Origin: an uncultured Candidatus Binatia bacterium
Lineage (GTDB): Bacteria > Desulfobacterota > Binatia > Bin18
Assembly (NCBI GenBank): GCA_965247985.1
Contig: OZ252051.1
Coordinates: 4,227,060 to 4,291,059, forward strand
Direction: 5' to 3'
Length of the DNA stretch: 64,000 bases
Shown here: piece after piece, positions 1-64,000 of the stretch
Numbering within the stretch: position 1 is the stretch's first letter
How the letters are laid out: each line of letters begins with the position of its first letter
Translations under genes and position numbers: made by a program
The notes under the pieces: generated by a model
Database searches by the model: none
Seen by the model: the letters and a program-made list of their open reading frames with translations, nothing else
What the model was told of the DNA's origin: nothing

Positions 1-1
1 C

Positions 2-1357
2 ACCAAACTCGCATTTTACAGCACCTTTTGGGCGGCGAGCATCGCCGCCACGGTCATCCTGCTGGTGCCCTTGCTGCTCGTCTCCTTGCCCCTGCCGCGA
101 GACCTGCGGCTGAAGCATAATGCCCTGCGGCGGATACTGCCGGCCATTGCCCGGGTGTGTACGCAGCGGGGGGTGGCGAAAGTGATTGTCGGGTTGTCGG
201 CCGTGCTGTTCGTGCTGGGACTATACGCGAGCTCCTGGCTGGTTGTGGGGACCGCGCGACCCGGTTCGCCCATCCTCTACCCGGACGCGGACTATAATAT
301 GTCGGCGGCGATGATTAACCGTGAGTTTCCCGGCTCCGAAGAATTGTTCGTGGTCGTGGAAACGCCTCAGCAGGGCAATATCAAAGACCCCCGCGTCTTG
401 CGCTATCTCGAGGAGTTCCAGCAGTACATGCTGGACGACCCCGAGGTGGGTGGTACGAAATCCATTGTTGATCTGGTCAAACTGGTCAACCAGATCAACC
501 ACCACGACGACCCGAAGTGGGCCCAGATTCCCCGCGATGCCGCGTTTGTGGGCGGCGTGTTGTTTTCCTATATGGCCTCGGCGCCCATTCCGGGCAGCCT
601 GGACGAGTATATTGACGCCCATGAGCGCCGGGCGAATGTTGTGTTTTACTATAAAGACCATCGGGGCCCGACCATCGCCCGGGCGATTGAGCGGGTCAAT
701 GCCTTTCTCGCCGCCTTCCCGCCGGACGGCGTGACCCTGCGTCTGGCCGGTGGGCTGATGGGAGTCACGGCGGCCATGAATGAGGAAATCATCGCCTCCA
801 ACCTCACGATCACGACGCTCGTCTTTGTGGCGGTCTTTTGCCTGATGACCGCCGGCTACCGCTCGCTGGTGGCGGCGGTTCTCGTGTCCGCTCCGCTCGC
901 GCTGGCGACGATCTCCGGGGAGGCTTTTCTCGCCCTGATGGGGGTCGGTCTCAACGTCAATACCGCGCCGGTGATCGCGGTGGGCATTGGCGTGGGCGTT
1001 GACTATGCGATCTATCTGATGGATCGGATTAAACAGGAGTACTCCCGGTTGGGGGACCTCCAAGCAGCGGCCCAGGAGGCGATCTCCACCGCCGGGATGG
1101 CCGTCACCTTCACGGCCAGTACCCTGGTGGGCGGGATCGTCTTTTGGGCGTTTCTGTCGAGTCTCCGCTTTCAGGCTGAGATGAGCCTGTTATTATCGAT
1201 TCTGATGGTGGCGAATATGATCGGCGCGATGCTCCTCTTACCGGCGCTGACCGTCCTGGTGCGGCCCGCGTTTATCGTCCAGGCCGGGAGCATAAGCGAA
1301 AAAGGGAGGGGCAGCGTCGACACGCTGTCAACACAAGAGGCAGGAGGGATACGTTAG
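2..1357 (+). CDS. RND-superfamily/MMPL-type transporter, C-terminal part (5' end lies outside window)
   Basis: Frame is open from base 2. Periplasmic loop followed by 5-6 TM helices with the MMPL/RND motif IGIGVGVDYAIYL; lies next to DUF1302/DUF1329 genes. Confidence 0.85.
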   Translation, partial: TKLAFYSTFWAASIAATVILLVPLLLVSLPLPRDLRLKHNALRRILPAIARVCTQRGVAKVIVGLSAVLFVLGLYASSWLVVGTARPGSPILYPDADYNMSAAMINREFPGSEELFVVVETPQQGNIKDPRVLRYLEEFQQYMLDDPEVGGTKSIVDLVKLVNQINHHDDPKWAQIPRDAAFVGGVLFSYMASAPIPGSLDEYIDAHERRANVVFYYKDHRGPTIARAIERVNAFLAAFPPDGVTLRLAGGLMGVTAAMNEEIIASNLTITTLVFVAVFCLMTAGYRSLVAAVLVSAPLALATISGEAFLALMGVGLNVNTAPVIAVGIGVGVDYAIYLMDRIKQEYSRLGDLQAAAQEAISTAGMAVTFTASTLVGGIVFWAFLSSLRFQAEMSLLLSILMVANMIGAMLLLPALTVLVRPAFIVQAGSISEKGRGSVDTLSTQEAGGIR

Positions 1358-1471
1358 CTGCGGCAAGGAGTGGGGAATAAACACGGGGCCGAGTCGGATA
1401 GCGCCCGGAGTCAGACAACGCGACTCAGTTTGACTCAGGCCTCAACACTGTCAGGGGAAGGAGGGACCACA

Positions 1472-3235
1472 GTGAGTATCAGAAGAAGGGCGAGCCTTTG
1501 GCCGCTCGTATTAACCACGTTCTTCTTGGGAATCACTCTGGGAGCTAAGCCGTCGGTCGTCTGGGCTATTGAGACGACGATCGCCGGGAAGTCTGTCAGG
1601 GTGAATGGGTTCGTAGAGTCTCTGAATATTTTCCGTTCCGAAGACTTTAACGAAAGTCCGGAACTGACGCAAAACCGCAACACGGTCGAGCTCGAGGTCG
1701 ATATTGAGTTGTTGAAGGATTGGGGCCCTCTTGCCTTCTGGACCGTCTTCTTTGACGGCCGCTTCTTCTACGATGGGGTCTACGACCTGAACGACAACGA
1801 GTTTGGCAATGACGCGGGGGGCCGCTTACCAGGGCTACCTGATCAGATACCCGGTTTTGGTCCGAACCGGGGGTTTCGTCTGCTGGGAAAACGGCCGTTC
1901 CAGCTCGCCGTCCCGGTGCGGCCGGATGACCCGCGCGGGAGACTGTCCGGCTATATGGCCGATGACCTCGACGATCTCCGCTATCGTTTTGATCTCCGGG
2001 AAATGTATACCGACCTGGAACTCGAGGATGTCTTTGGCACGGGGGATAATCTGTTCCTGCGTATCGGCAAACAGCCCATCGTGTGGGGCCGCGCCGACCT
2101 GTTTCGTCTGCTCGATGTCATTAATCCTGTGGATTATAGCCGGCATCTCTTCATCGAAGACTATGAGCTGATCCGTAAACCCCAGTGGGCGACCCAGGTG
2201 GTGTGGAAGTTCGGACCGGTCGGCCCCTTTGCCGACCTGAACCTGGAGTTTGACTGGATCTGGCAGGAATTTGAGTTTGCCGATCTGGGTCAGGGCGGGG
2301 CGCCCTATCCCATTCTCGGGGCCGGAGACTTCTTCCGGGCCAATAAGCTCCTTTATGATCAAGGCGGGTTTCTCTTTGTGGACGGACAGCCTATTGGATT
2401 CGATCCGACCACTGGAGCGCCCTTGCCCTACGCCTTTGGGGGCGCAGCCTTTCCCCCCGGCGCGGTTGGCGTTCGGAGTGTGCATAAGCCGACGAACAAG
2501 CTCGGCAATAACCAGTTCGGGGTCAGGATCGAGGGCGTGTATGGCCAGGTCGGCTTCTCGCTCAACTATTTTCATGGCCGGCAACAACTGCCCTCTTTGC
2601 GCGGTCTGGCCCCAAACTTCATCCCCGCCGGCGCGATCCATTTTCCGACCATCGAGGTCCTGGGCGGTTCGGCCGACTGGGCGGACCCGTGGACGGCTTC
2701 AACCTGGCGCTTTGAGTTTACCCGCACCCACGGCGAAGAGTTTCCGAACACGCTCAGCCCGCGACTCTTCAAGCAGTCGGACACCGTGCGCTATCTCTTT
2801 GGTTGGGACCGGCCAAGTTTTCTCCGCTGGCTGAACCCATACCGGACGTTTCTCTTCTCGGGACAGGCGTTCTTTACGCATCTGATCCATCATGAGAGTC
2901 AGGGGTCGCGCCGAGGGATGCCCGACCCGGATATGAATGTGGTCTTTACGCTCTTGATCCAGGGCTTCTATATGTCAGACCGGATCATTCCGCAGATCGC
3001 CCAAGCCTATGACTACCGGGCGAATGGCTATCTGCTCTTATCCAATGTGCAGTTTATTTGGACTGACCATATCGATTTTACCCTGGGCTCTAATTTTTTC
3101 TTTGGCAAGCAGAAGAAGTTTGACACGCTGCTGGGCTTTCAATCGGAGGAGCCGTTCGGGCGCTTCCGCGAGGGGGTCATCGGCACGTATCGTGACCGGC
3201 ACGAATTCTTTTTCAAGGTGCGCTATCGGTTCTAG
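1472..3235 (+). CDS. DUF1302-family outer-membrane beta-barrel protein
   Basis: GTG start after GGAGG (ORF track starts at 1370). Signal peptide, motif LRIGKQPIVWGRADLFRLLDVINPVD, C-terminal beta-signal ending YRF. Confidence 0.75.
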   Translation: MSIRRRASLWPLVLTTFFLGITLGAKPSVVWAIETTIAGKSVRVNGFVESLNIFRSEDFNESPELTQNRNTVELEVDIELLKDWGPLAFWTVFFDGRFFYDGVYDLNDNEFGNDAGGRLPGLPDQIPGFGPNRGFRLLGKRPFQLAVPVRPDDPRGRLSGYMADDLDDLRYRFDLREMYTDLELEDVFGTGDNLFLRIGKQPIVWGRADLFRLLDVINPVDYSRHLFIEDYELIRKPQWATQVVWKFGPVGPFADLNLEFDWIWQEFEFADLGQGGAPYPILGAGDFFRANKLLYDQGGFLFVDGQPIGFDPTTGAPLPYAFGGAAFPPGAVGVRSVHKPTNKLGNNQFGVRIEGVYGQVGFSLNYFHGRQQLPSLRGLAPNFIPAGAIHFPTIEVLGGSADWADPWTASTWRFEFTRTHGEEFPNTLSPRLFKQSDTVRYLFGWDRPSFLRWLNPYRTFLFSGQAFFTHLIHHESQGSRRGMPDPDMNVVFTLLIQGFYMSDRIIPQIAQAYDYRANGYLLLSNVQFIWTDHIDFTLGSNFFFGKQKKFDTLLGFQSEEPFGRFREGVIGTYRDRHEFFFKVRYRF

Positions 3236-3267
3236 GCGGGCGTTGAGCGACGACACAGAAGGAGGGT

Positions 3268-4626
3268 GTGATGAACAAGGACGCTCAGAATAGCAAGAGA
3301 CATTTTCGCGCGTATGTGGCCATTATGGTCTGTGCTCTGCTCAGCACGGCAGGCTGGCCTGCTGAGGTGCGGGCCGAGTTATCCGAGGACACGATTCAGG
3401 AAACCTTCTATCCCTACCGTCACGGCGCTCCCCAGGTGCCGGGGATCGAGCCGGGTTTGGTGATCAACCAGAGCAACTGGGAGGTGGCCAAGGAGGTCAT
3501 GTATCCCGAGTATCTCGATCTCGTCAAAAAGGGCTGGGTGGAGATCAAAGTCGGAGAGACCCTGCCTTTTTCCTTGCCCGATGAATATGTCGAGGCGACT
3601 CGGAAATATGCCGAGCAAGTGACGCTTTCGCCCGAGGGCTATTTACAGAATTATGTCGCCGGACTCGCCTTTCCTGGGCAACCCGACCCCAGCGATCCGC
3701 AGGCTGGTATCAAGCTGGCGTGGAGTTTTAAGCGCGGCTTTAACTGGGGCGATAATGCCTGCATCTGCCCCTTTTACTGGTCCTTCGTCAAAGGGAACGG
3801 CACGATCGAGAAGACCATCAACTTCAATTTTTACTTTCTCAACTTCAAACATCGGGTCAGACACGACCCGATGCCCGAGGTCTTGCCCAACCCCCAGGAT
3901 TTGTTTCGTGGCATCTATGCCCGGGTGTACGAACCTTTTGACCTCAAGGATACCCAGGTCTTGATCTGGCAATACGAGGACGAGCGCAAACGCGATGACT
4001 CGTGGCTGTATCTCGGGTTTCAGCGCCGTGTCCGCCGTCTGTCCCAGGAACAACGGGCCGATTCGTTCTTAGGCACTAACATCTTTGTTGATGACTTTGA
4101 GGGCTATGAGGGCCGGGTCACCGATATGAACTGGGAGTATATCGGCGAAAGAATCCTGTTGATGCCCATGTATAAGCATAACGAAATGGAGTTCAAGCTG
4201 CCCGATTATCCGATCTCGGGTAACACCGATAACGAGGGCTATCACTACATCGAGTTTGGGGGTCGAGCCGGGTGGTTTCCCAATATTACCTGGCAACTGC
4301 GCAAGGTCTACGTTATCGAGGTGACGCCGAAGGACCCGGCCTATCCGTATTCCAAACGGGTGTGGTTCCAAGACGCGGAACAGTACACGAACCCGCTGAG
4401 CTTTATCTACGATCGCAAGGGTGACCTGTGGAAGATCTTTGTGATTGGCAAATCCCATCCGGATTACCATCTGCCGGTCAATCAGGGGGCGGGTGCCAAC
4501 ATCGACAACTCGGTCCATATGATTGATGTCCAGCGCGATCATGCCACCCTGCTACGTTTTAAGGGCCATATTGAAAAGCAAAGACCCGAACTATTCACCG
4601 TACAGAACTTGCGGCAGGGCCGCTAG
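3268..4626 (+). CDS. DUF1329-family exported protein (LolA-like/lipoprotein-sorting fold)
   Basis: Signal peptide; motifs DDSWLYLGFQRRVRR, YPYSKRVW and YDRKGDLWK typical of DUF1329; directly follows DUF1302. Confidence 0.8.
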   Translation: MMNKDAQNSKRHFRAYVAIMVCALLSTAGWPAEVRAELSEDTIQETFYPYRHGAPQVPGIEPGLVINQSNWEVAKEVMYPEYLDLVKKGWVEIKVGETLPFSLPDEYVEATRKYAEQVTLSPEGYLQNYVAGLAFPGQPDPSDPQAGIKLAWSFKRGFNWGDNACICPFYWSFVKGNGTIEKTINFNFYFLNFKHRVRHDPMPEVLPNPQDLFRGIYARVYEPFDLKDTQVLIWQYEDERKRDDSWLYLGFQRRVRRLSQEQRADSFLGTNIFVDDFEGYEGRVTDMNWEYIGERILLMPMYKHNEMEFKLPDYPISGNTDNEGYHYIEFGGRAGWFPNITWQLRKVYVIEVTPKDPAYPYSKRVWFQDAEQYTNPLSFIYDRKGDLWKIFVIGKSHPDYHLPVNQGAGANIDNSVHMIDVQRDHATLLRFKGHIEKQRPELFTVQNLRQGR

Positions 4627-4627
4627 G

Positions 4628-4673
4628 AAAAAAGCGGGCCTCAGACGCCTACCTTGGTCACGCGTCTGAGGCC
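4628..4673 (-). terminator. Intrinsic terminator between convergent genes
   Basis: 12-bp perfect stem GGCCTCAGACGC / GCGTCTGAGGCC with an A6 tract on its left (U tract on minus strand). Confidence 0.7.
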
Positions 4674-4677
4674 GTTC

Positions 4678-6894
4678 TCAAAATCGGTAGGTGTAGCGCA
4701 CCTTGAAGCGGCCTTCGCGGCCAATGGAGCGGAAGCCGCTCTCCTCGTCGTCCAGCCAGCGCTGGTTGAAGACCAGAAATATGTCGTTGCCCGGTTCGAT
4801 GATCCAGCGGATGCGCGTGTTGAGGCTGAACACGTCCGCCACGTTGTCATACTGGATTAGGCTGAACCAGGACAGGTTGGGACTCACGGCCACATCCAGC
4901 CGTACCCGTAACAGCCGCACAACAAAGTTGCCCTCGGGCAGCCGGACATCGTTCTGGAGATATTCCGGGCTCAGGAACAGCCGCGGCCCGGGCTGGAAAT
5001 TGAGACGCAGGTTCCAACTGTCCCGCTTGCCGCTGTAATAGTCACCCCAGTAATAGGCGAGACTGGCCGACAGTTTGCGTTTATCCGCGGTCTCGGCCTT
5101 GACCATATAGCGGCGAAAGGTGTAGCGGTCGGGTGCCAGGCGGACGCCGCGGCTGATCTCAAAATCTTCGGTCAAGCGTTCAAACTGCTGCCAGGTCCGA
5201 AACATGAGCGTGTCGCCGCTCTCGAAGCGCCACTCGCAGGGAAAAACAATATTACGGGTGAGGAGTCGGTTCGTCGTCTGGTCGGTAATATAATTGCCGT
5301 CAAAGGCGCACGCGACTTGCCGCGTACTCCAGTGCTTGGGACGGGGGGCGGCTTGTAAGAACCAGCCAAAACGCCGAATCCCTTTGCGCGGCACAAAGCC
5401 CAGGCTGGCGTCAAAATCTCGCTGCACTTCCCGATACGTACCGAATATATTCCACGTGTCGTTGGGAAGATTGATCTGACTGCCCCAGGCCCAGTTCTTG
5501 CGCGAGCCGGGAATGAAGCTTTTTAAGACAAACGAAGAAACGGTCAGATTCTTATCGCCCCACAGCTTGGTCGTTTTGTACAAAAAATCATGCCCGTAGA
5601 GCCCGGTTGCAGCCCCGTTCTCGGGGCTGCGGCGGGTCGCAATCAGCCCGAACGAGGCCTGCTGCCCGATATCGCGCTTGACACGGATAACACTGAAATT
5701 CTCACCGGGAACGGGGTCGCGCTCCTGGGTCTGAACGCTGAGCAGACCCAGATGATACTTGCCTATCCGCCCGCTGAGTTTACCCCCACCGATCAGGTCC
5801 ACGGGTTTGCCGTCATCGGCAATACCGACGCGCCGACTGAAAAACGGAATAATCACTAACGGCCCGGAGGTTGGTGTCAGACCATTCACGGCAAAGTTTG
5901 GCGCATCTTCCAGAAAGAACTGCCGTTTCTCAGGAAAGAACAGCGAAAAGCGCGTCAGGTTGACCTGGGCGTCATCCACCTCGGTTTCGGAAAAGTCGGT
6001 ATTCATCGTCAGGCTGAACGTCAGGCCGGGAGTGAACTTATAGAACAGGTCAAAGCCCGGCTTAAAGGAGGCGGCGTCGCGGCGCACCTCGGTGGTCAGA
6101 AAGGGCGAAAAATCAAGACCCAGGCCCTGGGACATATCGTGCAGTCCGGTGAGTCGTCCGGCGTGCGATACCCGGTCAAAGTCTAGGGTCTGGCGGTAGC
6201 CGGTCCAGACCGTTTCTTCGTTTGCGCGCTTAATCATGCGCTGGACGTTGAAGCCCCAGCTTGATTGCCCTGGAGCGTAGCTCAGGGTCTGAAACGGAAT
6301 TTCAAATTCTGCGCTCCAGCCACTCGGCGAGCGGGCGGTCTTTACATTCCATATGCCGTTCCAGTCCCGGTTGTCGGTCTCACCCTCATGACCGATCAAC
6401 TCATCCACCCGCGCGCCGACCGAGTTGGTTTGAAATTTGAACGCATTACGACGATCTGAAAACGTATCGAACAAAAGCGTCACCCGATCGTCAGCAGCCA
6501 GGTTCGCGTCCCGGTTGAAGCGGGTGGCAACTGCCGCACTCAGGTCCGAGTCGTGACACAGCACCCCGACGTAGAGATGGGTCGCCGTGTACAGGACGCG
6601 CACCTCGGTCGCCTGAGAGGCGGGCGCGCCTTCGTCAGGTTCGCGTTGGCGGAAATCACTGCCAACCGGCGCGCGTTGCCAAACCGGCTCGTTCAGCTGG
6701 CCGTCGAGGGTGATGGGCTGGGTAATCCGCGCGGCCAGCAACGCCACCGGAGCAAGCACCGAGACTTCCATATCCTTAAGGGGGATGGGCCGGGTAGCAG
6801 GCCCGGCCGGCGGCGGCAGCGTATCGGCCGCGACCGAGGCGGTCAGGGCCAGCACGGCCAGGGCCGCGGTGAGCAGAGATATGCGCGGCTTCAG
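4678..6894 (-). CDS. Exported protein with CBM9-like N-domain plus DUF5916 beta-barrel
   Basis: ITLDGQLNEPVWQ and ATEVRVLY (CBM9-like); NTDFSETEVDDAQVNLTRFSLFFPEKRQFFLE (DUF5916); ends YTYRF. A complete signal peptide needs a CTG start at 6894 (ORF track starts at 6855). Confidence 0.8.
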   Translation of the reverse strand: MKPRISLLTAALAVLALTASVAADTLPPPAGPATRPIPLKDMEVSVLAPVALLAARITQPITLDGQLNEPVWQRAPVGSDFRQREPDEGAPASQATEVRVLYTATHLYVGVLCHDSDLSAAVATRFNRDANLAADDRVTLLFDTFSDRRNAFKFQTNSVGARVDELIGHEGETDNRDWNGIWNVKTARSPSGWSAEFEIPFQTLSYAPGQSSWGFNVQRMIKRANEETVWTGYRQTLDFDRVSHAGRLTGLHDMSQGLGLDFSPFLTTEVRRDAASFKPGFDLFYKFTPGLTFSLTMNTDFSETEVDDAQVNLTRFSLFFPEKRQFFLEDAPNFAVNGLTPTSGPLVIIPFFSRRVGIADDGKPVDLIGGGKLSGRIGKYHLGLLSVQTQERDPVPGENFSVIRVKRDIGQQASFGLIATRRSPENGAATGLYGHDFLYKTTKLWGDKNLTVSSFVLKSFIPGSRKNWAWGSQINLPNDTWNIFGTYREVQRDFDASLGFVPRKGIRRFGWFLQAAPRPKHWSTRQVACAFDGNYITDQTTNRLLTRNIVFPCEWRFESGDTLMFRTWQQFERLTEDFEISRGVRLAPDRYTFRRYMVKAETADKRKLSASLAYYWGDYYSGKRDSWNLRLNFQPGPRLFLSPEYLQNDVRLPEGNFVVRLLRVRLDVAVSPNLSWFSLIQYDNVADVFSLNTRIRWIIEPGNDIFLVFNQRWLDDEESGFRSIGREGRFKVRYTYRF

Positions 6895-7715
6895 TCGTCT
6901 TCCCTGAACAGCGCGTCGCGCCAGTCGAGCGCGGCACGCAGGCCTTTTTCCTTCCGGATCTGGTTGAACGTCTCCTGCTCTTGCGTCCGGGTGGTGTCAA
7001 ACATGACAACCAGATCGAGATTCTGGTAGATGCTGTTCAGAAAACCCATATTCTCATACGCCCGGTTAATGGCCGCCTTGTTAAACTTCACCCCGACCCG
7101 AGCGATCTTCACCAGCTTGCGCGCCGTCTTCTCGCATTCGTGCATGAGCTGGTCGTGCGGCACGACCCGGTTAATCATGCCCAGGCGTTCAGCCTCGTGG
7201 GCGGAGATCATCTCTCCGGTCAGGAGCAGTTCCTTGGCCTTGGCAAACCCGACGCTGAACGGCGTGACCAAGACCGGCGGGCCGGTCCCGAACCGGATTT
7301 CCGGCTCGCCCAATACCGCTTGCTCGGAGGCGATTTTAATGTCGCATAACTGGGCGAGTTCACACGCGCCAGCCAGGGCATAGCCGTTAATCGCCGCAAT
7401 ATACGGTTTGCCGGAATGCCAGATCTTGAGAAAAATATCGATATTGTACTTCAAATCAGACCGCCAGCTCTCCGCGGAGCGGTCGTAGAGTTCGGGCTCA
7501 CCCTCCGGCGGCGCGATATTGAACCCTGCGGAAAACGCCCGCCCGGCTCCGGTCAGAATCACGACCCGAATGTCATCATCGGCTTCAATCGCATCGAGCG
7601 CCTCGCCCAATTCGGCCATCAGTTCTTTGCTGAACGAATTGAGCTTGTGCGGCCGGTTGAGTGTCAGATAGCCGATTGCCTCTTTTTTCTCGACGATGAG
7701 ATTTTGATAGGCCAT
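6891..7715 (-). CDS. Enoyl-CoA hydratase/isomerase (crotonase) family protein
   Basis: LNRPHKLN, GRAFSAG, AAINGYALAGACELAQLCD and PEIRFG (both catalytic Glu positions present); ATG after GGAGG. Confidence 0.9.
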   Translation of the reverse strand: MAYQNLIVEKKEAIGYLTLNRPHKLNSFSKELMAELGEALDAIEADDDIRVVILTGAGRAFSAGFNIAPPEGEPELYDRSAESWRSDLKYNIDIFLKIWHSGKPYIAAINGYALAGACELAQLCDIKIASEQAVLGEPEIRFGTGPPVLVTPFSVGFAKAKELLLTGEMISAHEAERLGMINRVVPHDQLMHECEKTARKLVKIARVGVKFNKAAINRAYENMGFLNSIYQNLDLVVMFDTTRTQEQETFNQIRKEKGLRAALDWRDALFREDD

Positions 7716-7891
7716 ATTCCCTCCTGCCAGAAAAAGAGTAAACGTGTCCGGCAACTATATCTGAGTGGAGGACACGTTCACTCTTCCCGAACCATAGCGA
7801 ACCAGTCCGAACAGTCTAGCCCGTCTCCGCTCCTCTTGCCCTCACGAGAGAAAATCTCCAGACTCAAACCCAAGAAAGACTGAGACGAGTC

Positions 7892-9124
7892 ATGTTGACC
7901 TCAGATCTCCTGCTGACGCGGACCGAAGGTCCGTATCTCTATCCACGTTATGTTCGGACCGACACTCCTCGCTTTACACGGATGGCCAAGGAGCTGATCT
8001 CCATCTATACCGCTCATGCAGGCAAGCCCAGACGGGAGCTGACTACGGCGCTCAACCAGTATGCGGAAGACCGCACTGATTTTCGCATCCAGCGTGGGCT
8101 GGCCAAGCTGCTGCGCGATGACCGGTGTGAATTTGAGGAGCAGGCGGTTGCTCCCCCTATGGAGATCCGTCAGCGCCTGTTCACCTTAGCCCGCGAAAAC
8201 CATCCCGTGGTCTTACAGCCCGACTTTATCCACCCCGTGACCAAAGACGAGCTGATCGCCGAGGTCGCGCGCGAGTATAAAGCCGAGCCGGAACAGATCG
8301 CGTGGGCGCTCTACGCCGATCTGGCTGAAAACCATATCCTGACGCGCTTCGATCCGCCCGAGCCGACCTGGCTGCTCCAACGCTATAATGTCGCCCTGGC
8401 GCAGGCGCTGCTGTATCGCTGCGTGCGGATGAAGCTGTCGGTCTTTCGGAACATTCCGAGCCGCTACAAGCAGCTCTTCAAGTTCATCAAATTCTATCAG
8501 CTCATGCACGCCATTGAGGGCGATCTTGACAGTGGCTATGAGATTCTGCTGGACGGGCCGGTCAGCATGTTCCGCCTGTCCCAGAAATATGGCCTCAAGC
8601 TGGCCGTTTTCCTGCCGGCCTTACTGCTGTGTACCCGCTGGAAGATGGAGGCTGAGATTATCACCCCCGACGGCGAGCGGCGCTCCTTCCCACTCGACGA
8701 GAGTGCCAAGCTCGTCTCTCACTATCGTGACAGCACAATGTATGACTCTCTGCTCGAAAAGACCTTTGCCGAACGCTTTCACGCGATTGATAGCGACTGG
8801 CAGATTGAGCGGGAGGTCGCCATTATCAATCTGAAAGAAACGGTCTTTATTCCGGACTTCGCCTTTCGCCACGCAGACGGACGCACCGCGCTCATGGAAA
8901 TCGTGGGCTATTGGCGGCCGGAGTATCTTGAAAAAAAACTCATGAAGCTGCGCCGTTCAGGTCGAGCAGACATGGTGATTGCCGTGTCGGCCAACCTCAA
9001 CGTCGGCGAAGAAGACTTCGCTGACGTTCCGGGGAGTGTCTTCTTTTTTAAGAACCGGATTAATCCCAAAGAAGTCATTGCGCGCCTGGAGCAAGTGGGA
9101 CAGGATGCCAGCCAAGAGACCTGA
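7892..9124 (+). CDS. DUF790 family (Bax1-like) predicted nuclease
   Basis: MLTSDLL start, LYADL, RYNVALAQALL, LDGPVSMF, and C-terminal PD-(D/E)xK-like IPDF...EIVGYWRPEYL. Confidence 0.85.
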   Translation: MLTSDLLLTRTEGPYLYPRYVRTDTPRFTRMAKELISIYTAHAGKPRRELTTALNQYAEDRTDFRIQRGLAKLLRDDRCEFEEQAVAPPMEIRQRLFTLARENHPVVLQPDFIHPVTKDELIAEVAREYKAEPEQIAWALYADLAENHILTRFDPPEPTWLLQRYNVALAQALLYRCVRMKLSVFRNIPSRYKQLFKFIKFYQLMHAIEGDLDSGYEILLDGPVSMFRLSQKYGLKLAVFLPALLLCTRWKMEAEIITPDGERRSFPLDESAKLVSHYRDSTMYDSLLEKTFAERFHAIDSDWQIEREVAIINLKETVFIPDFAFRHADGRTALMEIVGYWRPEYLEKKLMKLRRSGRADMVIAVSANLNVGEEDFADVPGSVFFFKNRINPKEVIARLEQVGQDASQET

Positions 9125-9200
9125 ATATCCTTGAAATATCCCTGAAATGTCCCCGTGCAGAGACGCAAGACGAGGCGGTCGTCCTGCTATGGATCAGCGT

Positions 9201-10460
9201 CTATAGCTTCCCCGCCTCCCGCAGCTCTTGTACCTGCGCCTCTTGTATAATCGCGCCTTCTTCATACAGCGCAGCGATCTGTTCGGCTGAATAGGACAAC
9301 TGCTCGCGCAGCACCTCTTCATTATGTTCACCCAGGAAGGCGGCGCGAAAGGGAATCTCGACGTTCGCATTGGAAAAATGAAAGGGCGATTTGGCAATCG
9401 GGGTTGAGCCCAGCAGCGGATGCGGCACGTCTTGAAACAGGCCGCGGGCTTTCAACTGCGGATGCGCAGCCGCACCAGGAATATCCAGGATCGGAGCGGA
9501 CGGCACCCGGGCTTCGGCCAAAATTTTCAGTGGCGTTTCGTCGTCTTCAAACGTTTGGAGCCAGTCTTCGATATGTTTACGAACCTCTGCACTCCGCTGT
9601 ATACGATCCTCCATTGTGGCGTAGCGTTCGTCCGTCGTCAGTTCCGGCTTGCCCATCGCCTTGGTTAAGGCCGGCCATTGGTGACCGGCGACGGCAAAAA
9701 CGAGATAGCCTTTTTTTGCCTTGTACACGCCATAGGGACACAAATTAAAAAAGTCCCCACCAAAACGGTGGGGCACAATGGAACCCTGACTCATCATAAA
9801 AAGCGGGAAGTTGACGTAGTCCAGGTAGACCAGAGATTCGAGCTGCGACACGTCAATATACTGCCCCTCCCCACTGCCGGCGCGGTGAAAGAGCGCGGCG
9901 CAGATTGCGAGCGCCCCATGAATACCCGCGTTCGGATCACCAAAATAGTTACCAACATAGGTCGGTGGCCCATCCGGTTCCCCGGTCATGGCCATCACGC
10001 CACTCTGGGCCTGAGCGATAATGTCAAAGCTGGTATGGGTGGCGTATGGCCCATCCTGACCATAGCCTGACACCGAGCACATGATCAGTTTGGCGTTCAG
10101 CTCTTTGAGCGTGTCATAATCCAGCCCATGCCGGGCCATCACCCCAGGACTGTAATTTTCAACCACAACGTCCGCCTTGCGCACCAGTTTATAGACGATT
10201 TCCTTTCCCTTCGGATGCTTGATCTCAACACATACACTTTTCTTGCCGGCGCAGGCGGCGAGATAGAGCGCACTTTGGCCATGCTCCACAAGATGGATCT
10301 GACGTCCCAGATCACCGCCGGGCGCGCGTTCGATCTTGATCACATCCGCGCCTAGGTCGGCCAGAATCCGGGTCGCAGATGGCCCGGCAAGATACTGGGT
10401 GAAGTCGAGCACTGTTATGCCAGATAGGAGTTTTTGTGCAGCCTTCGTATTGTCAGCCAT
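9201..10460 (-). CDS. Family III CoA-transferase (CaiB/BaiF)
   Basis: LSGITVLDFTQYLAGP, LADLGADVIKIE, ADVVVENY, catalytic Asp in YFGDPN, LGEHNEEVL. Confidence 0.92.
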   Translation of the reverse strand: MADNTKAAQKLLSGITVLDFTQYLAGPSATRILADLGADVIKIERAPGGDLGRQIHLVEHGQSALYLAACAGKKSVCVEIKHPKGKEIVYKLVRKADVVVENYSPGVMARHGLDYDTLKELNAKLIMCSVSGYGQDGPYATHTSFDIIAQAQSGVMAMTGEPDGPPTYVGNYFGDPNAGIHGALAICAALFHRAGSGEGQYIDVSQLESLVYLDYVNFPLFMMSQGSIVPHRFGGDFFNLCPYGVYKAKKGYLVFAVAGHQWPALTKAMGKPELTTDERYATMEDRIQRSAEVRKHIEDWLQTFEDDETPLKILAEARVPSAPILDIPGAAAHPQLKARGLFQDVPHPLLGSTPIAKSPFHFSNANVEIPFRAAFLGEHNEEVLREQLSYSAEQIAALYEEGAIIQEAQVQELREAGKL

Positions 10461-10653
10461 TTCTCCTCCTCAGAGTAGTCGCAATAGACTTAAGCCTGTT
10501 GGATTGTGGCTGATCAATCCAGAATTGACAATGAGGTCGCAGGCATGGTCCGCTTGACTCAGGTTGCCAGTCACCTACGATAATAAGGGCGCGATTGAGA
10601 AGATTGGGTCAGGCACGCAGCAAAAACACAAAGCGCAGCAGAAAGGATCTGTC

Positions 10654-11634
10654 ATGTTGATCCAAACCCGACACGGCTGGGAAATTCCTGAGCGTACGGC
10701 AACCCCGGAAGATATCTACCTCAACCGTCGAACATTTCTGCAAGCGCTCGGGATCGCTAGCATCAGCACGCTGGGTCCCTTTGGGCTGGCCGGGTGTGAA
10801 AGCTCGGGCGCAAAAGAAGCTCCTCTGGTTCGAGGCGTCCCTGAACCAAGCGCAACAGCCGACCTCTACCCGGCGCAGCGCAACGAACGGTTTACACTTG
10901 ACCGTCCCCTCACGGACGAAGTGGACGCCGCGTATTACAATAATTTTTACGAGTTCAGCTCGCGTAAAAAGCTGGTCGCGCGCCTGGTCGAGCGCTGGCA
11001 GACCCGCCCCTGGCAGGTTGAGGTGGCCGGTCTGGTTCACAAGCCACAGACCTTTGATGTTGACGACCTGGTGCGGAAGATGCCGCTTGAAGAGCGCCTG
11101 TACCGCCACCGCTGCGTGGAAGCGTGGTCCATGGCCGTGCCCTGGACCGGCTTTCCCATCAAGGCGCTGGTTGATCTCGTCCAGCCGCTCGCCTCGGCCA
11201 GATACCTGCGCATGGTGACGTTCAACGACCCAGAACACGCGCCCGGTATGCGCAATGACACCTATCCGTGGCCGTATCACGAAGGGCTCAGCATGGCCGA
11301 GGCCACCAATGAGCTGGCCCTGTTCGTGACCGGCATTTATGGCCACGAGCTGACCAAACAGCACGGTGCACCGATTCGGCTCGTGGTGCCGTGGAAGTAT
11401 GGCTATAAAAGCATCAAGTCGATTGTGCGTTTAGAGTTTGTCGCAGAACAGCCAAAGACATTCTGGAATACCTTAATCCCCTGGGAGTACGACTTTGTTG
11501 CCAACGTGAATCCCGCCGTCCCTCATCCCCGTTGGTCCCAGGCGAGTGAGCGCATCCTGGGGACAAGAGAAGTCAAGGCAACCCTGCCCTACAACGGCTA
11601 TGGAGAGTTTGTCACATCTCTGTATAAAACATGA
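10654..11634 (+). CDS. msrP: Protein-methionine-sulfoxide reductase catalytic subunit MsrP (molybdoenzyme)
   Basis: Tat signal NRRTFL, YNNFYEF, RCVEAWSM (Mo-binding Cys), GAPIRLVVPWKYGYKSIKSIV, HPRWSQA. Confidence 0.93.
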   Translation: MLIQTRHGWEIPERTATPEDIYLNRRTFLQALGIASISTLGPFGLAGCESSGAKEAPLVRGVPEPSATADLYPAQRNERFTLDRPLTDEVDAAYYNNFYEFSSRKKLVARLVERWQTRPWQVEVAGLVHKPQTFDVDDLVRKMPLEERLYRHRCVEAWSMAVPWTGFPIKALVDLVQPLASARYLRMVTFNDPEHAPGMRNDTYPWPYHEGLSMAEATNELALFVTGIYGHELTKQHGAPIRLVVPWKYGYKSIKSIVRLEFVAEQPKTFWNTLIPWEYDFVANVNPAVPHPRWSQASERILGTREVKATLPYNGYGEFVTSLYKT

Positions 11635-11685
11635 AAACAAGCGTCTGACCCGACGACCGGAGGAATACGCGGGGACTATCTTTCT

Positions 11686-11718
11686 TCGACTTTCCGACTT
11701 TTGACTTTTCGACTTTCC
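11686..11718 (+). repeat. Short tandem repeat, about 4 copies of a 7-8 nt GACTTT-core unit
   Basis: tcgactttccgacttttgacttttcgactttcc immediately upstream of the MBL start codon; a similar degenerate run occurs near 55523-55545. Confidence 0.6.
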
Positions 11719-11722
11719 AATC

Positions 11723-12769
11723 ATGCCCACCCTCGTCCTCTCCAGCGTTCTTCTGTTTTTCTTGCCCCTCTCCTGTTCGCTTCCCCCCGACCGTACCCCC
11801 GAGCTGAACCCTGACCCGTCGCTGCTGTATGCAGCCCACGGTCAACCTGGGGAGTGGTTCAATCCCTGGCGGCCTTCAAACAAGCGCTGGACCGATCTGT
11901 TTCGCTGGGTGGTCTCGCGTAGCGCCTATAGCGGCGAGTGGCGCGACCCGCCGGTCGTTCGTCGGGTGGACAACGATGGCAGCTCGTTTGCCACGCCCGA
12001 ACACTCCGCCTCCGTTACCTGGGTCGGGCATTCGACTTTTGCTATCCATGACGCCGAGGATGTATTTCTGACTGACCCCCACTTTGGCAAGCGGGCGCTT
12101 ATCCCAAAGCGTTACCATCCACCCGGCGTACCAATGACCTCGATTCCGGGGAACGCCTTTGCCGTGGTCTCGCATAATCATTACGACCATCTCGATGCCT
12201 ATACGGTTGAGAATTTGCCCCGGACCGTGACTTGGTTTGTCCCTATGGGACTCGGCGAGTGGATCGAAAAGAAGGGCAGAAAGGCGGTCGAACTCGACTG
12301 GTGGCAAACTGTGCAGCATGGTCGCTGGCAGGTCACCTGCGTTCCCGTGCAACATTGGTCGCAACGTATTGAGCAATCACGGGATTCGACCCTGTGGTGT
12401 GGCTGGGTCATTGCCAATGCAGAACGGACCTATTTTTTCGCCGGTGATACCGGATATTTTCACGGCTTTGCCGAGATCGGGAAGAAATTTGGTCCGATTG
12501 ATGTTGCCATCCTGCCTATTGGAGCCTATGAGCCCCGCTGGATCATGCACTATTCTCACCTGAACCCAACCGAAGCCTATCAAGCCTTTCAGGATCTCAA
12601 AGCACGCTGGATGCTGCCGTGTCACTGGGGCACCTTTCGGCTGACCGATGAGCCCATAGACGAGCCACCGCGAGAACTCCGGCGGGTTATTGAGCAAGCC
12701 GGCGGGACGCTCGGTCCAATTAAAATTTTCGCTGTTGGCGAGCGGTGGAAGATTCCGACAGGGCAATAA
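11723..12769 (+). CDS. MBL-fold metallo-hydrolase (NAPE-PLD/RomA-like), probable lipoprotein
   Basis: TWVGHST, SHNHYDHLD, FAGDTGY, LPIGAYEPRW, HWGTF; hydrophobic N-terminus ending LPLSC. Confidence 0.88.
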   Translation: MPTLVLSSVLLFFLPLSCSLPPDRTPELNPDPSLLYAAHGQPGEWFNPWRPSNKRWTDLFRWVVSRSAYSGEWRDPPVVRRVDNDGSSFATPEHSASVTWVGHSTFAIHDAEDVFLTDPHFGKRALIPKRYHPPGVPMTSIPGNAFAVVSHNHYDHLDAYTVENLPRTVTWFVPMGLGEWIEKKGRKAVELDWWQTVQHGRWQVTCVPVQHWSQRIEQSRDSTLWCGWVIANAERTYFFAGDTGYFHGFAEIGKKFGPIDVAILPIGAYEPRWIMHYSHLNPTEAYQAFQDLKARWMLPCHWGTFRLTDEPIDEPPRELRRVIEQAGGTLGPIKIFAVGERWKIPTGQ

Positions 12770-12774
12770 GAACA

Positions 12775-12802
12775 ATAGGGACGCGGCAGGTCGCGCCCCT
12801 CC
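12775..12802. repeat. Degenerate GTAG-type REP-like palindrome
   Basis: ATAGGGACGCGGCAGGTCGCGCCCCTCC between convergent genes; resembles the GTAGGGGC...GCCCCTAC copies elsewhere in the window. Confidence 0.55.
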
Positions 12803-12810
12803 GATTCATG

Positions 12811-13755
12811 TTACTGCGCAAACGTCTCAATCGCCTTCTGGACGGCCTGGGCATAGGTTTGGTCTCCGACCGGCACTGGATTGAGGATCGGCATGTGAAT
12901 GCCAGCTTCGCGGAAGGCGGCGAGTTGGTCTCGGCAACGTGAGGGCGGGCCTATTACTGACAGCTCGTCCGCCATCGTGTCGTTCGCTCCCTGCCCCTGA
13001 CCGTCGGCGAGTTTCGCCGCTTCCGCTTCAAACCCGCTGTCGTGAAACAGCTTATTATAGAAGGGCAGGCCACCATAAAAACCTAAGTTGGCTTTTGCCG
13101 TTTCCACAGCAGCATCCATATCGTCGTGAATGCAGGACGGAATACCCGTGGTAATATCAATGTCTGAAATCGGACGACCGGCCTTGGCAGCCCCTTTCTC
13201 GACCGCGGCCAGGGCGGCGGGGATGCGGCTCTTGGGACAGAGATACAGCATCACGCCGTCGGCCAGCTCTCCGCTCAGGGTGACTGTGCCCAAGGCCAGC
13301 GCCCCGATGTAAATGGGAATGTGATTCGTTGCCGCACGCGGTTGCATGGCCATGCCGGGCAGTTCCTTGCCCGCGGCCATGTCACGAATCGCGCCAATAT
13401 ACTGGCGCATGAAGGTGCGCGGTTTGTCCATTTTTTCTTCGTACAGCCCTTCGACAATAGGCCGGTGGCTGACCCCAAGACCGAGTATCAACCGGCCGTC
13501 TGAAGTATCGTCAATCGCAATGGCCGTTTGCGCACACAGCGCGGCGTGGCGCAAATAGATGTTCGCAATCCAGGTGCCGACCTTAATCCGTGAGGTGGCC
13601 TGGGCCATAATCTGGCAGTTGATCAGAGAGTCATTCATAAACTCCGGTGAAAAAATCGCCTCAAACCCAGCCGACTCCGCACTCCTGGCCAAGTCCTGCA
13701 ACTCGGTAAACGTCAGTCCTGACATATTGGCAGCAACCACTCCGATACGGGCCAT
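12811..13755 (-). CDS. LLM-class (luciferase-like, possibly F420-dependent) oxidoreductase
   Basis: AESAGFE, ATSRIKVGT, GRLILGLGVSH, IPIYIGALALG, GELADG. Confidence 0.88.
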   Translation of the reverse strand: MARIGVVAANMSGLTFTELQDLARSAESAGFEAIFSPEFMNDSLINCQIMAQATSRIKVGTWIANIYLRHAALCAQTAIAIDDTSDGRLILGLGVSHRPIVEGLYEEKMDKPRTFMRQYIGAIRDMAAGKELPGMAMQPRAATNHIPIYIGALALGTVTLSGELADGVMLYLCPKSRIPAALAAVEKGAAKAGRPISDIDITTGIPSCIHDDMDAAVETAKANLGFYGGLPFYNKLFHDSGFEAEAAKLADGQGQGANDTMADELSVIGPPSRCRDQLAAFREAGIHMPILNPVPVGDQTYAQAVQKAIETFAQ

Positions 13756-13874
13756 AGCAATACCTCCTTTTTCTTGTCCTGCACGCTTTCAATGCGGTGT
13801 GTAGCGTATCACCTCTCCACTGTCAGACAACTCTTGTTTATTGATTTATGAGGCTCTTTCGGTTAGCAGAAAAC

Positions 13875-15398
13875 ATGCTTTCTACCGCGTTGTCTGGGGC
13901 CTTGGTTGGCATTGATGGCTTGCTGGTTGAGGTCGAGGTTGATGTAGCCCTGGGTTTACCCCAGTTTACCACTGTCGGTCTGCCTGAGGGAGCCGTCCGA
14001 GAGAGCAAAGACCGGGTCCGCTCTGCCATAAAGAATTCCGGCTACGAATTTCCCGCGCGACGCATTACCGTCAATCTCGCTCCCGCGGACGTCAAGAAAG
14101 AAGGCTCAGCCTACGACCTCCCGATTGCCCTGGGCATTCTTGCAGCTGAAGGCTGGCTCACCAAAGAACAACTCGAATCCCACGCAATCTTAGGCGAACT
14201 CTCACTCGACGGACGAGTCAAGCCTATACATGGGGCTCTGCCATTAGCCGTTATGGCAAAGGAAAAAGGGCTCAAGGGATTGATTGTACCCACAGAAAAC
14301 GCGGCCGAGGCCGCGGTTGTTGACGGGGTTGCGGTCTTCGGTGTGTCCACCTTGAGTGAGGCATTCCTGCTCCTCAACGGTGAGCAGCCCCTCGACGCGA
14401 CGGTTGTTGACGTTAACACCCTCTTTACCCAGCACTCCAAGTACGAGGTTGATTTTAACGATGTGAAAGGTCAAGAGCACGTTAAGCGGGCGCTCGAAGT
14501 CGCGGCCAGCGGAGGGCATAACCTGCTCTTAGTTGGTCCACCGGGGTCTGGAAAGACCATGTTGGCCAGACGCCTGCCAACGGTGCTGCCCATGCTGACC
14601 CTCACCGAAGCGATTGAAACGACCAAGGTCCACAGCGTTGCCGGCTCCCTCAACGGCAGCGCTCTCATTGCGATTCGGCCCTTCCGCACCCCGCATCATA
14701 CCATCTCCGATGCTGGCATGATCGGCGGCGGCAGTGTCCCCAAACCGGGCGAGGTCTCCCTGGCGCATCATGGCGTGCTCTTTCTGGATGAACTGCCGGA
14801 GTTCCGCAAGAACGTCCTCGAAGTCTTGCGCCAGCCCTTGGAGGATGCCCGCGTCACCATTTCACGCGCAATCGGATCAATTACGTATCCGGCGGACATC
14901 ATGCTGGTTGCGGCGATGAATCCGTGCAGTTGCGGGTTCTTCGGTGACCCGCAGCACGAGTGCACCTGCTCCCCACACCAAGTCCAACGCTATCGAGCCA
15001 GGATTTCCGGCCCATTATTGGATCGCATCGACATTCAAGTCGAAGTCCCGGCGGTCAAGTATAAAGAGCTGAGTGACAAAACGACGGGTGAGGATTCGGC
15101 GACCATTCGGACACGGGTGAACCATGCCCGTGAAATTCAGCTCCAACGCTTCTCACAGCGCAATATCTTCTGTAATGCCCAAATGTCCAGCCGGGATATC
15201 CGCACGTATTGTCAGCTCGACGCAGCCGGTGAGAAGCTCCTGGAAAACGCCATGCAACGCCTGGGTCTGAGCGCCCGCGCGTATACCCGCATTCTCAAAG
15301 TCGCTCGCACCATAGCCGACCTCGCCGGTGAGGACCACATCACCGGTGCCCATATTGCGCAGGCGATCCAGTACCGGGCCTTGGACCGGGGTGAGTAG
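13875..15398 (+). CDS. comM: ComM/YifB Mg-chelatase-like AAA+ ATPase
   Basis: [53 protein letters not shown], Cys cluster NPCSCG...CTC. Confidence 0.93.
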
Positions 15399-15405
15399 AG
15401 TAAAG

Positions 15406-15501
15406 GTGAAGCCTCCGAGTCACAAAGACGGACTGCTTGCCGTGCTCGCGCCCCTGGAGCCGCTGGACGACTCGTTCCCGCATGAAGTCGTGAAGCTGTA
15501 G
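15406..15501 (+). pseudogene. Probable C-terminal remnant of an AbrB/MazE-type VapB antitoxin
   Basis: Translates to VKPPSHKDGLLAVLAPLEPLDDSFPHEVVKL*, which resembles from memory the LLAxLxxLxPLDExFP tail of VapB antitoxins; no N-terminal domain. Confidence 0.4.
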
Positions 15502-15530
15502 GTCAGGCGAGTCGATTTTGACACCGCTTT

Positions 15531-16523
15531 TTATTTCCAGACGGCCTGAGCGACTCGCAAAAAATTTCCGCCCAGGATTTTTTTGATATCCGCCTCGGCG
15601 TAGCCACGCGCCAACATCCCCTCGACGACCGCGCCGAGAGCGTCCGGGGGGAGCATATTGATGCCGCTGGTATATCCCTGCTCGGGTGGAAACAGCTCAG
15701 GGTGTTGCCGAACGTAGTCGTCCAGTTCTTGCCGGTCAAAAGCATAGTCCAGGCCAATACCGATATGGTCCGGCCCGATGAGTTGCACGGCATAGTCTAC
15801 GTGCTCAACATAGCGCTGGGCCGTGGCCTCGTTATTGCCCAGAAAAATACCAATGCCGTTGAGACCCATGACCCCCCCGCTGGCAGCACAGGCTTTCATC
15901 ACTTCGTCGCGTACATTACGGGGGTGATCCCACAGCGCACGCGGATTGGAATGGGACAGGATAACGGGGTTGGACGAATACTCCAGGGTCTCCAGCGCGG
16001 TGCGCTGCCCGACATGTGAGCAGCACGCTACCATACCGACGCGCGCCATCTCGTCCAACGTCTGTTTGCCAAACTCTGTCAGTCCACAATCGTCATCGTG
16101 GCAGCCGCCCCCCAGGCGGTTGTTCTTATTATAGGCCAGCAGCATCCAGCGCACGCCTAAATCATAATAGGTGGGAATCAGGTTGATTTGGTCGTCGATC
16201 GCCCCGCCGCCCTCAATATCGAAAAAGACGGCAAGCTTATGTGTACGCTGGGCTTCCTGAATGGCTGCGACTGACTGCGCCAGCATATAGTCTCGTGGAT
16301 GTCGCTCAATCCAGCGTCGAAAGTGGGCAATGATGCGGAAGGTGTGATGCCACTCGAATTGGTCAAAGCCAACGTTGAGGCTGACGACGGTAAAGCCGGC
16401 CTGGCGATAGCGCTCAAGCTGGGGCAGAAATGCATCATCGGCCCGTAGGGGCATGCAACCATGATTGTCCCAGACCAGACTCTGGGCAATCAGCGCTTTG
16501 CTCCGACTGAGATCCTGAGACAT
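15531..16523 (-). CDS. Membrane dipeptidase family (peptidase M19)
   Basis: DIEGG, YDLGVRWMLLAYN, GLTEFGK, SHSN...HPRN, HIGIGLDY, KILGGNFLRV. Confidence 0.88.
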   Translation of the reverse strand: MSQDLSRSKALIAQSLVWDNHGCMPLRADDAFLPQLERYRQAGFTVVSLNVGFDQFEWHHTFRIIAHFRRWIERHPRDYMLAQSVAAIQEAQRTHKLAVFFDIEGGGAIDDQINLIPTYYDLGVRWMLLAYNKNNRLGGGCHDDDCGLTEFGKQTLDEMARVGMVACCSHVGQRTALETLEYSSNPVILSHSNPRALWDHPRNVRDEVMKACAASGGVMGLNGIGIFLGNNEATAQRYVEHVDYAVQLIGPDHIGIGLDYAFDRQELDDYVRQHPELFPPEQGYTSGINMLPPDALGAVVEGMLARGYAEADIKKILGGNFLRVAQAVWK

Positions 16524-16633
16524 AAGATACCCAGATCATACGCGCCGGCTGACCGGTGGGTCAATGGAAAAGTCCACAGCTTGACAGGCACAAGAAAAAC
16601 GGGCTATGGCTGGCTTCATTAAGGAGGGAGTCT

Positions 16634-17437
16634 ATGCCGTACGTCGAAAGGGAAAAGGGAGTTCGGATTCACTACAATCACTATGGCCATGGGTTTCCCC
16701 TGGTCTTTTTACACGGTTTTTCGGCCAACGCTTGGCTCTGGGCGTATCAGGCTCCAGTCCTTGCCCACAAATACCACTGCATCGTCATTGAAGCGCGCGG
16801 ACACGGGCTCTCCTCCAAGCCGCTCACGGGCTATTCCATTCAGGACATGGCGGCAGACGACGCTGCGGCCCTGGCGGCCCTGGGTATAGATCGAGCAATT
16901 TTGGTCGGTAACTCGATGGGCGGGATGCGGGCCATGCAGATGAGCCTCGACTATCCACATCTGGTCGCCGGGAATGTCATCATCAGCAGTGCGACCAATC
17001 TGAACCAGACCCTGGATGCCGCCGAGCTGATTGCCAGCTTTCAGAACGATTACGAGGCCGCCACGGCAGACCTGGTCGCCCGCTGTTTCTCGGCCAAGAC
17101 CCGGACCGAGCGGCCCGAAGTATGTCAGATGATTAAGAACAACTTCCTGAACGAGGGCGGCTTTCCACGTCGGGTCGCCCTGGCCTGCCTGGAAGACCCC
17201 AACGGTGTGTGGCAGTGGGATATCTCAGATCGCTTACAGGAGATTACCCAGCCCACCTTGGTCCTGGTCGGAGAGGAAGACCAGGCGACACCAGTCGCGG
17301 CCAATCGTTTTCTGGCCGAGCGGATTCCCGGAGCCGAACTGCGCGTGCTCAAAGAAGTCGGCCACTGCTACGAGATCGAACGGCCGCTCGAATTTAACCA
17401 GGTGCTAGAGGAATTTGTCGCTCAGCACGGGCACTGA
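16634..17437 (+). CDS. Alpha/beta-fold hydrolase
   Basis: PLVFLHG, RGHGLS, nucleophile elbow GNSMG, GEED and GH triad positions; AAGGAGG SD. Confidence 0.9.
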   Translation: MPYVEREKGVRIHYNHYGHGFPLVFLHGFSANAWLWAYQAPVLAHKYHCIVIEARGHGLSSKPLTGYSIQDMAADDAAALAALGIDRAILVGNSMGGMRAMQMSLDYPHLVAGNVIISSATNLNQTLDAAELIASFQNDYEAATADLVARCFSAKTRTERPEVCQMIKNNFLNEGGFPRRVALACLEDPNGVWQWDISDRLQEITQPTLVLVGEEDQATPVAANRFLAERIPGAELRVLKEVGHCYEIERPLEFNQVLEEFVAQHGH

Positions 17438-17465
17438 CCGAGTTGTTCAGTGTTTGAACCGTCCC

Positions 17466-18668
17466 TCAGCGCACCCACACCTGTGTGAGGACGCGTACGA
17501 CATTGCCGCCTATGACCTTGGCAATGTCAGCATCCGTATAGCCCTGCCTGACGAGCCACCGGACGATATTAGGGAAATCGGCTGGATTCTCTAAGCCATC
17601 AACGTACTCGACTGCTTCAAACGCCTTCGTGCCGAGTATCTTGTCAACCGACAACTGGGCCGCGTAGGCACGGTGCAGCCCGACATGATCGCCGAACATG
17701 GTGTCCGGTCCAAACCCAACATGCTCAATACCGATCAGCCGGACTGCATATTCAAAATGCTCCATGCACGATTCTATACTGTGGCGCGGATGCTGCTCGG
17801 TCAGGGTCGTGTGCGGAGCTGCTTCGATTCCCAGTATGCCTCCCTTGGCAGCCATAGCCTCCAACACGTGGTCCGGCTTGAGTCGTGGGGTGTCCCATAA
17901 TGCCCGCGCCCCGGCGTGGGAAATTACGATGGGCAGCTCGCTTTCCTCAATAATGTCCAACGTCGTCTGATCGCCGCAATGGGCCGTATCAATCAGGATT
18001 CCAAGTTTATTCATACGCCGTACCGCCTGGCGTCCAAAATCGGTCAGGCCGGCGTCTCGTCCCTCTCGCAAACCGCTGCCCAAAGCGTTGGCTTCACTAT
18101 AGGCGACGCCCATGCTGCGCACGCCAAATCCATACAGCACATCGAGCCGGTCCAGTTCGTTCTCTATCGGCGTTGCTGACTCAAGCGTCGGCACCAGGGC
18201 GAGCCGCTGGGCCTCGTGGGCCGCGATAATATCTCGAACGCCGTCGCAGATAAGAATAAAATCCTGGTGGGCCAGGTCGCACAAACGCATGCCCAAGTCG
18301 TGGATGACATCATTCCACTTCCAGCCGGCCTGCGAGGTAATCGTACACAGGCCGTTCATCAAATTGTCAAAGATGCCGTCCAACCCAGAGGTCGCCAGTC
18401 CCTGAAAGCCGGTGAAGTCCCGACCCAGGCGCTTTTGTTCGAAGAGATCGTTGACCTCCTCCGGGACCACGACCGGATGGTCGTGCATGGAGATCGCAAT
18501 ATTCTCGGCTAACAGTCTCTGCACTCGCTCTTCCTCAGCCGGTGCGAGCGCAAGCTGAGAAGAGGCCACCCGCCCGATTTCTTTGGCCAGCCGAAAGCGC
18601 TTGTAGTCGCGCGGTGCGTCTAAATACTGGTAGGATTGATAGCCTGTATACTGCTTGTGACGTCCCAT
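17466..18668 (-). CDS. Membrane dipeptidase family (peptidase M19), second paralogue
   Basis: SMHDH, GLTDFGRQAVRRMNKLGILIDTAH, SHAGA, HVGFGPD, KVIGGN. Confidence 0.88.
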   Translation of the reverse strand: MGRHKQYTGYQSYQYLDAPRDYKRFRLAKEIGRVASSQLALAPAEEERVQRLLAENIAISMHDHPVVVPEEVNDLFEQKRLGRDFTGFQGLATSGLDGIFDNLMNGLCTITSQAGWKWNDVIHDLGMRLCDLAHQDFILICDGVRDIIAAHEAQRLALVPTLESATPIENELDRLDVLYGFGVRSMGVAYSEANALGSGLREGRDAGLTDFGRQAVRRMNKLGILIDTAHCGDQTTLDIIEESELPIVISHAGARALWDTPRLKPDHVLEAMAAKGGILGIEAAPHTTLTEQHPRHSIESCMEHFEYAVRLIGIEHVGFGPDTMFGDHVGLHRAYAAQLSVDKILGTKAFEAVEYVDGLENPADFPNIVRWLVRQGYTDADIAKVIGGNVVRVLTQVWVR

Positions 18669-18834
18669 GCGCAGCCTTCCTTTTGGGTTTTCAGTGGAGA
18701 GCCCTACTTCCGGGTGGATACTCCTCCGCTAGCGCTGACCCCACCAACTTTCAAGAGGCAGCCGCATTTCCGAGTGCCCGATTGCTCCAATACAAAGCTA
18801 TGAAACTCTCTTGCCTTATGTTTAATTGCGCCTC

Positions 18835-20181
18835 ATGGTCCCGCGTATATCCTTCTGGCTCCTTTCGGCCCTCATCCTTACTATCGGGTCTTCTATCCCT
18901 GCCACTGCTGAAGAGACGAACAGCTCCCGGAACCGCACCTGGAAAACGGTAGAAGAGTCCTCTCCACAGGAACTCCAGAAGCTGGACCTCGAGACCCACC
19001 CCCCGCGCCATCCCCAGGTTCCATATCTGCCGGCTGAGCCCTATCCTTTTACGCCTCCCTATACTGCTGAGGAGATGGGCTATCGTTTAATGGAGTTCAC
19101 CTCACGCCCACGCTGGTCGGCCGTGTTTGCCAGGGCGTGGGCGTCGATTTCTACCCAAGGAGTGCTCCTGAACCCGGGTAGTGCGACCAATTTTTTGGCC
19201 TACAACTCAAATACGACTGGTGTGGAAGTCGAATTCACCCTCAAGCCTGGCGAAGAAATCTACCGGTCTCTCAGTCAACGCACTACTCCCGCAGCTTCAG
19301 AAGGTTCACAACGACTGTCGATTCGCTATCGCACCAGCAAAGAATTTATCAAGAAAGAAGAGCGGTTTCGGTACTCACAGTCCAGGCGCCGGGTTCGTCA
19401 CGACGCGCCGCGGCGGCGGCAGAGCAAGATACCCAATATGGCGCTTACGCCTGACGACAATTATGGACGCGATGCCTGGGAGTTTTCTTGGCGTGTGCTG
19501 GGTCTGGATACCCTGTACCAAACCGTTCGCTTTCCCAATACTCGGCCCGCAATCATGTTACGCAATGGACAGACCGGCCAGTTCCAAGAGAGGCGGACGG
19601 CTGAGCTAAAACTTATGGGGAATACCTATCAATATTACACCGCCAATGACGGGGTGGCGTGCTATGTTGTGGAGGCCCAAGCCCGTACCGAATGGCTACC
19701 CGATTACTATGCGCCGCGTCTCTTATTCTGGCTGGAAGAACATTCTTTTTTCCCTTTGCGTATCGAGAAATATGACTCCAACGGTAAGCTCATCAACGTT
19801 GAGGTGAGAATAGCCGAGCTTTTTAATCCGGCTTTGGGCGAGCGGGGCTATGGCTCGTTGTTTACCCTGTACTGGGATGTCTCAGATGACCTGATGTCAT
19901 ATTTTGTGAACGACAGTCATCGGGTCACAGAGTGGGAGCCCCAGGAGGTCGCTGTTTTCTTTAGTCCGGATTTTATGCGCCGGCAGTGGTATCTTGATAC
20001 TTCTGTCAAGACCCAGGCCCAGGTACCCTCCCCCGCTCTCTTTTTTTTACGGCCCGCCTTAGAGGAAGAAAAATTTCCCGCTGAGCGTCCGCTGCGGATT
20101 CCTCCCGAGGTTGCGACCCGTATCCAAGCGCAAGAGGGAGCTGGACGGCTGGTGTTTGAGATGAATGGGGAAAGACGCTGA
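18835..20181 (+). CDS. Exported DUF1329-like protein
   Basis: Signal peptide (ATA-EE); RYSQSRRRVR, DDNYGRDAWEFSWRVLG, CYVVEA, EKYDSNGKL parallel the DUF1329 motifs. Confidence 0.65.
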   Translation: MVPRISFWLLSALILTIGSSIPATAEETNSSRNRTWKTVEESSPQELQKLDLETHPPRHPQVPYLPAEPYPFTPPYTAEEMGYRLMEFTSRPRWSAVFARAWASISTQGVLLNPGSATNFLAYNSNTTGVEVEFTLKPGEEIYRSLSQRTTPAASEGSQRLSIRYRTSKEFIKKEERFRYSQSRRRVRHDAPRRRQSKIPNMALTPDDNYGRDAWEFSWRVLGLDTLYQTVRFPNTRPAIMLRNGQTGQFQERRTAELKLMGNTYQYYTANDGVACYVVEAQARTEWLPDYYAPRLLFWLEEHSFFPLRIEKYDSNGKLINVEVRIAELFNPALGERGYGSLFTLYWDVSDDLMSYFVNDSHRVTEWEPQEVAVFFSPDFMRRQWYLDTSVKTQAQVPSPALFFLRPALEEEKFPAERPLRIPPEVATRIQAQEGAGRLVFEMNGERR

Positions 20182-20237
20182 AGCTGTGCGTTCTCCTGAG
20201 AACGACAAGATTGGTGAGCGGAGTCAAACGTCCGACG

Positions 20238-21611
20238 CTACACAGACGGGCTTTGCCAACCACCCAGATTCGTCTCCAGGTACTGGGCCACGGCCAGGGC
20301 GACATCTTCACGCCAAGGACGGGCGACGATTTGGACACCAATCGGTAACCCTTCAGTAGACGTCCCACAGCGCACGACCGCGCCCGGCCAGCCGGTCAGA
20401 TTGTGGGCGAACGTGTACGTAAAATCCGGGCCGTCGGGATCGTCATGACGCATGGCGGGTGTGGCGCTGACAGGACACAGCACCACATCGTAGGGCTCCA
20501 TAAACGCCAGCATTTCACTCCGGTAGACATTCCATCGGCTCAGCTCCTGGGTGAACTCCGGGAGCGATACCGGCTGAGCCGTTTGCATCCAATCCAAGGC
20601 GGAAGACATGCGCTCAGTCCCGGCGGTGTGGATGAGCTGACGTATCCACGCTCCTCCATCCGCAAGGTAGAGACTGTACCACAGCCGCTCTGCTTCGCTC
20701 ACACCCTGCGGTCGATCTTCCGTAACCGAGACTCCATGGTCGGCAAGCACGCTGGCTGCGGTTCGAACGGTACTGGCAGTGTCCGGGCTCGGGGATTTAA
20801 TCCCGTTGTCCGTGAAGAATGCGACCCGCAGGTCTCTCACACTCACGTCTTGAGGATCTCCCAGCGGAGCCGGCACGATCGCCGGATCGTGTCCATCCGG
20901 GCCGGCAATAATGGCTAAGGTGAGGATCAGGTCTTCGACATGCCGCGCCAGGGGACCGATCTGGGTAAAGGCATCCAGGGCGCCAACATCAAATGAAATG
21001 GCATGCCCGGTGCGTGGGACTCGGCCCGAGGTGGGCTTGATACCGGCAAGGCCGCAGTAGTGGGCCGGCATGCGAATGCTGCCGCCGGTGTCGCTCCCCA
21101 GGTCGAGCGCCGAGCCGCCAGCCGCCAGAACCGCCCCGGCTCCCCCACTACTGCCCGCGGGTGATCGCTCCACATCATACGGATTGTTTGTCCGGCCATA
21201 GACATCGTTGTCAGTAATCCCCGCCAGGGTAAACTCCGGCGTATTCGTTTTGCCCAGGATGATGGCTCCCGCGGCACGCAGACGCGCCACCACTGTGGCA
21301 TCCCGCTTGGGGATAAAATCAGATCGTCCCATCGTCCCCCAGGTACTGACCATGCCGGCTGTGTCTAACGAATCCTTGAGCGTGATGGGGACGCCGTGCA
21401 GCGGTCCGACGCCTTCTCCTCGTGAGAGGACCTCATCCGCCTCACCGGCCTGTTGTCGAGCCGCATCGGCGCGAAGCTGTACGACGGCGTTGAGCTTTGG
21501 ATTGACTGCTTCAAGGCGGGACAGATGGGCATCAACCACTGCAACTGAAGAGACGAGCTTCGTCCGAATGAATCGAGCCAGCGTCGTAGCCGAAAACGAG
21601 GTCAGTTCCAT
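20238..21611 (-). CDS. Amidase signature family enzyme
   Basis: GPLHGVPITLKD, GKTNTPEF, GSSGG, GSDTGGSIRMPA (Ser-cisSer-Lys triad). Confidence 0.93.
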   Translation of the reverse strand: MELTSFSATTLARFIRTKLVSSVAVVDAHLSRLEAVNPKLNAVVQLRADAARQQAGEADEVLSRGEGVGPLHGVPITLKDSLDTAGMVSTWGTMGRSDFIPKRDATVVARLRAAGAIILGKTNTPEFTLAGITDNDVYGRTNNPYDVERSPAGSSGGAGAVLAAGGSALDLGSDTGGSIRMPAHYCGLAGIKPTSGRVPRTGHAISFDVGALDAFTQIGPLARHVEDLILTLAIIAGPDGHDPAIVPAPLGDPQDVSVRDLRVAFFTDNGIKSPSPDTASTVRTAASVLADHGVSVTEDRPQGVSEAERLWYSLYLADGGAWIRQLIHTAGTERMSSALDWMQTAQPVSLPEFTQELSRWNVYRSEMLAFMEPYDVVLCPVSATPAMRHDDPDGPDFTYTFAHNLTGWPGAVVRCGTSTEGLPIGVQIVARPWREDVALAVAQYLETNLGGWQSPSV

Positions 21612-21777
21612 GGTGATCTCCCTCCGTTATAGTCCATACACGTGGCAGCCTCTTGTTCGTGAGGTAGTGTACGAGAAGTGATTTCTCCTGTCGATGGTGT
21701 TATCAGGGTATGGTAGACGAGGATGGATGGAGGAGAGTCTACCGGATCGCGGAGAGTCCCTACGAAGCGAGGAAAAA

Positions 21778-21966
21778 ATGAGTGATCGTGACCGTGAAAT
21801 TCGGGACATGCTGGACCGGGCGTGGCGAAAAGAGGAGCAGAAGCAGCGTGGCTTTCTGACGCTCTCAGAAAACGATATGCGCCTCCTTGAGGACTACTAT
21901 GCGGCGGGCCTGCCGTATGGCAATACACCGGAAGGCTTTAACCAGTGGTTAGAAGAACAAGGCTAG
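21778..21966 (+). CDS. Small hypothetical protein (62 aa)
   Basis: GAGG SD before ATG; protein-like charged helical composition; fills the gap between amidase and hsp20. Confidence 0.5.
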   Translation: MSDRDREIRDMLDRAWRKEEQKQRGFLTLSENDMRLLEDYYAAGLPYGNTPEGFNQWLEEQG

Positions 21967-21987
21967 ACTGGGTTCTTGCAGCCGTAT

Positions 21988-22017
21988 AAAAAAACGGGGG
22001 CCCCAGAGGAGCTCCCG
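21988..22017 (-). terminator. Intrinsic terminator of hsp20
   Basis: Minus strand CGGGAGCTCC-TCT-GGGGCCCCCG followed by a T tract. Confidence 0.7.
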
Positions 22018-22050
22018 CTGCATGGGGAGAAGGGAGAGAGGCAATCGGTC

Positions 22051-22536
22051 TTAGGCTGCATCTGCAGCAACTTCAGTTTTCACCTCAACCGGAATACGTT
22101 TCGGCTTGACCTCTTCCGGGAATGGCACCACGACTTCGAGCGTGCCGTTCTTTGCACTCGCTTCGATCTTCTCCGCATCTATGCCCTTGGGCAGAATAAA
22201 CGACCGGGCAAACGAGCCGTACGAACGCTCTTTATGGAAGTATCCACCGTTCTTCCCTTCGTTCTCTGCTTTGCGTTCTCCCTTGACCGTCAGGCGGTTG
22301 CCGTCCAGCGCAATCTCAACATCCTTGGGCTCCACGCCGGGCAAATCCGCTTTGATGTGCAGCCTGTTGTCGGCCACATAACTGTCAATTCTGAACGACG
22401 CTTCCGAAGGCACTCCGGTTCGCACTACTGGCCAACTGCGGGAAGAGAAAAAATCGTTCATAACAGACTCCATGTCATTTCTCCATGGATTCATCGCTCC
22501 AAACGGTCCTCGCATTACACTCAGTTCTCGTCTCAT
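22051..22536 (-). CDS. Hsp20/alpha-crystallin small heat-shock protein
   Basis: ADLPGVEPKDVEI, LTVKGERK, ERSYGSFARSFILP, IEASAKNGTLEV; GGAGG SD before ATG at 22536. Confidence 0.95.
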   Translation of the reverse strand: MRRELSVMRGPFGAMNPWRNDMESVMNDFFSSRSWPVVRTGVPSEASFRIDSYVADNRLHIKADLPGVEPKDVEIALDGNRLTVKGERKAENEGKNGGYFHKERSYGSFARSFILPKGIDAEKIEASAKNGTLEVVVPFPEEVKPKRIPVEVKTEVAADAA

Positions 22537-22555
22537 CGTATCGACCTCCTCTGTG

Positions 22556-22635
22556 TTTGGGTTTCTGTCTGACACAACCCAAATCTAAGGACGACTGACT
22601 CCGAGTCAAGGGGTCACAATAAAAATTTTGACTCG
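22556..22635 (-). promoter_or_regulatory. Putative hsp20 promoter with operator-like inverted repeats
   Basis: TTGACT-16 nt-TAGATT on minus strand; palindrome TGACTC-C-GAGTCA over the -35; 8-bp IR CGAGTCAA/TTGACTCG; leader IR TTTGGGTT/AACCCAAA. Confidence 0.45.
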
Positions 22636-22679
22636 TTCAGAAAAGGACGCCGTCCGCTTCCGGCCACTATGGGTGCGGC

Positions 22680-23447
22680 TTAGCGTCGGCCCGACTTCTT
22701 CAGCACCCGCACCACCGTTCGCGTGTTTCCAGACTGTTGGATATGCACAGAGAGTGGGCGTCGTCGTGGCGCAGAGACTTTCGTATAGACGACCGTTGAG
22801 TGAATAGATTTATGCCCCAAATGCGCCTGCACCTCCTCTAGCGCATGTCCGGCCTCGAGAAGATGGGCGGCAACCGAATGGCGTAAACAGTGGCTGTGAC
22901 GTTTAGACGGCGGAAGCTTGGCGTGCTCCGCATACATGCGAAAGAGCCGATCAATACGCTGACGGCTGACCGGACGCGCATTCCGCGACGGAAAGAGATA
23001 GGGCAGGGCATCACTCCGAGTTTGTATATAATCGCGCAGCAGACGCAGATACTCTGCGGTCATCGTCTTCTCTCCGGCGACGCCACCCTTGAGGCGTGGG
23101 ATATGGATCCGGCGGGTGTGAAAGTCAACGTGCTCGCGCAGTAAGAGACCAACCTCAGAGGCGCGCAGTCCGAAATAATACATGGCGGCAAACAGCGCAC
23201 GGTCGCGCTCGTCTGTGATCTGGGTAAAGAATCGCTCGACCTCCCGACGAGTCAGCGTCACATATTTCTCGCGGGACTCCCGTTGCCGGGGTTCTGCACC
23301 TCGCAGTGTCGCTTGCTCTTGGCGGGTGACTTCAGCCTGGAGTTCTCGCAGATAACGGACGACACTTTTTCCCTGTCGAGCGGCCTGCTGCGCGGCAAGC
23401 CGAAGGAGTTTTTCCTGTTGGCCGGATTGGTTTGAATCGTCTTTCAC
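22680..23447 (-). CDS. Tyrosine recombinase, FimB/FimE-like catalytic domain with short N-terminal extension
   Basis: GLRASE (R), PRLKGG (K), HCLRH (HxxR), LGH and STVVY (Y) all present; likely GTG start at 23447, downstream of queE. Confidence 0.85.
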   Translation of the reverse strand: MKDDSNQSGQQEKLLRLAAQQAARQGKSVVRYLRELQAEVTRQEQATLRGAEPRQRESREKYVTLTRREVERFFTQITDERDRALFAAMYYFGLRASEVGLLLREHVDFHTRRIHIPRLKGGVAGEKTMTAEYLRLLRDYIQTRSDALPYLFPSRNARPVSRQRIDRLFRMYAEHAKLPPSKRHSHCLRHSVAAHLLEAGHALEEVQAHLGHKSIHSTVVYTKVSAPRRRPLSVHIQQSGNTRTVVRVLKKSGRR

Positions 23448-23487
23448 TGGGGCTTCTCTGCGTATAGTACTGGCGGGCGGAGCCGGA

Positions 23488-24129
23488 CTACGGAATCCCG
23501 AGCAGCTTATGCGTTTGCAGGCTGAGTCGCCAGCGCGGATGGTTGAGACAGTACTGCAGGCACGTGTGGGTATTGCGCTCCCGATCAGGACCATCCAGTG
23601 GTTGCAGGAAAAATTCCTGAAAATCGAGTTGAGCAAATAGCGCCGGCTCCACACCGAACTGAGGAAAAACAAGTTTGAGTTCCCCGCCATGCCTGAGAAC
23701 GAGTGCCGAGCCAGCTTTGGGACTGACACAGATCCAATCGATACCAGGCGGAGGAAGCAGCGTGCCATTTGTCTCAATGGCAATTTCAAAACCTTCTGCA
23801 TGCAGGGCGTCAACAAGCGCAGCATCAAGCTGGAGCAATGGTTCGCCACCTGTACACACGACAAACGGAACACCTTGAGGGGGCCGCCAGGTCGGCCATG
23901 TGGCAGCGACAGCCACAGCCAGCTCACGGGCGGACGCGAAACGCCCTCCCCCGGAGCCGTCCGTACCAACGAAATCGGTATCGCAGAACTGACAGACAGC
24001 CGTAGCGCGGTCCTTTTCCAGCCCGGACCATAGATTACATCCGGCAAAACGACAGAATACCGCTGGCCGGCCGCTATACCGCCCCTCGCCTTGGAGGGTG
24101 TAGAAAATCTCTTTGACTACGTAACTCAT
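23488..24129 (-). CDS. queE: 7-carboxy-7-deazaguanine synthase QueE (CX14CX2C radical SAM type)
   Basis: KEIFYTLQGEG, CNLWSGLEKDRATAVCQFC, TGGEPLLQ, ETNGT, VSPK, LSLQTHK. Confidence 0.95.
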   Translation of the reverse strand: MSYVVKEIFYTLQGEGRYSGRPAVFCRFAGCNLWSGLEKDRATAVCQFCDTDFVGTDGSGGGRFASARELAVAVAATWPTWRPPQGVPFVVCTGGEPLLQLDAALVDALHAEGFEIAIETNGTLLPPPGIDWICVSPKAGSALVLRHGGELKLVFPQFGVEPALFAQLDFQEFFLQPLDGPDRERNTHTCLQYCLNHPRWRLSLQTHKLLGIP

Positions 24130-24180
24130 GAAAAAAGAAAGGGACGCCAAAGACGTCCCTTGTCAAACCTGGAAGAGGAG

Positions 24181-24205
24181 AGAAAAGAGATGGGGAGGCC
24201 CCATC
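24181..24205 (-). terminator. Putative terminator after HU gene
   Basis: Minus strand GATGGGG-CCT-CCCCATC followed by TCTTTTCT. Confidence 0.55.
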
Positions 24206-24231
24206 GGCAGATACAAGAACCGTCAGACTTA

Positions 24232-24525
24232 CTATTTCTTCTTCGCTGGGCCGAGAATAGATTCCTTAAACACTTTTGCCGGCGTAAAGGCGACTTTTTT
24301 TCGGGCCGAAATTCTAATGGCTTCCCCGGTCTGCGGGTTGCGTCCCATTCGGGCCTTCAACTGGCGCAGCCGAAATGTCCCCAGGTTGGGAATTTTCAAC
24401 TCTTTGTCTTTTTCGACCGTTTTTGTAATAAACTCCACAAAGGAATCCAGCTTAGTGGCTGCCTCGCGGTTTGAGGCCTCTCCCCATGTCTCGGCTAACT
24501 TTTTCACCATCTCCGTCTTCGTCAT
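24232..24525 (-). CDS. HU-family DNA-binding protein
   Basis: MTKTEMV, LGTF, ARMGRNPQTGEAIRISARK; AGGAGG SD. Confidence 0.93.
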   Translation of the reverse strand: MTKTEMVKKLAETWGEASNREAATKLDSFVEFITKTVEKDKELKIPNLGTFRLRQLKARMGRNPQTGEAIRISARKKVAFTPAKVFKESILGPAKKK

Positions 24526-24860
24526 GCTACCAACCTCCTAACCCGATTGGGTTCTACACTACGTCCCACACCAGAAGTCGAGCGGTCTTGCCACGAAGCA
24601 CCCCCGACTCACCATTTGCGTATTGGCTCCTCTCTCCCAGGTCGTTTCTTATGTCCCTGTCCTCCTCTCATCCTTCTTCCACAATCACAGCGTGAGACGG
24701 CCGGCTCCGAGCAGAAACGAGAGAGAAAAGTGTCAGGCCCGGATTAAGCAATATCTCTTCACCTCATCCACACGACGTAATCGTCTGGGGCTGTCGTTGG
24801 GCAGAACACGGGCGACTCTCATCAGTATCGTCTACGCTGCTCCCGCCCACTCAGGCTCAG

Positions 24861-24889
24861 TTTTTATCCGTCAGGCTCGGGAATGTCAA
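24861..24889 (-). promoter_or_regulatory. Putative sigma70 promoter upstream of HU
   Basis: TTGACA-17 nt-TAAAAA on minus strand, preceded by an AT-rich UP-like stretch. Confidence 0.5.
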
Positions 24890-24915
24890 TAAAACCAGGT
24901 AAAAATAGCAAAAAT

Positions 24916-27348
24916 CTAACGATACATCTCGACCAGTTCGATCAGACCGAGGTCTTTGAGCGCGGAAAACAGGCGGCCTTTCACCTCGCGAACCGTCCCC
25001 AGTTGCACAACCTCCTCGGTGAGAGATTGGGCGTCGGTATAGGAGAGCGAACGAATGAGACGTTTGATAACCGGGACAAAGAAAGGCTCCATACTGAGCT
25101 CATCCAACCCGCTACCAAGCAGCACGAGCGTACACAGCGGGTCGGAGGCCATTTCGCCACACATGCTGACCCGTTTGCCGGCGCGTTGCGCAGCCTGGAC
25201 GGTTGTGGCTATCGCATTCAGGACAGCCGGATGGAGAGGCTCGTAGAGAGAAGCGACCTTACGGTTGTTCCGGTCCACCGCAAGAAGATACTGAATGAGG
25301 TCGTTCGTCCCAATACTGAAGAAGTCAACCTCCTGGGCGAGCCGGTCTGCCAACCACACCGCGGCTGGAACCTCGACCATAATGCCGACCGGCATCCACG
25401 GGTCGAACGTTTTTCCCTCTTGTTGTAATTCATCCTTTGCCTGCGCCAGCAGGTTCTTGACTTGGAGCAGCTCTTCTACGCTGGAGATCATGGGAAACAA
25501 AATACGGACCGGCCCATGCACTCCGGCACGTAAAATAGCGCGCAGTTGCACCTTAAAGAGGTCCGCCATCTCCAAAGAGATCCGAATAGAGCGCCAGCCC
25601 AGGAAGGGGTTATCTTCTTGGGGCAGCTTCATATAGGGAGGATATTTGTCGGGTCCGAGATCCAAGGTCCGAATTGTCACGGGCTTCCCGGCCATGCCGG
25701 CCAAAACTCTTTGATACAGCGCCAACTGGGCTTCTTCGTCCGGGAAATCACTATAGGTAAGAAACGGCACCTCGGTCCGGTACAGTCCAACGCCTTCCGC
25801 TCCGTGGCGCTGGGCAAAGTCAACATCACTCAGCAAGCCGACATTGGCTCCGAGCGCAATACGCACCCCATCCTGCGTTTCCGCAGGGAGATCGTGGATC
25901 TCTTCGAGAGTCCGGTTAAACGCCCGATACTCGCGGTCAAAGCGGCTGTACTCGCGCACGACTTCGGCGCCGGGATTGACATAGGCCACCCCGGCGTTAC
26001 CGTCCACGATCACCGCATCGCCTTGCTGGATAGAGGCGGCGTGCTCGACGCCCACAACAGTTGGAATTTCAAAGGACTTCGCCAGAATAGACGTATGTGA
26101 GGTGGCTCCGCCGTTGGCGAGGACCACCCCTTTCAAATGACTGTGATCCACTCGGCAGAGGTCGGACAGAGAGAGATCGTCCGCAACGAGAATGAGATTC
26201 TCCCCTTTTGGCCCGCTCTTCTCCTCCAGGCCGAGCAGATGGCGGAGTACGCGCTGGCCAATATCGCGAATATCGGCTGCCCGGTCACGCAGGTGCTCAC
26301 CCCCGGCCCGCTCCAGGGTCTCCACATAGCCTTCCGTGACCTTTTTGAGAGCAGTATCGGCGGCATCGCCGTGTTGGATATGGGTTTCAATCTTTTCGAT
26401 AAACGCAGCGTCTTCCAGCATCATGCGGTGGACATCAAAAATTGCCCGGTCAATCTCTGGCAGACGCTCCTGGACTCGCTCTTTGAGTGCATCAATTTCC
26501 CGAACCGACTGCACAAGAGCGGCGTGCAGATGCTGAAGCTCGGCAGCCGGATTTTCCGTACGACGCTCTTCAATCGCGTCAAGACGAACAACGGGGTGGA
26601 CCAGGTAAGCTTGACCTGAGCCGATCCCAGGCGAAGCACTGACTCCGGTGAGCCGCAAACGGCTCGCTCGCCCCTTCGTCTGTGTTTGCTGCGCACGCTT
26701 ACGCTCATAGGCACTCGGGCGTTGAATGGCCGCCAACATGCGGGCCCGATAATCCTGACGCTCCCGCTCCTTTGTTTTGAGTGATTCCTGCAATCGGGCT
26801 TGAACAATAACGCCCGCAACCTGGGTTGCGATCGTTTTGAGCAAACGGACCTCTGTCCGAGGAAAACGGCGCCGACTCCGACTCTGGACTATGAGCGCGC
26901 CAAGCATATTGCCTTTTTCGCTCATTGGCAGACCCAGAAATGAATGGAATCGCTCCTCTCCGGTTTCCGGAAAGTATTTATTCCGTTCGTGCGTCATGGC
27001 ATCAGGGATGACAACGGCTTCCCCGGTTTCAATCACCAGACCCGTCAGCCCTTCATGTTTGTCCAGGCTGATGTTACCAATAGCCGCCCGATCCAAACCA
27101 GTCGTTGCCCAGAGAGTAAGCCGCTCCCCTTTGGTGTCTAAGAGATAGAGCGAACAGACATCGGTCCCCATTCGCTGGGTAATGATCTTGGTAATTTCCT
27201 GAAGCGTGACTTGTAAGTCGTGAGAGCGGGAGAAGAGGGCGTCAATATCTTTGAGCAAATGCATACTGTGCTGCTGTGCAGAACGAGGTTCTGGCCATAC
27301 TGGCAGCTCGGTCCGTTTTTTCGTAGCAGTTTTTGAAGAGCCATCCAT
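24916..27348 (-). CDS. ptsP: Phosphoenolpyruvate-protein phosphotransferase with N-terminal GAF domain (EI-Ntr)
   Basis: GAF (DVCSLYLLD...FPETGEERFHSFLG), GGATSH phospho-His, GVGLYRTE, ENPFLGWR-like, DFFSIGTNDL, MCGEMA. Confidence 0.93.
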   Translation of the reverse strand: MDGSSKTATKKRTELPVWPEPRSAQQHSMHLLKDIDALFSRSHDLQVTLQEITKIITQRMGTDVCSLYLLDTKGERLTLWATTGLDRAAIGNISLDKHEGLTGLVIETGEAVVIPDAMTHERNKYFPETGEERFHSFLGLPMSEKGNMLGALIVQSRSRRRFPRTEVRLLKTIATQVAGVIVQARLQESLKTKERERQDYRARMLAAIQRPSAYERKRAQQTQTKGRASRLRLTGVSASPGIGSGQAYLVHPVVRLDAIEERRTENPAAELQHLHAALVQSVREIDALKERVQERLPEIDRAIFDVHRMMLEDAAFIEKIETHIQHGDAADTALKKVTEGYVETLERAGGEHLRDRAADIRDIGQRVLRHLLGLEEKSGPKGENLILVADDLSLSDLCRVDHSHLKGVVLANGGATSHTSILAKSFEIPTVVGVEHAASIQQGDAVIVDGNAGVAYVNPGAEVVREYSRFDREYRAFNRTLEEIHDLPAETQDGVRIALGANVGLLSDVDFAQRHGAEGVGLYRTEVPFLTYSDFPDEEAQLALYQRVLAGMAGKPVTIRTLDLGPDKYPPYMKLPQEDNPFLGWRSIRISLEMADLFKVQLRAILRAGVHGPVRILFPMISSVEELLQVKNLLAQAKDELQQEGKTFDPWMPVGIMVEVPAAVWLADRLAQEVDFFSIGTNDLIQYLLAVDRNNRKVASLYEPLHPAVLNAIATTVQAAQRAGKRVSMCGEMASDPLCTLVLLGSGLDELSMEPFFVPVIKRLIRSLSYTDAQSLTEEVVQLGTVREVKGRLFSALKDLGLIELVEMYR

Positions 27349-27463
27349 ACAGTAAGGAACGGCATTGTATCTGAGGCCCTAATGGGCCACAAGGCACGGA
27401 TACCCCGCGGAGCCGGGTCTGGCAGGGGCGGTATACCACATGACCCGAATAGATGCAGTCGGC

Positions 27464-28267
27464 TTACTCGCACAAGTCGTCTTGCAGATCAACTTGATGA
27501 TTGAGAGGAGCGTGCCCGTGCCCAATCCGGAACCCAGCGGCAATCGCCCGAGTCACAAACTCTTTCGCATGAGCGATCGCATCCTCAACCGTTTCGCCTT
27601 TGGCCAGCTCTGCCGTGATCGCGGCCGAGAAGGTACACCCGGCTCCATGTGTACAGACCGTTTCCATTTTCTGGCAGGAGTAGGCCCGAAAAGTACTTCC
27701 GTCGAACAAAAGATCACAGGCATCTTCTTCGAGATGCCCGCCTTTCACCACAACATAGGCCGGCCCTAAGGCTTTGATACGGCGGGCCGCCTCTTCCATA
27801 TCAGGCCGCTGGGCAACTTCCAGGCCGGACAGCAGGCCGGCTTCATGCAGATTGGGTGTCAGAATGAACGCCAACGGCAGCAGTTTCTCGGTCAGTGCCT
27901 GGCGGGCGTCTGCTTGGAGAAGAGCGTGGCCCCCTTTTGCGACCATAACAGGGTCAACGACCAGCTTGCGGATTCCATACTCTTCTATCTTGCGACTCAC
28001 TACCTCGACGAGTGGAATGGAGGACAGCATCCCGGTCTTCACTGCCTGGATTTGCATATCGCCGAACACACTATCGAACTCTTGCGCCACAAAATCAGGC
28101 GGGAGTTCAACAACAGCCTGGACGCCAAGCGTGTTTTGGGCGGTCACCGCGGTCAGCACACTCAGGCCATACACCCCGCGTGCCATAAAAGTTTTGAGAT
28201 CGGCCTGAATACCAGCCCCGCCTCCACTATCTGACCCGGCAATGGTTAAGGCTTTCGGTCGTGTCAT
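27464..28267 (-). CDS. thiD: Hydroxymethylpyrimidine/phosphomethylpyrimidine kinase
   Basis: LTIAGSDSGGGAGIQADLKTF, VKTGML, VVDPVM, KGGH, THGAGC. Confidence 0.95.
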   Translation of the reverse strand: MTRPKALTIAGSDSGGGAGIQADLKTFMARGVYGLSVLTAVTAQNTLGVQAVVELPPDFVAQEFDSVFGDMQIQAVKTGMLSSIPLVEVVSRKIEEYGIRKLVVDPVMVAKGGHALLQADARQALTEKLLPLAFILTPNLHEAGLLSGLEVAQRPDMEEAARRIKALGPAYVVVKGGHLEEDACDLLFDGSTFRAYSCQKMETVCTHGAGCTFSAAITAELAKGETVEDAIAHAKEFVTRAIAAGFRIGHGHAPLNHQVDLQDDLCE

Positions 28268-28312
28268 GGCCTCATTGTCTCGTACGCGCCGGTCGAAAGG
28301 GCATGGCGGAGT

Positions 28313-28990
28313 CTATGGGAATACGCGCAGCTCGCCAGTGTTCAGCCCCTGGCCAGTGGAATAGCGGCCGGCTTTGAGTTCATCAATAAGTTCCCGCGTA
28401 GTTGAGAGGGGACGCTCAAAAACTGTGACCGCACAGCCGATTGAAGAGGCAGAGTGGCTGTCACTGCCTCCAATTCGCTTGTAGCCACCATGCTCGGCAA
28501 CAGCCTGAGCGTACCGGTTTTCTTCTTCCGAGCAGGCGCCGTTCACCACCTCAATGGCGTCTACATACTCCAGCACTTCGAGTGCTTTGCTCCCGGACGC
28601 CGGATCGGCCTGGTCTATAGGATCGGTTTTGTGAATAAACTGGAAGCGTGGATCGAGCTTGTAGCGAAACGGATGGTTGGCGATGAGAAAGCCGTCAACC
28701 TCATCGATAATGCGCCGTAACTCTTTGACCTTATAGATACCGCCGACATAGCGGTCGAGGCCAAAGGCTCCGACATGGCCCCATTCGGTCGTGACCTCAA
28801 TCCCAAGAAATAACGTCACCCCACGTGCACGGGCGTACTCCTCGATGTCCGGGTCAGTCCAGGCATTGTCGTGTTCGGTGATGCAAATCCCCTCTAAGCC
28901 GACTTTCTGCGCCTGATCGATCATCAGCAGGGGGTCAAGGTTACTGTCAGAGCTACCGCGCGTCGTATGAACGTGGAAATCAATACGCAT
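28313..28990 (-). CDS. PHP-domain metal-dependent phosphoesterase
   Basis: DFHVHT, ITEHD, GIEVTTEWGH, NHPF, GGSDSH. Confidence 0.88.
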   Translation of the reverse strand: MRIDFHVHTTRGSSDSNLDPLLMIDQAQKVGLEGICITEHDNAWTDPDIEEYARARGVTLFLGIEVTTEWGHVGAFGLDRYVGGIYKVKELRRIIDEVDGFLIANHPFRYKLDPRFQFIHKTDPIDQADPASGSKALEVLEYVDAIEVVNGACSEEENRYAQAVAEHGGYKRIGGSDSHSASSIGCAVTVFERPLSTTRELIDELKAGRYSTGQGLNTGELRVFP

Positions 28991-29201
28991 TGTTTTTGAT
29001 ACACTCCCGTTTCGTAGGCCGCCTTTCTATACCGCCTTCTGGATAACCAAGCAAGAGTACAAGAGTGCGTACCCGTTCAGACCGGGCTTGCCTTTTTCAT
29101 GCGCTTCCTTTGTTCTCTGCCCGGCCTATGCTACAGTCCGTTCACCTCGGATATGCCAGCAGAGATATTTCACCAGAGATATTCCATTAGGAGGGGAAGC
29201 T

Positions 29202-30419
29202 ATGAAGCGACCATTAGATGGAGTCCGCATCATTGACTGGACGATTTGGCAACAAGGGCCGGTATCAACCATGATGTTGGCTGACTTGGGTGCTGAGGTC
29301 ATCAAGATCGAAGAGCGAGTCGGAGGTGACCCAGGCCGGGGAGTGCTCAGCATTGCCGGGGCATTAGTTGGGGCGACGAGTGGCCCGAATTTCTACTTTG
29401 AGGCCAATAACCGGCATAAGCAGAGTCTCACCCTTGATCTCAAAAACCCCAAGGCCATAGAGATTGTCTACAAGTTGGCTGAGAAGTCGGATGTCTTTGT
29501 CCAGAACTTTCGGAAAGGTGTGTCAGACAAGCTGGGTATCGGCTACGAGACGCTCTCCCAACGCAACCCGCAACTCATCTACGCCAGCGCAACCGGCTAC
29601 GGTCCGTTCGGGCCGGATTCTGGTGAGCCCTCCTTTGACTATATGGGGCTGGCTCGCTCGGGCATCATGACCGCGGTGGGTGAGCCCGATATGGAACCAC
29701 TCAGCATTGCCGGCGGCATCGCCGATCAGATGGGCGCCATCATGTTGGCCTATGGTGTCATGGCAGCGCTCCTGGCGCGCGACAAACATGGTGTGGGTCA
29801 GGAAGTCGATATCTCCCATCTGGGCAGCATGACGGCGCTCCAAGGGCTCAATGTGGCGTGTAAAACAATTTTAGGCAAGGAGTTTAAGCGCATACCACGC
29901 GTCGCCGCGCCGAGCCCGCTGTGGAACCATTACAAATGCGGCGATGGCAAGTGGATCTGTCTGGCCATGCCGCAACAGGAGCGCTACTGGTCTGATTTCT
30001 GCAAAGTCCTGGGCGTCGAGCAGGTCATAGACGACCCCCGCTTTGCCACCATGGGCGACCGGGCCGACAACGCAAAAGACTTGATTCCTATTCTGGACGT
30101 GGCGTTTGCTTCTCAGCCCCGAGACGCCTGGATGAAGGCACTCAAGGAGGGTGGAGACTTCATTTACACCGTCGTCAATACTATTGCTGACCTGCCCAAT
30201 GACGAACAAATGCTCGCCAACGAGTATATTGTCGATTACGATCATCCCCGCATCGGCAAGACGCAGGTGGTCGGCGTTCCTGTTCGCCTGAGCAAAACCC
30301 CGGGCGATCCCAAAGGTGCGGCCCCGGAATTCGGCGAGCACACCGAACTCATTCTCACCGAACTGCTCGACTATTCGTGGGAAGATGTGGCACAGCTCAG
30401 AGAAGAGGAAGTGATTTAA
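29202..30419 (+). CDS. Family III CoA-transferase (CaiB/BaiF), second paralogue
   Basis: PLDGVRIIDWT, LADLGAEVIKIE, DVFVQNFR, GIADQMG, APEFGEHT; AGGAGG SD. Confidence 0.92.
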   Translation: MKRPLDGVRIIDWTIWQQGPVSTMMLADLGAEVIKIEERVGGDPGRGVLSIAGALVGATSGPNFYFEANNRHKQSLTLDLKNPKAIEIVYKLAEKSDVFVQNFRKGVSDKLGIGYETLSQRNPQLIYASATGYGPFGPDSGEPSFDYMGLARSGIMTAVGEPDMEPLSIAGGIADQMGAIMLAYGVMAALLARDKHGVGQEVDISHLGSMTALQGLNVACKTILGKEFKRIPRVAAPSPLWNHYKCGDGKWICLAMPQQERYWSDFCKVLGVEQVIDDPRFATMGDRADNAKDLIPILDVAFASQPRDAWMKALKEGGDFIYTVVNTIADLPNDEQMLANEYIVDYDHPRIGKTQVVGVPVRLSKTPGDPKGAAPEFGEHTELILTELLDYSWEDVAQLREEEVI

Positions 30420-30429
30420 TGAGGGAATT

Positions 30430-30477
30430 GGGGGTTGGGGAAGCTCAGCCCCTAACCCCCAGCCCCTAACCCCTAGC
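30430..30477. repeat. Heptamer tandem repeat (AGCCCCT/AACCCCY) with complementary G-rich arm
   Basis: gggggttgggg...agcccct aaccccc agcccct aacccct agc in the intergenic space; can form a hairpin. Confidence 0.6.
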
Positions 30478-30487
30478 GCGAAGCGCT

Positions 30488-31405
30488 ATGACCCATTCCT
30501 TCACCATCACGCCCACAGCGCCCTACTCTTTCGATTTCACAGTCACTCGCTTTCTACGCTTTGCAAGTGAGATTGTCGATCGTATTGAAGGGAATCAATA
30601 CCAACGGCTCCTGACCGTCGGCCGACAACTGGCGCTCGCAACCGTCACAAATATCGGGACTGTTACGAGACCGCAGCTTGCGGTTGAACTCACAAGCCCG
30701 TCCAAGGCCGCGCTCAAGCAAGCGGAATTTCAAGCCCAACTCTGCCATATCCTGTGTACCGACTTTGACCCCAGACCGTTTTATCGATTGGCGCGTAAGG
30801 ACGAGATGCTGGCACCGTTGGTGAATCGTTTTCGAGGACTTCGGATCACTGCCAGCCCAACAATTTTTGAAGCGCTGGTGATGGCGGTCCTCTCCCAGCA
30901 GGTCAACCTTACTTTTGCCTATTCCATTAAAAAAGAACTGGTTGAAACGTTTGGGCGCAAGTGGCGGTGCAAGGGACACACCTATTACACATTTCCTGAG
31001 CCCCAACGGTTTGCCGGCCAGAGCATGGAGACCATGCGCGGCTTCCGGCTGAGCAATGCCAAGGCCGGCACACTGATCCGCCTGGGTGAAGCGTTTGCCT
31101 CTCGGACTTTGAAGCAGAGCGAAATCGCTCAACTTCCGGACGAAGAAGCGATTGAAGCACTGATTCAACTAAAAGGCATTGGCCGCTGGTCTGCCGAAAC
31201 AGCGCTGATGCGCGGCTTAGCCAGACCCGACGCGTTTCCGGGCGGCGACTTGGGCGTGGTCAAATATCTTGCCCAGGGCATGTTAGGCAAACAAGAAAAG
31301 GCGACCGAAACCGAAATGCGCAACTTTGCCGAACGTTGGCGTCCGTATCGTGGGCTAGCCTTAGTCTATTGTTACGCAGAACTCGCCCGGCGGCAGGCCG
31401 TGTAG
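30488..31405 (+). CDS. alkA: DNA-3-methyladenine glycosylase II (AlkA family)
   Basis: FEALVMAVLSQQV, HhH LKGIGRWSAE, DAFPGGDLG, ERWRPYRG. Confidence 0.85.
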   Translation: MTHSFTITPTAPYSFDFTVTRFLRFASEIVDRIEGNQYQRLLTVGRQLALATVTNIGTVTRPQLAVELTSPSKAALKQAEFQAQLCHILCTDFDPRPFYRLARKDEMLAPLVNRFRGLRITASPTIFEALVMAVLSQQVNLTFAYSIKKELVETFGRKWRCKGHTYYTFPEPQRFAGQSMETMRGFRLSNAKAGTLIRLGEAFASRTLKQSEIAQLPDEEAIEALIQLKGIGRWSAETALMRGLARPDAFPGGDLGVVKYLAQGMLGKQEKATETEMRNFAERWRPYRGLALVYCYAELARRQAV

Positions 31406-31456
31406 GGGCAACCCTTGTGGTTGCCCAAGTAGGGCGGGTACAAAACCCGTCCCTAC
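31402..31456. repeat. GTAG-type REP doublet
   Basis: GTAGGGGCAACC-cttgt-GGTTGCCC followed by GTAGGGCGGGT-acaaa-ACCCGTCCCTAC; the first TAG is the alkA stop. Confidence 0.75.
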
Positions 31457-31458
31457 GC

Positions 31459-33132
31459 TCAGAACATCCCAGAAATTTTGCCGTTCTCGTCCATCCGCAT
31501 CCCGGCTGCCGCAGGTTTTGCGCCCAGGCCGGGCATGGTCAGCATATCCCCGGTGAGGGGGACGCAGAAGCCGGCCCCGGCCGAGAGGCGAATCTCACGC
31601 ACGCTCAACACAAAATCACGCGGCCGGCCGTAGCGTTTTGGATCATCGGACAGGGACATCTGGGTCTTGGCCATACAAATGGGCACATGACCATAGCCCA
31701 GGTCGTTGATCCGCTTGAGATCGTTGCGCGCGCGTTGCAGCAAAGTGATATCTGCCGCGCCGTAGATTTGTTGGGCAATGGTCCGGATCTTGTCTTCAAT
31801 CGGCATCTCCGCCGGATACAGGAACTGCTGCACCGGGGCCGGTCCGTCGCAGGCTTGCACCACCGCTTCGGCCAGCGCTATCCCCCCCTCTCCCCCCTGA
31901 CCAAACACATCAATGACCGTTGCTCCTACGCCCAGGGCTGTACTTTCTTCTACGACCAACTGAAGCTCTTCTTCGGTATCAGTGGCAAACCGATTCACCG
32001 CAACAATCGGCCGCAGGCCAAATGCACCCAGACTCTCAACGTGTTTGGCCAAGTTTTCCATACCCTGCTTCAAGGTTGACAGATCAGGCTTGTTCACATC
32101 CGCCACCGGTGTACCGCCGTGCATTTTGAGCGCCTTGACCGTTGCGACCAGGACAACCGCGGCGGGCCACAGGTCAGCCTCACGGCATTTGATATTGAGG
32201 AATTTCTCTCCACCCAGATCAAACCCGAAGCCGGCTTCGGTCACCACATAATCGGTATAGCCGAGCGCGAGTCGCGTGGCCAGGATACTATTACAGCCAT
32301 GGGCGATATTACCGAACGGCCCAGCGTGGATGAAGGCTGGCACGCCTTCCACGGTCTGGACCAGATTGGGTTTCAGAGCGTCCTTGAGAATAATCGCCAT
32401 CGCCTCCGGCGCGTGAATCCGGTCCGCGCTGACAGCCTCTCCCTGAGACGAATAGCCAAGCACAATACGCGACAGACGCTGAATGAGATCCGTGGGTCCA
32501 CTCGTCAGAGCCAGAATAGCCATGACTTCCGATGCCGCGGTAATATCAAAGCCCTCTTCGCGCGGGATGCCCATGAGGCGTCCGCCGAGGCCCATCACAA
32601 TTTGACGCAACGCGCGGTCATTCATGTCCATGACGCGCCGCCAGCGGATTTGACGGACATCCAAATCCACGGTTCGATGAAACATGGCGGCATCCAGCAT
32701 GGCAGACAGAAGGTTATGCGCAGAACTGACGGCGTGAATGTCGCCGGTGAAATGCAGGTTAATATCCTCCATGGGCAGCACTTGTGAGCGACCACCTCCA
32801 CAGCCTCCGCCCTTCACCCCGAACACCGGCCCCATTGAGGGTTCACGGACCGCCACTGCCGCCTTTTTACCAAGGCGGGTCAGCGCCTGGCCTAAGCCAA
32901 TCGTCGTGGTGGTCTTGCCTTCGCCAGCAGGGGTCGGGTTGATAGCGGAAACAAGAATCAGCTTGGCCTGGGTCTGAGCCGGCGCGGAAGAGAGCGCCTC
33001 AAGCGCAATTTTGGCCTTCACGCGGCCGTAGGGCTCAAGGTGTTCTGGCGCTAACGATAACTGAGCGGCAATCTCTTCGATCGGCTTCAAGCGAACGGAC
33101 TGGGCAACGGCAAGGTTTTGGTCTCGGCTCAT
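31459..33132 (-). CDS. fhs: Formate--tetrahydrofolate ligase
   Basis: INPTPAGEGKTT, REPSMGPVFGVKGG, INLHFTGDIHA, GPFGNIAHG, VTEAGFG, MLTMPGL. Confidence 0.96.
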   Translation of the reverse strand: MSRDQNLAVAQSVRLKPIEEIAAQLSLAPEHLEPYGRVKAKIALEALSSAPAQTQAKLILVSAINPTPAGEGKTTTTIGLGQALTRLGKKAAVAVREPSMGPVFGVKGGGCGGGRSQVLPMEDINLHFTGDIHAVSSAHNLLSAMLDAAMFHRTVDLDVRQIRWRRVMDMNDRALRQIVMGLGGRLMGIPREEGFDITAASEVMAILALTSGPTDLIQRLSRIVLGYSSQGEAVSADRIHAPEAMAIILKDALKPNLVQTVEGVPAFIHAGPFGNIAHGCNSILATRLALGYTDYVVTEAGFGFDLGGEKFLNIKCREADLWPAAVVLVATVKALKMHGGTPVADVNKPDLSTLKQGMENLAKHVESLGAFGLRPIVAVNRFATDTEEELQLVVEESTALGVGATVIDVFGQGGEGGIALAEAVVQACDGPAPVQQFLYPAEMPIEDKIRTIAQQIYGAADITLLQRARNDLKRINDLGYGHVPICMAKTQMSLSDDPKRYGRPRDFVLSVREIRLSAGAGFCVPLTGDMLTMPGLGAKPAAAGMRMDENGKISGMF

Positions 33133-33155
33133 TCGTACGGTTTCCTTTCCCCGCC

Positions 33156-33184
33156 GTAGGAGCAGGTTTGAAACCTGCCCCTAC
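33156..33184. repeat. GTAG-type REP palindrome
   Basis: GTAGGAGCAGGTTTGAAACCTGCCCCTAC. Confidence 0.75.
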
Positions 33185-33295
33185 AGGAGATGTCATCTTA
33201 TACAAAATCAATGTCTCCGACTATCACAAACGACTGGGACAGCTCCTGACCAGCGGGACACACCATGCTATGGATACCACAGCGAAGGAGTTGGC

Positions 33296-34321
33296 ATGGC
33301 AGGGAACGCATCTTCTGGTCGGCGGTTGCTGAATTTCGCACTCAGCCTTGTGGTGAGTGGGGGCTTTCTGTATCTCGCGTTTCGCAACGTTCAGCTTGAT
33401 GAATTGGGACAAGCACTCGGACGGGTGAATGGCGGCTGGCTGTGTATTGCCGTCGTCGTCAGCCTGCTCATCATGATGTTGCGCGCCTGGCGCTGGCAAC
33501 TTGAACTCCGCCCCCTCGAACATGTTCCGGTTGGCCGTCTGTGGGTCGTGACCTCGGTCGCCTATATGGCCATCAATCTGCTGCCGGTGCGTCTGGGCGA
33601 AGTCGTCCGCCCCTGGCTCTTATCCCGTCGCTCTCAGGTGTCGATCTCAAACGTCATCGGCAATCTGGTTGTAGAGAAGATGATGGATTCGATCTGTATC
33701 GTCTTGTATCTGCTGACCGGACTGCTGCTGATTGAAAGCCTGCCGATGTGGGTCCGCCGAGGCGCGCTTGTCCCAGCCGGAATTGCCGGCGTCTTCGTGT
33801 CTGTGGTCTTGCTGTTGTGGTGGAAAGGTGAGTCGTTTGTCGATCGCTGGGTGCTGCGCGTTCTCCCCGAGCGCTTTGGCGGTCGGGTCAAAAGCGTTCT
33901 CGCTGCCATCACCGCCGGAATGCGGATTCTTCCCAATCCCGGCCTGCTCCTAGCCGTCTTTCTGGTGTCTCTGACATTATGGTTTCTGCCTATTTTGTCG
34001 AGCTATATCATGATCCGCGCGTTTGACCTGTCAGCTCCTTTTAGCGCGGCCCTGGTCATTTTTATTTTTATCAGTTTTGGCACGGCGCTGCCGAATCTTC
34101 CAGGCATGATCGGGCCGTATCAATACGCGTGTCAGCTCGCCCTTGGACTCTATGGGGTGAGCGAGGTTGACGGTCTAGCCTACGGCTTGGTCCTCAACGC
34201 CGTCCAGTTTCTGACCCTCATTGGTCAAGGGTTAATCGCCCTGCCGATTGCGGGTGTGAGTTTTTCCGATATTCGACAGGCTGGCGATCAGCTCTCGCAG
34301 CAGCACGCAGACACCACGTAA
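33296..34321 (+). CDS. Lysylphosphatidylglycerol-synthase TM-domain / flippase-like protein (UPF0104)
   Basis: Multi-TM protein with RAWRWQ, NLLPVRLGEVVR, EKMMD, LPNLPGMIGPYQ. Confidence 0.85.
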   Translation: MAGNASSGRRLLNFALSLVVSGGFLYLAFRNVQLDELGQALGRVNGGWLCIAVVVSLLIMMLRAWRWQLELRPLEHVPVGRLWVVTSVAYMAINLLPVRLGEVVRPWLLSRRSQVSISNVIGNLVVEKMMDSICIVLYLLTGLLLIESLPMWVRRGALVPAGIAGVFVSVVLLLWWKGESFVDRWVLRVLPERFGGRVKSVLAAITAGMRILPNPGLLLAVFLVSLTLWFLPILSSYIMIRAFDLSAPFSAALVIFIFISFGTALPNLPGMIGPYQYACQLALGLYGVSEVDGLAYGLVLNAVQFLTLIGQGLIALPIAGVSFSDIRQAGDQLSQQHADTT

Positions 34322-34345
34322 CGCCCCTCTTGGGAGAGCCGGCTG

Positions 34346-35704
34346 TCAGGGCCAGATTTTGCCCGGGTTCAGAATACCCTTTGGATCAAAGACGTGCTTG
34401 ATGCCCTGCATCAGCGCCACCGCAGGCCCGTGCTCCTGCGTAACATATTTTCGGCTGCCGAGGCCAATGCCGTGCTCTCCTGAAGCTGTTCCTCCAAGAG
34501 ACAGGACAAGAGCAACCATCTCATCTTTGGCCCGGTTAGCGCTGGCCCAGCGATGGGTATCAGCCGGGTCTTCCCGCAGCAGCGCATGCAGAATGCCAAG
34601 CCCGGCGTGGCCAAAGGTATGCAAGACAACGCCGTGCTGTGCGGCAATCGTATAGCTCTTTTCAATGACCTCAGGCAGACGCGAGATGGGAAAACCCATA
34701 TCAGTCCGAATCGTTTTGGCGCGCGGGTTGAGCGCCTGAATCGCACGGGTTGTAAAATGGCGAATCTCCCACGGGTTGCGTCCCCCGGGCAGGAGAATCT
34801 GCTTCCCCTGATTTTCTTCACACAGGCTGTGCGTCGTCCCGAAAACTTCTTCAACTGAACTCTCGGAACCGTGGACTTCAATAAACAACGAGGGCAGCTC
34901 GGTGAGACCAAAATCTTGAAAGCGATTGAGGGCGGCGATGGAACGTTGGTCAAGAAACTCGACCGCGGCAAGATCAACACCATAGCGCATCATGGACGCG
35001 ATGGCGGTCACCGCTGCTTTCTCAGACGGAAAGGTAAACGCACCTTGTTTCCGCCCCTGCGGCAGACCAACCAGAGAGAGCGTCAGTTCGGTCGCAATGC
35101 CCAACGTCCCTTCAGAACCAATCAGCAGCCCCAGCAGATGGTAGCCCGAAGACGTTTTACGGCTGCGCGTCCCAAGTTCAAGGACTTCGCCTGTGCCGGT
35201 CACCACGGTGGCGGCTTTGACGTGGGCGCGGGTTCCTCCGTATTTGACCGAATAGATGCCACTGGCGTTGTTCGCCACCATCCCACCAATTGTTGCAACA
35301 TCAGAGCTGCCACCGGGCGACGGAGGGAAAAACAAGCCATACGCTTTGAGTTGGTCGTTCAGATCATTGTAGACAATACCGGGCTGAACCGTGACCTGAA
35401 GGTCCTCTGCATGCACGGTCACAATGCGATCCATACGAGAGAGGTCCAAAACGATCCCGCCTCGGACCGGAATGGGATTGCCCTCCAAGCTCGACCCCGC
35501 TCCCCGTGCAGTCAGCGCCACTTCATGCCGATAGGCATACGCAACGACCCGGCACACCTCGTCCGTCGTCTGCGGCCAGACAACGACCTCGGGTAACGTG
35601 GGCGGACAGGCTGACTCATCGTGCGAGGCCAGTTCCAGGTCGGCCGGCTGGGTTGAGACCTGCTCTGAGGAAAGCAGCGCTGTCAGATCATCTGCTAAAG
35701 ACAT
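34346..35704 (-). CDS. FAD-linked oxidase (GlcD/D-lactate dehydrogenase-like)
   Basis: RGAGSSLEG, ATIGGMVANNASG, GSEGTLG, GHAG, GEHGIG, FDPKGILNPGK. Confidence 0.9.
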   Translation of the reverse strand: MSLADDLTALLSSEQVSTQPADLELASHDESACPPTLPEVVVWPQTTDEVCRVVAYAYRHEVALTARGAGSSLEGNPIPVRGGIVLDLSRMDRIVTVHAEDLQVTVQPGIVYNDLNDQLKAYGLFFPPSPGGSSDVATIGGMVANNASGIYSVKYGGTRAHVKAATVVTGTGEVLELGTRSRKTSSGYHLLGLLIGSEGTLGIATELTLSLVGLPQGRKQGAFTFPSEKAAVTAIASMMRYGVDLAAVEFLDQRSIAALNRFQDFGLTELPSLFIEVHGSESSVEEVFGTTHSLCEENQGKQILLPGGRNPWEIRHFTTRAIQALNPRAKTIRTDMGFPISRLPEVIEKSYTIAAQHGVVLHTFGHAGLGILHALLREDPADTHRWASANRAKDEMVALVLSLGGTASGEHGIGLGSRKYVTQEHGPAVALMQGIKHVFDPKGILNPGKIWP

Positions 35705-35708
35705 AGGG

Positions 35709-37568
35709 CTACCCAAGTTGACCGTTGGCAGCAGAGAGCGGTCCATCCTCTCGACGTTTGGGCCGCATGTTCCGGTCTAAGACCTTTTTGCGCAAGCGGA
35801 TGGACAGCGGCGTCACCTCAACCAATTCATCAGCGCTGATCCATTCCAGGGCATCCTCTAAATCCATCGCTTTATACGGAACAAGGCGTACTGCCTCATC
35901 TCGACCGGACGCTCGGACATTAGTGAGCTTCTTCTCTCGACTCACATTCACGTCGAGATCTTTGTCACGTGAATTTTCCCCGACCACCATACCCTCGTAC
36001 ACACGTGTCCCGGCCGGGATAAAGAACACCCCGCGCTCCTGCAAATGAAAAAGCGAATACGGGGTCGCCGGCCCTTCGCGGTCTGCGACCAAGGCCCCGT
36101 TAATGCGGTTCTGGATCGGCCCGTGCCAGGGGGCATATCCGTTGAATAGGGTATTCATAATGCCCGTGCCGCGCGTATCCGTCAGAAAGCGCGAACGAAA
36201 GCCAATCAAACCGCGTGACGGAACAGAGAACTCCAGACACACCCGACCTGACTCCGGTGGAGCCATGTTTGTCATGATCCCTTTACGCTGGGCCATGAGT
36301 TGAGAGACCTGGCCGACATAATCTTCTTGGACGTCGATGAGTAATAGCTCCATCGGCTCCTGGAGTTGCCCCTCAATTTCTTTCACGATGACAGTCGGCT
36401 TGAAAACCTGGAGCTCGTAGCCTTCCCGACGCATGGTTTCAATCACGACCGAGAGCTGGAGTTCGCCCCGGCCCAGCACCCGAAAGGCATCAGGGGAATC
36501 GGTCTCTTCCACGTGCAGACTTACGTTTTTATGCACCTCGGCGAAGAGCCGTTCGCGGATTCTACGCGACGTCACATATTGTCCTTCCCGTCCCGCCCAG
36601 GGGCCAATGTTCACCCCAAAGATCATAGCAAGAGTCGGCTCATCGATCTGAATCGTGGGCAGGGCCACCGGATTCTCACTATCAGAGATCGTCTCACCGA
36701 TCTGAATCTCTTCAATACCAGCCACCGCGACAATATCGCCGGCCTGCGCAGACGCTATCTCGTGCCGTTTGAGACCCTGCCAGCTATACAGCTGGGCGAC
36801 TTTACACGGCACGCGGGAGCCGTCGTCACGACACAGCGTATAGGCTTCCGTGCTCCGAAGCTCGCCTTGGATAATGCGACCGATAGCAATCCGGCCGACA
36901 TAATCGTTGTAGTCCAGATTATTCACGTGGAACTGAACGGGCCCATCCACAGCGTGGGACGGACCGGGTAGGGCAGAGACAATCAGGTCAAAGAGCGGCT
37001 GAAGATTGTGCCCCTCTTCGTCCAGGTCGCGTTTGGCAATACCGGCCCGGGCGTTGGTGTACACCACGGGAAACGCCAACTGCTCGTCTGAGGCATCCAG
37101 ATCAATGAAGAGGTCATAGATTTCATCCAGCACTGTGGAGACTCGGGCGTCTTGCCGGTCAATCTTGTTAATACAGACAATCGATGCCAGCCCGGCTTCC
37201 AGCGCTTTCTTCAGCACAAAACGTGTTTGGGGCAGCGGGCCTTCCGAGGCGTCAACCAAGAGCATCACACCGTCAACCATAGCCAGCGCGCGCTCGACTT
37301 CTCCGCCAAAATCCGCATGACCCGGCGTATCGACAAAATTAATTTTCACGCCTTGATACGAGAGCGCGGCATTCTTGGCCAAGATGGTAATGCCCCGTTC
37401 CCGTTCAAGCGCAAACGAGTCCATCACCCGCTCGACCACCTGTTCATTGTCCCGAAAGGTCCCACTCTGTTTGAGGAGGGCGTCAATGAGTGTCGTTTTG
37501 CCATGATCAACATGCGCGATAATGGCGACGTTTCGAATATCATTACGCCGGGGCGTACCGTTGTGCAA
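35709..37568 (-). CDS. typA: Translational GTPase TypA/BipA
   Basis: [59 protein letters not shown]; TTG start after GGGAGG. Confidence 0.96.
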
Positions 37569-37669
37569 AATCGTTTCCTCCCTGTACTGTGACTTTCTCT
37601 CTCCTATGAATTTCTCTTTCCAGACTTCGAGCGGCAGGCGGCCAGCGAGCCGCAGCGGGTCCAGATCGC

Positions 37670-38071
37670 TCACTCCCTTGCATCCAGCCGGCGCAGCCGG
37701 CCGGCCCAGCCGAGAATCCGCCGATCGGCACTCACCAGTTGATGCCCCCCCAGCAGCGCCGTCGCCACGATCAGGCGGTCGGCAGGATCGCCAGGGAGAC
37801 TCGCGAGCCCGGCAGCGCGGGTGCCGATTTCGCCGTCCACGGGAATCTCGACCAGACCGTCCTCCAGAAGGGTGCGACGCCACGAAGCAGTGTCTCTCAA
37901 TAAGGTCAACCTACCCGTGTCGTGCAGCATGGCGACTTCCCAGAATGAGATCGCAGAGACCGCGACGGCTTGCGCTGTCCAGGCCGACTCAACCGCTTTG
38001 CGAGTCCGCCGTCCGAGCCTCCTGTCGCCAATGCGCAGCCAGAGCAGAACGTGGGTGTCCAGCAAGATCAC
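37670..38071 (-). CDS. vapC: VapC PIN-domain toxin
   Basis: [37 protein letters not shown]; GTG start overlaps the antitoxin stop (GTGA). Confidence 0.9.
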
Positions 38072-38349
38072 AGTCGGTCGTCTCGGTTCGTGCCGGCCAT
38101 TGCGTCCCATTCCACATCAACCGGGTCCACGATGTCGCCGTGTATCCGAAGCACATCGCGGTCCCGGCCAAAGGGCGTCTTCGGGGTCGGGCGGTACGGT
38201 GCCAGCCGCGAGACCGGGCGGCCGTTTTTGGTGATGATGATCTCGACACCGTCCTCTGCAACTTCGTCCATGAGCTTGAGGCATTTGGCCTTGAACTCCG
38301 ACGCTTTTATCGTCCGTGGGCTCAGCAGTGTATCGTGTCGGTCTTTCAT
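38068..38349 (-). CDS. Phd/YefM-family antitoxin
   Basis: IKASEFKAKCLKLMDEV...IIITKNGRPVSRL. Confidence 0.9.
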   Translation of the reverse strand: MKDRHDTLLSPRTIKASEFKAKCLKLMDEVAEDGVEIIITKNGRPVSRLAPYRPTPKTPFGRDRDVLRIHGDIVDPVDVEWDAMAGTNRDDRL

Positions 38350-38405
38350 TGTGTGCCTTCCAGCGTGGCTCTTCGTTTGAACAAGGATATGTCTCGCTAC
38401 GGTTT

Positions 38406-38456
38406 CATGGTTATAACCATGGTCATGACCATACAATGCCGTGTGGCGTACTGCAA
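38406..38456 (-). promoter_or_regulatory. TA promoter with tandem palindromic operators
   Basis: TTGCAG-17 nt-TATGGT (TG immediately before the -10); palindromes CATGGTTATAACCATG (38406-38421) and ATGGTCATGACCAT (38419-38432). Confidence 0.7.
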
Positions 38457-38578
38457 CGTAGCCAGCGCCTCACCCGTTTCGCACCCGCAGTGCCGCGCCC
38501 GCCGCAATCCGGCTCTTTTGACAACTTCACAGGAAGCGGACAAAGTTAAAGCGCTTTCCCTTCAGCACCGCCTCCTCC

Positions 38579-39353
38579 CTACACCATGTATTTCACCATT
38601 CCACCGTCAATGTCATAGGCCGCACCCGTAATAAAACTCGCCCGCTCTGATGCCAGGAAGGTCACCAAGCTGGCAATCTCTTCAGGCCGGCCGAAACGAC
38701 CCAGCGGGATATTCGCCTGCGCAAACCCTTCGATCATTCCGTCCGGGTCTTCAGGGTTAATCATCTTTGCAGCGTTCTCCCACAACGGAGTCCGAACCGG
38801 CCCCGGACACACGGCATTGACCAGGACATTGTCTTTGGCGAGTTCATCGGCCAATGTCTTGGTTAGACTAATCACCGCCGCCTTGGTCGCGTTATAATCA
38901 ATCATACCACCGCCCGGTTGCTTCCCGAAAATCGAAGAGATGTTGATAATCCGACCCCAGCGCTGCTCACGCATGCGCGGCAGGGCGAGGCGGGAACAGC
39001 GCAGCACACTAAAAAGATTCGCGTCAATATTTTCCTGCCAGGCTTTATCAGGCAGATCGAGCAATTGACTTAAATGCATCCCACCGGCGTTATTGACCAG
39101 AATATCGAGCCGGCCGAACCGCTCTCCTGTTTGGGCAAAGAGTCTTTCGATGTCCGCTACTTGGGTCATGTCCGCTTGTATCGCCAGCACGTCAGAGCCC
39201 AGCTCGCGCGCTGTTTGGTCGAGCTGCTCCCGGTTGCGGGCACACAGCGCAATTTCACCCCTTCTCTTGGACAAAACTCTCCGCAATGGCGCGGCCAATA
39301 CCATAACTCGCGCCGGTAATGATTGCCACACGGTCCTGTAAACCAAAGTCCAT
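38579..39353 (-). pseudogene. SDR oxidoreductase, frameshifted near the 5' end (real lesion or sequencing error)
   Basis: MDFGLQDRVAIITGASYGIG (TGxxxGxG) ends at TGA after 32 codons; the remainder (NNAG, NISS, YNATK, CPG) is in another frame. Confidence 0.8.
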
Positions 39354-39596
39354 ACGTCCCTCCTAACAGTGCCAAATACGAGATTGCCTGAGCGAGATTA
39401 CCTGGATTGGGTGTGCGGGCCTATTCTCCTGGCATTCAGGAGACTGTCAAGAGAGGAAAACGAAAATCGGGAGGGCAGCGCCGTTGCGCGTCACGTCCAG
39501 GAAGTGCAAGATGTAGCCATACTCGTTGAGGAGCAAGAAAGGGCCCCTGCTGAAAGGCAGGCGTGACCAGCGCTCGTCTGCCATGCTGCTAGTGCT

Positions 39597-40379
39597 ATGC
39601 TGAAAGCCGTCTTTTTTGACTTTGATGGAACCCTGGCTGACGACGGCGCAACGATTGATCAGGCCCTCCACGCTGCACGTGCAGTGATATGCGAACGCTG
39701 GCCGGACCTCGGGGCGACGGCTCTTGAATCAACCTACCGCCAGATTTCCGACCGTGCCTGGGGAGATTATGATCGCTACCTGCGTCCCCTGGGGTCACCG
39801 GAGGCCATGCTGGCCTCCCTGTGGCGGCAAACCCTTGAACGGTTTGGCTACCATGAGGCAGGAGTGGAACACGACGCAGCCACGACCTATTGGCAACAGC
39901 GTCTACACGCCTGTCAACCCTATCCTGATGTTCTACCCTTCCTGTCAAACCTGACACAACGCTTTCATGTAAGTCTGCTCACCAACGGCGCACCCGGCAT
40001 GCAGCGGGCGAAAGTGAAGGCAGCCGGTCTCCAGGATTATTTCCGCGATATCTTCGTCGGTGGCGAGTTTGCCCAAGGCAAACCCGCGCCTTTTATTTTC
40101 TCCGCGGCTCTCACAGCCGCCAACTGTCGTCCTGAAGAAGCCGTGTACATCGGCGACTCTCTTCTGCACGATGTTGTTGGCGCCCGAAAAAGCGGGCTGC
40201 ATAGCGTCTGGCTCAATCGCAAGCGACAACACAAACAAGAGGTCATTCAAGCCTATACGCGGAGCAGCAGGGCTGATACGGCGAACGCTGACCATCTTGA
40301 CTATCTCGACCAGTTGGCCCAGCCCGATTTTGAGATTACACAGCTCACCGCGCTCCCAGCCTGTCTGGAACAACTCTAG
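39597..40379 (+). CDS. HAD-superfamily hydrolase
   Basis: FFDFDGTL, LLTNG, GKP, IGDS...DVVGA. Confidence 0.9.
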   Translation: MLKAVFFDFDGTLADDGATIDQALHAARAVICERWPDLGATALESTYRQISDRAWGDYDRYLRPLGSPEAMLASLWRQTLERFGYHEAGVEHDAATTYWQQRLHACQPYPDVLPFLSNLTQRFHVSLLTNGAPGMQRAKVKAAGLQDYFRDIFVGGEFAQGKPAPFIFSAALTAANCRPEEAVYIGDSLLHDVVGARKSGLHSVWLNRKRQHKQEVIQAYTRSSRADTANADHLDYLDQLAQPDFEITQLTALPACLEQL

Positions 40380-40471
40380 GGACTTTCGGGTCTGTTCTCT
40401 TCCACGCCCTTACCCTTGTCCGAAGAGTGTTCCACTGATAGCTGATGGACTGCGAGTCAGAAGGGACCGGA

Positions 40472-41035
40472 ATGGAAAAAAACGCATATAAAATCCTGTT
40501 GTTCAATTATTATCGTGACGCCGAATTGCGTGGGGCAGACTTGATTCTGCGTTTGATCAACCATGCCGAGAACCAGAACATTCAAGAAAAACTGGCCCGT
40601 CATCTGGCCGATGCGACCAATCATGCCTGGCTGTGGACCGAGCGCATTCGGGCGCTCGGGGGTGAGCCGATGCGGATTGATAATGGCTACCATCGTCAAC
40701 TCCGACGCAAGGCCGGTCTGCCGGCCAATTTCCTTGACCTGCTGGCGCTCACCTGCATTGTGGCCGAGCGGGCCTATAAACGCTATGCAGAACATGCCGC
40801 TCGGTCCGATGTCGCTCCAGAGACGCTCGCCGTGCTGCACGAGATGCAGACAGATGAGAAAACCCACCTGACCTGGATTCGGGAAAAGATAGCTGAACTC
40901 GAAGCCAAAGAAGGCAAGGACAAGGTGGACGCTGCCCTGCGGCATTATCGGGAGATAGAGGCCGCTGTTTTTGCCGACCTGCAGCAAGAAGAGCAGCGCG
41001 CCTTAGCCCAGGTTGGGCCGGACGAAACAAGCTAA
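40472..41035 (+). CDS. Ferritin-like four-helix protein
   Basis: RDAELRG, HLADATNHA, VAERA, DEKTH follow ferritin-like ligand spacing. Confidence 0.7.
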   Translation: MEKNAYKILLFNYYRDAELRGADLILRLINHAENQNIQEKLARHLADATNHAWLWTERIRALGGEPMRIDNGYHRQLRRKAGLPANFLDLLALTCIVAERAYKRYAEHAARSDVAPETLAVLHEMQTDEKTHLTWIREKIAELEAKEGKDKVDAALRHYREIEAAVFADLQQEEQRALAQVGPDETS

Positions 41036-41057
41036 GGCCGCCTGCCAGGCGAGCCGC

Positions 41058-42650
41058 TCAAATTTTCTTTTTTTGATTGGCGACATAATCGACCAGGAGA
41101 TATTCCCCTAGATTATCCGGGCGGGTGTAAAAGGCGCGGCCCCGGTTCATCTTGGTCATTTTGTCCACAAAGGTGCGCAGGTTGGGGCTGTCGTCGAGCA
41201 TGAAGGTATTAATCGTGACCCCCCGCTTGGTGACTTTTTCTACTTCTCGCAGGGTTTCCTGGGCCGCCCGCATACTGATCCCCCCAAAAGAGAGCGGCCA
41301 TTCGCAATAGAGCCGACCCTGAGAAAAATACGCGGTGGGTTGGCCGTCGGTGACGACAATAATGTGTTGATTATGACCGGGGTGGCGACGCAGCAGGTCC
41401 CCGGCCAGACGCAGACCGTCCTGGAGGTTGGTGAACGGATCGCCCATATTCCAACTCGCCTCGGGCAGGTCTTTGACCTTGAGTTCCACGGCTCGCGTAA
41501 AAAAACCGACAATCGAGAAATAATCGCGGGGATAGCGGGTGCGGATCAGACTCTCCAGCGCCAGGGCGACTTTTTTGGCAGCCCCGAATCGACCTTCCCA
41601 GCTCATGGACCAACTCATATCAAGGAGGAGGACGGTTGACGTGGTGGTCGTGTGGTCAGTATCGAAGATCGTAAAGTCTTCCGGGTGGATAGACACCGGG
41701 ACGCCCGTGTTCCGCTGTATGGACTTTTTGAGCGTCCCGACCAGATCGAGATGCATGGGGTCACCGTACTGGTACGGCCGCGTTTCGTCCATTTTGATCT
41801 CGGCAACACCGCGATGGTCTGTGGCGTGAGAGCCGTTCCGGTCGCGCAGCAGATTGGTATAGATGTCTTGCAGGGCGAGCTGGCCAATCCGCCGGACGCC
41901 TTTGGGCGACAACTGCACCCGGCCTTCGCGGGAGATCAGGAACCCGGCTTCTTCTAACAACGACTGCATCTGTTGGAGATTCTGGAAGTCCTGGCTGGCC
42001 GCCTGGCCGATCAATTCCTGCAACTGGGCCGGGTCTATCTTCTCCGGATGTCCTGACAGCAGGTTTTGCTCCATCTCTTGCAGCTGTTCCATTTCCTCCA
42101 TCAGTTCCAGCGCCTCTTGATAGCTGAGCGGACGCGGTCCGTTAAACAGATCGTTGAAACGGCGCTGGAAGTTCTCAAGCGACTGAATATTGTCAAACTC
42201 CTGCATGAGCTCGTCAAACGCGGCTTGCGCGGCCTCGTCCTCGAACGGATAGTCCGCCAGCTTCTCCATTTTCTCGCTTAAGCGTTGCGGCAACTGCTGG
42301 AGAAACTGTTCTTTCTCTTCGAGTTCGGGCTGCTGAGGACGGCGCTGCTCAAGCGTGCGTTGCTCCTGATTCAGAATGGAGTCAAGACGCTCCTGCATCT
42401 CGTCGAGCGAGGAGCGCATATTGGACTCACGGTAGCGTTTGCGCATCTCTTCGCGCAGGTCGCGCACAAGATCATCCAGGCCCTTGAGCTTATCGTCCTC
42501 ATCCCCCAGGCCCTGTCGCATGAGATGCTCAAGCGCCTGCTGCATATCGTCCGTCGAGGACAGATGTTCGGCCAGCTCTTCAAAAATTTTGTCAGCAGAC
42601 AGCCGGATACGCTGGCTGCCGTCCCAGTCGGTATAACGAATGGTAATCAT
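41058..42650 (-). CDS. VWA-domain protein (partner of chelatase-like AAA+ ATPase)
   Basis: RYTDWDG N-terminus, RPYQYGD, MIDAS LLLDMSWSM, TNLQDGL, VTDGQPT. Confidence 0.88.
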   Translation of the reverse strand: MITIRYTDWDGSQRIRLSADKIFEELAEHLSSTDDMQQALEHLMRQGLGDEDDKLKGLDDLVRDLREEMRKRYRESNMRSSLDEMQERLDSILNQEQRTLEQRRPQQPELEEKEQFLQQLPQRLSEKMEKLADYPFEDEAAQAAFDELMQEFDNIQSLENFQRRFNDLFNGPRPLSYQEALELMEEMEQLQEMEQNLLSGHPEKIDPAQLQELIGQAASQDFQNLQQMQSLLEEAGFLISREGRVQLSPKGVRRIGQLALQDIYTNLLRDRNGSHATDHRGVAEIKMDETRPYQYGDPMHLDLVGTLKKSIQRNTGVPVSIHPEDFTIFDTDHTTTTSTVLLLDMSWSMSWEGRFGAAKKVALALESLIRTRYPRDYFSIVGFFTRAVELKVKDLPEASWNMGDPFTNLQDGLRLAGDLLRRHPGHNQHIIVVTDGQPTAYFSQGRLYCEWPLSFGGISMRAAQETLREVEKVTKRGVTINTFMLDDSPNLRTFVDKMTKMNRGRAFYTRPDNLGEYLLVDYVANQKKKI

Positions 42651-42751
42651 GTCAGTACGGAAGCGCGGTCGTCACGAGATGACGGGATCATAGAGCAACG
42701 CGCGCGCCTTCGCTATACCCGGCGACCCTCCTGCTTCATGCTGACGAACTG

Positions 42752-42788
42752 TTCCCCTTCCCTCTGATAAGGGGGAGTGAGGGGGTTT
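42752..42788. repeat. C/G-run palindromic dispersed repeat
   Basis: TTCCCCTTCCCTCTGATAAGGGGGAGTGAGGGGGTTT, related to copies at 55348 and 55476; near the left edge of the insert. Confidence 0.55.
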
Positions 42789-42832
42789 GCCCGGCCTCTG
42801 GATTTAGCTACGCCAGACCTGAGAGAGGAAGC

Positions 42833-42984
42833 AGGAAACGCAAAGTTGTTGTCTCTGAAGCCGAAGAAGGGACTACTGGGCCGGGGTGCCTGCTATACTG
42901 GGCTGCGCAACCTGGGGGTAGACATGCGACGAATTGCAGAAGAATATCCATGAAGCGGTCGAGGGCTGCTTCTCGGCGGACATG
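42833..42984 (+). pseudogene. Decayed HicB-family antitoxin
   Basis: Reads KRKVVVSEAEEG / YWAGVPAILGCATWG*TCDELQKNIHEAVEGCFS. One frameshift near 42871, in-frame TAG at 42919, start codon lost (AGG after GAGAGG). Confidence 0.75.
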
Positions 42985-43002
42985 GACAACGAAGGAGAAA
43001 GT

Positions 43003-43647
43003 GTGGAAACAAATTACGTCTTAATTGACTTGGAAAATGTTCAGCCGGAACACCTGAGTGTTTTAGCCGGGCATGACTTCAGGGTTATTGTTTTCGTAGG
43101 CGAGAACCAATCAAAGATATCATTTGATTTGGTACTAGCGGTTCAGAATTTGGGTGAAAACGCCGAGTACATCAAAATTAAAGGCAACGGACCAAACGCC
43201 CTTGATTTTCATATCGCGTTCTACATCGGCCAGTTTTCCAAAGAAAACGGCCAGGGCCATTTCCACATCATTTCAAAAGATAGAGGGTTTGACCCGCTTA
43301 TTAAACATCTTGAATCTAAAAAAATTCGAGCACACAGGCATAAGGACATCAGTGAGATCCCCCTTCCAAAACCGGCAAAAGCGACAAAAAAGGGGTCCGC
43401 TCACGTTTCAAAACCTGCGGGTTCAGCCATAACAGCAGAGCGCGTTCAGAAAATCGTTGAATTCCTGATTGCCCGAGGCAATGCAAAACCAAGAAAATTG
43501 AAAACCCTCTCCAATTCGATCAATTCATTCTTCAAGAAGAGCTTAATAGAGAACGAGCTGAGCGCTCTCATAGACGAATTGGTCAAGCGTGGCCTCGTTA
43601 TTGTCAGCAGTAATCAAAGCAACGTGAGCTATCAGTTGAAAAAGTAA
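43003..43647 (+). CDS. PIN/NYN-like nuclease domain protein with C-terminal helical (wHTH-like) domain
   Basis: YVLIDLENVQP, NALDFHIAFYIG, ISKDRGFDPL acidic PIN motifs; GTG after AAGGAG. Confidence 0.8.
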   Translation: METNYVLIDLENVQPEHLSVLAGHDFRVIVFVGENQSKISFDLVLAVQNLGENAEYIKIKGNGPNALDFHIAFYIGQFSKENGQGHFHIISKDRGFDPLIKHLESKKIRAHRHKDISEIPLPKPAKATKKGSAHVSKPAGSAITAERVQKIVEFLIARGNAKPRKLKTLSNSINSFFKKSLIENELSALIDELVKRGLVIVSSNQSNVSYQLKK

Positions 43648-43698
43648 TTGTTGAGGCGCTCTCCGATTGTGGTACACGATGGCCAAAGGAGAGACCGT

Positions 43699-43956
43699 AT
43701 GGCAAAGACCGCAATGATCCGCGCCCGAGTGGAACCAGACTTGAAGCATGAGGCTGAAGAAGTCTTCTCAAAGCTCGGGCTCTCATCAACCGAAGCTATC
43801 ACCCTATTCTATCGACAGGTGGCCTTGCAGCACGGCCTCCCGTTTGAGGTAAAGAGCCCCAACGCCGAGACCCACGAGGCGTTGCGACAAGCGCATGACA
43901 GGGAGGGCCTGACCGAATACACGGACCTTGACCAACTCAAGGCCAAGTACGAATGA
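43699..43956 (+). CDS. RelB/DinJ-family antitoxin (no cognate toxin adjacent)
   Basis: MIRARVEPDLKHEAEEVFSKLGLS...AITLFYRQV...GLPFEVKSPNAET; AAGGAG SD. Confidence 0.9.
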   Translation: MAKTAMIRARVEPDLKHEAEEVFSKLGLSSTEAITLFYRQVALQHGLPFEVKSPNAETHEALRQAHDREGLTEYTDLDQLKAKYE

Positions 43957-44013
43957 GCAATGCGTGAGGTAGCTTGTGAAGAGACTGACCTAGCGCAACT
44001 CAACGGGGCGTTC

Positions 44014-44083
44014 TGGAGTGCGGGCGTTCAGCCCGCAAGAAATCCCCTCTCGGGAGGGGTGCCGCGTCAGCGGCGGGGTGGGT
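44014..44083. repeat. Cluster of REP-like palindromes
   Basis: TGGAGTGCGGGC-gttca-GCCCGCA, then CCCCTC-tcgg-GAGGGG and GCCGC-gtca-GCGGC; the first unit resembles 47730-47753. Confidence 0.55.
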
Positions 44084-44178
44084 TTCCTCTCGAACAAGGA
44101 GTTTTCTTGATTCCAAGGCAATCCGAGTATAGCCTCCCCTCTTTGAATGACCTTTTCCGAGACGACATAGGAACGATA

Positions 44179-45315
44179 ATGCGTAAACCCACATCCAAAA
44201 CAAGGCGCTGGAATCGTATCCATGTCCATCGCTTGAATAAACGACGCCTGAAATTCAAAAGAAAAAGAAGGACGCGACCGAGACAAAGAAATCGAGAGGG
44301 TTCTGTACCTAGCAGTGTTGGGAAAAGGGCGGTCACTATCCAGTGTCCACTGGATTTTTCGCTGGAAACCAACTTTGATAGTATTATGGACATCCTTGAT
44401 CAAATCCGGACACAAAGCAAAAAAAAGAGAAATGAACGGATATATATTGACTTCAGAAAGATTGAAAATATCTCACCGTCGGCCGCACTTGTCCTCGCCG
44501 CGGAGTTGGACCGATGGAATCACACGCCTCTGAGACGGACGCAAAACACAAAGCTTCACGCAATTGATGTGAACGAATGGGACCCCGATGTTCGGTCGCT
44601 CCTTGCAGATATGGGCTTTTTCGATTTGCTTCGTGTACCAAACCCTCAAGTAGATTCGGATTCTAGCAATCTTTCCTCCCGTTTGGGTTTTGTAAAATTT
44701 CGCACGGGAGATAAGGTTGACGGAGAAGCGATTGAGGAGCTACGAAGAACTGACTTGGACCCTTTCGTCGGAGTTCCTAATAAACGCTATCTTTATGCCG
44801 CTGTTACAGAAGCGATGACGAATGTAGTTCATCACGCGTACCCGAGTCGACTCCACCCACCACCGCCCAAGCCTAACTGGTGGCTATCAGCTTCACGCAA
44901 TGCAAAGACTGGCGAAGTGGTTATCATGATCTATGATCAGGGTGCGGGCATCCCTGAGACACTGCCACGAAAATTTCCTGAACAGATCAGAAAATTAATT
45001 CCCCAGCGTTTTAGCAGAGATCACGCGCGAATGATTCAAGCGGCGCACGAGTTAAGCAGATCAGGGACAAGGCAAGGTCATCGAGGTCATGGCCTCGGAA
45101 GGGATGTTCGAGAATACGTAAATATTCTCAGTCGTAGTAGTCGCTATCGTGTAGTCAGTCTTCAGGGTGAATATATCCATGAGAAACCTACGAGCGGCCA
45201 GAGTACGGATTCTTTCATAAATCACAGTCGTTCCTTGCTAGGAACTCTGATCGAATGGACAATAACAAGCCAAGCGAGGCACCATGAACAAGACCACTAT
45301 TTCGATAGCAGATGA
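44179..45315 (+). CDS. STAS-like + GHKL/HATPase (RsbW/SpoIIAB-like) ATP-binding protein
   Basis: STAS-like IYIDFRKIENISPSAALVL...LADMGFFDLL; Bergerat boxes EAMTNVVHH (N), YDQGAGI (G1), GHRGHGL (G2), GTLIEW. Confidence 0.75.
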   Translation: MRKPTSKTRRWNRIHVHRLNKRRLKFKRKRRTRPRQRNREGSVPSSVGKRAVTIQCPLDFSLETNFDSIMDILDQIRTQSKKKRNERIYIDFRKIENISPSAALVLAAELDRWNHTPLRRTQNTKLHAIDVNEWDPDVRSLLADMGFFDLLRVPNPQVDSDSSNLSSRLGFVKFRTGDKVDGEAIEELRRTDLDPFVGVPNKRYLYAAVTEAMTNVVHHAYPSRLHPPPPKPNWWLSASRNAKTGEVVIMIYDQGAGIPETLPRKFPEQIRKLIPQRFSRDHARMIQAAHELSRSGTRQGHRGHGLGRDVREYVNILSRSSRYRVVSLQGEYIHEKPTSGQSTDSFINHSRSLLGTLIEWTITSQARHHEQDHYFDSR

Positions 45316-45619
45316 TTTTTCCGCCTATCCAGCTGGCCGCTATCCTGACGACGGTAAATACAACGGTACGACATTTCGTAAGGATGTTCTGGTTCCTGCG
45401 CTGAGGGGCAGTAACGATCAGGTGGAGGTCATTTTCGATGGTGTGGCTGGTTTTGGATCATCGTTCTTAGAAGAGGCATTCGGCGGGCTCATCCGCGACG
45501 AAGAAATGACCAAAGAATTTCTCGACACACATTTGATCTTGAGGACAACCGAACTAGAACTCGAGGATTTCGTGAAACTGGCTCAACGATACATTGATGA
45601 GGCATGGAGCGGAAAGTGA
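45284..45619 (+). CDS. DUF4325 STAS-like domain protein
   Basis: DFSAYPAGRY...GTTFR...VIFDGVAGFGSSFLEEAFGGL; overlaps the upstream gene by 32 nt. Confidence 0.8.
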   Translation: MNKTTISIADDFSAYPAGRYPDDGKYNGTTFRKDVLVPALRGSNDQVEVIFDGVAGFGSSFLEEAFGGLIRDEEMTKEFLDTHLILRTTELELEDFVKLAQRYIDEAWSGK

Positions 45620-46050
45620 TGGCCGATCCTGTCATTGCATCGATCATCGGAGCAACCGTTGGAGGTTTAGTGGGATGGCTTGGGAACTACCACCTCCAAT
45701 ACCGGTTATATCGACAGATTCGTAGCGTAGATGAGCTGAGAGATAGGCTTTATTCCTTACTTGAGATCGTCTCGAGATATTGGGTTGCCGGCGGAGCAAC
45801 AGAATATGAACAAAAGCGCTTGGAAGCAGAGCTTGTCGCCGCCCAGCATGTTGTCATATCGGAGTTCGTCATCCTCAGACAGATGAACAGGAGAGCGAAA
45901 CGGGCGCAGGATGATATGGAATATTTACGATTGGACTTATTAGATGCCGCCACCGGAGGCAGCTTTCAACAAAGCAACTGGAAGCCGGACCCGCAACGGG
46001 TTATTCGAACCGCGAGAATCGTGACACGCATAGTCCATATGTTGATCTGA
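45619..46050 (+). CDS. Hypothetical protein, one N-terminal TM helix plus helical domain
   Basis: TGATG coupling to the DUF4325 gene; hydrophobic VIASIIGATVGGLVGWLG followed by amphipathic helices. Confidence 0.7.
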   Translation: MADPVIASIIGATVGGLVGWLGNYHLQYRLYRQIRSVDELRDRLYSLLEIVSRYWVAGGATEYEQKRLEAELVAAQHVVISEFVILRQMNRRAKRAQDDMEYLRLDLLDAATGGSFQQSNWKPDPQRVIRTARIVTRIVHMLI

Positions 46051-46162
46051 CGAATCTCGCATCGGACTGAGAGGGGACAGTAGGAGAAAGAATCTCGCCG
46101 AGTGCCATAATATTGACGACCTCAAATTCTACTATTATGACTACGTGGCATCGTGAACCGCT

Positions 46163-47590
46163 CTAGGCGCGATAGGTCTGGCGGCCGCCCTGGCGCTCTT
46201 TGTTCAGCTTCTGATGCAAGTGCAGCCCTTCTAGGATGAATTCGGCTGCGGTGGAAATGAAGCTGGGCTGGCCGTCCACACCTAATACCGCCAGACTGTC
46301 CTGCAGCCCTTCAATGTTTTGGACGCCCTCCAGATACTCCTGAGACGGCATCATGTCCGAGACCTCGACGCCGCCGCCGTTCGCAAAATAGTCGATGACC
46401 GGCTGGAGATTTTCGATCTTGATATATTTGTCGAACACGTTCTGGATGGCACGATTCACCAGACGCTCAATGAGATCTCCATCTTTCTGCTCTTCACCCA
46501 TGTATTCCAGCTCAATTTTTCCCGCGGTAGAGGGATAGAGCGCGTACAGGTCGCTGATGCGAGGCACGGCCTCGTGCTCGCCCAGGCGCACGGCTCGTTT
46601 CTCGGCATTACTGACCAAGCTCTCGAAGTTATTGATCGTCATGCGGACACTCACACCGGACGATTGATTAATTTCGTTTGAGCCGCGCGCCTCCATGGTG
46701 AGTTGGGCGCAGATCTCTTTCATGAACCGCGGGGTGTCGACTACGAGGCCGTCATGCGCGAAGCGGGCCGCTTCCTGCTCCATAATGGAGATTTCTTCCT
46801 CAATGGAGCGCGGATAGTGGGTGCGAATCTGGACATCAAAACGATCTTTCAGCGGCGTGATAATGCGCCCCCGACTGGTATAGTCTTCAGGATTCGCACT
46901 GGCCACAATAATAACATCGAGCGGCAGACGGACCTTGAAGCCTTTGACCTGAAAGTCCTGCTCTTCCATGAGGTTGAACAGGCCAACCTGCACTTTCTCA
47001 GTCAGGTCGGGCAGTTCGTTGACCGCGAAGATGCCTCGGTTCGTGCGCGGAATCAGGCCGTAGTGGATAGTCTCCTCATCGGCCAGATAGCGCCCTTCGG
47101 CGACCTTAATCGGATCAACCTCACCGATGAGGTCGGCAACGGACACATCTGGCGTGGCCAGCTTCTCGGCATAGCGCTCGTCGCGTGACAGCCAGCGGAC
47201 TTCAAGCGCCTCTCCGCGTTCCGCGGCCAATCGACGCGCTTGCGGAGAGATGGGCACCAGGGGATTCTCTGGAATTTCAGCATCCCGAATGGTGGGTACA
47301 TAGTCGTCCAACAAGGTCGTCAGGCCACGAATCACCCGCGATTTTGCCTGTCCACGCTCACCCAGAAAGACGATGTGATGCCCAGCCAGCACGGCATTTT
47401 CGATCTCTGGAATAACGGTCTCGTCAAAGCCAATAATGCCGGGGAGCAATTTGTCCCCCGCGGAGAGCCTACGAATCAAATTCGCCCGCATCTCTTCTCG
47501 CACGGAAAGAACTTGATAGTCTACTTGCTTGAGATCACCAACCGTCTGGACTTCACGACGGAGCGTTTCAGTCGGAATTGCCTGTTGCAC
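46163..47590 (-). CDS. Mg-chelatase-like AAA+ ATPase
   Basis: Walker A variant GERGQAKSR, EKLATPD, FAVNELPDL, ASANPEDYTSRGRIITPLKDRF. Confidence 0.88.
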   Translation of the reverse strand: MQQAIPTETLRREVQTVGDLKQVDYQVLSVREEMRANLIRRLSAGDKLLPGIIGFDETVIPEIENAVLAGHHIVFLGERGQAKSRVIRGLTTLLDDYVPTIRDAEIPENPLVPISPQARRLAAERGEALEVRWLSRDERYAEKLATPDVSVADLIGEVDPIKVAEGRYLADEETIHYGLIPRTNRGIFAVNELPDLTEKVQVGLFNLMEEQDFQVKGFKVRLPLDVIIVASANPEDYTSRGRIITPLKDRFDVQIRTHYPRSIEEEISIMEQEAARFAHDGLVVDTPRFMKEICAQLTMEARGSNEINQSSGVSVRMTINNFESLVSNAEKRAVRLGEHEAVPRISDLYALYPSTAGKIELEYMGEEQKDGDLIERLVNRAIQNVFDKYIKIENLQPVIDYFANGGGVEVSDMMPSQEYLEGVQNIEGLQDSLAVLGVDGQPSFISTAAEFILEGLHLHQKLNKERQGGRQTYRA

Positions 47591-47729
47591 AATACTGCCT
47601 GCCTTTATTCAGAATATTCCTACACGTTCTTCCCGGTCCGTATCAAGATTTTCTATCTGGAATGGGGAGCTGCCAAAGAAATGGAGGGGAAGATGAGGAC
47701 GGAGCCGCACGCGGATTGTCTCCTTCTAC

Positions 47730-47753
47730 TGGGAGTGCAGGCAACCGGCCTGC
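47730..47753. repeat. GGAG-headed REP-like palindrome
   Basis: TGGGAGTGCAGGC-aaccg-GCCTGC, similar to 44014-44037. Confidence 0.45.
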
Positions 47754-47882
47754 GAACGGGGCATAGCCGCAGAGGTGAGACGCATGGGGCCTGTTGCAGA
47801 CCTGACGGAGAGGGCCGGAAACTGTCGGGGCGCTGACATCCGCTGTTTTCCCGGCATCCACACCGCTCCTGCCGCCTGCGCC

Positions 47883-48224
47883 TCAATCTCGTCCGCCCGC
47901 GCCATCCACCTCGGTCTTCGTCTCGAGTTCGACCGCCTCAAGAGACCGGCCGTCAACGCGGAGACGCAGCTCTTTCCCGACCTTGAAAAGCGGAACCTTT
48001 TTTTCCGCAACAGCGACTACTTCCCCAGTTCTTGGATTGCGCCCTTCCCGAGCAGGGCGACGTTTGACAATAAAACTGCCGAAGCCGCGGATCTCAATCC
48101 GTTCCGTCTTTGCCAGGGCCTCAGTCATGCTGTCGAATACCGTAGTGACCATGACCTCTGCATCTCGCCGTGAAAAACGAGGGTAGTGCTGAGCGACTTC
48201 CTCGATCAAGTCTCTTTTCGTCAC
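47883..48224 (-). CDS. ihfB: Integration host factor beta subunit
   Basis: RIEIRGFGSF, GRNPRTGE, FKVGKELRLRV; follows rpsA. Confidence 0.9.
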   Translation of the reverse strand: MTKRDLIEEVAQHYPRFSRRDAEVMVTTVFDSMTEALAKTERIEIRGFGSFIVKRRPAREGRNPRTGEVVAVAEKKVPLFKVGKELRLRVDGRSLEAVELETKTEVDGAGGRD

Positions 48225-48251
48225 GCTGCTGTTCTCTCCATTAGGAAAGCC

Positions 48252-50132
48252 TTATGATTTCTGTCGGTCGCCGTCATCCCGATCAAGGCGCAACTCTTCT
48301 CCCAGGATATCCTCAAAGGAGAACCGCGATCCGTCTCGTTCGCGCTGGAGGTAGGCCTCCATTTCCGCTCGCTCTTCACTGCGTCGTAATGCCTTCACAC
48401 TCAGCCCCATTTTGTGTTCACGGGGATCAATATGGATCACCTCAGCCTCGACCTCGTTGCCGACCTCAAAAAGCGACGAGGGTTTCTCCACTCGCTCCGT
48501 CGAGAGTTGAGAGATGTGGACCAGCCCCTCAATGCCGTCTGCTATTTCTACAAATACTCCAAAGTCTGTCACACTCGTGACTTTTCCGTTGACCCGACTC
48601 CCCACAGGATGTTCCTGTTGAAGGGTGACCCATGGGTCGGCACTAGATTGTTTAATACCGAGCGAAATACGCTCGTTGTCAACATCAATGCCGAGAATAA
48701 CAGCGTCAACCTCATCGCCCTTCTTAAACAATTCTGAAGGATGCTTAATTTTTCGGGTCCAATGCAGGTCCGAGATATGCGCCAGACCGTCAATCCCTTC
48801 CTCAACCTCAATAAATACGCCGAAATCAGTAATACTTTTGACTTTGCCGTGGATGCGGCTGCCCACCGGGTGGGTGGCGCGCACCGTCTCCCACGGGTTG
48901 GGAGAGACTTGTTTGAGTCCTAACGATATGCGGCGGTGGGCAGGGTCAAGGTCGAGTACCACGACTTCGACCTCATCTCCAACCGAGAGCAATTTCGAGG
49001 GGTGCGAAATCCGTTTTGTCCATGACATTTCAGAGACGTGTAACAGGCCTTCCACTCCCTGCTCCAGTTCCACAAAGGCCCCGTAATCGGCCAAGCTCAC
49101 GATCTTGCCCTGCACCCGACTGCCGGGCAGGTAGCGTTCTGTGACCGACCCCCACGGGTCGGGGACGAGTTGTTTCAGTCCAAGTGAAACACGCTCCTTT
49201 TCCGCATCAAACTTGAGGATCACGACCTGAATCGTCTCCCCGGCTTTGATCATCTCAGCGGGGTGGCCGATCCGTCCCCAAGACATATCGGTGATATGCA
49301 GGAGACCATCTAGCCCCCCCAGATCAACAAAGGCCCCGTAATCAGTAATATTTTTGACCGTCCCCTCAAGGATGACACCTTCATCGAGAACCTTGAGCGT
49401 CTCTTCCCGAAGCGAGGCGCGTTCTTGCTCTAGCACTGCCCGTCGCGATACGACCACATTGGAGCGGGCACGATTGTATTTGAGGATAACAAACTTCCCA
49501 GTTTGCCCTAGGAACTGGTCCAGGTCTCGAATGGGACGAATGTCAACATGAGAACCAGGTAAAAACGCAGTCACACCAATGTCAACGCGCAATCCGCCTT
49601 TGACTTTTCCAACAATTGAACCATCGACTGGAGTGTGACTGTTGAACGCCTCTTCAATGTCTCGCCAAATACGGAATTGTTCTGCTTTCGCTCGGGATAG
49701 AACGATCCCCTCTTGGTCAGAGTCAGCCGAGTCGAAATAGACCTCTATTTCATCTCCTTCATTGACCGTTATCTGGCCATCACGCTGGCGAAATTCAGCC
49801 AGAGGAATATGTCCTTCTGATTTATATCCGATATCAATGGTGACAAATTCTGGTCCAATACTCACCACACGCCCACGGACGACCTCACCCGGTTGAACCG
49901 AGCGCATGCTTTCTTCAAACATTTGGCCAAAGTCTTCCCCAACGCCTTTTCCCAGCTGTTCTGGTGCCGCAGGCGGGGTCTCACTGCCAGTCCCTACCGT
50001 CTCTGCCGACTGGCTCTCGTGTGACGCTTGGCTCTCATTGTCAACGCTACTTGTTTGGGCTTGCTCTTGTGTGGTGACCTCGCTGTGAGTTGGCGTGGTT
50101 TCTTCAACGTTGTTGTGTTCGTTATGTTCCAT
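48252..50132 (-). CDS. rpsA: 30S ribosomal protein S1
   Basis: Repeated S1 domains (KNITDYGAFVDLGG, GLLHVSEMSW, RISLG); acidic N-terminal extension. Confidence 0.96.
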   Translation of the reverse strand: MEHNEHNNVEETTPTHSEVTTQEQAQTSSVDNESQASHESQSAETVGTGSETPPAAPEQLGKGVGEDFGQMFEESMRSVQPGEVVRGRVVSIGPEFVTIDIGYKSEGHIPLAEFRQRDGQITVNEGDEIEVYFDSADSDQEGIVLSRAKAEQFRIWRDIEEAFNSHTPVDGSIVGKVKGGLRVDIGVTAFLPGSHVDIRPIRDLDQFLGQTGKFVILKYNRARSNVVVSRRAVLEQERASLREETLKVLDEGVILEGTVKNITDYGAFVDLGGLDGLLHITDMSWGRIGHPAEMIKAGETIQVVILKFDAEKERVSLGLKQLVPDPWGSVTERYLPGSRVQGKIVSLADYGAFVELEQGVEGLLHVSEMSWTKRISHPSKLLSVGDEVEVVVLDLDPAHRRISLGLKQVSPNPWETVRATHPVGSRIHGKVKSITDFGVFIEVEEGIDGLAHISDLHWTRKIKHPSELFKKGDEVDAVILGIDVDNERISLGIKQSSADPWVTLQQEHPVGSRVNGKVTSVTDFGVFVEIADGIEGLVHISQLSTERVEKPSSLFEVGNEVEAEVIHIDPREHKMGLSVKALRRSEERAEMEAYLQRERDGSRFSFEDILGEELRLDRDDGDRQKS

Positions 50133-50204
50133 GTTATGGTTTACCCCCTACGAAGCTCCCGTACCTTGCCTTTGCATACTCTCCTCTCGGCTCGGTTGCA
50201 AGAG

Positions 50205-50909
50205 CTACGAGCCCACCTTTTCCTTTTTGCTTTCAATACTTGCATGGGCATGGACTAATTTGGCCATACTGTCAACTACTTCAGCCTGGGTCAATGCAGT
50301 GGTATCGATACGCACGGCATCAGCCGCAGGTCGGAGGGGGGCATGGGCGCGTTCGCTGTCACGTCGGTCTCGCTCAGCCATCTCTTGAAGTGTCTGCTCA
50401 AGCGAAACATTGGCCTCTCCCCGCTGTTGCAGCTCAACATAGCGACGTCGACCCCGTTCTTCGATCGAGGCATCCAGAAATATCTTTATGTCAGCATTCG
50501 GAAAAACAACCGTCCCAATATCACGCCCCTCAAGGACTGCCGCTCCGATCCCTCCGAGCCGACGTTGAAGCCCGAGGAGAGCGTGGCGAACACGCGGCTG
50601 AGCGGAGACTTTCGAGGCCATCTGACTCATTTCCGGGCGACGGATATCGGCCGTAATATCCCGATTTCCCAAAAGAATATGGGTTTCCGAGAGTTCAATA
50701 TCCGCGGTATCACATAACGCCGCCAGTCGCTCGCCGTCGTCAGGACTTACGCCCTGCTCCCAGGCGAGTAAGCCAATAGTCCGGTAGAGTGCCCCAGTAT
50801 CAATATAGCGATAGCCGAGCCGTTCGGCCAAAAGACGGCTGACCGTACTCTTGCCGGCACCGGCCGGACCATCGATAGCGATAATCAGGCCCTTCTTCGT
50901 CTCCGTCAT
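50205..50909 (-). CDS. cmk: Cytidylate kinase
   Basis: IAIDGPAGAGKST, DTGALYR, EGRDIGTVVFP, ERDRRD; TGATG coupling with aroA. Confidence 0.95.
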   Translation of the reverse strand: MTETKKGLIIAIDGPAGAGKSTVSRLLAERLGYRYIDTGALYRTIGLLAWEQGVSPDDGERLAALCDTADIELSETHILLGNRDITADIRRPEMSQMASKVSAQPRVRHALLGLQRRLGGIGAAVLEGRDIGTVVFPNADIKIFLDASIEERGRRRYVELQQRGEANVSLEQTLQEMAERDRRDSERAHAPLRPAADAVRIDTTALTQAEVVDSMAKLVHAHASIESKKEKVGS

Positions 50910-52234
50910 CAGACTGTCCCCAGCTGGACTCCGGCCACCTCTTGTAGCAGGCGGTAATAGCCGGGAAAGGAAATAGCAATACACTCCGACTCTCGGACAA
51001 CGACACCCTCGTCTGAGCCGAGTCCGGCCACGCTCAGTGCCATGGCAATGCGATGGTCCCCCTGGCTGTGGACCGTTCCACCCCGCACACGCGCCTGCCC
51101 AGCGATCACCAGTCCATCCGGCAGTTCTTCAACTGCCACCCCGAGGGCGGCTAATGCGGCGGCCAAAGCGCGAATGCGATCACTCTCTTTGACGCGAAGC
51201 TCTTGAGCTCCACGAATAACCGAGGTGCCTTGGGCAAACGCCATGGCTACAGCAAGCAGCGGCAGTTCATCAATGGCTCGGACAACAAGCGCGCCGTCAA
51301 TTTCTATCCCGCGCAAAGTGCTTGAGCGGATCACCATGTCCCCGCTGGGCTCCCCGCAGACGTCTTGTGTATTGCGTATCTCTATCCGTGCCCCCATGGC
51401 TCGAAAGATATCCAATATCCCAGTCCGGGTTGGATTGAGTCCAACATGGCGAATACACAACTCCGAGTGAGGTAGCAGGAGTGCGGCCCCAATAAAAAAA
51501 GCTGCGGAAGAGAAGTCACCGGGGACACTCACCTCCTGGGCATGCAGGGACGTCCCGCCTTCAACGGATACCGTTCGCCCCCGCACCTCAAGCCGCCCCC
51601 CAAATGCAGGTAAAAGGCGTTCCGTATGATCACGGGAACGTTCAGGCTCTATGACCGTCGTCCGCCCGTTGGCGCGCAGACCGGCCAAAAGGATGGCTGA
51701 TTTGACTTGGGCGCTAGCCACGGGACTCTCATACGTAATGCCGGTGAGTGTCCCGTCCTGGCCTGTAATCCGTAAAGGCGCGCAGTTCTGTCCGCCTTCA
51801 CTCTCAATCGTGGCACCCATCAGCCGTAATGGCTCAATCACCCGCCCCATGGGGCGGCGACGGAGCGACGCATCACCGTCCAGACGGGACGCAAAAGAGC
51901 AACCAGCCAGGATACCGGAAAGCAGACGCAGCGTGGTTCCGGAATTCCCACAATCTATGCTGGCGTCGGCATCTGTGGGCGGGTGTAAATGATCCCAGCC
52001 AGGGCTGCTCACGATAACCGTTGTGTCCTGTTGCGCGATGTCAACTCCCAGCAATTGAACAGCCTGGATCGTCCGCAGATTATCCTCACCAAGCGAACAA
52101 CCCCGGATGCAGCTTTCTCCTTGAGCCAATGCCGCAAACAGCACAGCGCGGTGGCTTATGGACTTATCGCCCGGCAGGCGGACCTCACCCCGTAGGCCGT
52201 GAGGAGCGGGTGGGATCGTTACTGACGTACTCAT
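50909..52234 (-). CDS. aroA: 3-phosphoshikimate 1-carboxyvinyltransferase (class II EPSPS)
   Basis: PGDKSISHRA, DCGNSGTT, SAQVKSA, RDHTE, ELRVKESDRI, DHRIAM. Confidence 0.96.
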   Translation of the reverse strand: MSTSVTIPPAPHGLRGEVRLPGDKSISHRAVLFAALAQGESCIRGCSLGEDNLRTIQAVQLLGVDIAQQDTTVIVSSPGWDHLHPPTDADASIDCGNSGTTLRLLSGILAGCSFASRLDGDASLRRRPMGRVIEPLRLMGATIESEGGQNCAPLRITGQDGTLTGITYESPVASAQVKSAILLAGLRANGRTTVIEPERSRDHTERLLPAFGGRLEVRGRTVSVEGGTSLHAQEVSVPGDFSSAAFFIGAALLLPHSELCIRHVGLNPTRTGILDIFRAMGARIEIRNTQDVCGEPSGDMVIRSSTLRGIEIDGALVVRAIDELPLLAVAMAFAQGTSVIRGAQELRVKESDRIRALAAALAALGVAVEELPDGLVIAGQARVRGGTVHSQGDHRIAMALSVAGLGSDEGVVVRESECIAISFPGYYRLLQEVAGVQLGTV

Positions 52235-53133
52235 TTCCCCTCTCGCAGACGAGTCAGGCGCTGACGCTCCTCTCGCGCCCGCTCAATATCCGCTGAGAGT
52301 ATTTTCCCGTCCCCCTCAGCCACCGCGACTTTCATCTGAGCCAGCGCGGCTTCAAAACTGGAAATAGCAGACAGCAATGCCTCACGATTCTCAAGACAGA
52401 TGTCACGCCACATTTCTACCGGACTGACCGCCACCCGAGTCAGGTCGGCAAACGCACTGCCGGCATAAACAAGCGGATCAACCTGTTCTGCCTGTGACGA
52501 GGGCGAGTGTAGAAACGACGCAAGGAGTCCGTTCATCACGCTAAACGCTATGAGATGGGGCAAATGGCTCACCTGGGCGAGGATGCTATCGTGGACCTCA
52601 GCGTCCATCTCTTCGACGCGCATACCCACGCCTTCCCACAAGGCTCGGACCCGCGCCAGCGCGTGAGCGTCGGTCCTGTCGGTCGGCGTCAACACGCATA
52701 AGCGTCCCTCAAAGAGCGTTTCAAAGGCGGCCCCGGCTCCGGCATTCTCGGTCCCGGCGATAGGATGGGCGGCCACACAGGGCAGCGAGGCGGGGAGCAG
52801 GGCTTCGAGCGTGGCCACAACAGGCGCTTTGACACTGCCGGCATCCGTCACAATACAGCCCGACGGGAGATGGGGCAGAAACTGCTGCATGACCGGCCCG
52901 GTCGCCCGAACCGGAACAGCCAGCAGGAGCGCATCCGTGCCCTGAGCGGCCTCGGCCGGATCAAACGTATAGGAATCAATCAGGCCGCGCTCCAGCGCAA
53001 TTTTAAGATTAGCTTCGGTCCGACCAAAGCCAACCACCTGTTCAACCAGGCCCCGAGCTTTGGCCGCCAGTCCGAGCGAACCGCCAATCAGCCCCACCCC
53101 GACGATAAGAAGGCGATGAAATAAAAGTGGCAT
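52231..53133 (-). CDS. tyrA: Prephenate/arogenate dehydrogenase
   Basis: GVGLIGGS, TDAGSVK, HPIAGTE, SHLPHL, DLTRVA. Confidence 0.92.
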   Translation of the reverse strand: MPLLFHRLLIVGVGLIGGSLGLAAKARGLVEQVVGFGRTEANLKIALERGLIDSYTFDPAEAAQGTDALLLAVPVRATGPVMQQFLPHLPSGCIVTDAGSVKAPVVATLEALLPASLPCVAAHPIAGTENAGAGAAFETLFEGRLCVLTPTDRTDAHALARVRALWEGVGMRVEEMDAEVHDSILAQVSHLPHLIAFSVMNGLLASFLHSPSSQAEQVDPLVYAGSAFADLTRVAVSPVEMWRDICLENREALLSAISSFEAALAQMKVAVAEGDGKILSADIERAREERQRLTRLREGK

Positions 53134-53163
53134 AGTGTATGAGGTGTGGCGCAGGCGGTGCGC

Positions 53164-54249
53164 CTAGGCTTGCATCTTCTCCAGAGCCGCAATAAAGCGT
53201 TCGTTTTCTTCGGGCAGACCCACACTCACGCGGGCGTAGCCAGGATAGCCATAGCCCTCCATGGGCCGAATGATAATGCCCTGGGGCAAAAGCTGTTGCG
53301 TTACGCCAGGACCAACTTTCACCAGGAGAAAATTCCCCCAGGTGGGAGCGTATTCCACCCCCAGACGGTCCAACTCCCGACGCAGATAGGCCAGCCCGCG
53401 GCGATTATTGTCCTGGGTCTTGCGAATATGCTCGGTATCATCAAGCGCCGCTAAGGCTCCCACTTGGGCGAGCGTATTCACATTAAAGGGCTGACGGATA
53501 CGGTTGAGCGCATCAATCACTTCCGGTGAGGAAAGGCCATACCCCACGCGCACGCCGGCCAGACCACAGATCTTGGAAAACGTGCGCAGGGTGATGAGCA
53601 CTCGCTCATCCGAATGATAATCCAGCGAATTGGGGTAGTCTGCATCTTCGACAAATTCAAAATAGGCTTCGTCGACGACGATCACCACACTGGGCGGCAC
53701 TTTCTCCAGAAAAGCCTCCCAGTCCGTCTTGGTGTAGATCGTACCAGTGGGATTATTGGGGTTATCCAGGAACACAATCCGCGTATCGTCCGCGATTGCC
53801 CGCGCCATTGCGTCCAGATCAAAGGCAAAGCCGGTGTGGGGAACGGTAATGGTGCGGCCGCCGGCCGCGTGCACACACAGATGATAAATGGCAAACGCGT
53901 GCTCCGCGGCGACAATCGATTCACCGACGCGCAAAAAGGCACGCACGATCATTTCGATTAATTCGTTTGAACCGTTGCCAATAATAATCCGCGCGCGGTC
54001 CAGCCCGAATTTCTCGGCTAGGCGTTGTTTGAGATAAAAGGCATCGCCGTCAGGATACAGATTGAGCTGCGGCAGCGCCGCACGAATCGCCTCAACCGCT
54101 TTTGGAGACGGACCAAGGGGATTCTCGTTTGAGGCGATCTTCACCGAGTTGCTGATACCGTATTCCCGCTCCACCTCTTCAATCGGCTTTCCAGGCTGAT
54201 ACGGGGTGAGACTCAAGACCCAATCCGGTACATATTTTCGGATATCCAT
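53164..54249 (-). CDS. hisC: Histidinol-phosphate aminotransferase
   Basis: YQPGKP, ASNENPLG, GNGSNE, NPNNPTG, DEAY, RTFSK. Confidence 0.93.
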   Translation of the reverse strand: MDIRKYVPDWVLSLTPYQPGKPIEEVEREYGISNSVKIASNENPLGPSPKAVEAIRAALPQLNLYPDGDAFYLKQRLAEKFGLDRARIIIGNGSNELIEMIVRAFLRVGESIVAAEHAFAIYHLCVHAAGGRTITVPHTGFAFDLDAMARAIADDTRIVFLDNPNNPTGTIYTKTDWEAFLEKVPPSVVIVVDEAYFEFVEDADYPNSLDYHSDERVLITLRTFSKICGLAGVRVGYGLSSPEVIDALNRIRQPFNVNTLAQVGALAALDDTEHIRKTQDNNRRGLAYLRRELDRLGVEYAPTWGNFLLVKVGPGVTQQLLPQGIIIRPMEGYGYPGYARVSVGLPEENERFIAALEKMQA

Positions 54250-54255
54250 ACGCTC

Positions 54256-55422
54256 TCACCGTTTTTGCTGTGCCGCCATAGCCGCCGGCACAAAGGACGC
54301 ATAAGAACCCAGCACTTTGACCGACAGACAGCGGGGTTCGATCTCTCGCAGTGCGTCTGCGAGAGCCCGACCGCTCACATGCCCTTCAATATCGATAAAA
54401 AAGACGTATTCCCACGGTCGTCCTTTGAGTGGCCGGGATTCGATCCGTAATAGGTTAATACTGTGATCGGCAAACGGCTTCAGCACCTGGTACAGCACGC
54501 CCGACTCATCCCGGACGGATAGCACCAAGGAAGTTTTGTCATCCCCGGTTGGTTTGCCTCGCTGCGGGGTCCGGCTCAGGATGGCGAAACGGGTGTAGTT
54601 CGCAGCTTGATCCTGGATATCCGCAGCTATGATATTGAGCCGATAGCGCTCCGCCGCCAACCGTCCGGCAATCGCCGCGGCCTGTGGGTCGCTCCGCACC
54701 AGTTCGGCAGCCCGGGAATTGCTCGATGCCGCCTGCGTGGGAACACCCGGCAAATGCGTGGCCAGCCAGTGCTGACATTGTGCCAGCGACTGCGGGTGGG
54801 CCAGCACGCGTTGCAGCCGCTCCCGCTTTGCCGCGCGGCTGAGCAAACAGTGCCGAATTTCCAATGAGCGCTCCGCAATAATATGCAGATTCGTTTCAAT
54901 AAAGAGATCAAGCGTGATAGCGACCGAGCCCTGACTCGAATTCTCGACTGGCACGACCCCGTATTCGACCTGGCCACTTTCAACCGCTGAGAAAACTTGA
55001 GGAATCGTCTCTACCGGGACAAACTCAGCGTTCGATCCAAACTGCTCCTCACTCGCCATATGGGCATAACTCGCCTCCGGTCCAAGATAGGCAACCCGCA
55101 AGGACGTTTCGAGCGCACGTGAGGCCGAAATAATCTCGCGATAAATGACCTGAATGGATTCATCCGGGAGCGGCCCAGTGTTCAGCCCAGCTAAACGGGC
55201 GAGAATGGCCCGTTCCCGGCTCGGCACATAGACCGCGCTGGTCTTCCCTTTCTTGGCTCCAATCTGTTGGGCCAAGCGGGCGCGGCGATTTAACAGGGTA
55301 AGAATTTGGGTATCGATACGATCGATTTTCTCTCTGAACGCCTCTAAATCCCCCCTACCCCCCTTGCTAAGGGGGGCCAGGGGGGATGCCGCTTGCGAAG
55401 AGGAAGAACGTTTGTGCGCCAC
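54256..55422 (-). CDS. pheA: Chorismate mutase/prephenate dehydratase (P-protein)
   Basis: REKIDRID CM domain, VAYLGP, PVENSSQG, HPQSLAQC, NYTRF, ACT domain IESRP. Confidence 0.95.
   Translation of the reverse strand: MAHKRSSSSQAASPLAPLSKGGRGDLEAFREKIDRIDTQILTLLNRRARLAQQIGAKKGKTSAVYVPSRERAILARLAGLNTGPLPDESIQVIYREIISASRALETSLRVAYLGPEASYAHMASEEQFGSNAEFVPVETIPQVFSAVESGQVEYGVVPVENSSQGSVAITLDLFIETNLHIIAERSLEIRHCLLSRAAKRERLQRVLAHPQSLAQCQHWLATHLPGVPTQAASSNSRAAELVRSDPQAAAIAGRLAAERYRLNIIAADIQDQAANYTRFAILSRTPQRGKPTGDDKTSLVLSVRDESGVLYQVLKPFADHSINLLRIESRPLKGRPWEYVFFIDIEGHVSGRALADALREIEPRCLSVKVLGSYASFVPAAMAAQQKR
55348..55387. repeat. C/G-run palindromic repeat within the pheA coding sequence
   Basis: ATCCCCCCTACCCCCCTT-GCT-AAGGGGGGCCAGGGGGGAT, encoding SPLAPLSKGGRGD. 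Confidence 0.8.
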
Positions 55423-55475
55423 ACGGCGTTTCTTACTATGATTTCCTGAGCCAGTCTATGCGCTCAGGTCACAGG

Positions 55476-55521
55476 GCAACCCCCCATGTCCCCCCTAATA
55501 GGGGGGATTGAGAGGGGTTGC
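55476..55521. repeat. C/G-run palindromic repeat, intergenic copy
   Basis: GCAACCCCCCATGTCCCCCCTAATAGGGGGGATTGAGAGGGGTTGC. Confidence 0.7.
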
Positions 55522-55557
55522 TTTCCGACTTGCTGACTTTCTGATTGCCACTCTGCA

Positions 55558-56565
55558 CTATCCACCGCCCACTCTTTCTTCAGTCTTCAGCCCCGCTGCC
55601 TTATCGACAATGCCAATTTCTCCCATTCGACGGAATTTCGTGTAGCGTTGATCCATCAGTTCGGCCACGGACAAGCTACTCACCACTTGCAGGTGGCGGG
55701 CGATTGCCTCTCCAACGTCGATTATAGCGGCCTGGGCATAACGGTGGGCTCCGCCTGACGGCTCTGGGATCATCTCATCAATCACGCCTAAAGAGAGCAG
55801 ATGCGGAGCCGTCACCTTCAGCGCCTCGGCTGCCCAGGCCGAACGTTCCGGCGTGCGTTCTCCAAACAGAATCGCCGCACAGCCTTCGGGGGTAATGACC
55901 GAGTAACAGGCATTCTCCTGCATCAGAATGCGGTCGCCAACACCCAGGGCCAGCGCGCCGCCACTCCCCCCCTCTCCAATAACCGTGACAATGATGGGGG
56001 TCTTGAGGCCGGCCATTTCCTGGATATTCCTGGCAATGGCTTCGGCCTGGCCGCGCTCCTCAGCGCCAACTCCGGGATAGGCACCTTGGGTATCAATAAA
56101 GCTCAATACCGGCCGCCGGAACCGCTCGGCTAGACGAAAGAGACGCAGCGCTTTGCGATACCCCTCGGGACGGGGCATCCCAAAATTCCGGTGGACTTTT
56201 TCAGCCACCGTCTTGCCGCGCTGATGGCCGACAACAACAACTGGCGTGCCACGAAAACGCGCCAGACCGCCGATAATTGCCGGATCATCGCCAAAGACTC
56301 GATCGCCGTGCAGTTCCACGAATTCGGAGCAGAGGGCCTCAATATAATCGAGCGTGTAGGGCCGGTCCGGGTGTCGAGAGAGTTGCACCCGTTGCCACGG
56401 CGAGAGGGCAGCAAACACCTCTGTCTCGCGTTGCCGGAGCTGTTCTTCTAGTGCGGCCAGTTCAGTCTGTTGCGCTGCTGGCCGGATTTCCAACTGGGTG
56501 AGGTGCTGCACCTGCTTATCCAACTCCTCCAGAGGTTGCTCAAAATCGAGATAGGTTGTCTGCAC
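55558..56565 (-). CDS. accA: Acetyl-CoA carboxylase carboxyltransferase alpha subunit
   Basis: YLDFEQP, RHPDRP, ELHGDR, NFGMPRPEGYRKA, GEGGSGGAL. Confidence 0.96.
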   Translation of the reverse strand: MQTTYLDFEQPLEELDKQVQHLTQLEIRPAAQQTELAALEEQLRQRETEVFAALSPWQRVQLSRHPDRPYTLDYIEALCSEFVELHGDRVFGDDPAIIGGLARFRGTPVVVVGHQRGKTVAEKVHRNFGMPRPEGYRKALRLFRLAERFRRPVLSFIDTQGAYPGVGAEERGQAEAIARNIQEMAGLKTPIIVTVIGEGGSGGALALGVGDRILMQENACYSVITPEGCAAILFGERTPERSAWAAEALKVTAPHLLSLGVIDEMIPEPSGGAHRYAQAAIIDVGEAIARHLQVVSSLSVAELMDQRYTKFRRMGEIGIVDKAAGLKTEERVGGG

Positions 56566-56623
56566 AATTGCTCCTTCTCAACAGGGCGTGAAACGGAACG
56601 AAAGAGCTTCGTCGTCTTCCACA

Positions 56624-57556
56624 CTACGTGTTACTCGTCCGTCTAAAGAACGCCTGCACCAGGCTGTCAATGTCTTGCTCTTGCGTTGGCGCATACCACT
56701 GCACCTCAGGTTCCGCCCGCAGCCACGTCATCTGCCGTTTGGCCAGCCGGCGTGTTTCCCTGGCCATGTGGGTCAGTGCTTCCTCCAGTGTGTATCGTCC
56801 GTGTAACAGGTTCCCAATCTGGGCGTAGCCTATGGTTCGGATTGTGGGAAGCTGCTCACCAAACCCCATATCCCAGACCCGGCGGACCTCGTCAACAAGG
56901 CCCTCACGAATCATCTGCTGGCAGCGCTGTTTAATGCGCTGGGCCAGGACTTCTCGCTCCATGACCAGGGACACGAGGAGAGTCGAAAAGGGTCGCTCTT
57001 GGAAGCCATGCTCTCGCTGCCAGGCACTCATTGGCTTGCCACTCAGCAGCCAGACTTCTAAGGCCCGAATCAGCCGGACTCGGTCGTTTGGATGGAGTCG
57101 GCGAGCGGCTTCCGCATCAACCTGACGGAGCCAGTTATGGAGAAAACCGGGACCCTGCTTTTTCTCCTGCGCGCTCAGACGGGTGCGCAGCGCAGGGTCA
57201 GACTGCGGTCCAACAAAGAGCCCACGGGTGAGTGCACGAATATAGAGTCCTGTTCCACCCACCACAAAAACGCGCTTGCCACGCCGGGTAATAGCGGCAA
57301 TCGCTTCGTGCGCGAGTGCCCGAAATCGTACCACATCAAAGTGTTCGTCCGGATTGACCACATCAATCACATGGTGCGCGACCTGGGCTTGCTCTTGTGT
57401 GGTTGGCTTTGCGGTACCAATGTCCAGGTACCGATATACTTGACGCGAATCCGCACTGATAATCTCCGCGTTATAGCGTTGGGCGAGGGTGAGCGCGAGC
57501 GCTGTTTTTCCCGTGGCTGTCGGTCCGGTAATCACAACGATCGGCGGCGTTTCCAT
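56624..57556 (-). CDS. miaA: tRNA dimethylallyltransferase
   Basis: GPTATGKT, ISADSRQVY, DIGTAKP, VGGTGLY, AKRQMTW. Confidence 0.96.
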   Translation of the reverse strand: METPPIVVITGPTATGKTALALTLAQRYNAEIISADSRQVYRYLDIGTAKPTTQEQAQVAHHVIDVVNPDEHFDVVRFRALAHEAIAAITRRGKRVFVVGGTGLYIRALTRGLFVGPQSDPALRTRLSAQEKKQGPGFLHNWLRQVDAEAARRLHPNDRVRLIRALEVWLLSGKPMSAWQREHGFQERPFSTLLVSLVMEREVLAQRIKQRCQQMIREGLVDEVRRVWDMGFGEQLPTIRTIGYAQIGNLLHGRYTLEEALTHMARETRRLAKRQMTWLRAEPEVQWYAPTQEQDIDSLVQAFFRRTSNT

Positions 57557-57637
57557 ATGTCACAGTGAGTGTGTGAGACACACGAGGGAGCATGGCAGCC
57601 AGGGCGCAAAACGCATCCAAACGGCTCCTCTTCTCTA

Positions 57638-57673
57638 CTCTTGGCGCCTCTCTTGGCGCCTCTCTTGGCGCCT
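57638..57673 (+). repeat. Perfect 12-bp tandem repeat x3 (CTCTTGGCGCCT)
   Basis: Directly read from sequence, abutting the cofC stop. Confidence 0.9.
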
Positions 57674-58338
57674 CACAACGGCGGCTCAACCCCAAGGGCG
57701 GGTAAAACCTCCAAATCCTGCAAGGCTTGATAGGTATGCGTCGCAGTTGGCTGCAAGGCAAAGAGGGTGAGGTCTTCAACCGAATCAATGTCAAACGCAA
57801 TACGCGGAGCCTCAATCACGCGGCAGGTCACATTCTCTTCCCGCGCCCGGACTTGGTGGGCGTTGAGGCTCGGTCCGCCAAAGCAGGTTGGGATCACGAG
57901 CGGCGGGGTGCGCAAGAGCGCGTTGGTGCCCTCGCCTTCTTTGCACGTCACCAGCAGCACTTCGGGCTCATCCCTTGCTTCACACAAGAGGAGGTCAATG
58001 TCTTCGGATGTGACCAGCGGCAGGTCTGACAACAGGACCAGGAGCGTTGTCCCGCCCTGTTGCAGACAAAACTCGGCCCCAACAGCAACGGCCCCGTTGA
58101 GCCCTCGCGGGTGACCCTCATCAATGGCGTCAGCGCCCAAACCACGCGCGATGTCCAGTAAGGTCTGGTCCGAGGTCACGACGCCAAAGCCGTCCACCGT
58201 AGCCGCCCGGCGTAGCTGCGTCAGCACGTCACGCAACATGGCCTGAGACAAGGCATAGCGCTGTGCATCGGACAAGAGCACTGACAGGCGACTCTTGCCT
58301 TGGGCGAGCGCTTTTATAGGCACGAGAACAAAGTTCAC
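57673..58338 (-). CDS. cofC: 2-phospho-L-lactate/PEP guanylyltransferase CofC (F420 biosynthesis)
   Basis: VPIK...GKSRLS, AMLRDV, VVTSD, GLNGAV, SDLPL, GTNAL, FGGPS..H, FDIDSVEDL; GTG start at 58338. Confidence 0.88.
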   Translation of the reverse strand: MNFVLVPIKALAQGKSRLSVLLSDAQRYALSQAMLRDVLTQLRRAATVDGFGVVTSDQTLLDIARGLGADAIDEGHPRGLNGAVAVGAEFCLQQGGTTLLVLLSDLPLVTSEDIDLLLCEARDEPEVLLVTCKEGEGTNALLRTPPLVIPTCFGGPSLNAHQVRAREENVTCRVIEAPRIAFDIDSVEDLTLFALQPTATHTYQALQDLEVLPALGVEPPL

Positions 58339-58436
58339 CTGAGCTATCCTGAAGAAATTCTCCTTGCAGAACAAGGGGGAATATGGATATAGTTGGGCCT
58401 CTATCAGACACTGCCCATAAAGTAAGGAGGAGCCAC

Positions 58437-59654
58437 ATGAGAGAAGTTGCCCTGGTTGGTGCGGGCATGACCCGTTTTGCAAAGCATCTGGATAAAGGCA
58501 TGAAAGAGTTGTCCCGCGAAGCCATTGAGGGGGCACTCGCCTCCGCGGGGGTTGAGGCCCAGGCGCTGGAGGCAGTCGCGGTCGGGAACGCCATGGCCGG
58601 CCTGATTACCGGTCAGGAATGCATCCGCGGGCAAGTGGTCCTACGCGAAATGGGTATCGGCGGTATTCCGGTCATTAATACCGAAAACGCCTGCGCCAGT
58701 GCGGCCACCGCGTTTCATCTGGCCTGGTTGTATGTGGCGTCAGGCATGTATGACGTCGTGCTCGCCCTGGGCATGGAAAAGCTCTACCACGAGGATAAAA
58801 AGAAATCGTTTGCCGCTATTGGCAGCGCCATTGATGTGGAGCTGATGCAAAAAACCTTGGCGGATATGAAAAAGGCAACCCAGGAAAAAGGCGAGGCAGC
58901 CGGGGCCGGCAAGTCGCGCAGCATGTTCATGGACTTTTACGCCGAGTTTGCACGCAGCCATATGCGCAAATACGGCACGACCAAAGAGCACTATGCACGG
59001 ATTGCCGCCAAGAACCACACCAATGGCAGTCTGAACCCGCACGCCCAGTTTCAGACCCCGCGCAGCATGGAAGACGTGCTTGCCTCACCCATGATCGCCG
59101 ACCCGCTGACCCGGATGATGTGCTCACCTATTGGTGACGGTGCTGCCGCCCTGGTGCTCACCAGCGCAGAAAAAGCGAAAGAATTCACCACCAAGCCGGT
59201 CTATGTCAAAGCCTCAGTGCTGGGTTCGGGCAAAGACCACCAGCCTGGTGACCCCGGCGTCACAGAGCGCATGGCGAAGAAAGCCTACGAAGTCGCCGGC
59301 ATCGGCCCTGAAGATATTGATGTAGCCGAAGTCCACGACGCTTCGGCGCCGGCAGAACTCGTCATCTATGAAGAACTCGGCCTGTGCCGACAAGGCGAAG
59401 GGGGCCGCCTGATTGACGAAGGGGTGACTGCACTCGGCGGAAAAACTCCAGTGAATCCCAGTGGCGGTTTGCTGGCCAAAGGCCATCCGGTCGGTGCCAC
59501 CGGCACGGCCCAGATTGCCGAGATTTTCTGGCAACTACGCGGTGAAGCCGGCAAACGCCAGGTCGAAGGAGCCAAAGTCGGGCTGACCGAGAACGGGGGC
59601 GGTATGGTCCGGGGTGAAGCTGCCGCTCTGGCCGTTCACATTCTCAGCGTCTAA
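58437..59654 (+). CDS. Thiolase, SCP2/lipid-transfer type
   Basis: ENACASA, CSPIGDGAAA, AEVHDA, NPSGGLLAKGHPVGATG; AAGGAGG SD. Confidence 0.92.
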   Translation: MREVALVGAGMTRFAKHLDKGMKELSREAIEGALASAGVEAQALEAVAVGNAMAGLITGQECIRGQVVLREMGIGGIPVINTENACASAATAFHLAWLYVASGMYDVVLALGMEKLYHEDKKKSFAAIGSAIDVELMQKTLADMKKATQEKGEAAGAGKSRSMFMDFYAEFARSHMRKYGTTKEHYARIAAKNHTNGSLNPHAQFQTPRSMEDVLASPMIADPLTRMMCSPIGDGAAALVLTSAEKAKEFTTKPVYVKASVLGSGKDHQPGDPGVTERMAKKAYEVAGIGPEDIDVAEVHDASAPAELVIYEELGLCRQGEGGRLIDEGVTALGGKTPVNPSGGLLAKGHPVGATGTAQIAEIFWQLRGEAGKRQVEGAKVGLTENGGGMVRGEAAALAVHILSV

Positions 59655-60218
59655 ATGCGGGTTATCTCCGGCTCGGCAGGTGGGCTCACACTCAGCGTGC
59701 CCAAGGGACACAAGGTCCGGCCCACTGCCGACCGAGTCAGAGAGTCTGTATTCAACATCCTCGCCAGTCGATTTTCTCTCACCGATATAGACGTTCTTGA
59801 TCTGTTCGCCGGCACGGGTGGGCTCGGCATAGAGGCCTTAAGCCGCGGCGGACGCTCGGCCGTATTCGTTGATGCCAGTCCGGACGCCCACAAGGTTATC
59901 CGTACCAACCTCAAAACAACCAAGCTGCTCCATCGCGGCCGTCTGCTTCGGGCCGCCGCCCTCACCGGCATTCGTATCCTGGAAGACCAAGGGCTCCGTT
60001 TCGGCGGAGTGTTTCTTGACCCGCCGTATAACCAGGGCTGGGTGGATAAAACTCTGCGGCGTTTGGCGCGGAGTCCGGTCCTCCTTCCGGGTGCCTGGGT
60101 GGTGGTTGAACACGCGCGGCAGGAAGCCGGAGCCGCCGCCTACACCTCATTGGTATTGACGGACCGCCGCCGTTACGGCACAACCGGGGTGTCTTTTTAC
60201 CAGCATGAGCCAGCATGA
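59655..60218 (+). CDS. rsmD: 16S rRNA m2G966 methyltransferase
   Basis: MRVISG, RPTADRVRESVFN, LDLFAGTGGLGIEALSRG, FLDPPY. Confidence 0.94.
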   Translation: MRVISGSAGGLTLSVPKGHKVRPTADRVRESVFNILASRFSLTDIDVLDLFAGTGGLGIEALSRGGRSAVFVDASPDAHKVIRTNLKTTKLLHRGRLLRAAALTGIRILEDQGLRFGGVFLDPPYNQGWVDKTLRRLARSPVLLPGAWVVVEHARQEAGAAAYTSLVLTDRRRYGTTGVSFYQHEPA

Positions 60219-60229
60219 GCCAGCATGAG
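60200..60229 (+). repeat. Perfect 10-bp tandem repeat x3 (CCAGCATGAG)
   Basis: Directly read from sequence; spans the rsmD stop codon. Confidence 0.9.
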
Positions 60230-60243
60230 AATGAGGAATCCGA

Positions 60244-60738
60244 GTGAAACGTCGCGCCATATATCCCGGCTCTTTTGACCCACCGACGTGTGGACATGTA
60301 GACATCGTCCGTCGCAGCCTTGAACTCACCGACGAAGTCGTTGTCGCGGTCGTGTACAACCCCCAAAAAAAGAACTATCTTTTCACCCCACAGGAACGTC
60401 TCGACATGTTTCGCGAGGAGTTGCAGGAGGCGGGAGACCGGGTGATCTACGACAGTTTTCATGGCCTGCTGGTTGATTACGTCGAGAGAATGCAAGCCAG
60501 AATTATTATCCGGGGTTTACGCGCGGCCTCAGATTTTGAATACGAGTTTCAGATGGCCCTCATGAACCGCCATATGAAGCCCGAGATTGATACGGTTTTT
60601 CTGACAACCGGGGCGGCCCATTTTTACACGGCGGCGCGCCTGGTCAAAGAAATTGCCAGTCTGAACGGTTCAGTGAAGGGCCTCGTTCCGCCCCATGTCG
60701 AAAAGCGCCTCCGCGAGAAATTCGCGCAAAGGGCCTGA
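60244..60738 (+). CDS. coaD: Phosphopantetheine adenylyltransferase
   Basis: AIYPGSFDPPTCGH, IRGLRAASDFEYEFQMALMN. Confidence 0.95.
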   Translation: MKRRAIYPGSFDPPTCGHVDIVRRSLELTDEVVVAVVYNPQKKNYLFTPQERLDMFREELQEAGDRVIYDSFHGLLVDYVERMQARIIIRGLRAASDFEYEFQMALMNRHMKPEIDTVFLTTGAAHFYTAARLVKEIASLNGSVKGLVPPHVEKRLREKFAQRA

Positions 60739-60842
60739 ACGCGGACTATTACAGGCTCGCACATGCTCGTATGAGCGTTTCACGTCGTGGTATGAGCGGC
60801 GTGCAGACCACGCGTGAGACAAGAGGAGTATAGGGTAAAATC

Positions 60843-62042
60843 ATGCGTCTTGCACCACGTTTAGAGCAGGTCAAACCATCGCCGACCCTCATGGTCACGG
60901 TGAAAGTCGCGGCGCTCCGTCGTGAGGGGATTGAAGTGATTGATTTTGGGGCTGGCGAGCCCGACTTTGATACCCCGGAGCATATTAAAGACGCGGCTAT
61001 CGCCGCCCTCAAACAAGGCAAGACCAAATATACGCCTGTTGGCGGAACGGCTGACGTCAAAGAGGCCATCATCGCGAAACTCCAGCGAGACAATAGTCTC
61101 AAATACACACTCCCGGAAGTCACGACCAGTTGTGGCGGGAAACATATCCTCTTTAACGCCTTTCATGCCCTGGTCGGTCCCGGAGATGAAGTCCTCATCC
61201 CAGCCCCCTATTGGGTCAGCTATTCCGACATCGTGATCCTGGCTGGCGGTACCCCGAAACTCCTTCCCACAACGGAAGAAACGGGTTTCAAAATCACTGC
61301 GGCCCAACTACAAGCCGCCATCGGCCCGCACAGCAAAGTGCTGCTGCTCAACAGTCCGTCCAATCCGACCGGCGCCGCCTACACGGAAGACGAGCTCAGC
61401 CGGATTGCAGACGTGATCGAGTCCAGCGACCTCTTCACCATCTCCGACGACGTATACGAAAAGTTTTTGTACGACGCCCCGCGCTGCGCCCATTTGCTCG
61501 CTCTCAAGCCAAATCTGCGCGACCGGCTCCTGGTGGCCAATTCGGTCTCAAAAACCTACGCCATGACCGGCTGGCGTTTAGGCTATGCCGCCGGACCGCA
61601 GGAAGTCATTAAGGCGATAGAAACCATCCAGAGCCAGAGCACCTCAAATCCGAACTCAATCGCCCAGGCCGCGGCAATTGAAGCCCTGACCGGGGACCAG
61701 GAACCAGTGGGCATCATGGCCAAAGAGTTTGCCAAACGACGCAATTATGTGGTTGAGCGGTTGCGAGCCATCCCAGGCATCAGCTGTACGCTGCCGGAAG
61801 GCGCGTTTTATGTCTTTCCACGGGTCTCGGGTTGCTTCGGGTCACAGTGGCAGGACAAAACCATTGCGTCGGCCATGGACCTCTCGCTGTATCTCCTGGA
61901 AGAAGCCAAGGTTGCTCTTGTGGCGGGTGAGGGTTTCGGCTCTGCGGAGCACGTCCGTATTTCTTATGCCACGTCTATGCAGAATCTTGAGCAGGGCCTC
62001 AATCAGATAGAAGCCGCGCTGCAACATCTGAGCGGCTCATAA
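60843..62042 (+). CDS. Class I PLP-dependent (aspartate-type) aminotransferase
   Basis: GEPDFDTP, PAPYWVSY, NSPSNPTG, SDDVY, SKTYAMTGWRLG, RISYA. Confidence 0.93.
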   Translation: MRLAPRLEQVKPSPTLMVTVKVAALRREGIEVIDFGAGEPDFDTPEHIKDAAIAALKQGKTKYTPVGGTADVKEAIIAKLQRDNSLKYTLPEVTTSCGGKHILFNAFHALVGPGDEVLIPAPYWVSYSDIVILAGGTPKLLPTTEETGFKITAAQLQAAIGPHSKVLLLNSPSNPTGAAYTEDELSRIADVIESSDLFTISDDVYEKFLYDAPRCAHLLALKPNLRDRLLVANSVSKTYAMTGWRLGYAAGPQEVIKAIETIQSQSTSNPNSIAQAAAIEALTGDQEPVGIMAKEFAKRRNYVVERLRAIPGISCTLPEGAFYVFPRVSGCFGSQWQDKTIASAMDLSLYLLEEAKVALVAGEGFGSAEHVRISYATSMQNLEQGLNQIEAALQHLSGS

Positions 62043-62077
62043 GAATCCCACCACCGGAAACACAGCCGAGAGACACC

Positions 62078-62105
62078 GTAGGGGCAGTGCATGCATTGCC
62101 CCTAC
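62078..62105. repeat. GTAG-type REP palindrome
   Basis: GTAGGGGCAGTGCATGCATTGCCCCTAC. Confidence 0.8.
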
Positions 62106-62141
62106 AATCGCAAATTGTACGCAATTTGTACGTCAGTTTGG

Positions 62142-62438
62142 CTAGAGCCCCTCGACCAGGACAATCTCGGCCTCGGAACCGGTTTGGCGTAGCTTGATAA
62201 GCGGGGCGTACTCCGGGTCGTTATACCACGCCCGCGCGTTCTCCATGGATGGAAACTCAACCACGACTATCACCCGTGAGGCCGGCGTTGTTCCTTCCAC
62301 GACATCCATCTCCCCCCCGCGCACTAAGTACCGCCCCCCGTGCTTCTGCACCAGGGTCTGAACCTTCGGTCCATACTCTTCCACCCAAGCGGGATCGCTC
62401 ACATCCACTCCACCGACGAGATAAGCTGGCATACTCAT
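62142..62438 (-). CDS. DUF1330-family protein
   Basis: MPAYLV, KHGGRYLVRGG, VVEFPSMENARAWYNDPEY, LVEG. Confidence 0.92.
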   Translation of the reverse strand: MSMPAYLVGGVDVSDPAWVEEYGPKVQTLVQKHGGRYLVRGGEMDVVEGTTPASRVIVVVEFPSMENARAWYNDPEYAPLIKLRQTGSEAEIVLVEGL

Positions 62439-62640
62439 ATCCTCCTCTGTCTCTCCTGTAGTCTCATTTTTCTCCCATTGCTCCCATTGCCTGTATCACA
62501 CCCGTCGCATGGTGGTCACCCGCACCCCAGAGCCGCGCGAGGATTTGCCCATCAGCGGAGAGTGTCGTCTCGACATCAACAACGGTGCGATTGTGCATCT
62601 TGCCCTCTGAACGTGTAGGCAAAGTAGCGGGGAGAAGATT

Positions 62641-62668
62641 GTAGGGGCAATTCATGCATTACCCCTAC
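62641..62668. repeat. GTAG-type REP palindrome overlapping the MFS 3' end
   Basis: GTAGGGGCAATTCATGCATTACCCCTAC; contains the MFS stop codon. Confidence 0.8.
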
Positions 62669-63848
62669 CCGCGGCCACCTCCTGCTCCTCACCCGCTGCC
62701 AACTTCTTCTCCGTCGTCAACCAGGTAAACACCAGCGTCCCAACGCCACCGGCAACAGCACCAAACCCGAATAAAGGCCGCAGGCCGACAACATCCGACA
62801 GCATTCCAGCCAGTACCGGGCCGAGCATCATACCGACGCTCAGCGCCATATTCAGTACGCCCATAATCGCCCCCATCCCCCCTTGCTTGCCCTCCCCCAC
62901 GGCCAGGGCAGTGAGGGCCGGGCCGGCGAGAGCGCCCATTATTCCAGTGAATCCACCAATGAGCAGCAGCTCCCAAAAGCTATGGGAAAAGAGGATGGTC
63001 ACAAAAGCGGCGGAGGACAGATAACCACTGACGATAATCAATAGCCGCTTGCTATAGCGGTCAGCCAGACGGCCGAACGGCACCTGGACCAGGCTGTTCA
63101 CCAGCATATACGTCGCCATGATGATACCAATGCGGGATTGGCTGAGGAGCAGCACTTCTACGGCGAGCAGCGGTAAGAAAGAGAACCATAATCCCATCTG
63201 AATGGCCGTCACCATGCGAAACAGGGTAATCCCGCGGACACTTGGTCGGCGCAAGAGTTCGCGGTACGACGGCGGTCGCTGCGCCTCCTCGTGAGGAGAA
63301 CGGGCCTCGTCTAAAAAGAAGAGGACAAAGAGCAAGGCCAGGACGTTCAGGCCGCCCATCAAATAAAAACTGATAGCCATGCCATACGTATCGCTCAGCC
63401 ATCCACCGGCCAGGGGGCCTACGCCGATACTACTGGTCAGCGCAAGATTGAAGATGCCCATCAGCTCACCCCGCTTTTCCGCAGGAGCAAGGTCGCCGAC
63501 ATACGCGGTCGAGATGGGAATAATGAGGGCCACCGCGATCCCCTGGAAAAATCGGCCAAGGGTCAAGTACACGATATTAGGGGCGTACACATAGACGAGC
63601 GACATCAGGCTGCTGAGGAGCAGGCCGGCAGCAATAAATGCCTTGCGTCCGCGCTGGTCGGACAGGCGCCCGATGGTCGGCATGAACAGTATCTGCGCTA
63701 AGGGAAAACTGGCAAAGAAGATGCCAATACTGACTCCGGTCGCACCCAGCGTCTTGGCGTAAATCGGCATGAACGGAATCACGATACCCATGCCGAGCAT
63801 AGAGGTGAAAATCGCGAGGTTCAGAATATAAAAAACGCGCCAGTTCAA
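62652..63848 (-). CDS. MFS transporter (DHA1/TetA-like)
   Basis: About 12 TM helices, motif A twice (GRLSDQRGRK, GRLADRYSKR), GPLAGG. Confidence 0.92.
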   Translation of the reverse strand: MNWRVFYILNLAIFTSMLGMGIVIPFMPIYAKTLGATGVSIGIFFASFPLAQILFMPTIGRLSDQRGRKAFIAAGLLLSSLMSLVYVYAPNIVYLTLGRFFQGIAVALIIPISTAYVGDLAPAEKRGELMGIFNLALTSSIGVGPLAGGWLSDTYGMAISFYLMGGLNVLALLFVLFFLDEARSPHEEAQRPPSYRELLRRPSVRGITLFRMVTAIQMGLWFSFLPLLAVEVLLLSQSRIGIIMATYMLVNSLVQVPFGRLADRYSKRLLIIVSGYLSSAAFVTILFSHSFWELLLIGGFTGIMGALAGPALTALAVGEGKQGGMGAIMGVLNMALSVGMMLGPVLAGMLSDVVGLRPLFGFGAVAGGVGTLVFTWLTTEKKLAAGEEQEVAAGRGNA

Positions 63849-64000
63849 AATGCGGGTCTCAGAGCGAAAGGCTCAGTGTGTGTGGATAGCTTTCTTGTTT
63901 CATACGGCCATGCATCCAACAAGGCAGCGCGCCCGCTTTCCTCTGCTTGCCGCTTTCTGCTAAGAAAATACTCGCAGGTGTGGTCACCGCACCGAAAGAA

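Follow-up and report, generated by a model that had tools for sequence, protein, structure and literature searches.

A three-gene kinase-STAS-membrane protein cassette from a Candidatus Binatia bacterium as a candidate relative of the VapKSC system

Control of immune operons (CapK/CapS) and of a PIN toxin (VapKSC) by a kinase and a STAS protein was first shown in 2026 (Chambers, Rani, Min, Villa, Corbett, EMBO J 2026, PMC13373217). According to that paper, VapKSC consists of the kinase VapK, the STAS antitoxin VapS and the PIN toxin VapC. VapS binds and neutralises VapC, with its conserved Ser48 buried in the VapC interface, and the S48E exchange abolishes both binding and neutralisation. Against phage Bas42, the operon protects by about 2 logs. 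CapK/CapS is reported as a DNA-damage-activated kinase with a STAS-wHTH repressor, located upstream of immune operons, and a STAS+GHKL composition is reported for CapK as well as VapK. According to an early catalogue, DUF4325 proteins had already been seen paired with a toxin-type gene, a PIN nuclease (Matelska et al., NAR 2017, PMC5499597). With CapK/CapS and VapKSC published, the logic of a kinase paired with a STAS protein can no longer be called new.

A literature search retrieved no published variant with a membrane protein. The word "transmembrane" does not occur in the main text of PMC13373217, and neither HATPase, DUF4325 nor STAS occurs in the main text of Rousset et al. 2022 (PMC9122126); Datasets EV2/EV3 of the former and Table S5B of the latter may list such cassettes. 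The consulted parts of the reports on DefensePredictor (PMC13092281), on the WASA Vibrio cholerae lineage (PMC12137116), on Acinetobacter dif modules (PMC12907356) and of Kaur et al. 2020 (PMC7159879) held nothing relevant to the cassette described here.

This cassette, K-S-M, was found in a window of 64,000 nucleotides (the whole stretch of DNA that was analysed) from an uncultured Candidatus Binatia bacterium. Its genes code for a kinase (K), a small STAS-like protein (S) and a membrane protein (M), and we compare it with the above systems.

Organisation, spread and genomic context of the cassette

The three genes are encoded on the forward strand. Gene K (44179-45315) codes for a 378-aa STAS-like and GHKL serine-kinase protein, as assigned from the ORF, a homologue alignment, Pfam and an AlphaFold2 model. 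Gene S (45284-45619) codes for a 111-aa DUF4325 STAS-like protein, and gene M (45619-46050) for a 143-aa single-pass membrane protein, which was assigned from its model and a family alignment. K and S overlap by 32 nt (45284-45315), S and M by 1 nt, with the junction gTGATGg at 45617-45621. The initial annotation had emphasised this tight overlap and the AT-rich character of the DNA, and both can be upheld: the two overlaps are present in the ORFs, and the GC content is 0.44-0.52 over positions 43000-45999 versus 0.54-0.62 over 36000-42999. All of the motifs that it had named (EAMTNVVHH, DQGAG and GHGL in K, GSSFLEEAFG in S, G11xxxG15xxxG19 in the membrane helix of M) were found in the translations as well. 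K is located within a longer ORF (43960-45315), and its start was set to the ATG at 44179 because all 29 aligned homologues begin there with M-[RK]-K-P-T. For M, whose ORF permits starts at 45604 or 45619 and ends at 46050, the homologue alignment begins at the ATG at 45619. A scan of positions 42600-46300 for promoters and terminators was uninformative, with no promoter-like site and three terminator-like sites versus 3.7 expected.

Conservation was analysed for 80 loci from about ten phyla. K is immediately followed by S in 78 of these, and S by a member of the M family in 75; the next commonest neighbour family occurs at 7 loci only. To find one gene order in 75-78 of 80 loci that are unrelated is far beyond chance. 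K-S-M is a self-contained, horizontally mobile module. A contig search with the single K protein had returned 98 pattern matches and no relative, and the search succeeded with alignment A1 as query. We confirmed 115 loci in species-representative genomes. When 1.84 billion proteins were searched with the K profile, 850 representative clusters were obtained at E <=1e-30 and 3,425 at E <=1e-3, the looser count probably including VapK-like or other kinases. Among sampled Enterobacterales, 13 of 401 genomes carry a trio of K, S and a membrane protein.

Several of the loci reside on mobile elements. The trio is found beside Cro/CI in the immunity region of the temperate Marinobacter phage AS1. It also occurs on Acinetobacter and Novosphingobium plasmids, where, on small plasmids, a RelE/ParE-NadS pair adjoins it. 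Integrases account for 5 of 123 upstream neighbours, and transposases are also represented among the neighbours. A single 471-aa fusion of K and S (P0089) was encountered, which may be a frameshift artefact and was left out of the evidence.

Over the 80 loci, immediate neighbours are mostly ordinary or diverse genes, with sporadic matches to defence families. There is no strong enrichment of defence islands in the two nearest genes. In agreement with the initial annotation, ORF and Pfam analysis of the window's locus revealed neither a sigma factor nor a PP2C phosphatase (SpoIIE/RsbU-type). Of 123 upstream neighbours, 2 contain a sigma-70 domain, and no such domain is represented in the 25 most frequent families listed of 132 downstream neighbours; PP2C is absent from the 25 most frequent families listed for either flank. 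Isolated cases could be hidden in families beyond those listed.

Three loci with a disrupted gene were found. K is broken in two of them, by a frameshift (L011/G007) or an IS insertion (G396), with S and M intact, and in the third (L001) M is broken by an IS. No locus was seen where S is lost while M is intact. This decay pattern, based on the three loci, fits S protecting against M.

In the window, the cassette belongs to a variable hotspot (42651-46162) between two core genes, as delimited by same-genus comparison and the GC dip, which holds a PIN7 gene, a RelB/DinJ gene and K-S-M. One anchor, on the reverse strand, codes for a VWA-domain protein (41058-42650) and is present in 31 of 31 relatives' genomes. 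The other (46163-47590, also on the reverse strand) codes for a MoxR/ChlI-like AAA ATPase with weak NCBIfam matches of the ChlI/BchI type, and adjoins the hotspot in 12 of the 14 regions compared. The distance between the two anchors is 46 bp in one genome (G019), and in 13 same-genus genomes it starts at 1.3 kb and exceeds 13.8 kb at the upper end. The trio is missing from this position in all 14 relatives and occurs anywhere in the genome in only 2 of 31. In congeners the same hotspot is occupied by CBASS parts, capH/capP and PDC-S26.

The PIN nuclease and toxin-antitoxin context noted earlier is also real, and both genes lie upstream of K on the same strand. The PIN7-domain protein (42934-43647; Pfam PF18475, 4.8e-32) is a neighbour outside the cassette; its gene is present at the hotspot in 9 of 14 relatives, and elsewhere its occurrence beside the trio is not conserved. 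The gene for a RelB/DinJ-family antitoxin (43648-43956; NCBIfam TIGR02384, 3.3e-18; Pfam RelB, 2.2e-12) adjoins PIN7 in 1 of 14 relatives (L102), and no recognisable toxin gene is located downstream of it. PADLOC-DB 2.0.0, a library from 2023 and thus older than VapKSC, returned no family for K, S or M at E values up to 1, and PADLOC had no match for the two upstream neighbours of the trio. The gene after M is the convergent core AAA gene, and no immune operon follows.

The kinase K and the STAS-like protein S

The kinase domain of K comprises residues 168-367 (44680-45279), as delimited by VIA-align and by conservation in 81 sequences. When compared with solved structures by VIA-align, its best match is SpoIIAB (1l0o_A, Z 13.6, rmsd 2.6, 138 aligned), followed by RsbW (6m36_A, Z 11.0), the RsbW domain of Rv1364c (Z 10.9) and UsfX (8ih8_C, Z 10.7), while histidine-kinase CA domains reach Z values of 10.0 at most. 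All four of these top-scoring structures are anti-sigma serine kinases, and K has a kinase domain of the SpoIIAB/RsbW type. VIA-align was more discriminating here than Foldseek with the whole model (mean pLDDT 77.8), which gave only generic GHKL matches (Topo VI-B, ParE, Hsp90), with SpoIIAB at rank 19. The relationship is weak at the sequence level (E about 0.1 to SpoIIAB/RsbW, which are also the weak NCBIfam matches). The Pfam matches of K (HATPase_c, 1.5e-5; HATPase_c_2, 2.1e-4) each fall slightly below the curated cut-off; many of the 396 full-length homologues match PF13581.

The Bergerat ATP-binding fold is intact, as had been stated. E211, N215 and H219 of the N-box (44809-44835) are invariant in 81 of 81 sequences, as are D253 and G255 of the G1 box (D253-G257), and G303 and G305 of the G2 box (G303-G305) are conserved in 80 of 81. 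Conserved aromatic residues are W234 (80/81) and W134 (59/81). Pfam has no HisKA match in K, in line with the earlier observation, and no match to an HTH family.

K carries an Arg/Lys-rich helix at its N-terminus (residues 1-40, 44179-44298), where 20 of 40 residues are K or R by count in the translation. The model places a helix at residues 6-32 (pLDDT 85-93), followed by a disordered linker. This basic helix is kept in 29 of 29 close homologues, and it may have a role in nucleic-acid binding.

The middle domain of K (residues ~48-170, 44320-44688) had been called STAS-like, which holds only in part. The secondary structure of the model at residues 51-122 shows the beta-alpha-beta-alpha pattern (strands 51-55 and 87-91, helices 66-81 and 100-115), and residues 72-101 have a weak match to Pfam DUF4325 (E 0.17). 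However, a comparison of the domain with S by hhalign was non-significant, with a probability of 0.3% for 29 sequences and of 1.9% for 80 sequences, the latter consisting of a single 18-column match on the canonical strand-loop motif. In the ESM Atlas the domain retrieved unnamed clusters only.

S matches Pfam DUF4325 (PF14213) with 5.2e-13 and 48.9 bits, versus a gathering cut-off of 23, in agreement with its annotation as a stand-alone STAS-like protein; DUF4325 is the only Pfam domain in its 111 aa, and a wHTH domain was not found. The most conserved residues in 79 sequences are R19 (79/79), F61 (78/79), S60 (76/79) and S59 (71/79). Ser59 and Ser60 (45458-45463) are candidate phospho-acceptors. 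When S is aligned to the STAS structure 3t6o_A, the conserved serine is at the start of helix 2. The GSS motif occupies the position of the serine in the DSSG motif. The best sequence match of S among solved structures is Escherichia VapS (9z7o_A), a weak one with an E value of 0.2.

The membrane protein M and its predicted complex with S

The model of M (pLDDT 94.8) has helices at residues 4-56, 62-89, 97-112 and 125-142, and the gene product has the single membrane helix with GxxxG motifs and the helical domain that had been predicted for it, the latter as a four-helix bundle. The membrane helix corresponds to residues ~5-23 (45631-45687), and further features are YW at residues 54-55 and TGGxF at residues 112-116 (45952-45966). 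In 51 sequences, the 15 residues after the membrane helix contain 196 K or R versus 12 in the residues before it, with more after than before in 50 of the 51. From this charge distribution the four-helix bundle is predicted to be cytoplasmic.

M has no Pfam match above the cut-off and no PIN match, and the third genes of 10 further loci also lack a Pfam match. A fold search with the bundle retrieved generic four-helix bundles, namely TorS (3o1h_A, Z 11.6) and the ligand-binding domains of Vc1313 (Z 11.3) and PcaY (Z 10.7). As Z values for helical bundles are meaningful only from roughly 13, nothing was concluded from them. No similarity to a known toxin or pore was detected. The ESM Atlas returned unnamed clusters, with one sub-threshold lead (score 0.89) to a cluster where 55% of the members carry KilB (PF27072). 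M represents a separate family, which is conserved but evolves rapidly. The possibility that the third gene is a slot for variable effectors was considered and is rejected for this family, since M is present in 75 of 80 loci. More distant K-S pairs (from a Helicobacter prophage, an Acinetobacter plasmid and Akkermansia) are accompanied by a different small membrane protein, which is not detected by the M profile.

A complex of S and M was predicted with an ipSAE of 0.89 in three of three runs, a value which expresses the model's own confidence and was obtained from unpaired alignments, while the best of three controls reached 0.00. In a benchmark, 58 of 80 solved complexes attained this mark, compared with 2 of 110 mismatched pairs. 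The runs have at least 98% of their contacts in common, and the pLDDT of the partner is at least 86. We know of no solved complex between a STAS domain and a helical bundle, so it is unlikely that the score reflects model memory. The interface consists of G18, R19, G56, S59, S60 and F61 of S and of T112-Q117 of M, which includes the TGGxF loop, and in both families conservation is highest at these positions. In the model, Ser59 and Ser60 of S are placed against residues 112-117 of M. The predicted binding through the serine face, together with the position of M directly after S in 75 of 80 loci, speaks for the idea put forward in the initial annotation that the kinase-STAS switch has the membrane protein as its output.

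A possible mechanism and its alternatives

With moderate confidence, we interpret K-S-M as a membrane-effector variant of the VapKSC-type phospho-regulated toxin-antitoxin and anti-phage systems, where M is released upon phosphorylation of S. In the resting cell, S would sit on the cytoplasmic four-helix bundle of M, which it contacts with its Ser59/Ser60 face and its C-terminal helix, and M would be kept inactive. A cue from stress or infection would switch K on; by analogy with CapK and VapK, this could be single-stranded DNA. K would then phosphorylate a serine of S, and phospho-S would be unable to bind M. The freed M, which we infer to be toxic, would act on the membrane and cause growth arrest or abortive infection.

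The direction of signal flow might be the opposite. M could be the input, a membrane-anchored sensor or scaffold which reports envelope or membrane perturbation (e.g. phage injection) by binding or releasing S, while the target of K or S is encoded elsewhere, for instance a host protein phosphorylated by K. The best fold matches of M (TorS, Vc1313, PcaY) are indeed sensor domains with a four-helix bundle located after a membrane helix, M is devoid of a toxin-like motif and a Pfam match, and the extra STAS-like domain and basic helix of K could engage other partners. However, those sensor domains are periplasmic while the bundle of M is predicted to be cytoplasmic, and the Z values are in the range that is uninformative for helical bundles. 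A cassette which crosses phyla without any other conserved gene must also bring its own output, and the third gene is the toxin in the one characterised relative, as described in PMC13373217. We consider it unlikely that M is the sensor. A transcriptional partner switch of the classical type, with K as anti-sigma factor for a sigma factor encoded elsewhere, S as its antagonist and M as an accessory, appears very improbable. It would account for the similarity of the kinase fold to SpoIIAB, RsbW and UsfX, for the weak NCBIfam matches to SpoIIAB and RsbW, and for the GSS motif of S at the DSSG serine position (by alignment to 3t6o_A). It does not agree with the lack of a sigma factor or PP2C at the window's locus and the rarity of sigma-70 among the neighbours (2/123 upstream, none in the 25 families listed of 132 downstream), and mobility over about ten phyla fits poorly with host-specific sigma control. 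S is, moreover, predicted to bind M by its serine face. The view that K-S-M is a conflict or stress-toxin module rather than a sigma-factor switch, which had been proposed at the outset, is supported computationally by the otherwise unconserved neighbours, the defence hotspot in congeners and the scarcity of sigma-70.

A further reading retains the mechanism with M as effector and assigns it another role. As a kinase-controlled toxin-antitoxin module, K-S-M would serve in addiction, stabilising mobile elements or genomic islands, and would have no real anti-phage function. A RelE/ParE-NadS pair adjoins the trio on small plasmids, as does the RelB/DinJ gene in the window; the distribution is patchy (2/31 relatives), and integrases (5/123 upstream) and transposases are among the neighbours. 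On the other side stand the CBASS, capH/capP and PDC-S26 genes at the hotspot in congeners, the temperate phage that has the trio in its immunity region, and the protection against phage by VapKSC (PMC13373217). We regard pure addiction as quite unlikely. Many toxin-antitoxin modules serve both addiction and defence, and for this reason the addiction reading overlaps with the explanation that we favour.

Going beyond the release of M as such, K-S-M may be the first representative of a large, so far undescribed family of membrane effectors that are released by phosphorylation. S would clamp the bundle of M by its phospho-acceptor serine, and M would be fired during infection by a STAS-GHKL kinase which senses nucleic acids and carries an Arg-rich helix. 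This broader proposal is held only tentatively. If it is true, the CapK/VapK sensor-kinase module would be a general and swappable trigger for transcription, RNA cleavage or membrane attack, and M would be a new kind of abortive-infection effector. Confirmation would provide bacterial immunity with a further, new family of membrane effectors and strengthen the case for interchangeable sensor and effector modules in defence. With the predicted S-M interface, a concrete model is available.

When compared with the modules SpoIIAB-SpoIIAA, RsbW-RsbV and UsfX-RsfB, K-S-M shares the kinase fold (Z 13.6 to 10.7) and the STAS serine at the start of helix 2. It differs from them by the lack of a sigma factor and a PP2C phosphatase in the cassette, by about 170 extra N-terminal residues in K and by a membrane protein as the predicted partner of S. 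The resemblance to CapK/CapS lies in the chemistry: there, a STAS-fused GHKL serine kinase phosphorylates a serine of the adjacent STAS protein and thereby breaks a protein interface, and by analogy this may apply to K and S. CapS has a C-terminal wHTH domain while S has none, and CapK, by its description in the paper, has an N-terminal HTH where K has a single basic helix. CapS represses a downstream immune operon, whereas none follows K-S-M. Because S lacks a wHTH and no immune operon follows, the output of K-S-M would be a protein partner and not transcription. The pairing catalogued by Matelska et al. is with a PIN nuclease; the PIN7 protein in the window comes from another family, and its gene does not accompany the trio consistently.

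The closest resemblance is to VapKSC (PMC13373217). Both are three-gene operons with the order kinase, small STAS protein and third gene, both have a GHKL kinase without HisKA, and they share mobility, a patchy distribution and frequent proximity to defence genes. VapK is STAS-fused, while the middle domain of K is STAS-like by pattern only. VapS and S are of similar size (about 110-116 aa), and each has a short helix at its C-terminus and one serine that is conserved, although their sequence link is weak (E 0.2). In the solved VapS-VapC structure this serine is buried between the two proteins, and the model of S-M predicts the same. The Arg/Lys-rich N-terminal helix of K is a difference from VapKSC, as judged from the description of VapK. 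The other difference concerns the third gene, which codes for the PIN nuclease VapC in VapKSC and for the 143-aa membrane protein M in K-S-M. This suggests that the kinase-STAS trigger has been wired to a third type of output, a small membrane protein, and the number of loci found suggests that this version is common.

Gene arrangement and protein architecture

Three genes make up the cassette: K, which codes for a kinase (44179-45315), S, a DUF4325 STAS protein (45284-45619), and M, a single-pass membrane protein (45619-46050). All three ORF positions agree with the initial annotation. The ATG at 44179 was assigned as start of K because all 29 aligned homologues begin with M-[RK]-K-P-T at this point. 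The tight overlaps were confirmed (32 nt for K/S, while the S stop and the M start share one base in gTGATGg), as was the AT-richer DNA, with a GC fraction of 0.44-0.52 over 43000-45999 as compared to 0.54-0.62 upstream. The two genes upstream of K (42934-43956) code for a PIN7-domain protein and a RelB/DinJ antitoxin. No RelE-type toxin gene is recognisable downstream of the RelB/DinJ gene; the PIN7-RelB order recurs in one congener (G004, 10897-11904 of locus L102), and PIN7 occurs without RelB in eight others. The 222 bp spacer between RelB and K (43957-44178) is GC-rich in one stretch, where a short hairpin (44044-44059) is terminator-like on the minus strand; a sequence scan detected no promoter-like site in this spacer. 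None of these five proteins is covered by a PADLOC model.

All protein motifs quoted in the initial annotation were found in the translations, and its statement that K has no obvious HisKA domain is in line with Pfam, where K matches HATPase_c (1.5e-5) and HATPase_c_2 (2.1e-4), both slightly under the curated cut-offs, and does not match HisKA. A search of 5.8 billion proteins returned 396 relatives of K at E ≤ 0.001, mostly unnamed proteins of ca. 350 aa with ca. 96% of the query aligned, many of them pre-annotated as PF13581. When 1.84 billion representative proteins were searched with a profile, 850 clusters matched at E ≤ 1e-30, a number that rises to 3,425 at E ≤ 0.001. In the AlphaFold2 model (mean pLDDT 77.8), an N-terminal helix (residues 6-32; K or R make up 20 of residues 1-40) is followed by a disordered linker, a beta-alpha-beta-alpha domain (ca. 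50-170) and the GHKL domain. Against 48,161 solved chains, the top four structural matches of the GHKL domain are anti-sigma serine kinases: SpoIIAB (1l0o_A, Z 13.6, rmsd 2.6 over 138 residues), RsbW (6m36_A, Z 11.0), the RsbW domain of Rv1364c (Z 10.9) and UsfX (8ih8_C, Z 10.7). Histidine-kinase catalytic domains score below these (Z ≤ 10.0). Foldseek alone returned generic GHKL matches and none more specific. The sequence profile of K reaches RsbW and SpoIIAB weakly (E ca. 0.1). The ATP-binding residues E211, N215, H219, D253 and G255 are conserved in 81 of 81 family members, G303 and G305 in 80. For the middle domain, which matches DUF4325 at E 0.17 and S non-significantly in hhalign, assignment as a STAS domain is plausible. 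One homologous protein, P0089, carries K and S in a single frame of 471 aa with the first ca. 15 residues of S missing; the alternatives here are a natural fusion and a frameshift within the 32-nt overlap.

That the second gene is STAS-like is borne out by Pfam DUF4325, a family described as 'STAS-like' (5.2e-13). Among 79 S sequences, R19 is invariant, and F61 is found in 78, S60 in 76 and S59 in 71. The motif G-x-G-S-S-F-L-E-E comes after a beta strand, which is the placement of the phospho-serine in STAS antagonists. The best solved-structure match, 'Escherichia VapS' (9z7o_A), is weak (E 0.2) and is followed by the STAS antagonist 3t6o_A.

M has no Pfam family above cut-off. Its model (pLDDT 94.8) has a long first helix, which holds the membrane segment (aa ca. 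5-23) and runs on into a four-helix bundle. Counted over the M sequences, 196 K/R fall within the 15 residues that follow the membrane helix as compared to 12 before it, and the excess is seen in 50 of 51 sequences, so that the bundle is probably cytoplasmic according to the positive-inside rule. Fold matches were to common four-helix bundles (best Z 11.6) and were uninformative. Over the same 75 loci, M has a median identity of 20% to the window protein, as compared to 31% in the case of K and 44% in that of S; M is a fast-evolving family, in which Y54-W55 and T112-G-G-x-F116 are conserved.

Occurrence of the cassette and its genomic site

A pattern scan with one genome per species gave 115 confirmed K relatives, and the best 80 of these 115 loci were examined. 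In 78 of the 80, the gene immediately after K is S (phmmer), and in 75 the gene immediately after S is M (iterated profile). When all neighbouring ORFs were clustered, no further conserved partner emerged, the largest non-cassette cluster occurring in 7 of the 80 loci. Going by organism names, we take these loci to represent Pseudomonadota, Nitrospirota, Nitrospinota, Entotheonella and Binatia, and also Planctomycetota, Verrucomicrobiota, Desulfobacterota, Bdellovibrionota and Bacteroidota. Metagenome-assembled genomes from widely differing phyla (Entotheonella, Gammaproteobacteria, Rhodospirillaceae, Nitrospira, Binatia, Arenicellales) supplied the closest K relatives (45-70% identity), and this suggests that the cassette may have been exchanged recently across phyla.

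The full trio is present in the Marinobacter temperate phage AS1 (AS1_41/40/39; 3402-5780 of its locus), beside Cro/CI and directly following a small gene divergent from it, with AS1_39 matching the M profile at 4.6e-10. This position is typical for exclusion or defence genes expressed in the lysogen. The trio also occurs on an Acinetobacter plasmid, adjoining a RelE/ParE pair, and on a Novosphingobium plasmid, and in a Helicobacter prophage K and S are present as a pair, the small membrane protein after them being a different one. In Enterobacterales, K was found in 13 of 401 sampled genomes and is followed by S in all 13; nine of the third ORFs match the M profile, the other four code for proteins of 163-192 aa that have a hydrophobic segment but no Pfam match, and none of the 13 is a PIN gene. 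The cassette forms a conserved and self-contained mobile module.

In the window genome, the single trio copy is flanked by a VWA gene on one side and a MoxR/ChlI-like AAA gene on the other (variable interval 42651-46162). This gap is 46 bp in a genome from another family (G019) and ranges from 1.3 kb to more than 13.8 kb in 13 genomes of the same genus; the trio is absent from this site in all 14, and nine have the PIN7 gene there. Among 30 relatives, only G007 has a K homologue, at a different site and split by a frameshift. The 76 ORFs scanned from the relatives' intervals include parts of type III CBASS (SMODS, bacterial HORMA and TRIP13-type AAA, two each), four capH/capP-type pairs of HTH and Peptidase_M78, three PDC-S26, and two each of 8xMP, PDDEXK_4 (PD-(D/E)XK), WYL and HSDR_N. 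In this genus, the AAA-VWA gap is a variable defence hotspot, and the trio is therefore recent cargo of it.

Predicted S-M complex and candidate mechanism

The contact between STAS protein and effector, which the initial annotation had proposed for checking by complex prediction, was modelled with S and the cytoplasmic residues 27-143 of M, using a separate alignment for each chain, three runs and three controls. All three runs scored 0.89, the best control 0.00; of solved complexes, 58 of 80 reach this score mark, as do 2 of 110 mismatched pairs. The runs have at least 98% of contacts in common and a partner pLDDT of at least 86. As a model, this supports binding of S to M. The predicted interface comprises A17-Y20, D22-G24, A55-F61, E63 and the C-terminal helix 91-102 of S, and residues 69-84 and 101-120 of M, with Ser59 and Ser60 contacting T112-Q117 (the TGGxF loop). 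The contact map thus predicts that the most conserved residues of both families meet. We know of no solved complex between a STAS domain and a helical bundle, and template recall is therefore an unlikely source of the prediction.

In the mechanism to which we lean, with little more than even confidence, S would keep M inactive until an infection or damage cue switches K on; K would then phosphorylate Ser60 (or Ser59), phospho-S would depart, and freed M would act on the membrane. Minor observations on gene decay fit the view that S restrains M. K is broken while S and M are intact in G007 (L011/L126-L127), by a frameshift with one TGA, and in G396 (L114/L125), by insertion of a DDE_Tnp_1 IS element, and these are independent cases. 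In the closest named relative, from Entotheonella (L001, 7379-10728; 70% identity in K), it is M that is in two pieces (9023-9349 and 10420-10728), split by an IS transposase of the rve type. At this locus, S is followed by a second transposase-like ORF. Loss of S with retention of M was not seen among the loci examined.

Several points count against this mechanism. M is unlike any known toxin, no similarity to one having been found; it might instead be a sensor rather than the effector, which we consider doubtful. Sequence links to VapS and SpoIIAB are weak. Enrichment of defence genes around the 80 loci is modest: the nearest neighbours (two genes on each side) belong to mixed housekeeping, mobile-element and some defence-type Pfam families, and PADLOC matches among upstream neighbours are sporadic. 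Among the families listed, the 123 upstream proteins include Phage_integrase (5), Sigma70_r2, ResIII and WYL (two each), and the 132 downstream proteins Phage_portal, PIN, AAA_21 and nSTAND1 (two each), EcoRV and AIPR (one each). The same mechanism might serve addiction rather than defence, which seems rather improbable. A classical sigma-factor partner switch, the setting from which the best structural matches of K are known, is very unlikely, Sigma70_r2 being found in no more than two of those 123 upstream proteins. The mechanism in which S restrains M is made testable by its specific predicted interface, and the cassette is widespread.

Comparison with known kinase-STAS systems

The closest known systems are those of Chambers et al. 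(EMBO J 2026, PMC13373217). As described in the main text of that paper, CapK (HTH-STAS-GHKL) is activated by ssDNA and phosphorylates a conserved serine of the STAS-wHTH repressor CapS, whereupon immune operons are de-repressed. VapKSC, found in 289 operons, consists of VapK (STAS-GHKL), VapS (STAS with a short C-terminal helix) and the PIN toxin VapC, which is bound and neutralised by VapS; Ser48 of VapS is buried in the interface, S48E abolishes both binding and rescue, and the operon confers ca. 2 logs of protection against phage Bas42 (PMC13373217).

The window cassette agrees with VapKSC in its first two genes and their order, but codes for a membrane protein in the place of VapC. As reported for Ser48, the candidate phospho-serine of S is buried in the predicted interface. 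The word 'transmembrane' is absent from the main text of PMC13373217, and literature searches found no description of a membrane-protein variant of the kinase-STAS cassette. The phospho-switch with membrane output that the initial annotation had proposed is thus supported computationally: the cassette seems to represent a kinase-STAS switch of the known CapK/VapK type, which is here coupled to a conserved membrane protein.
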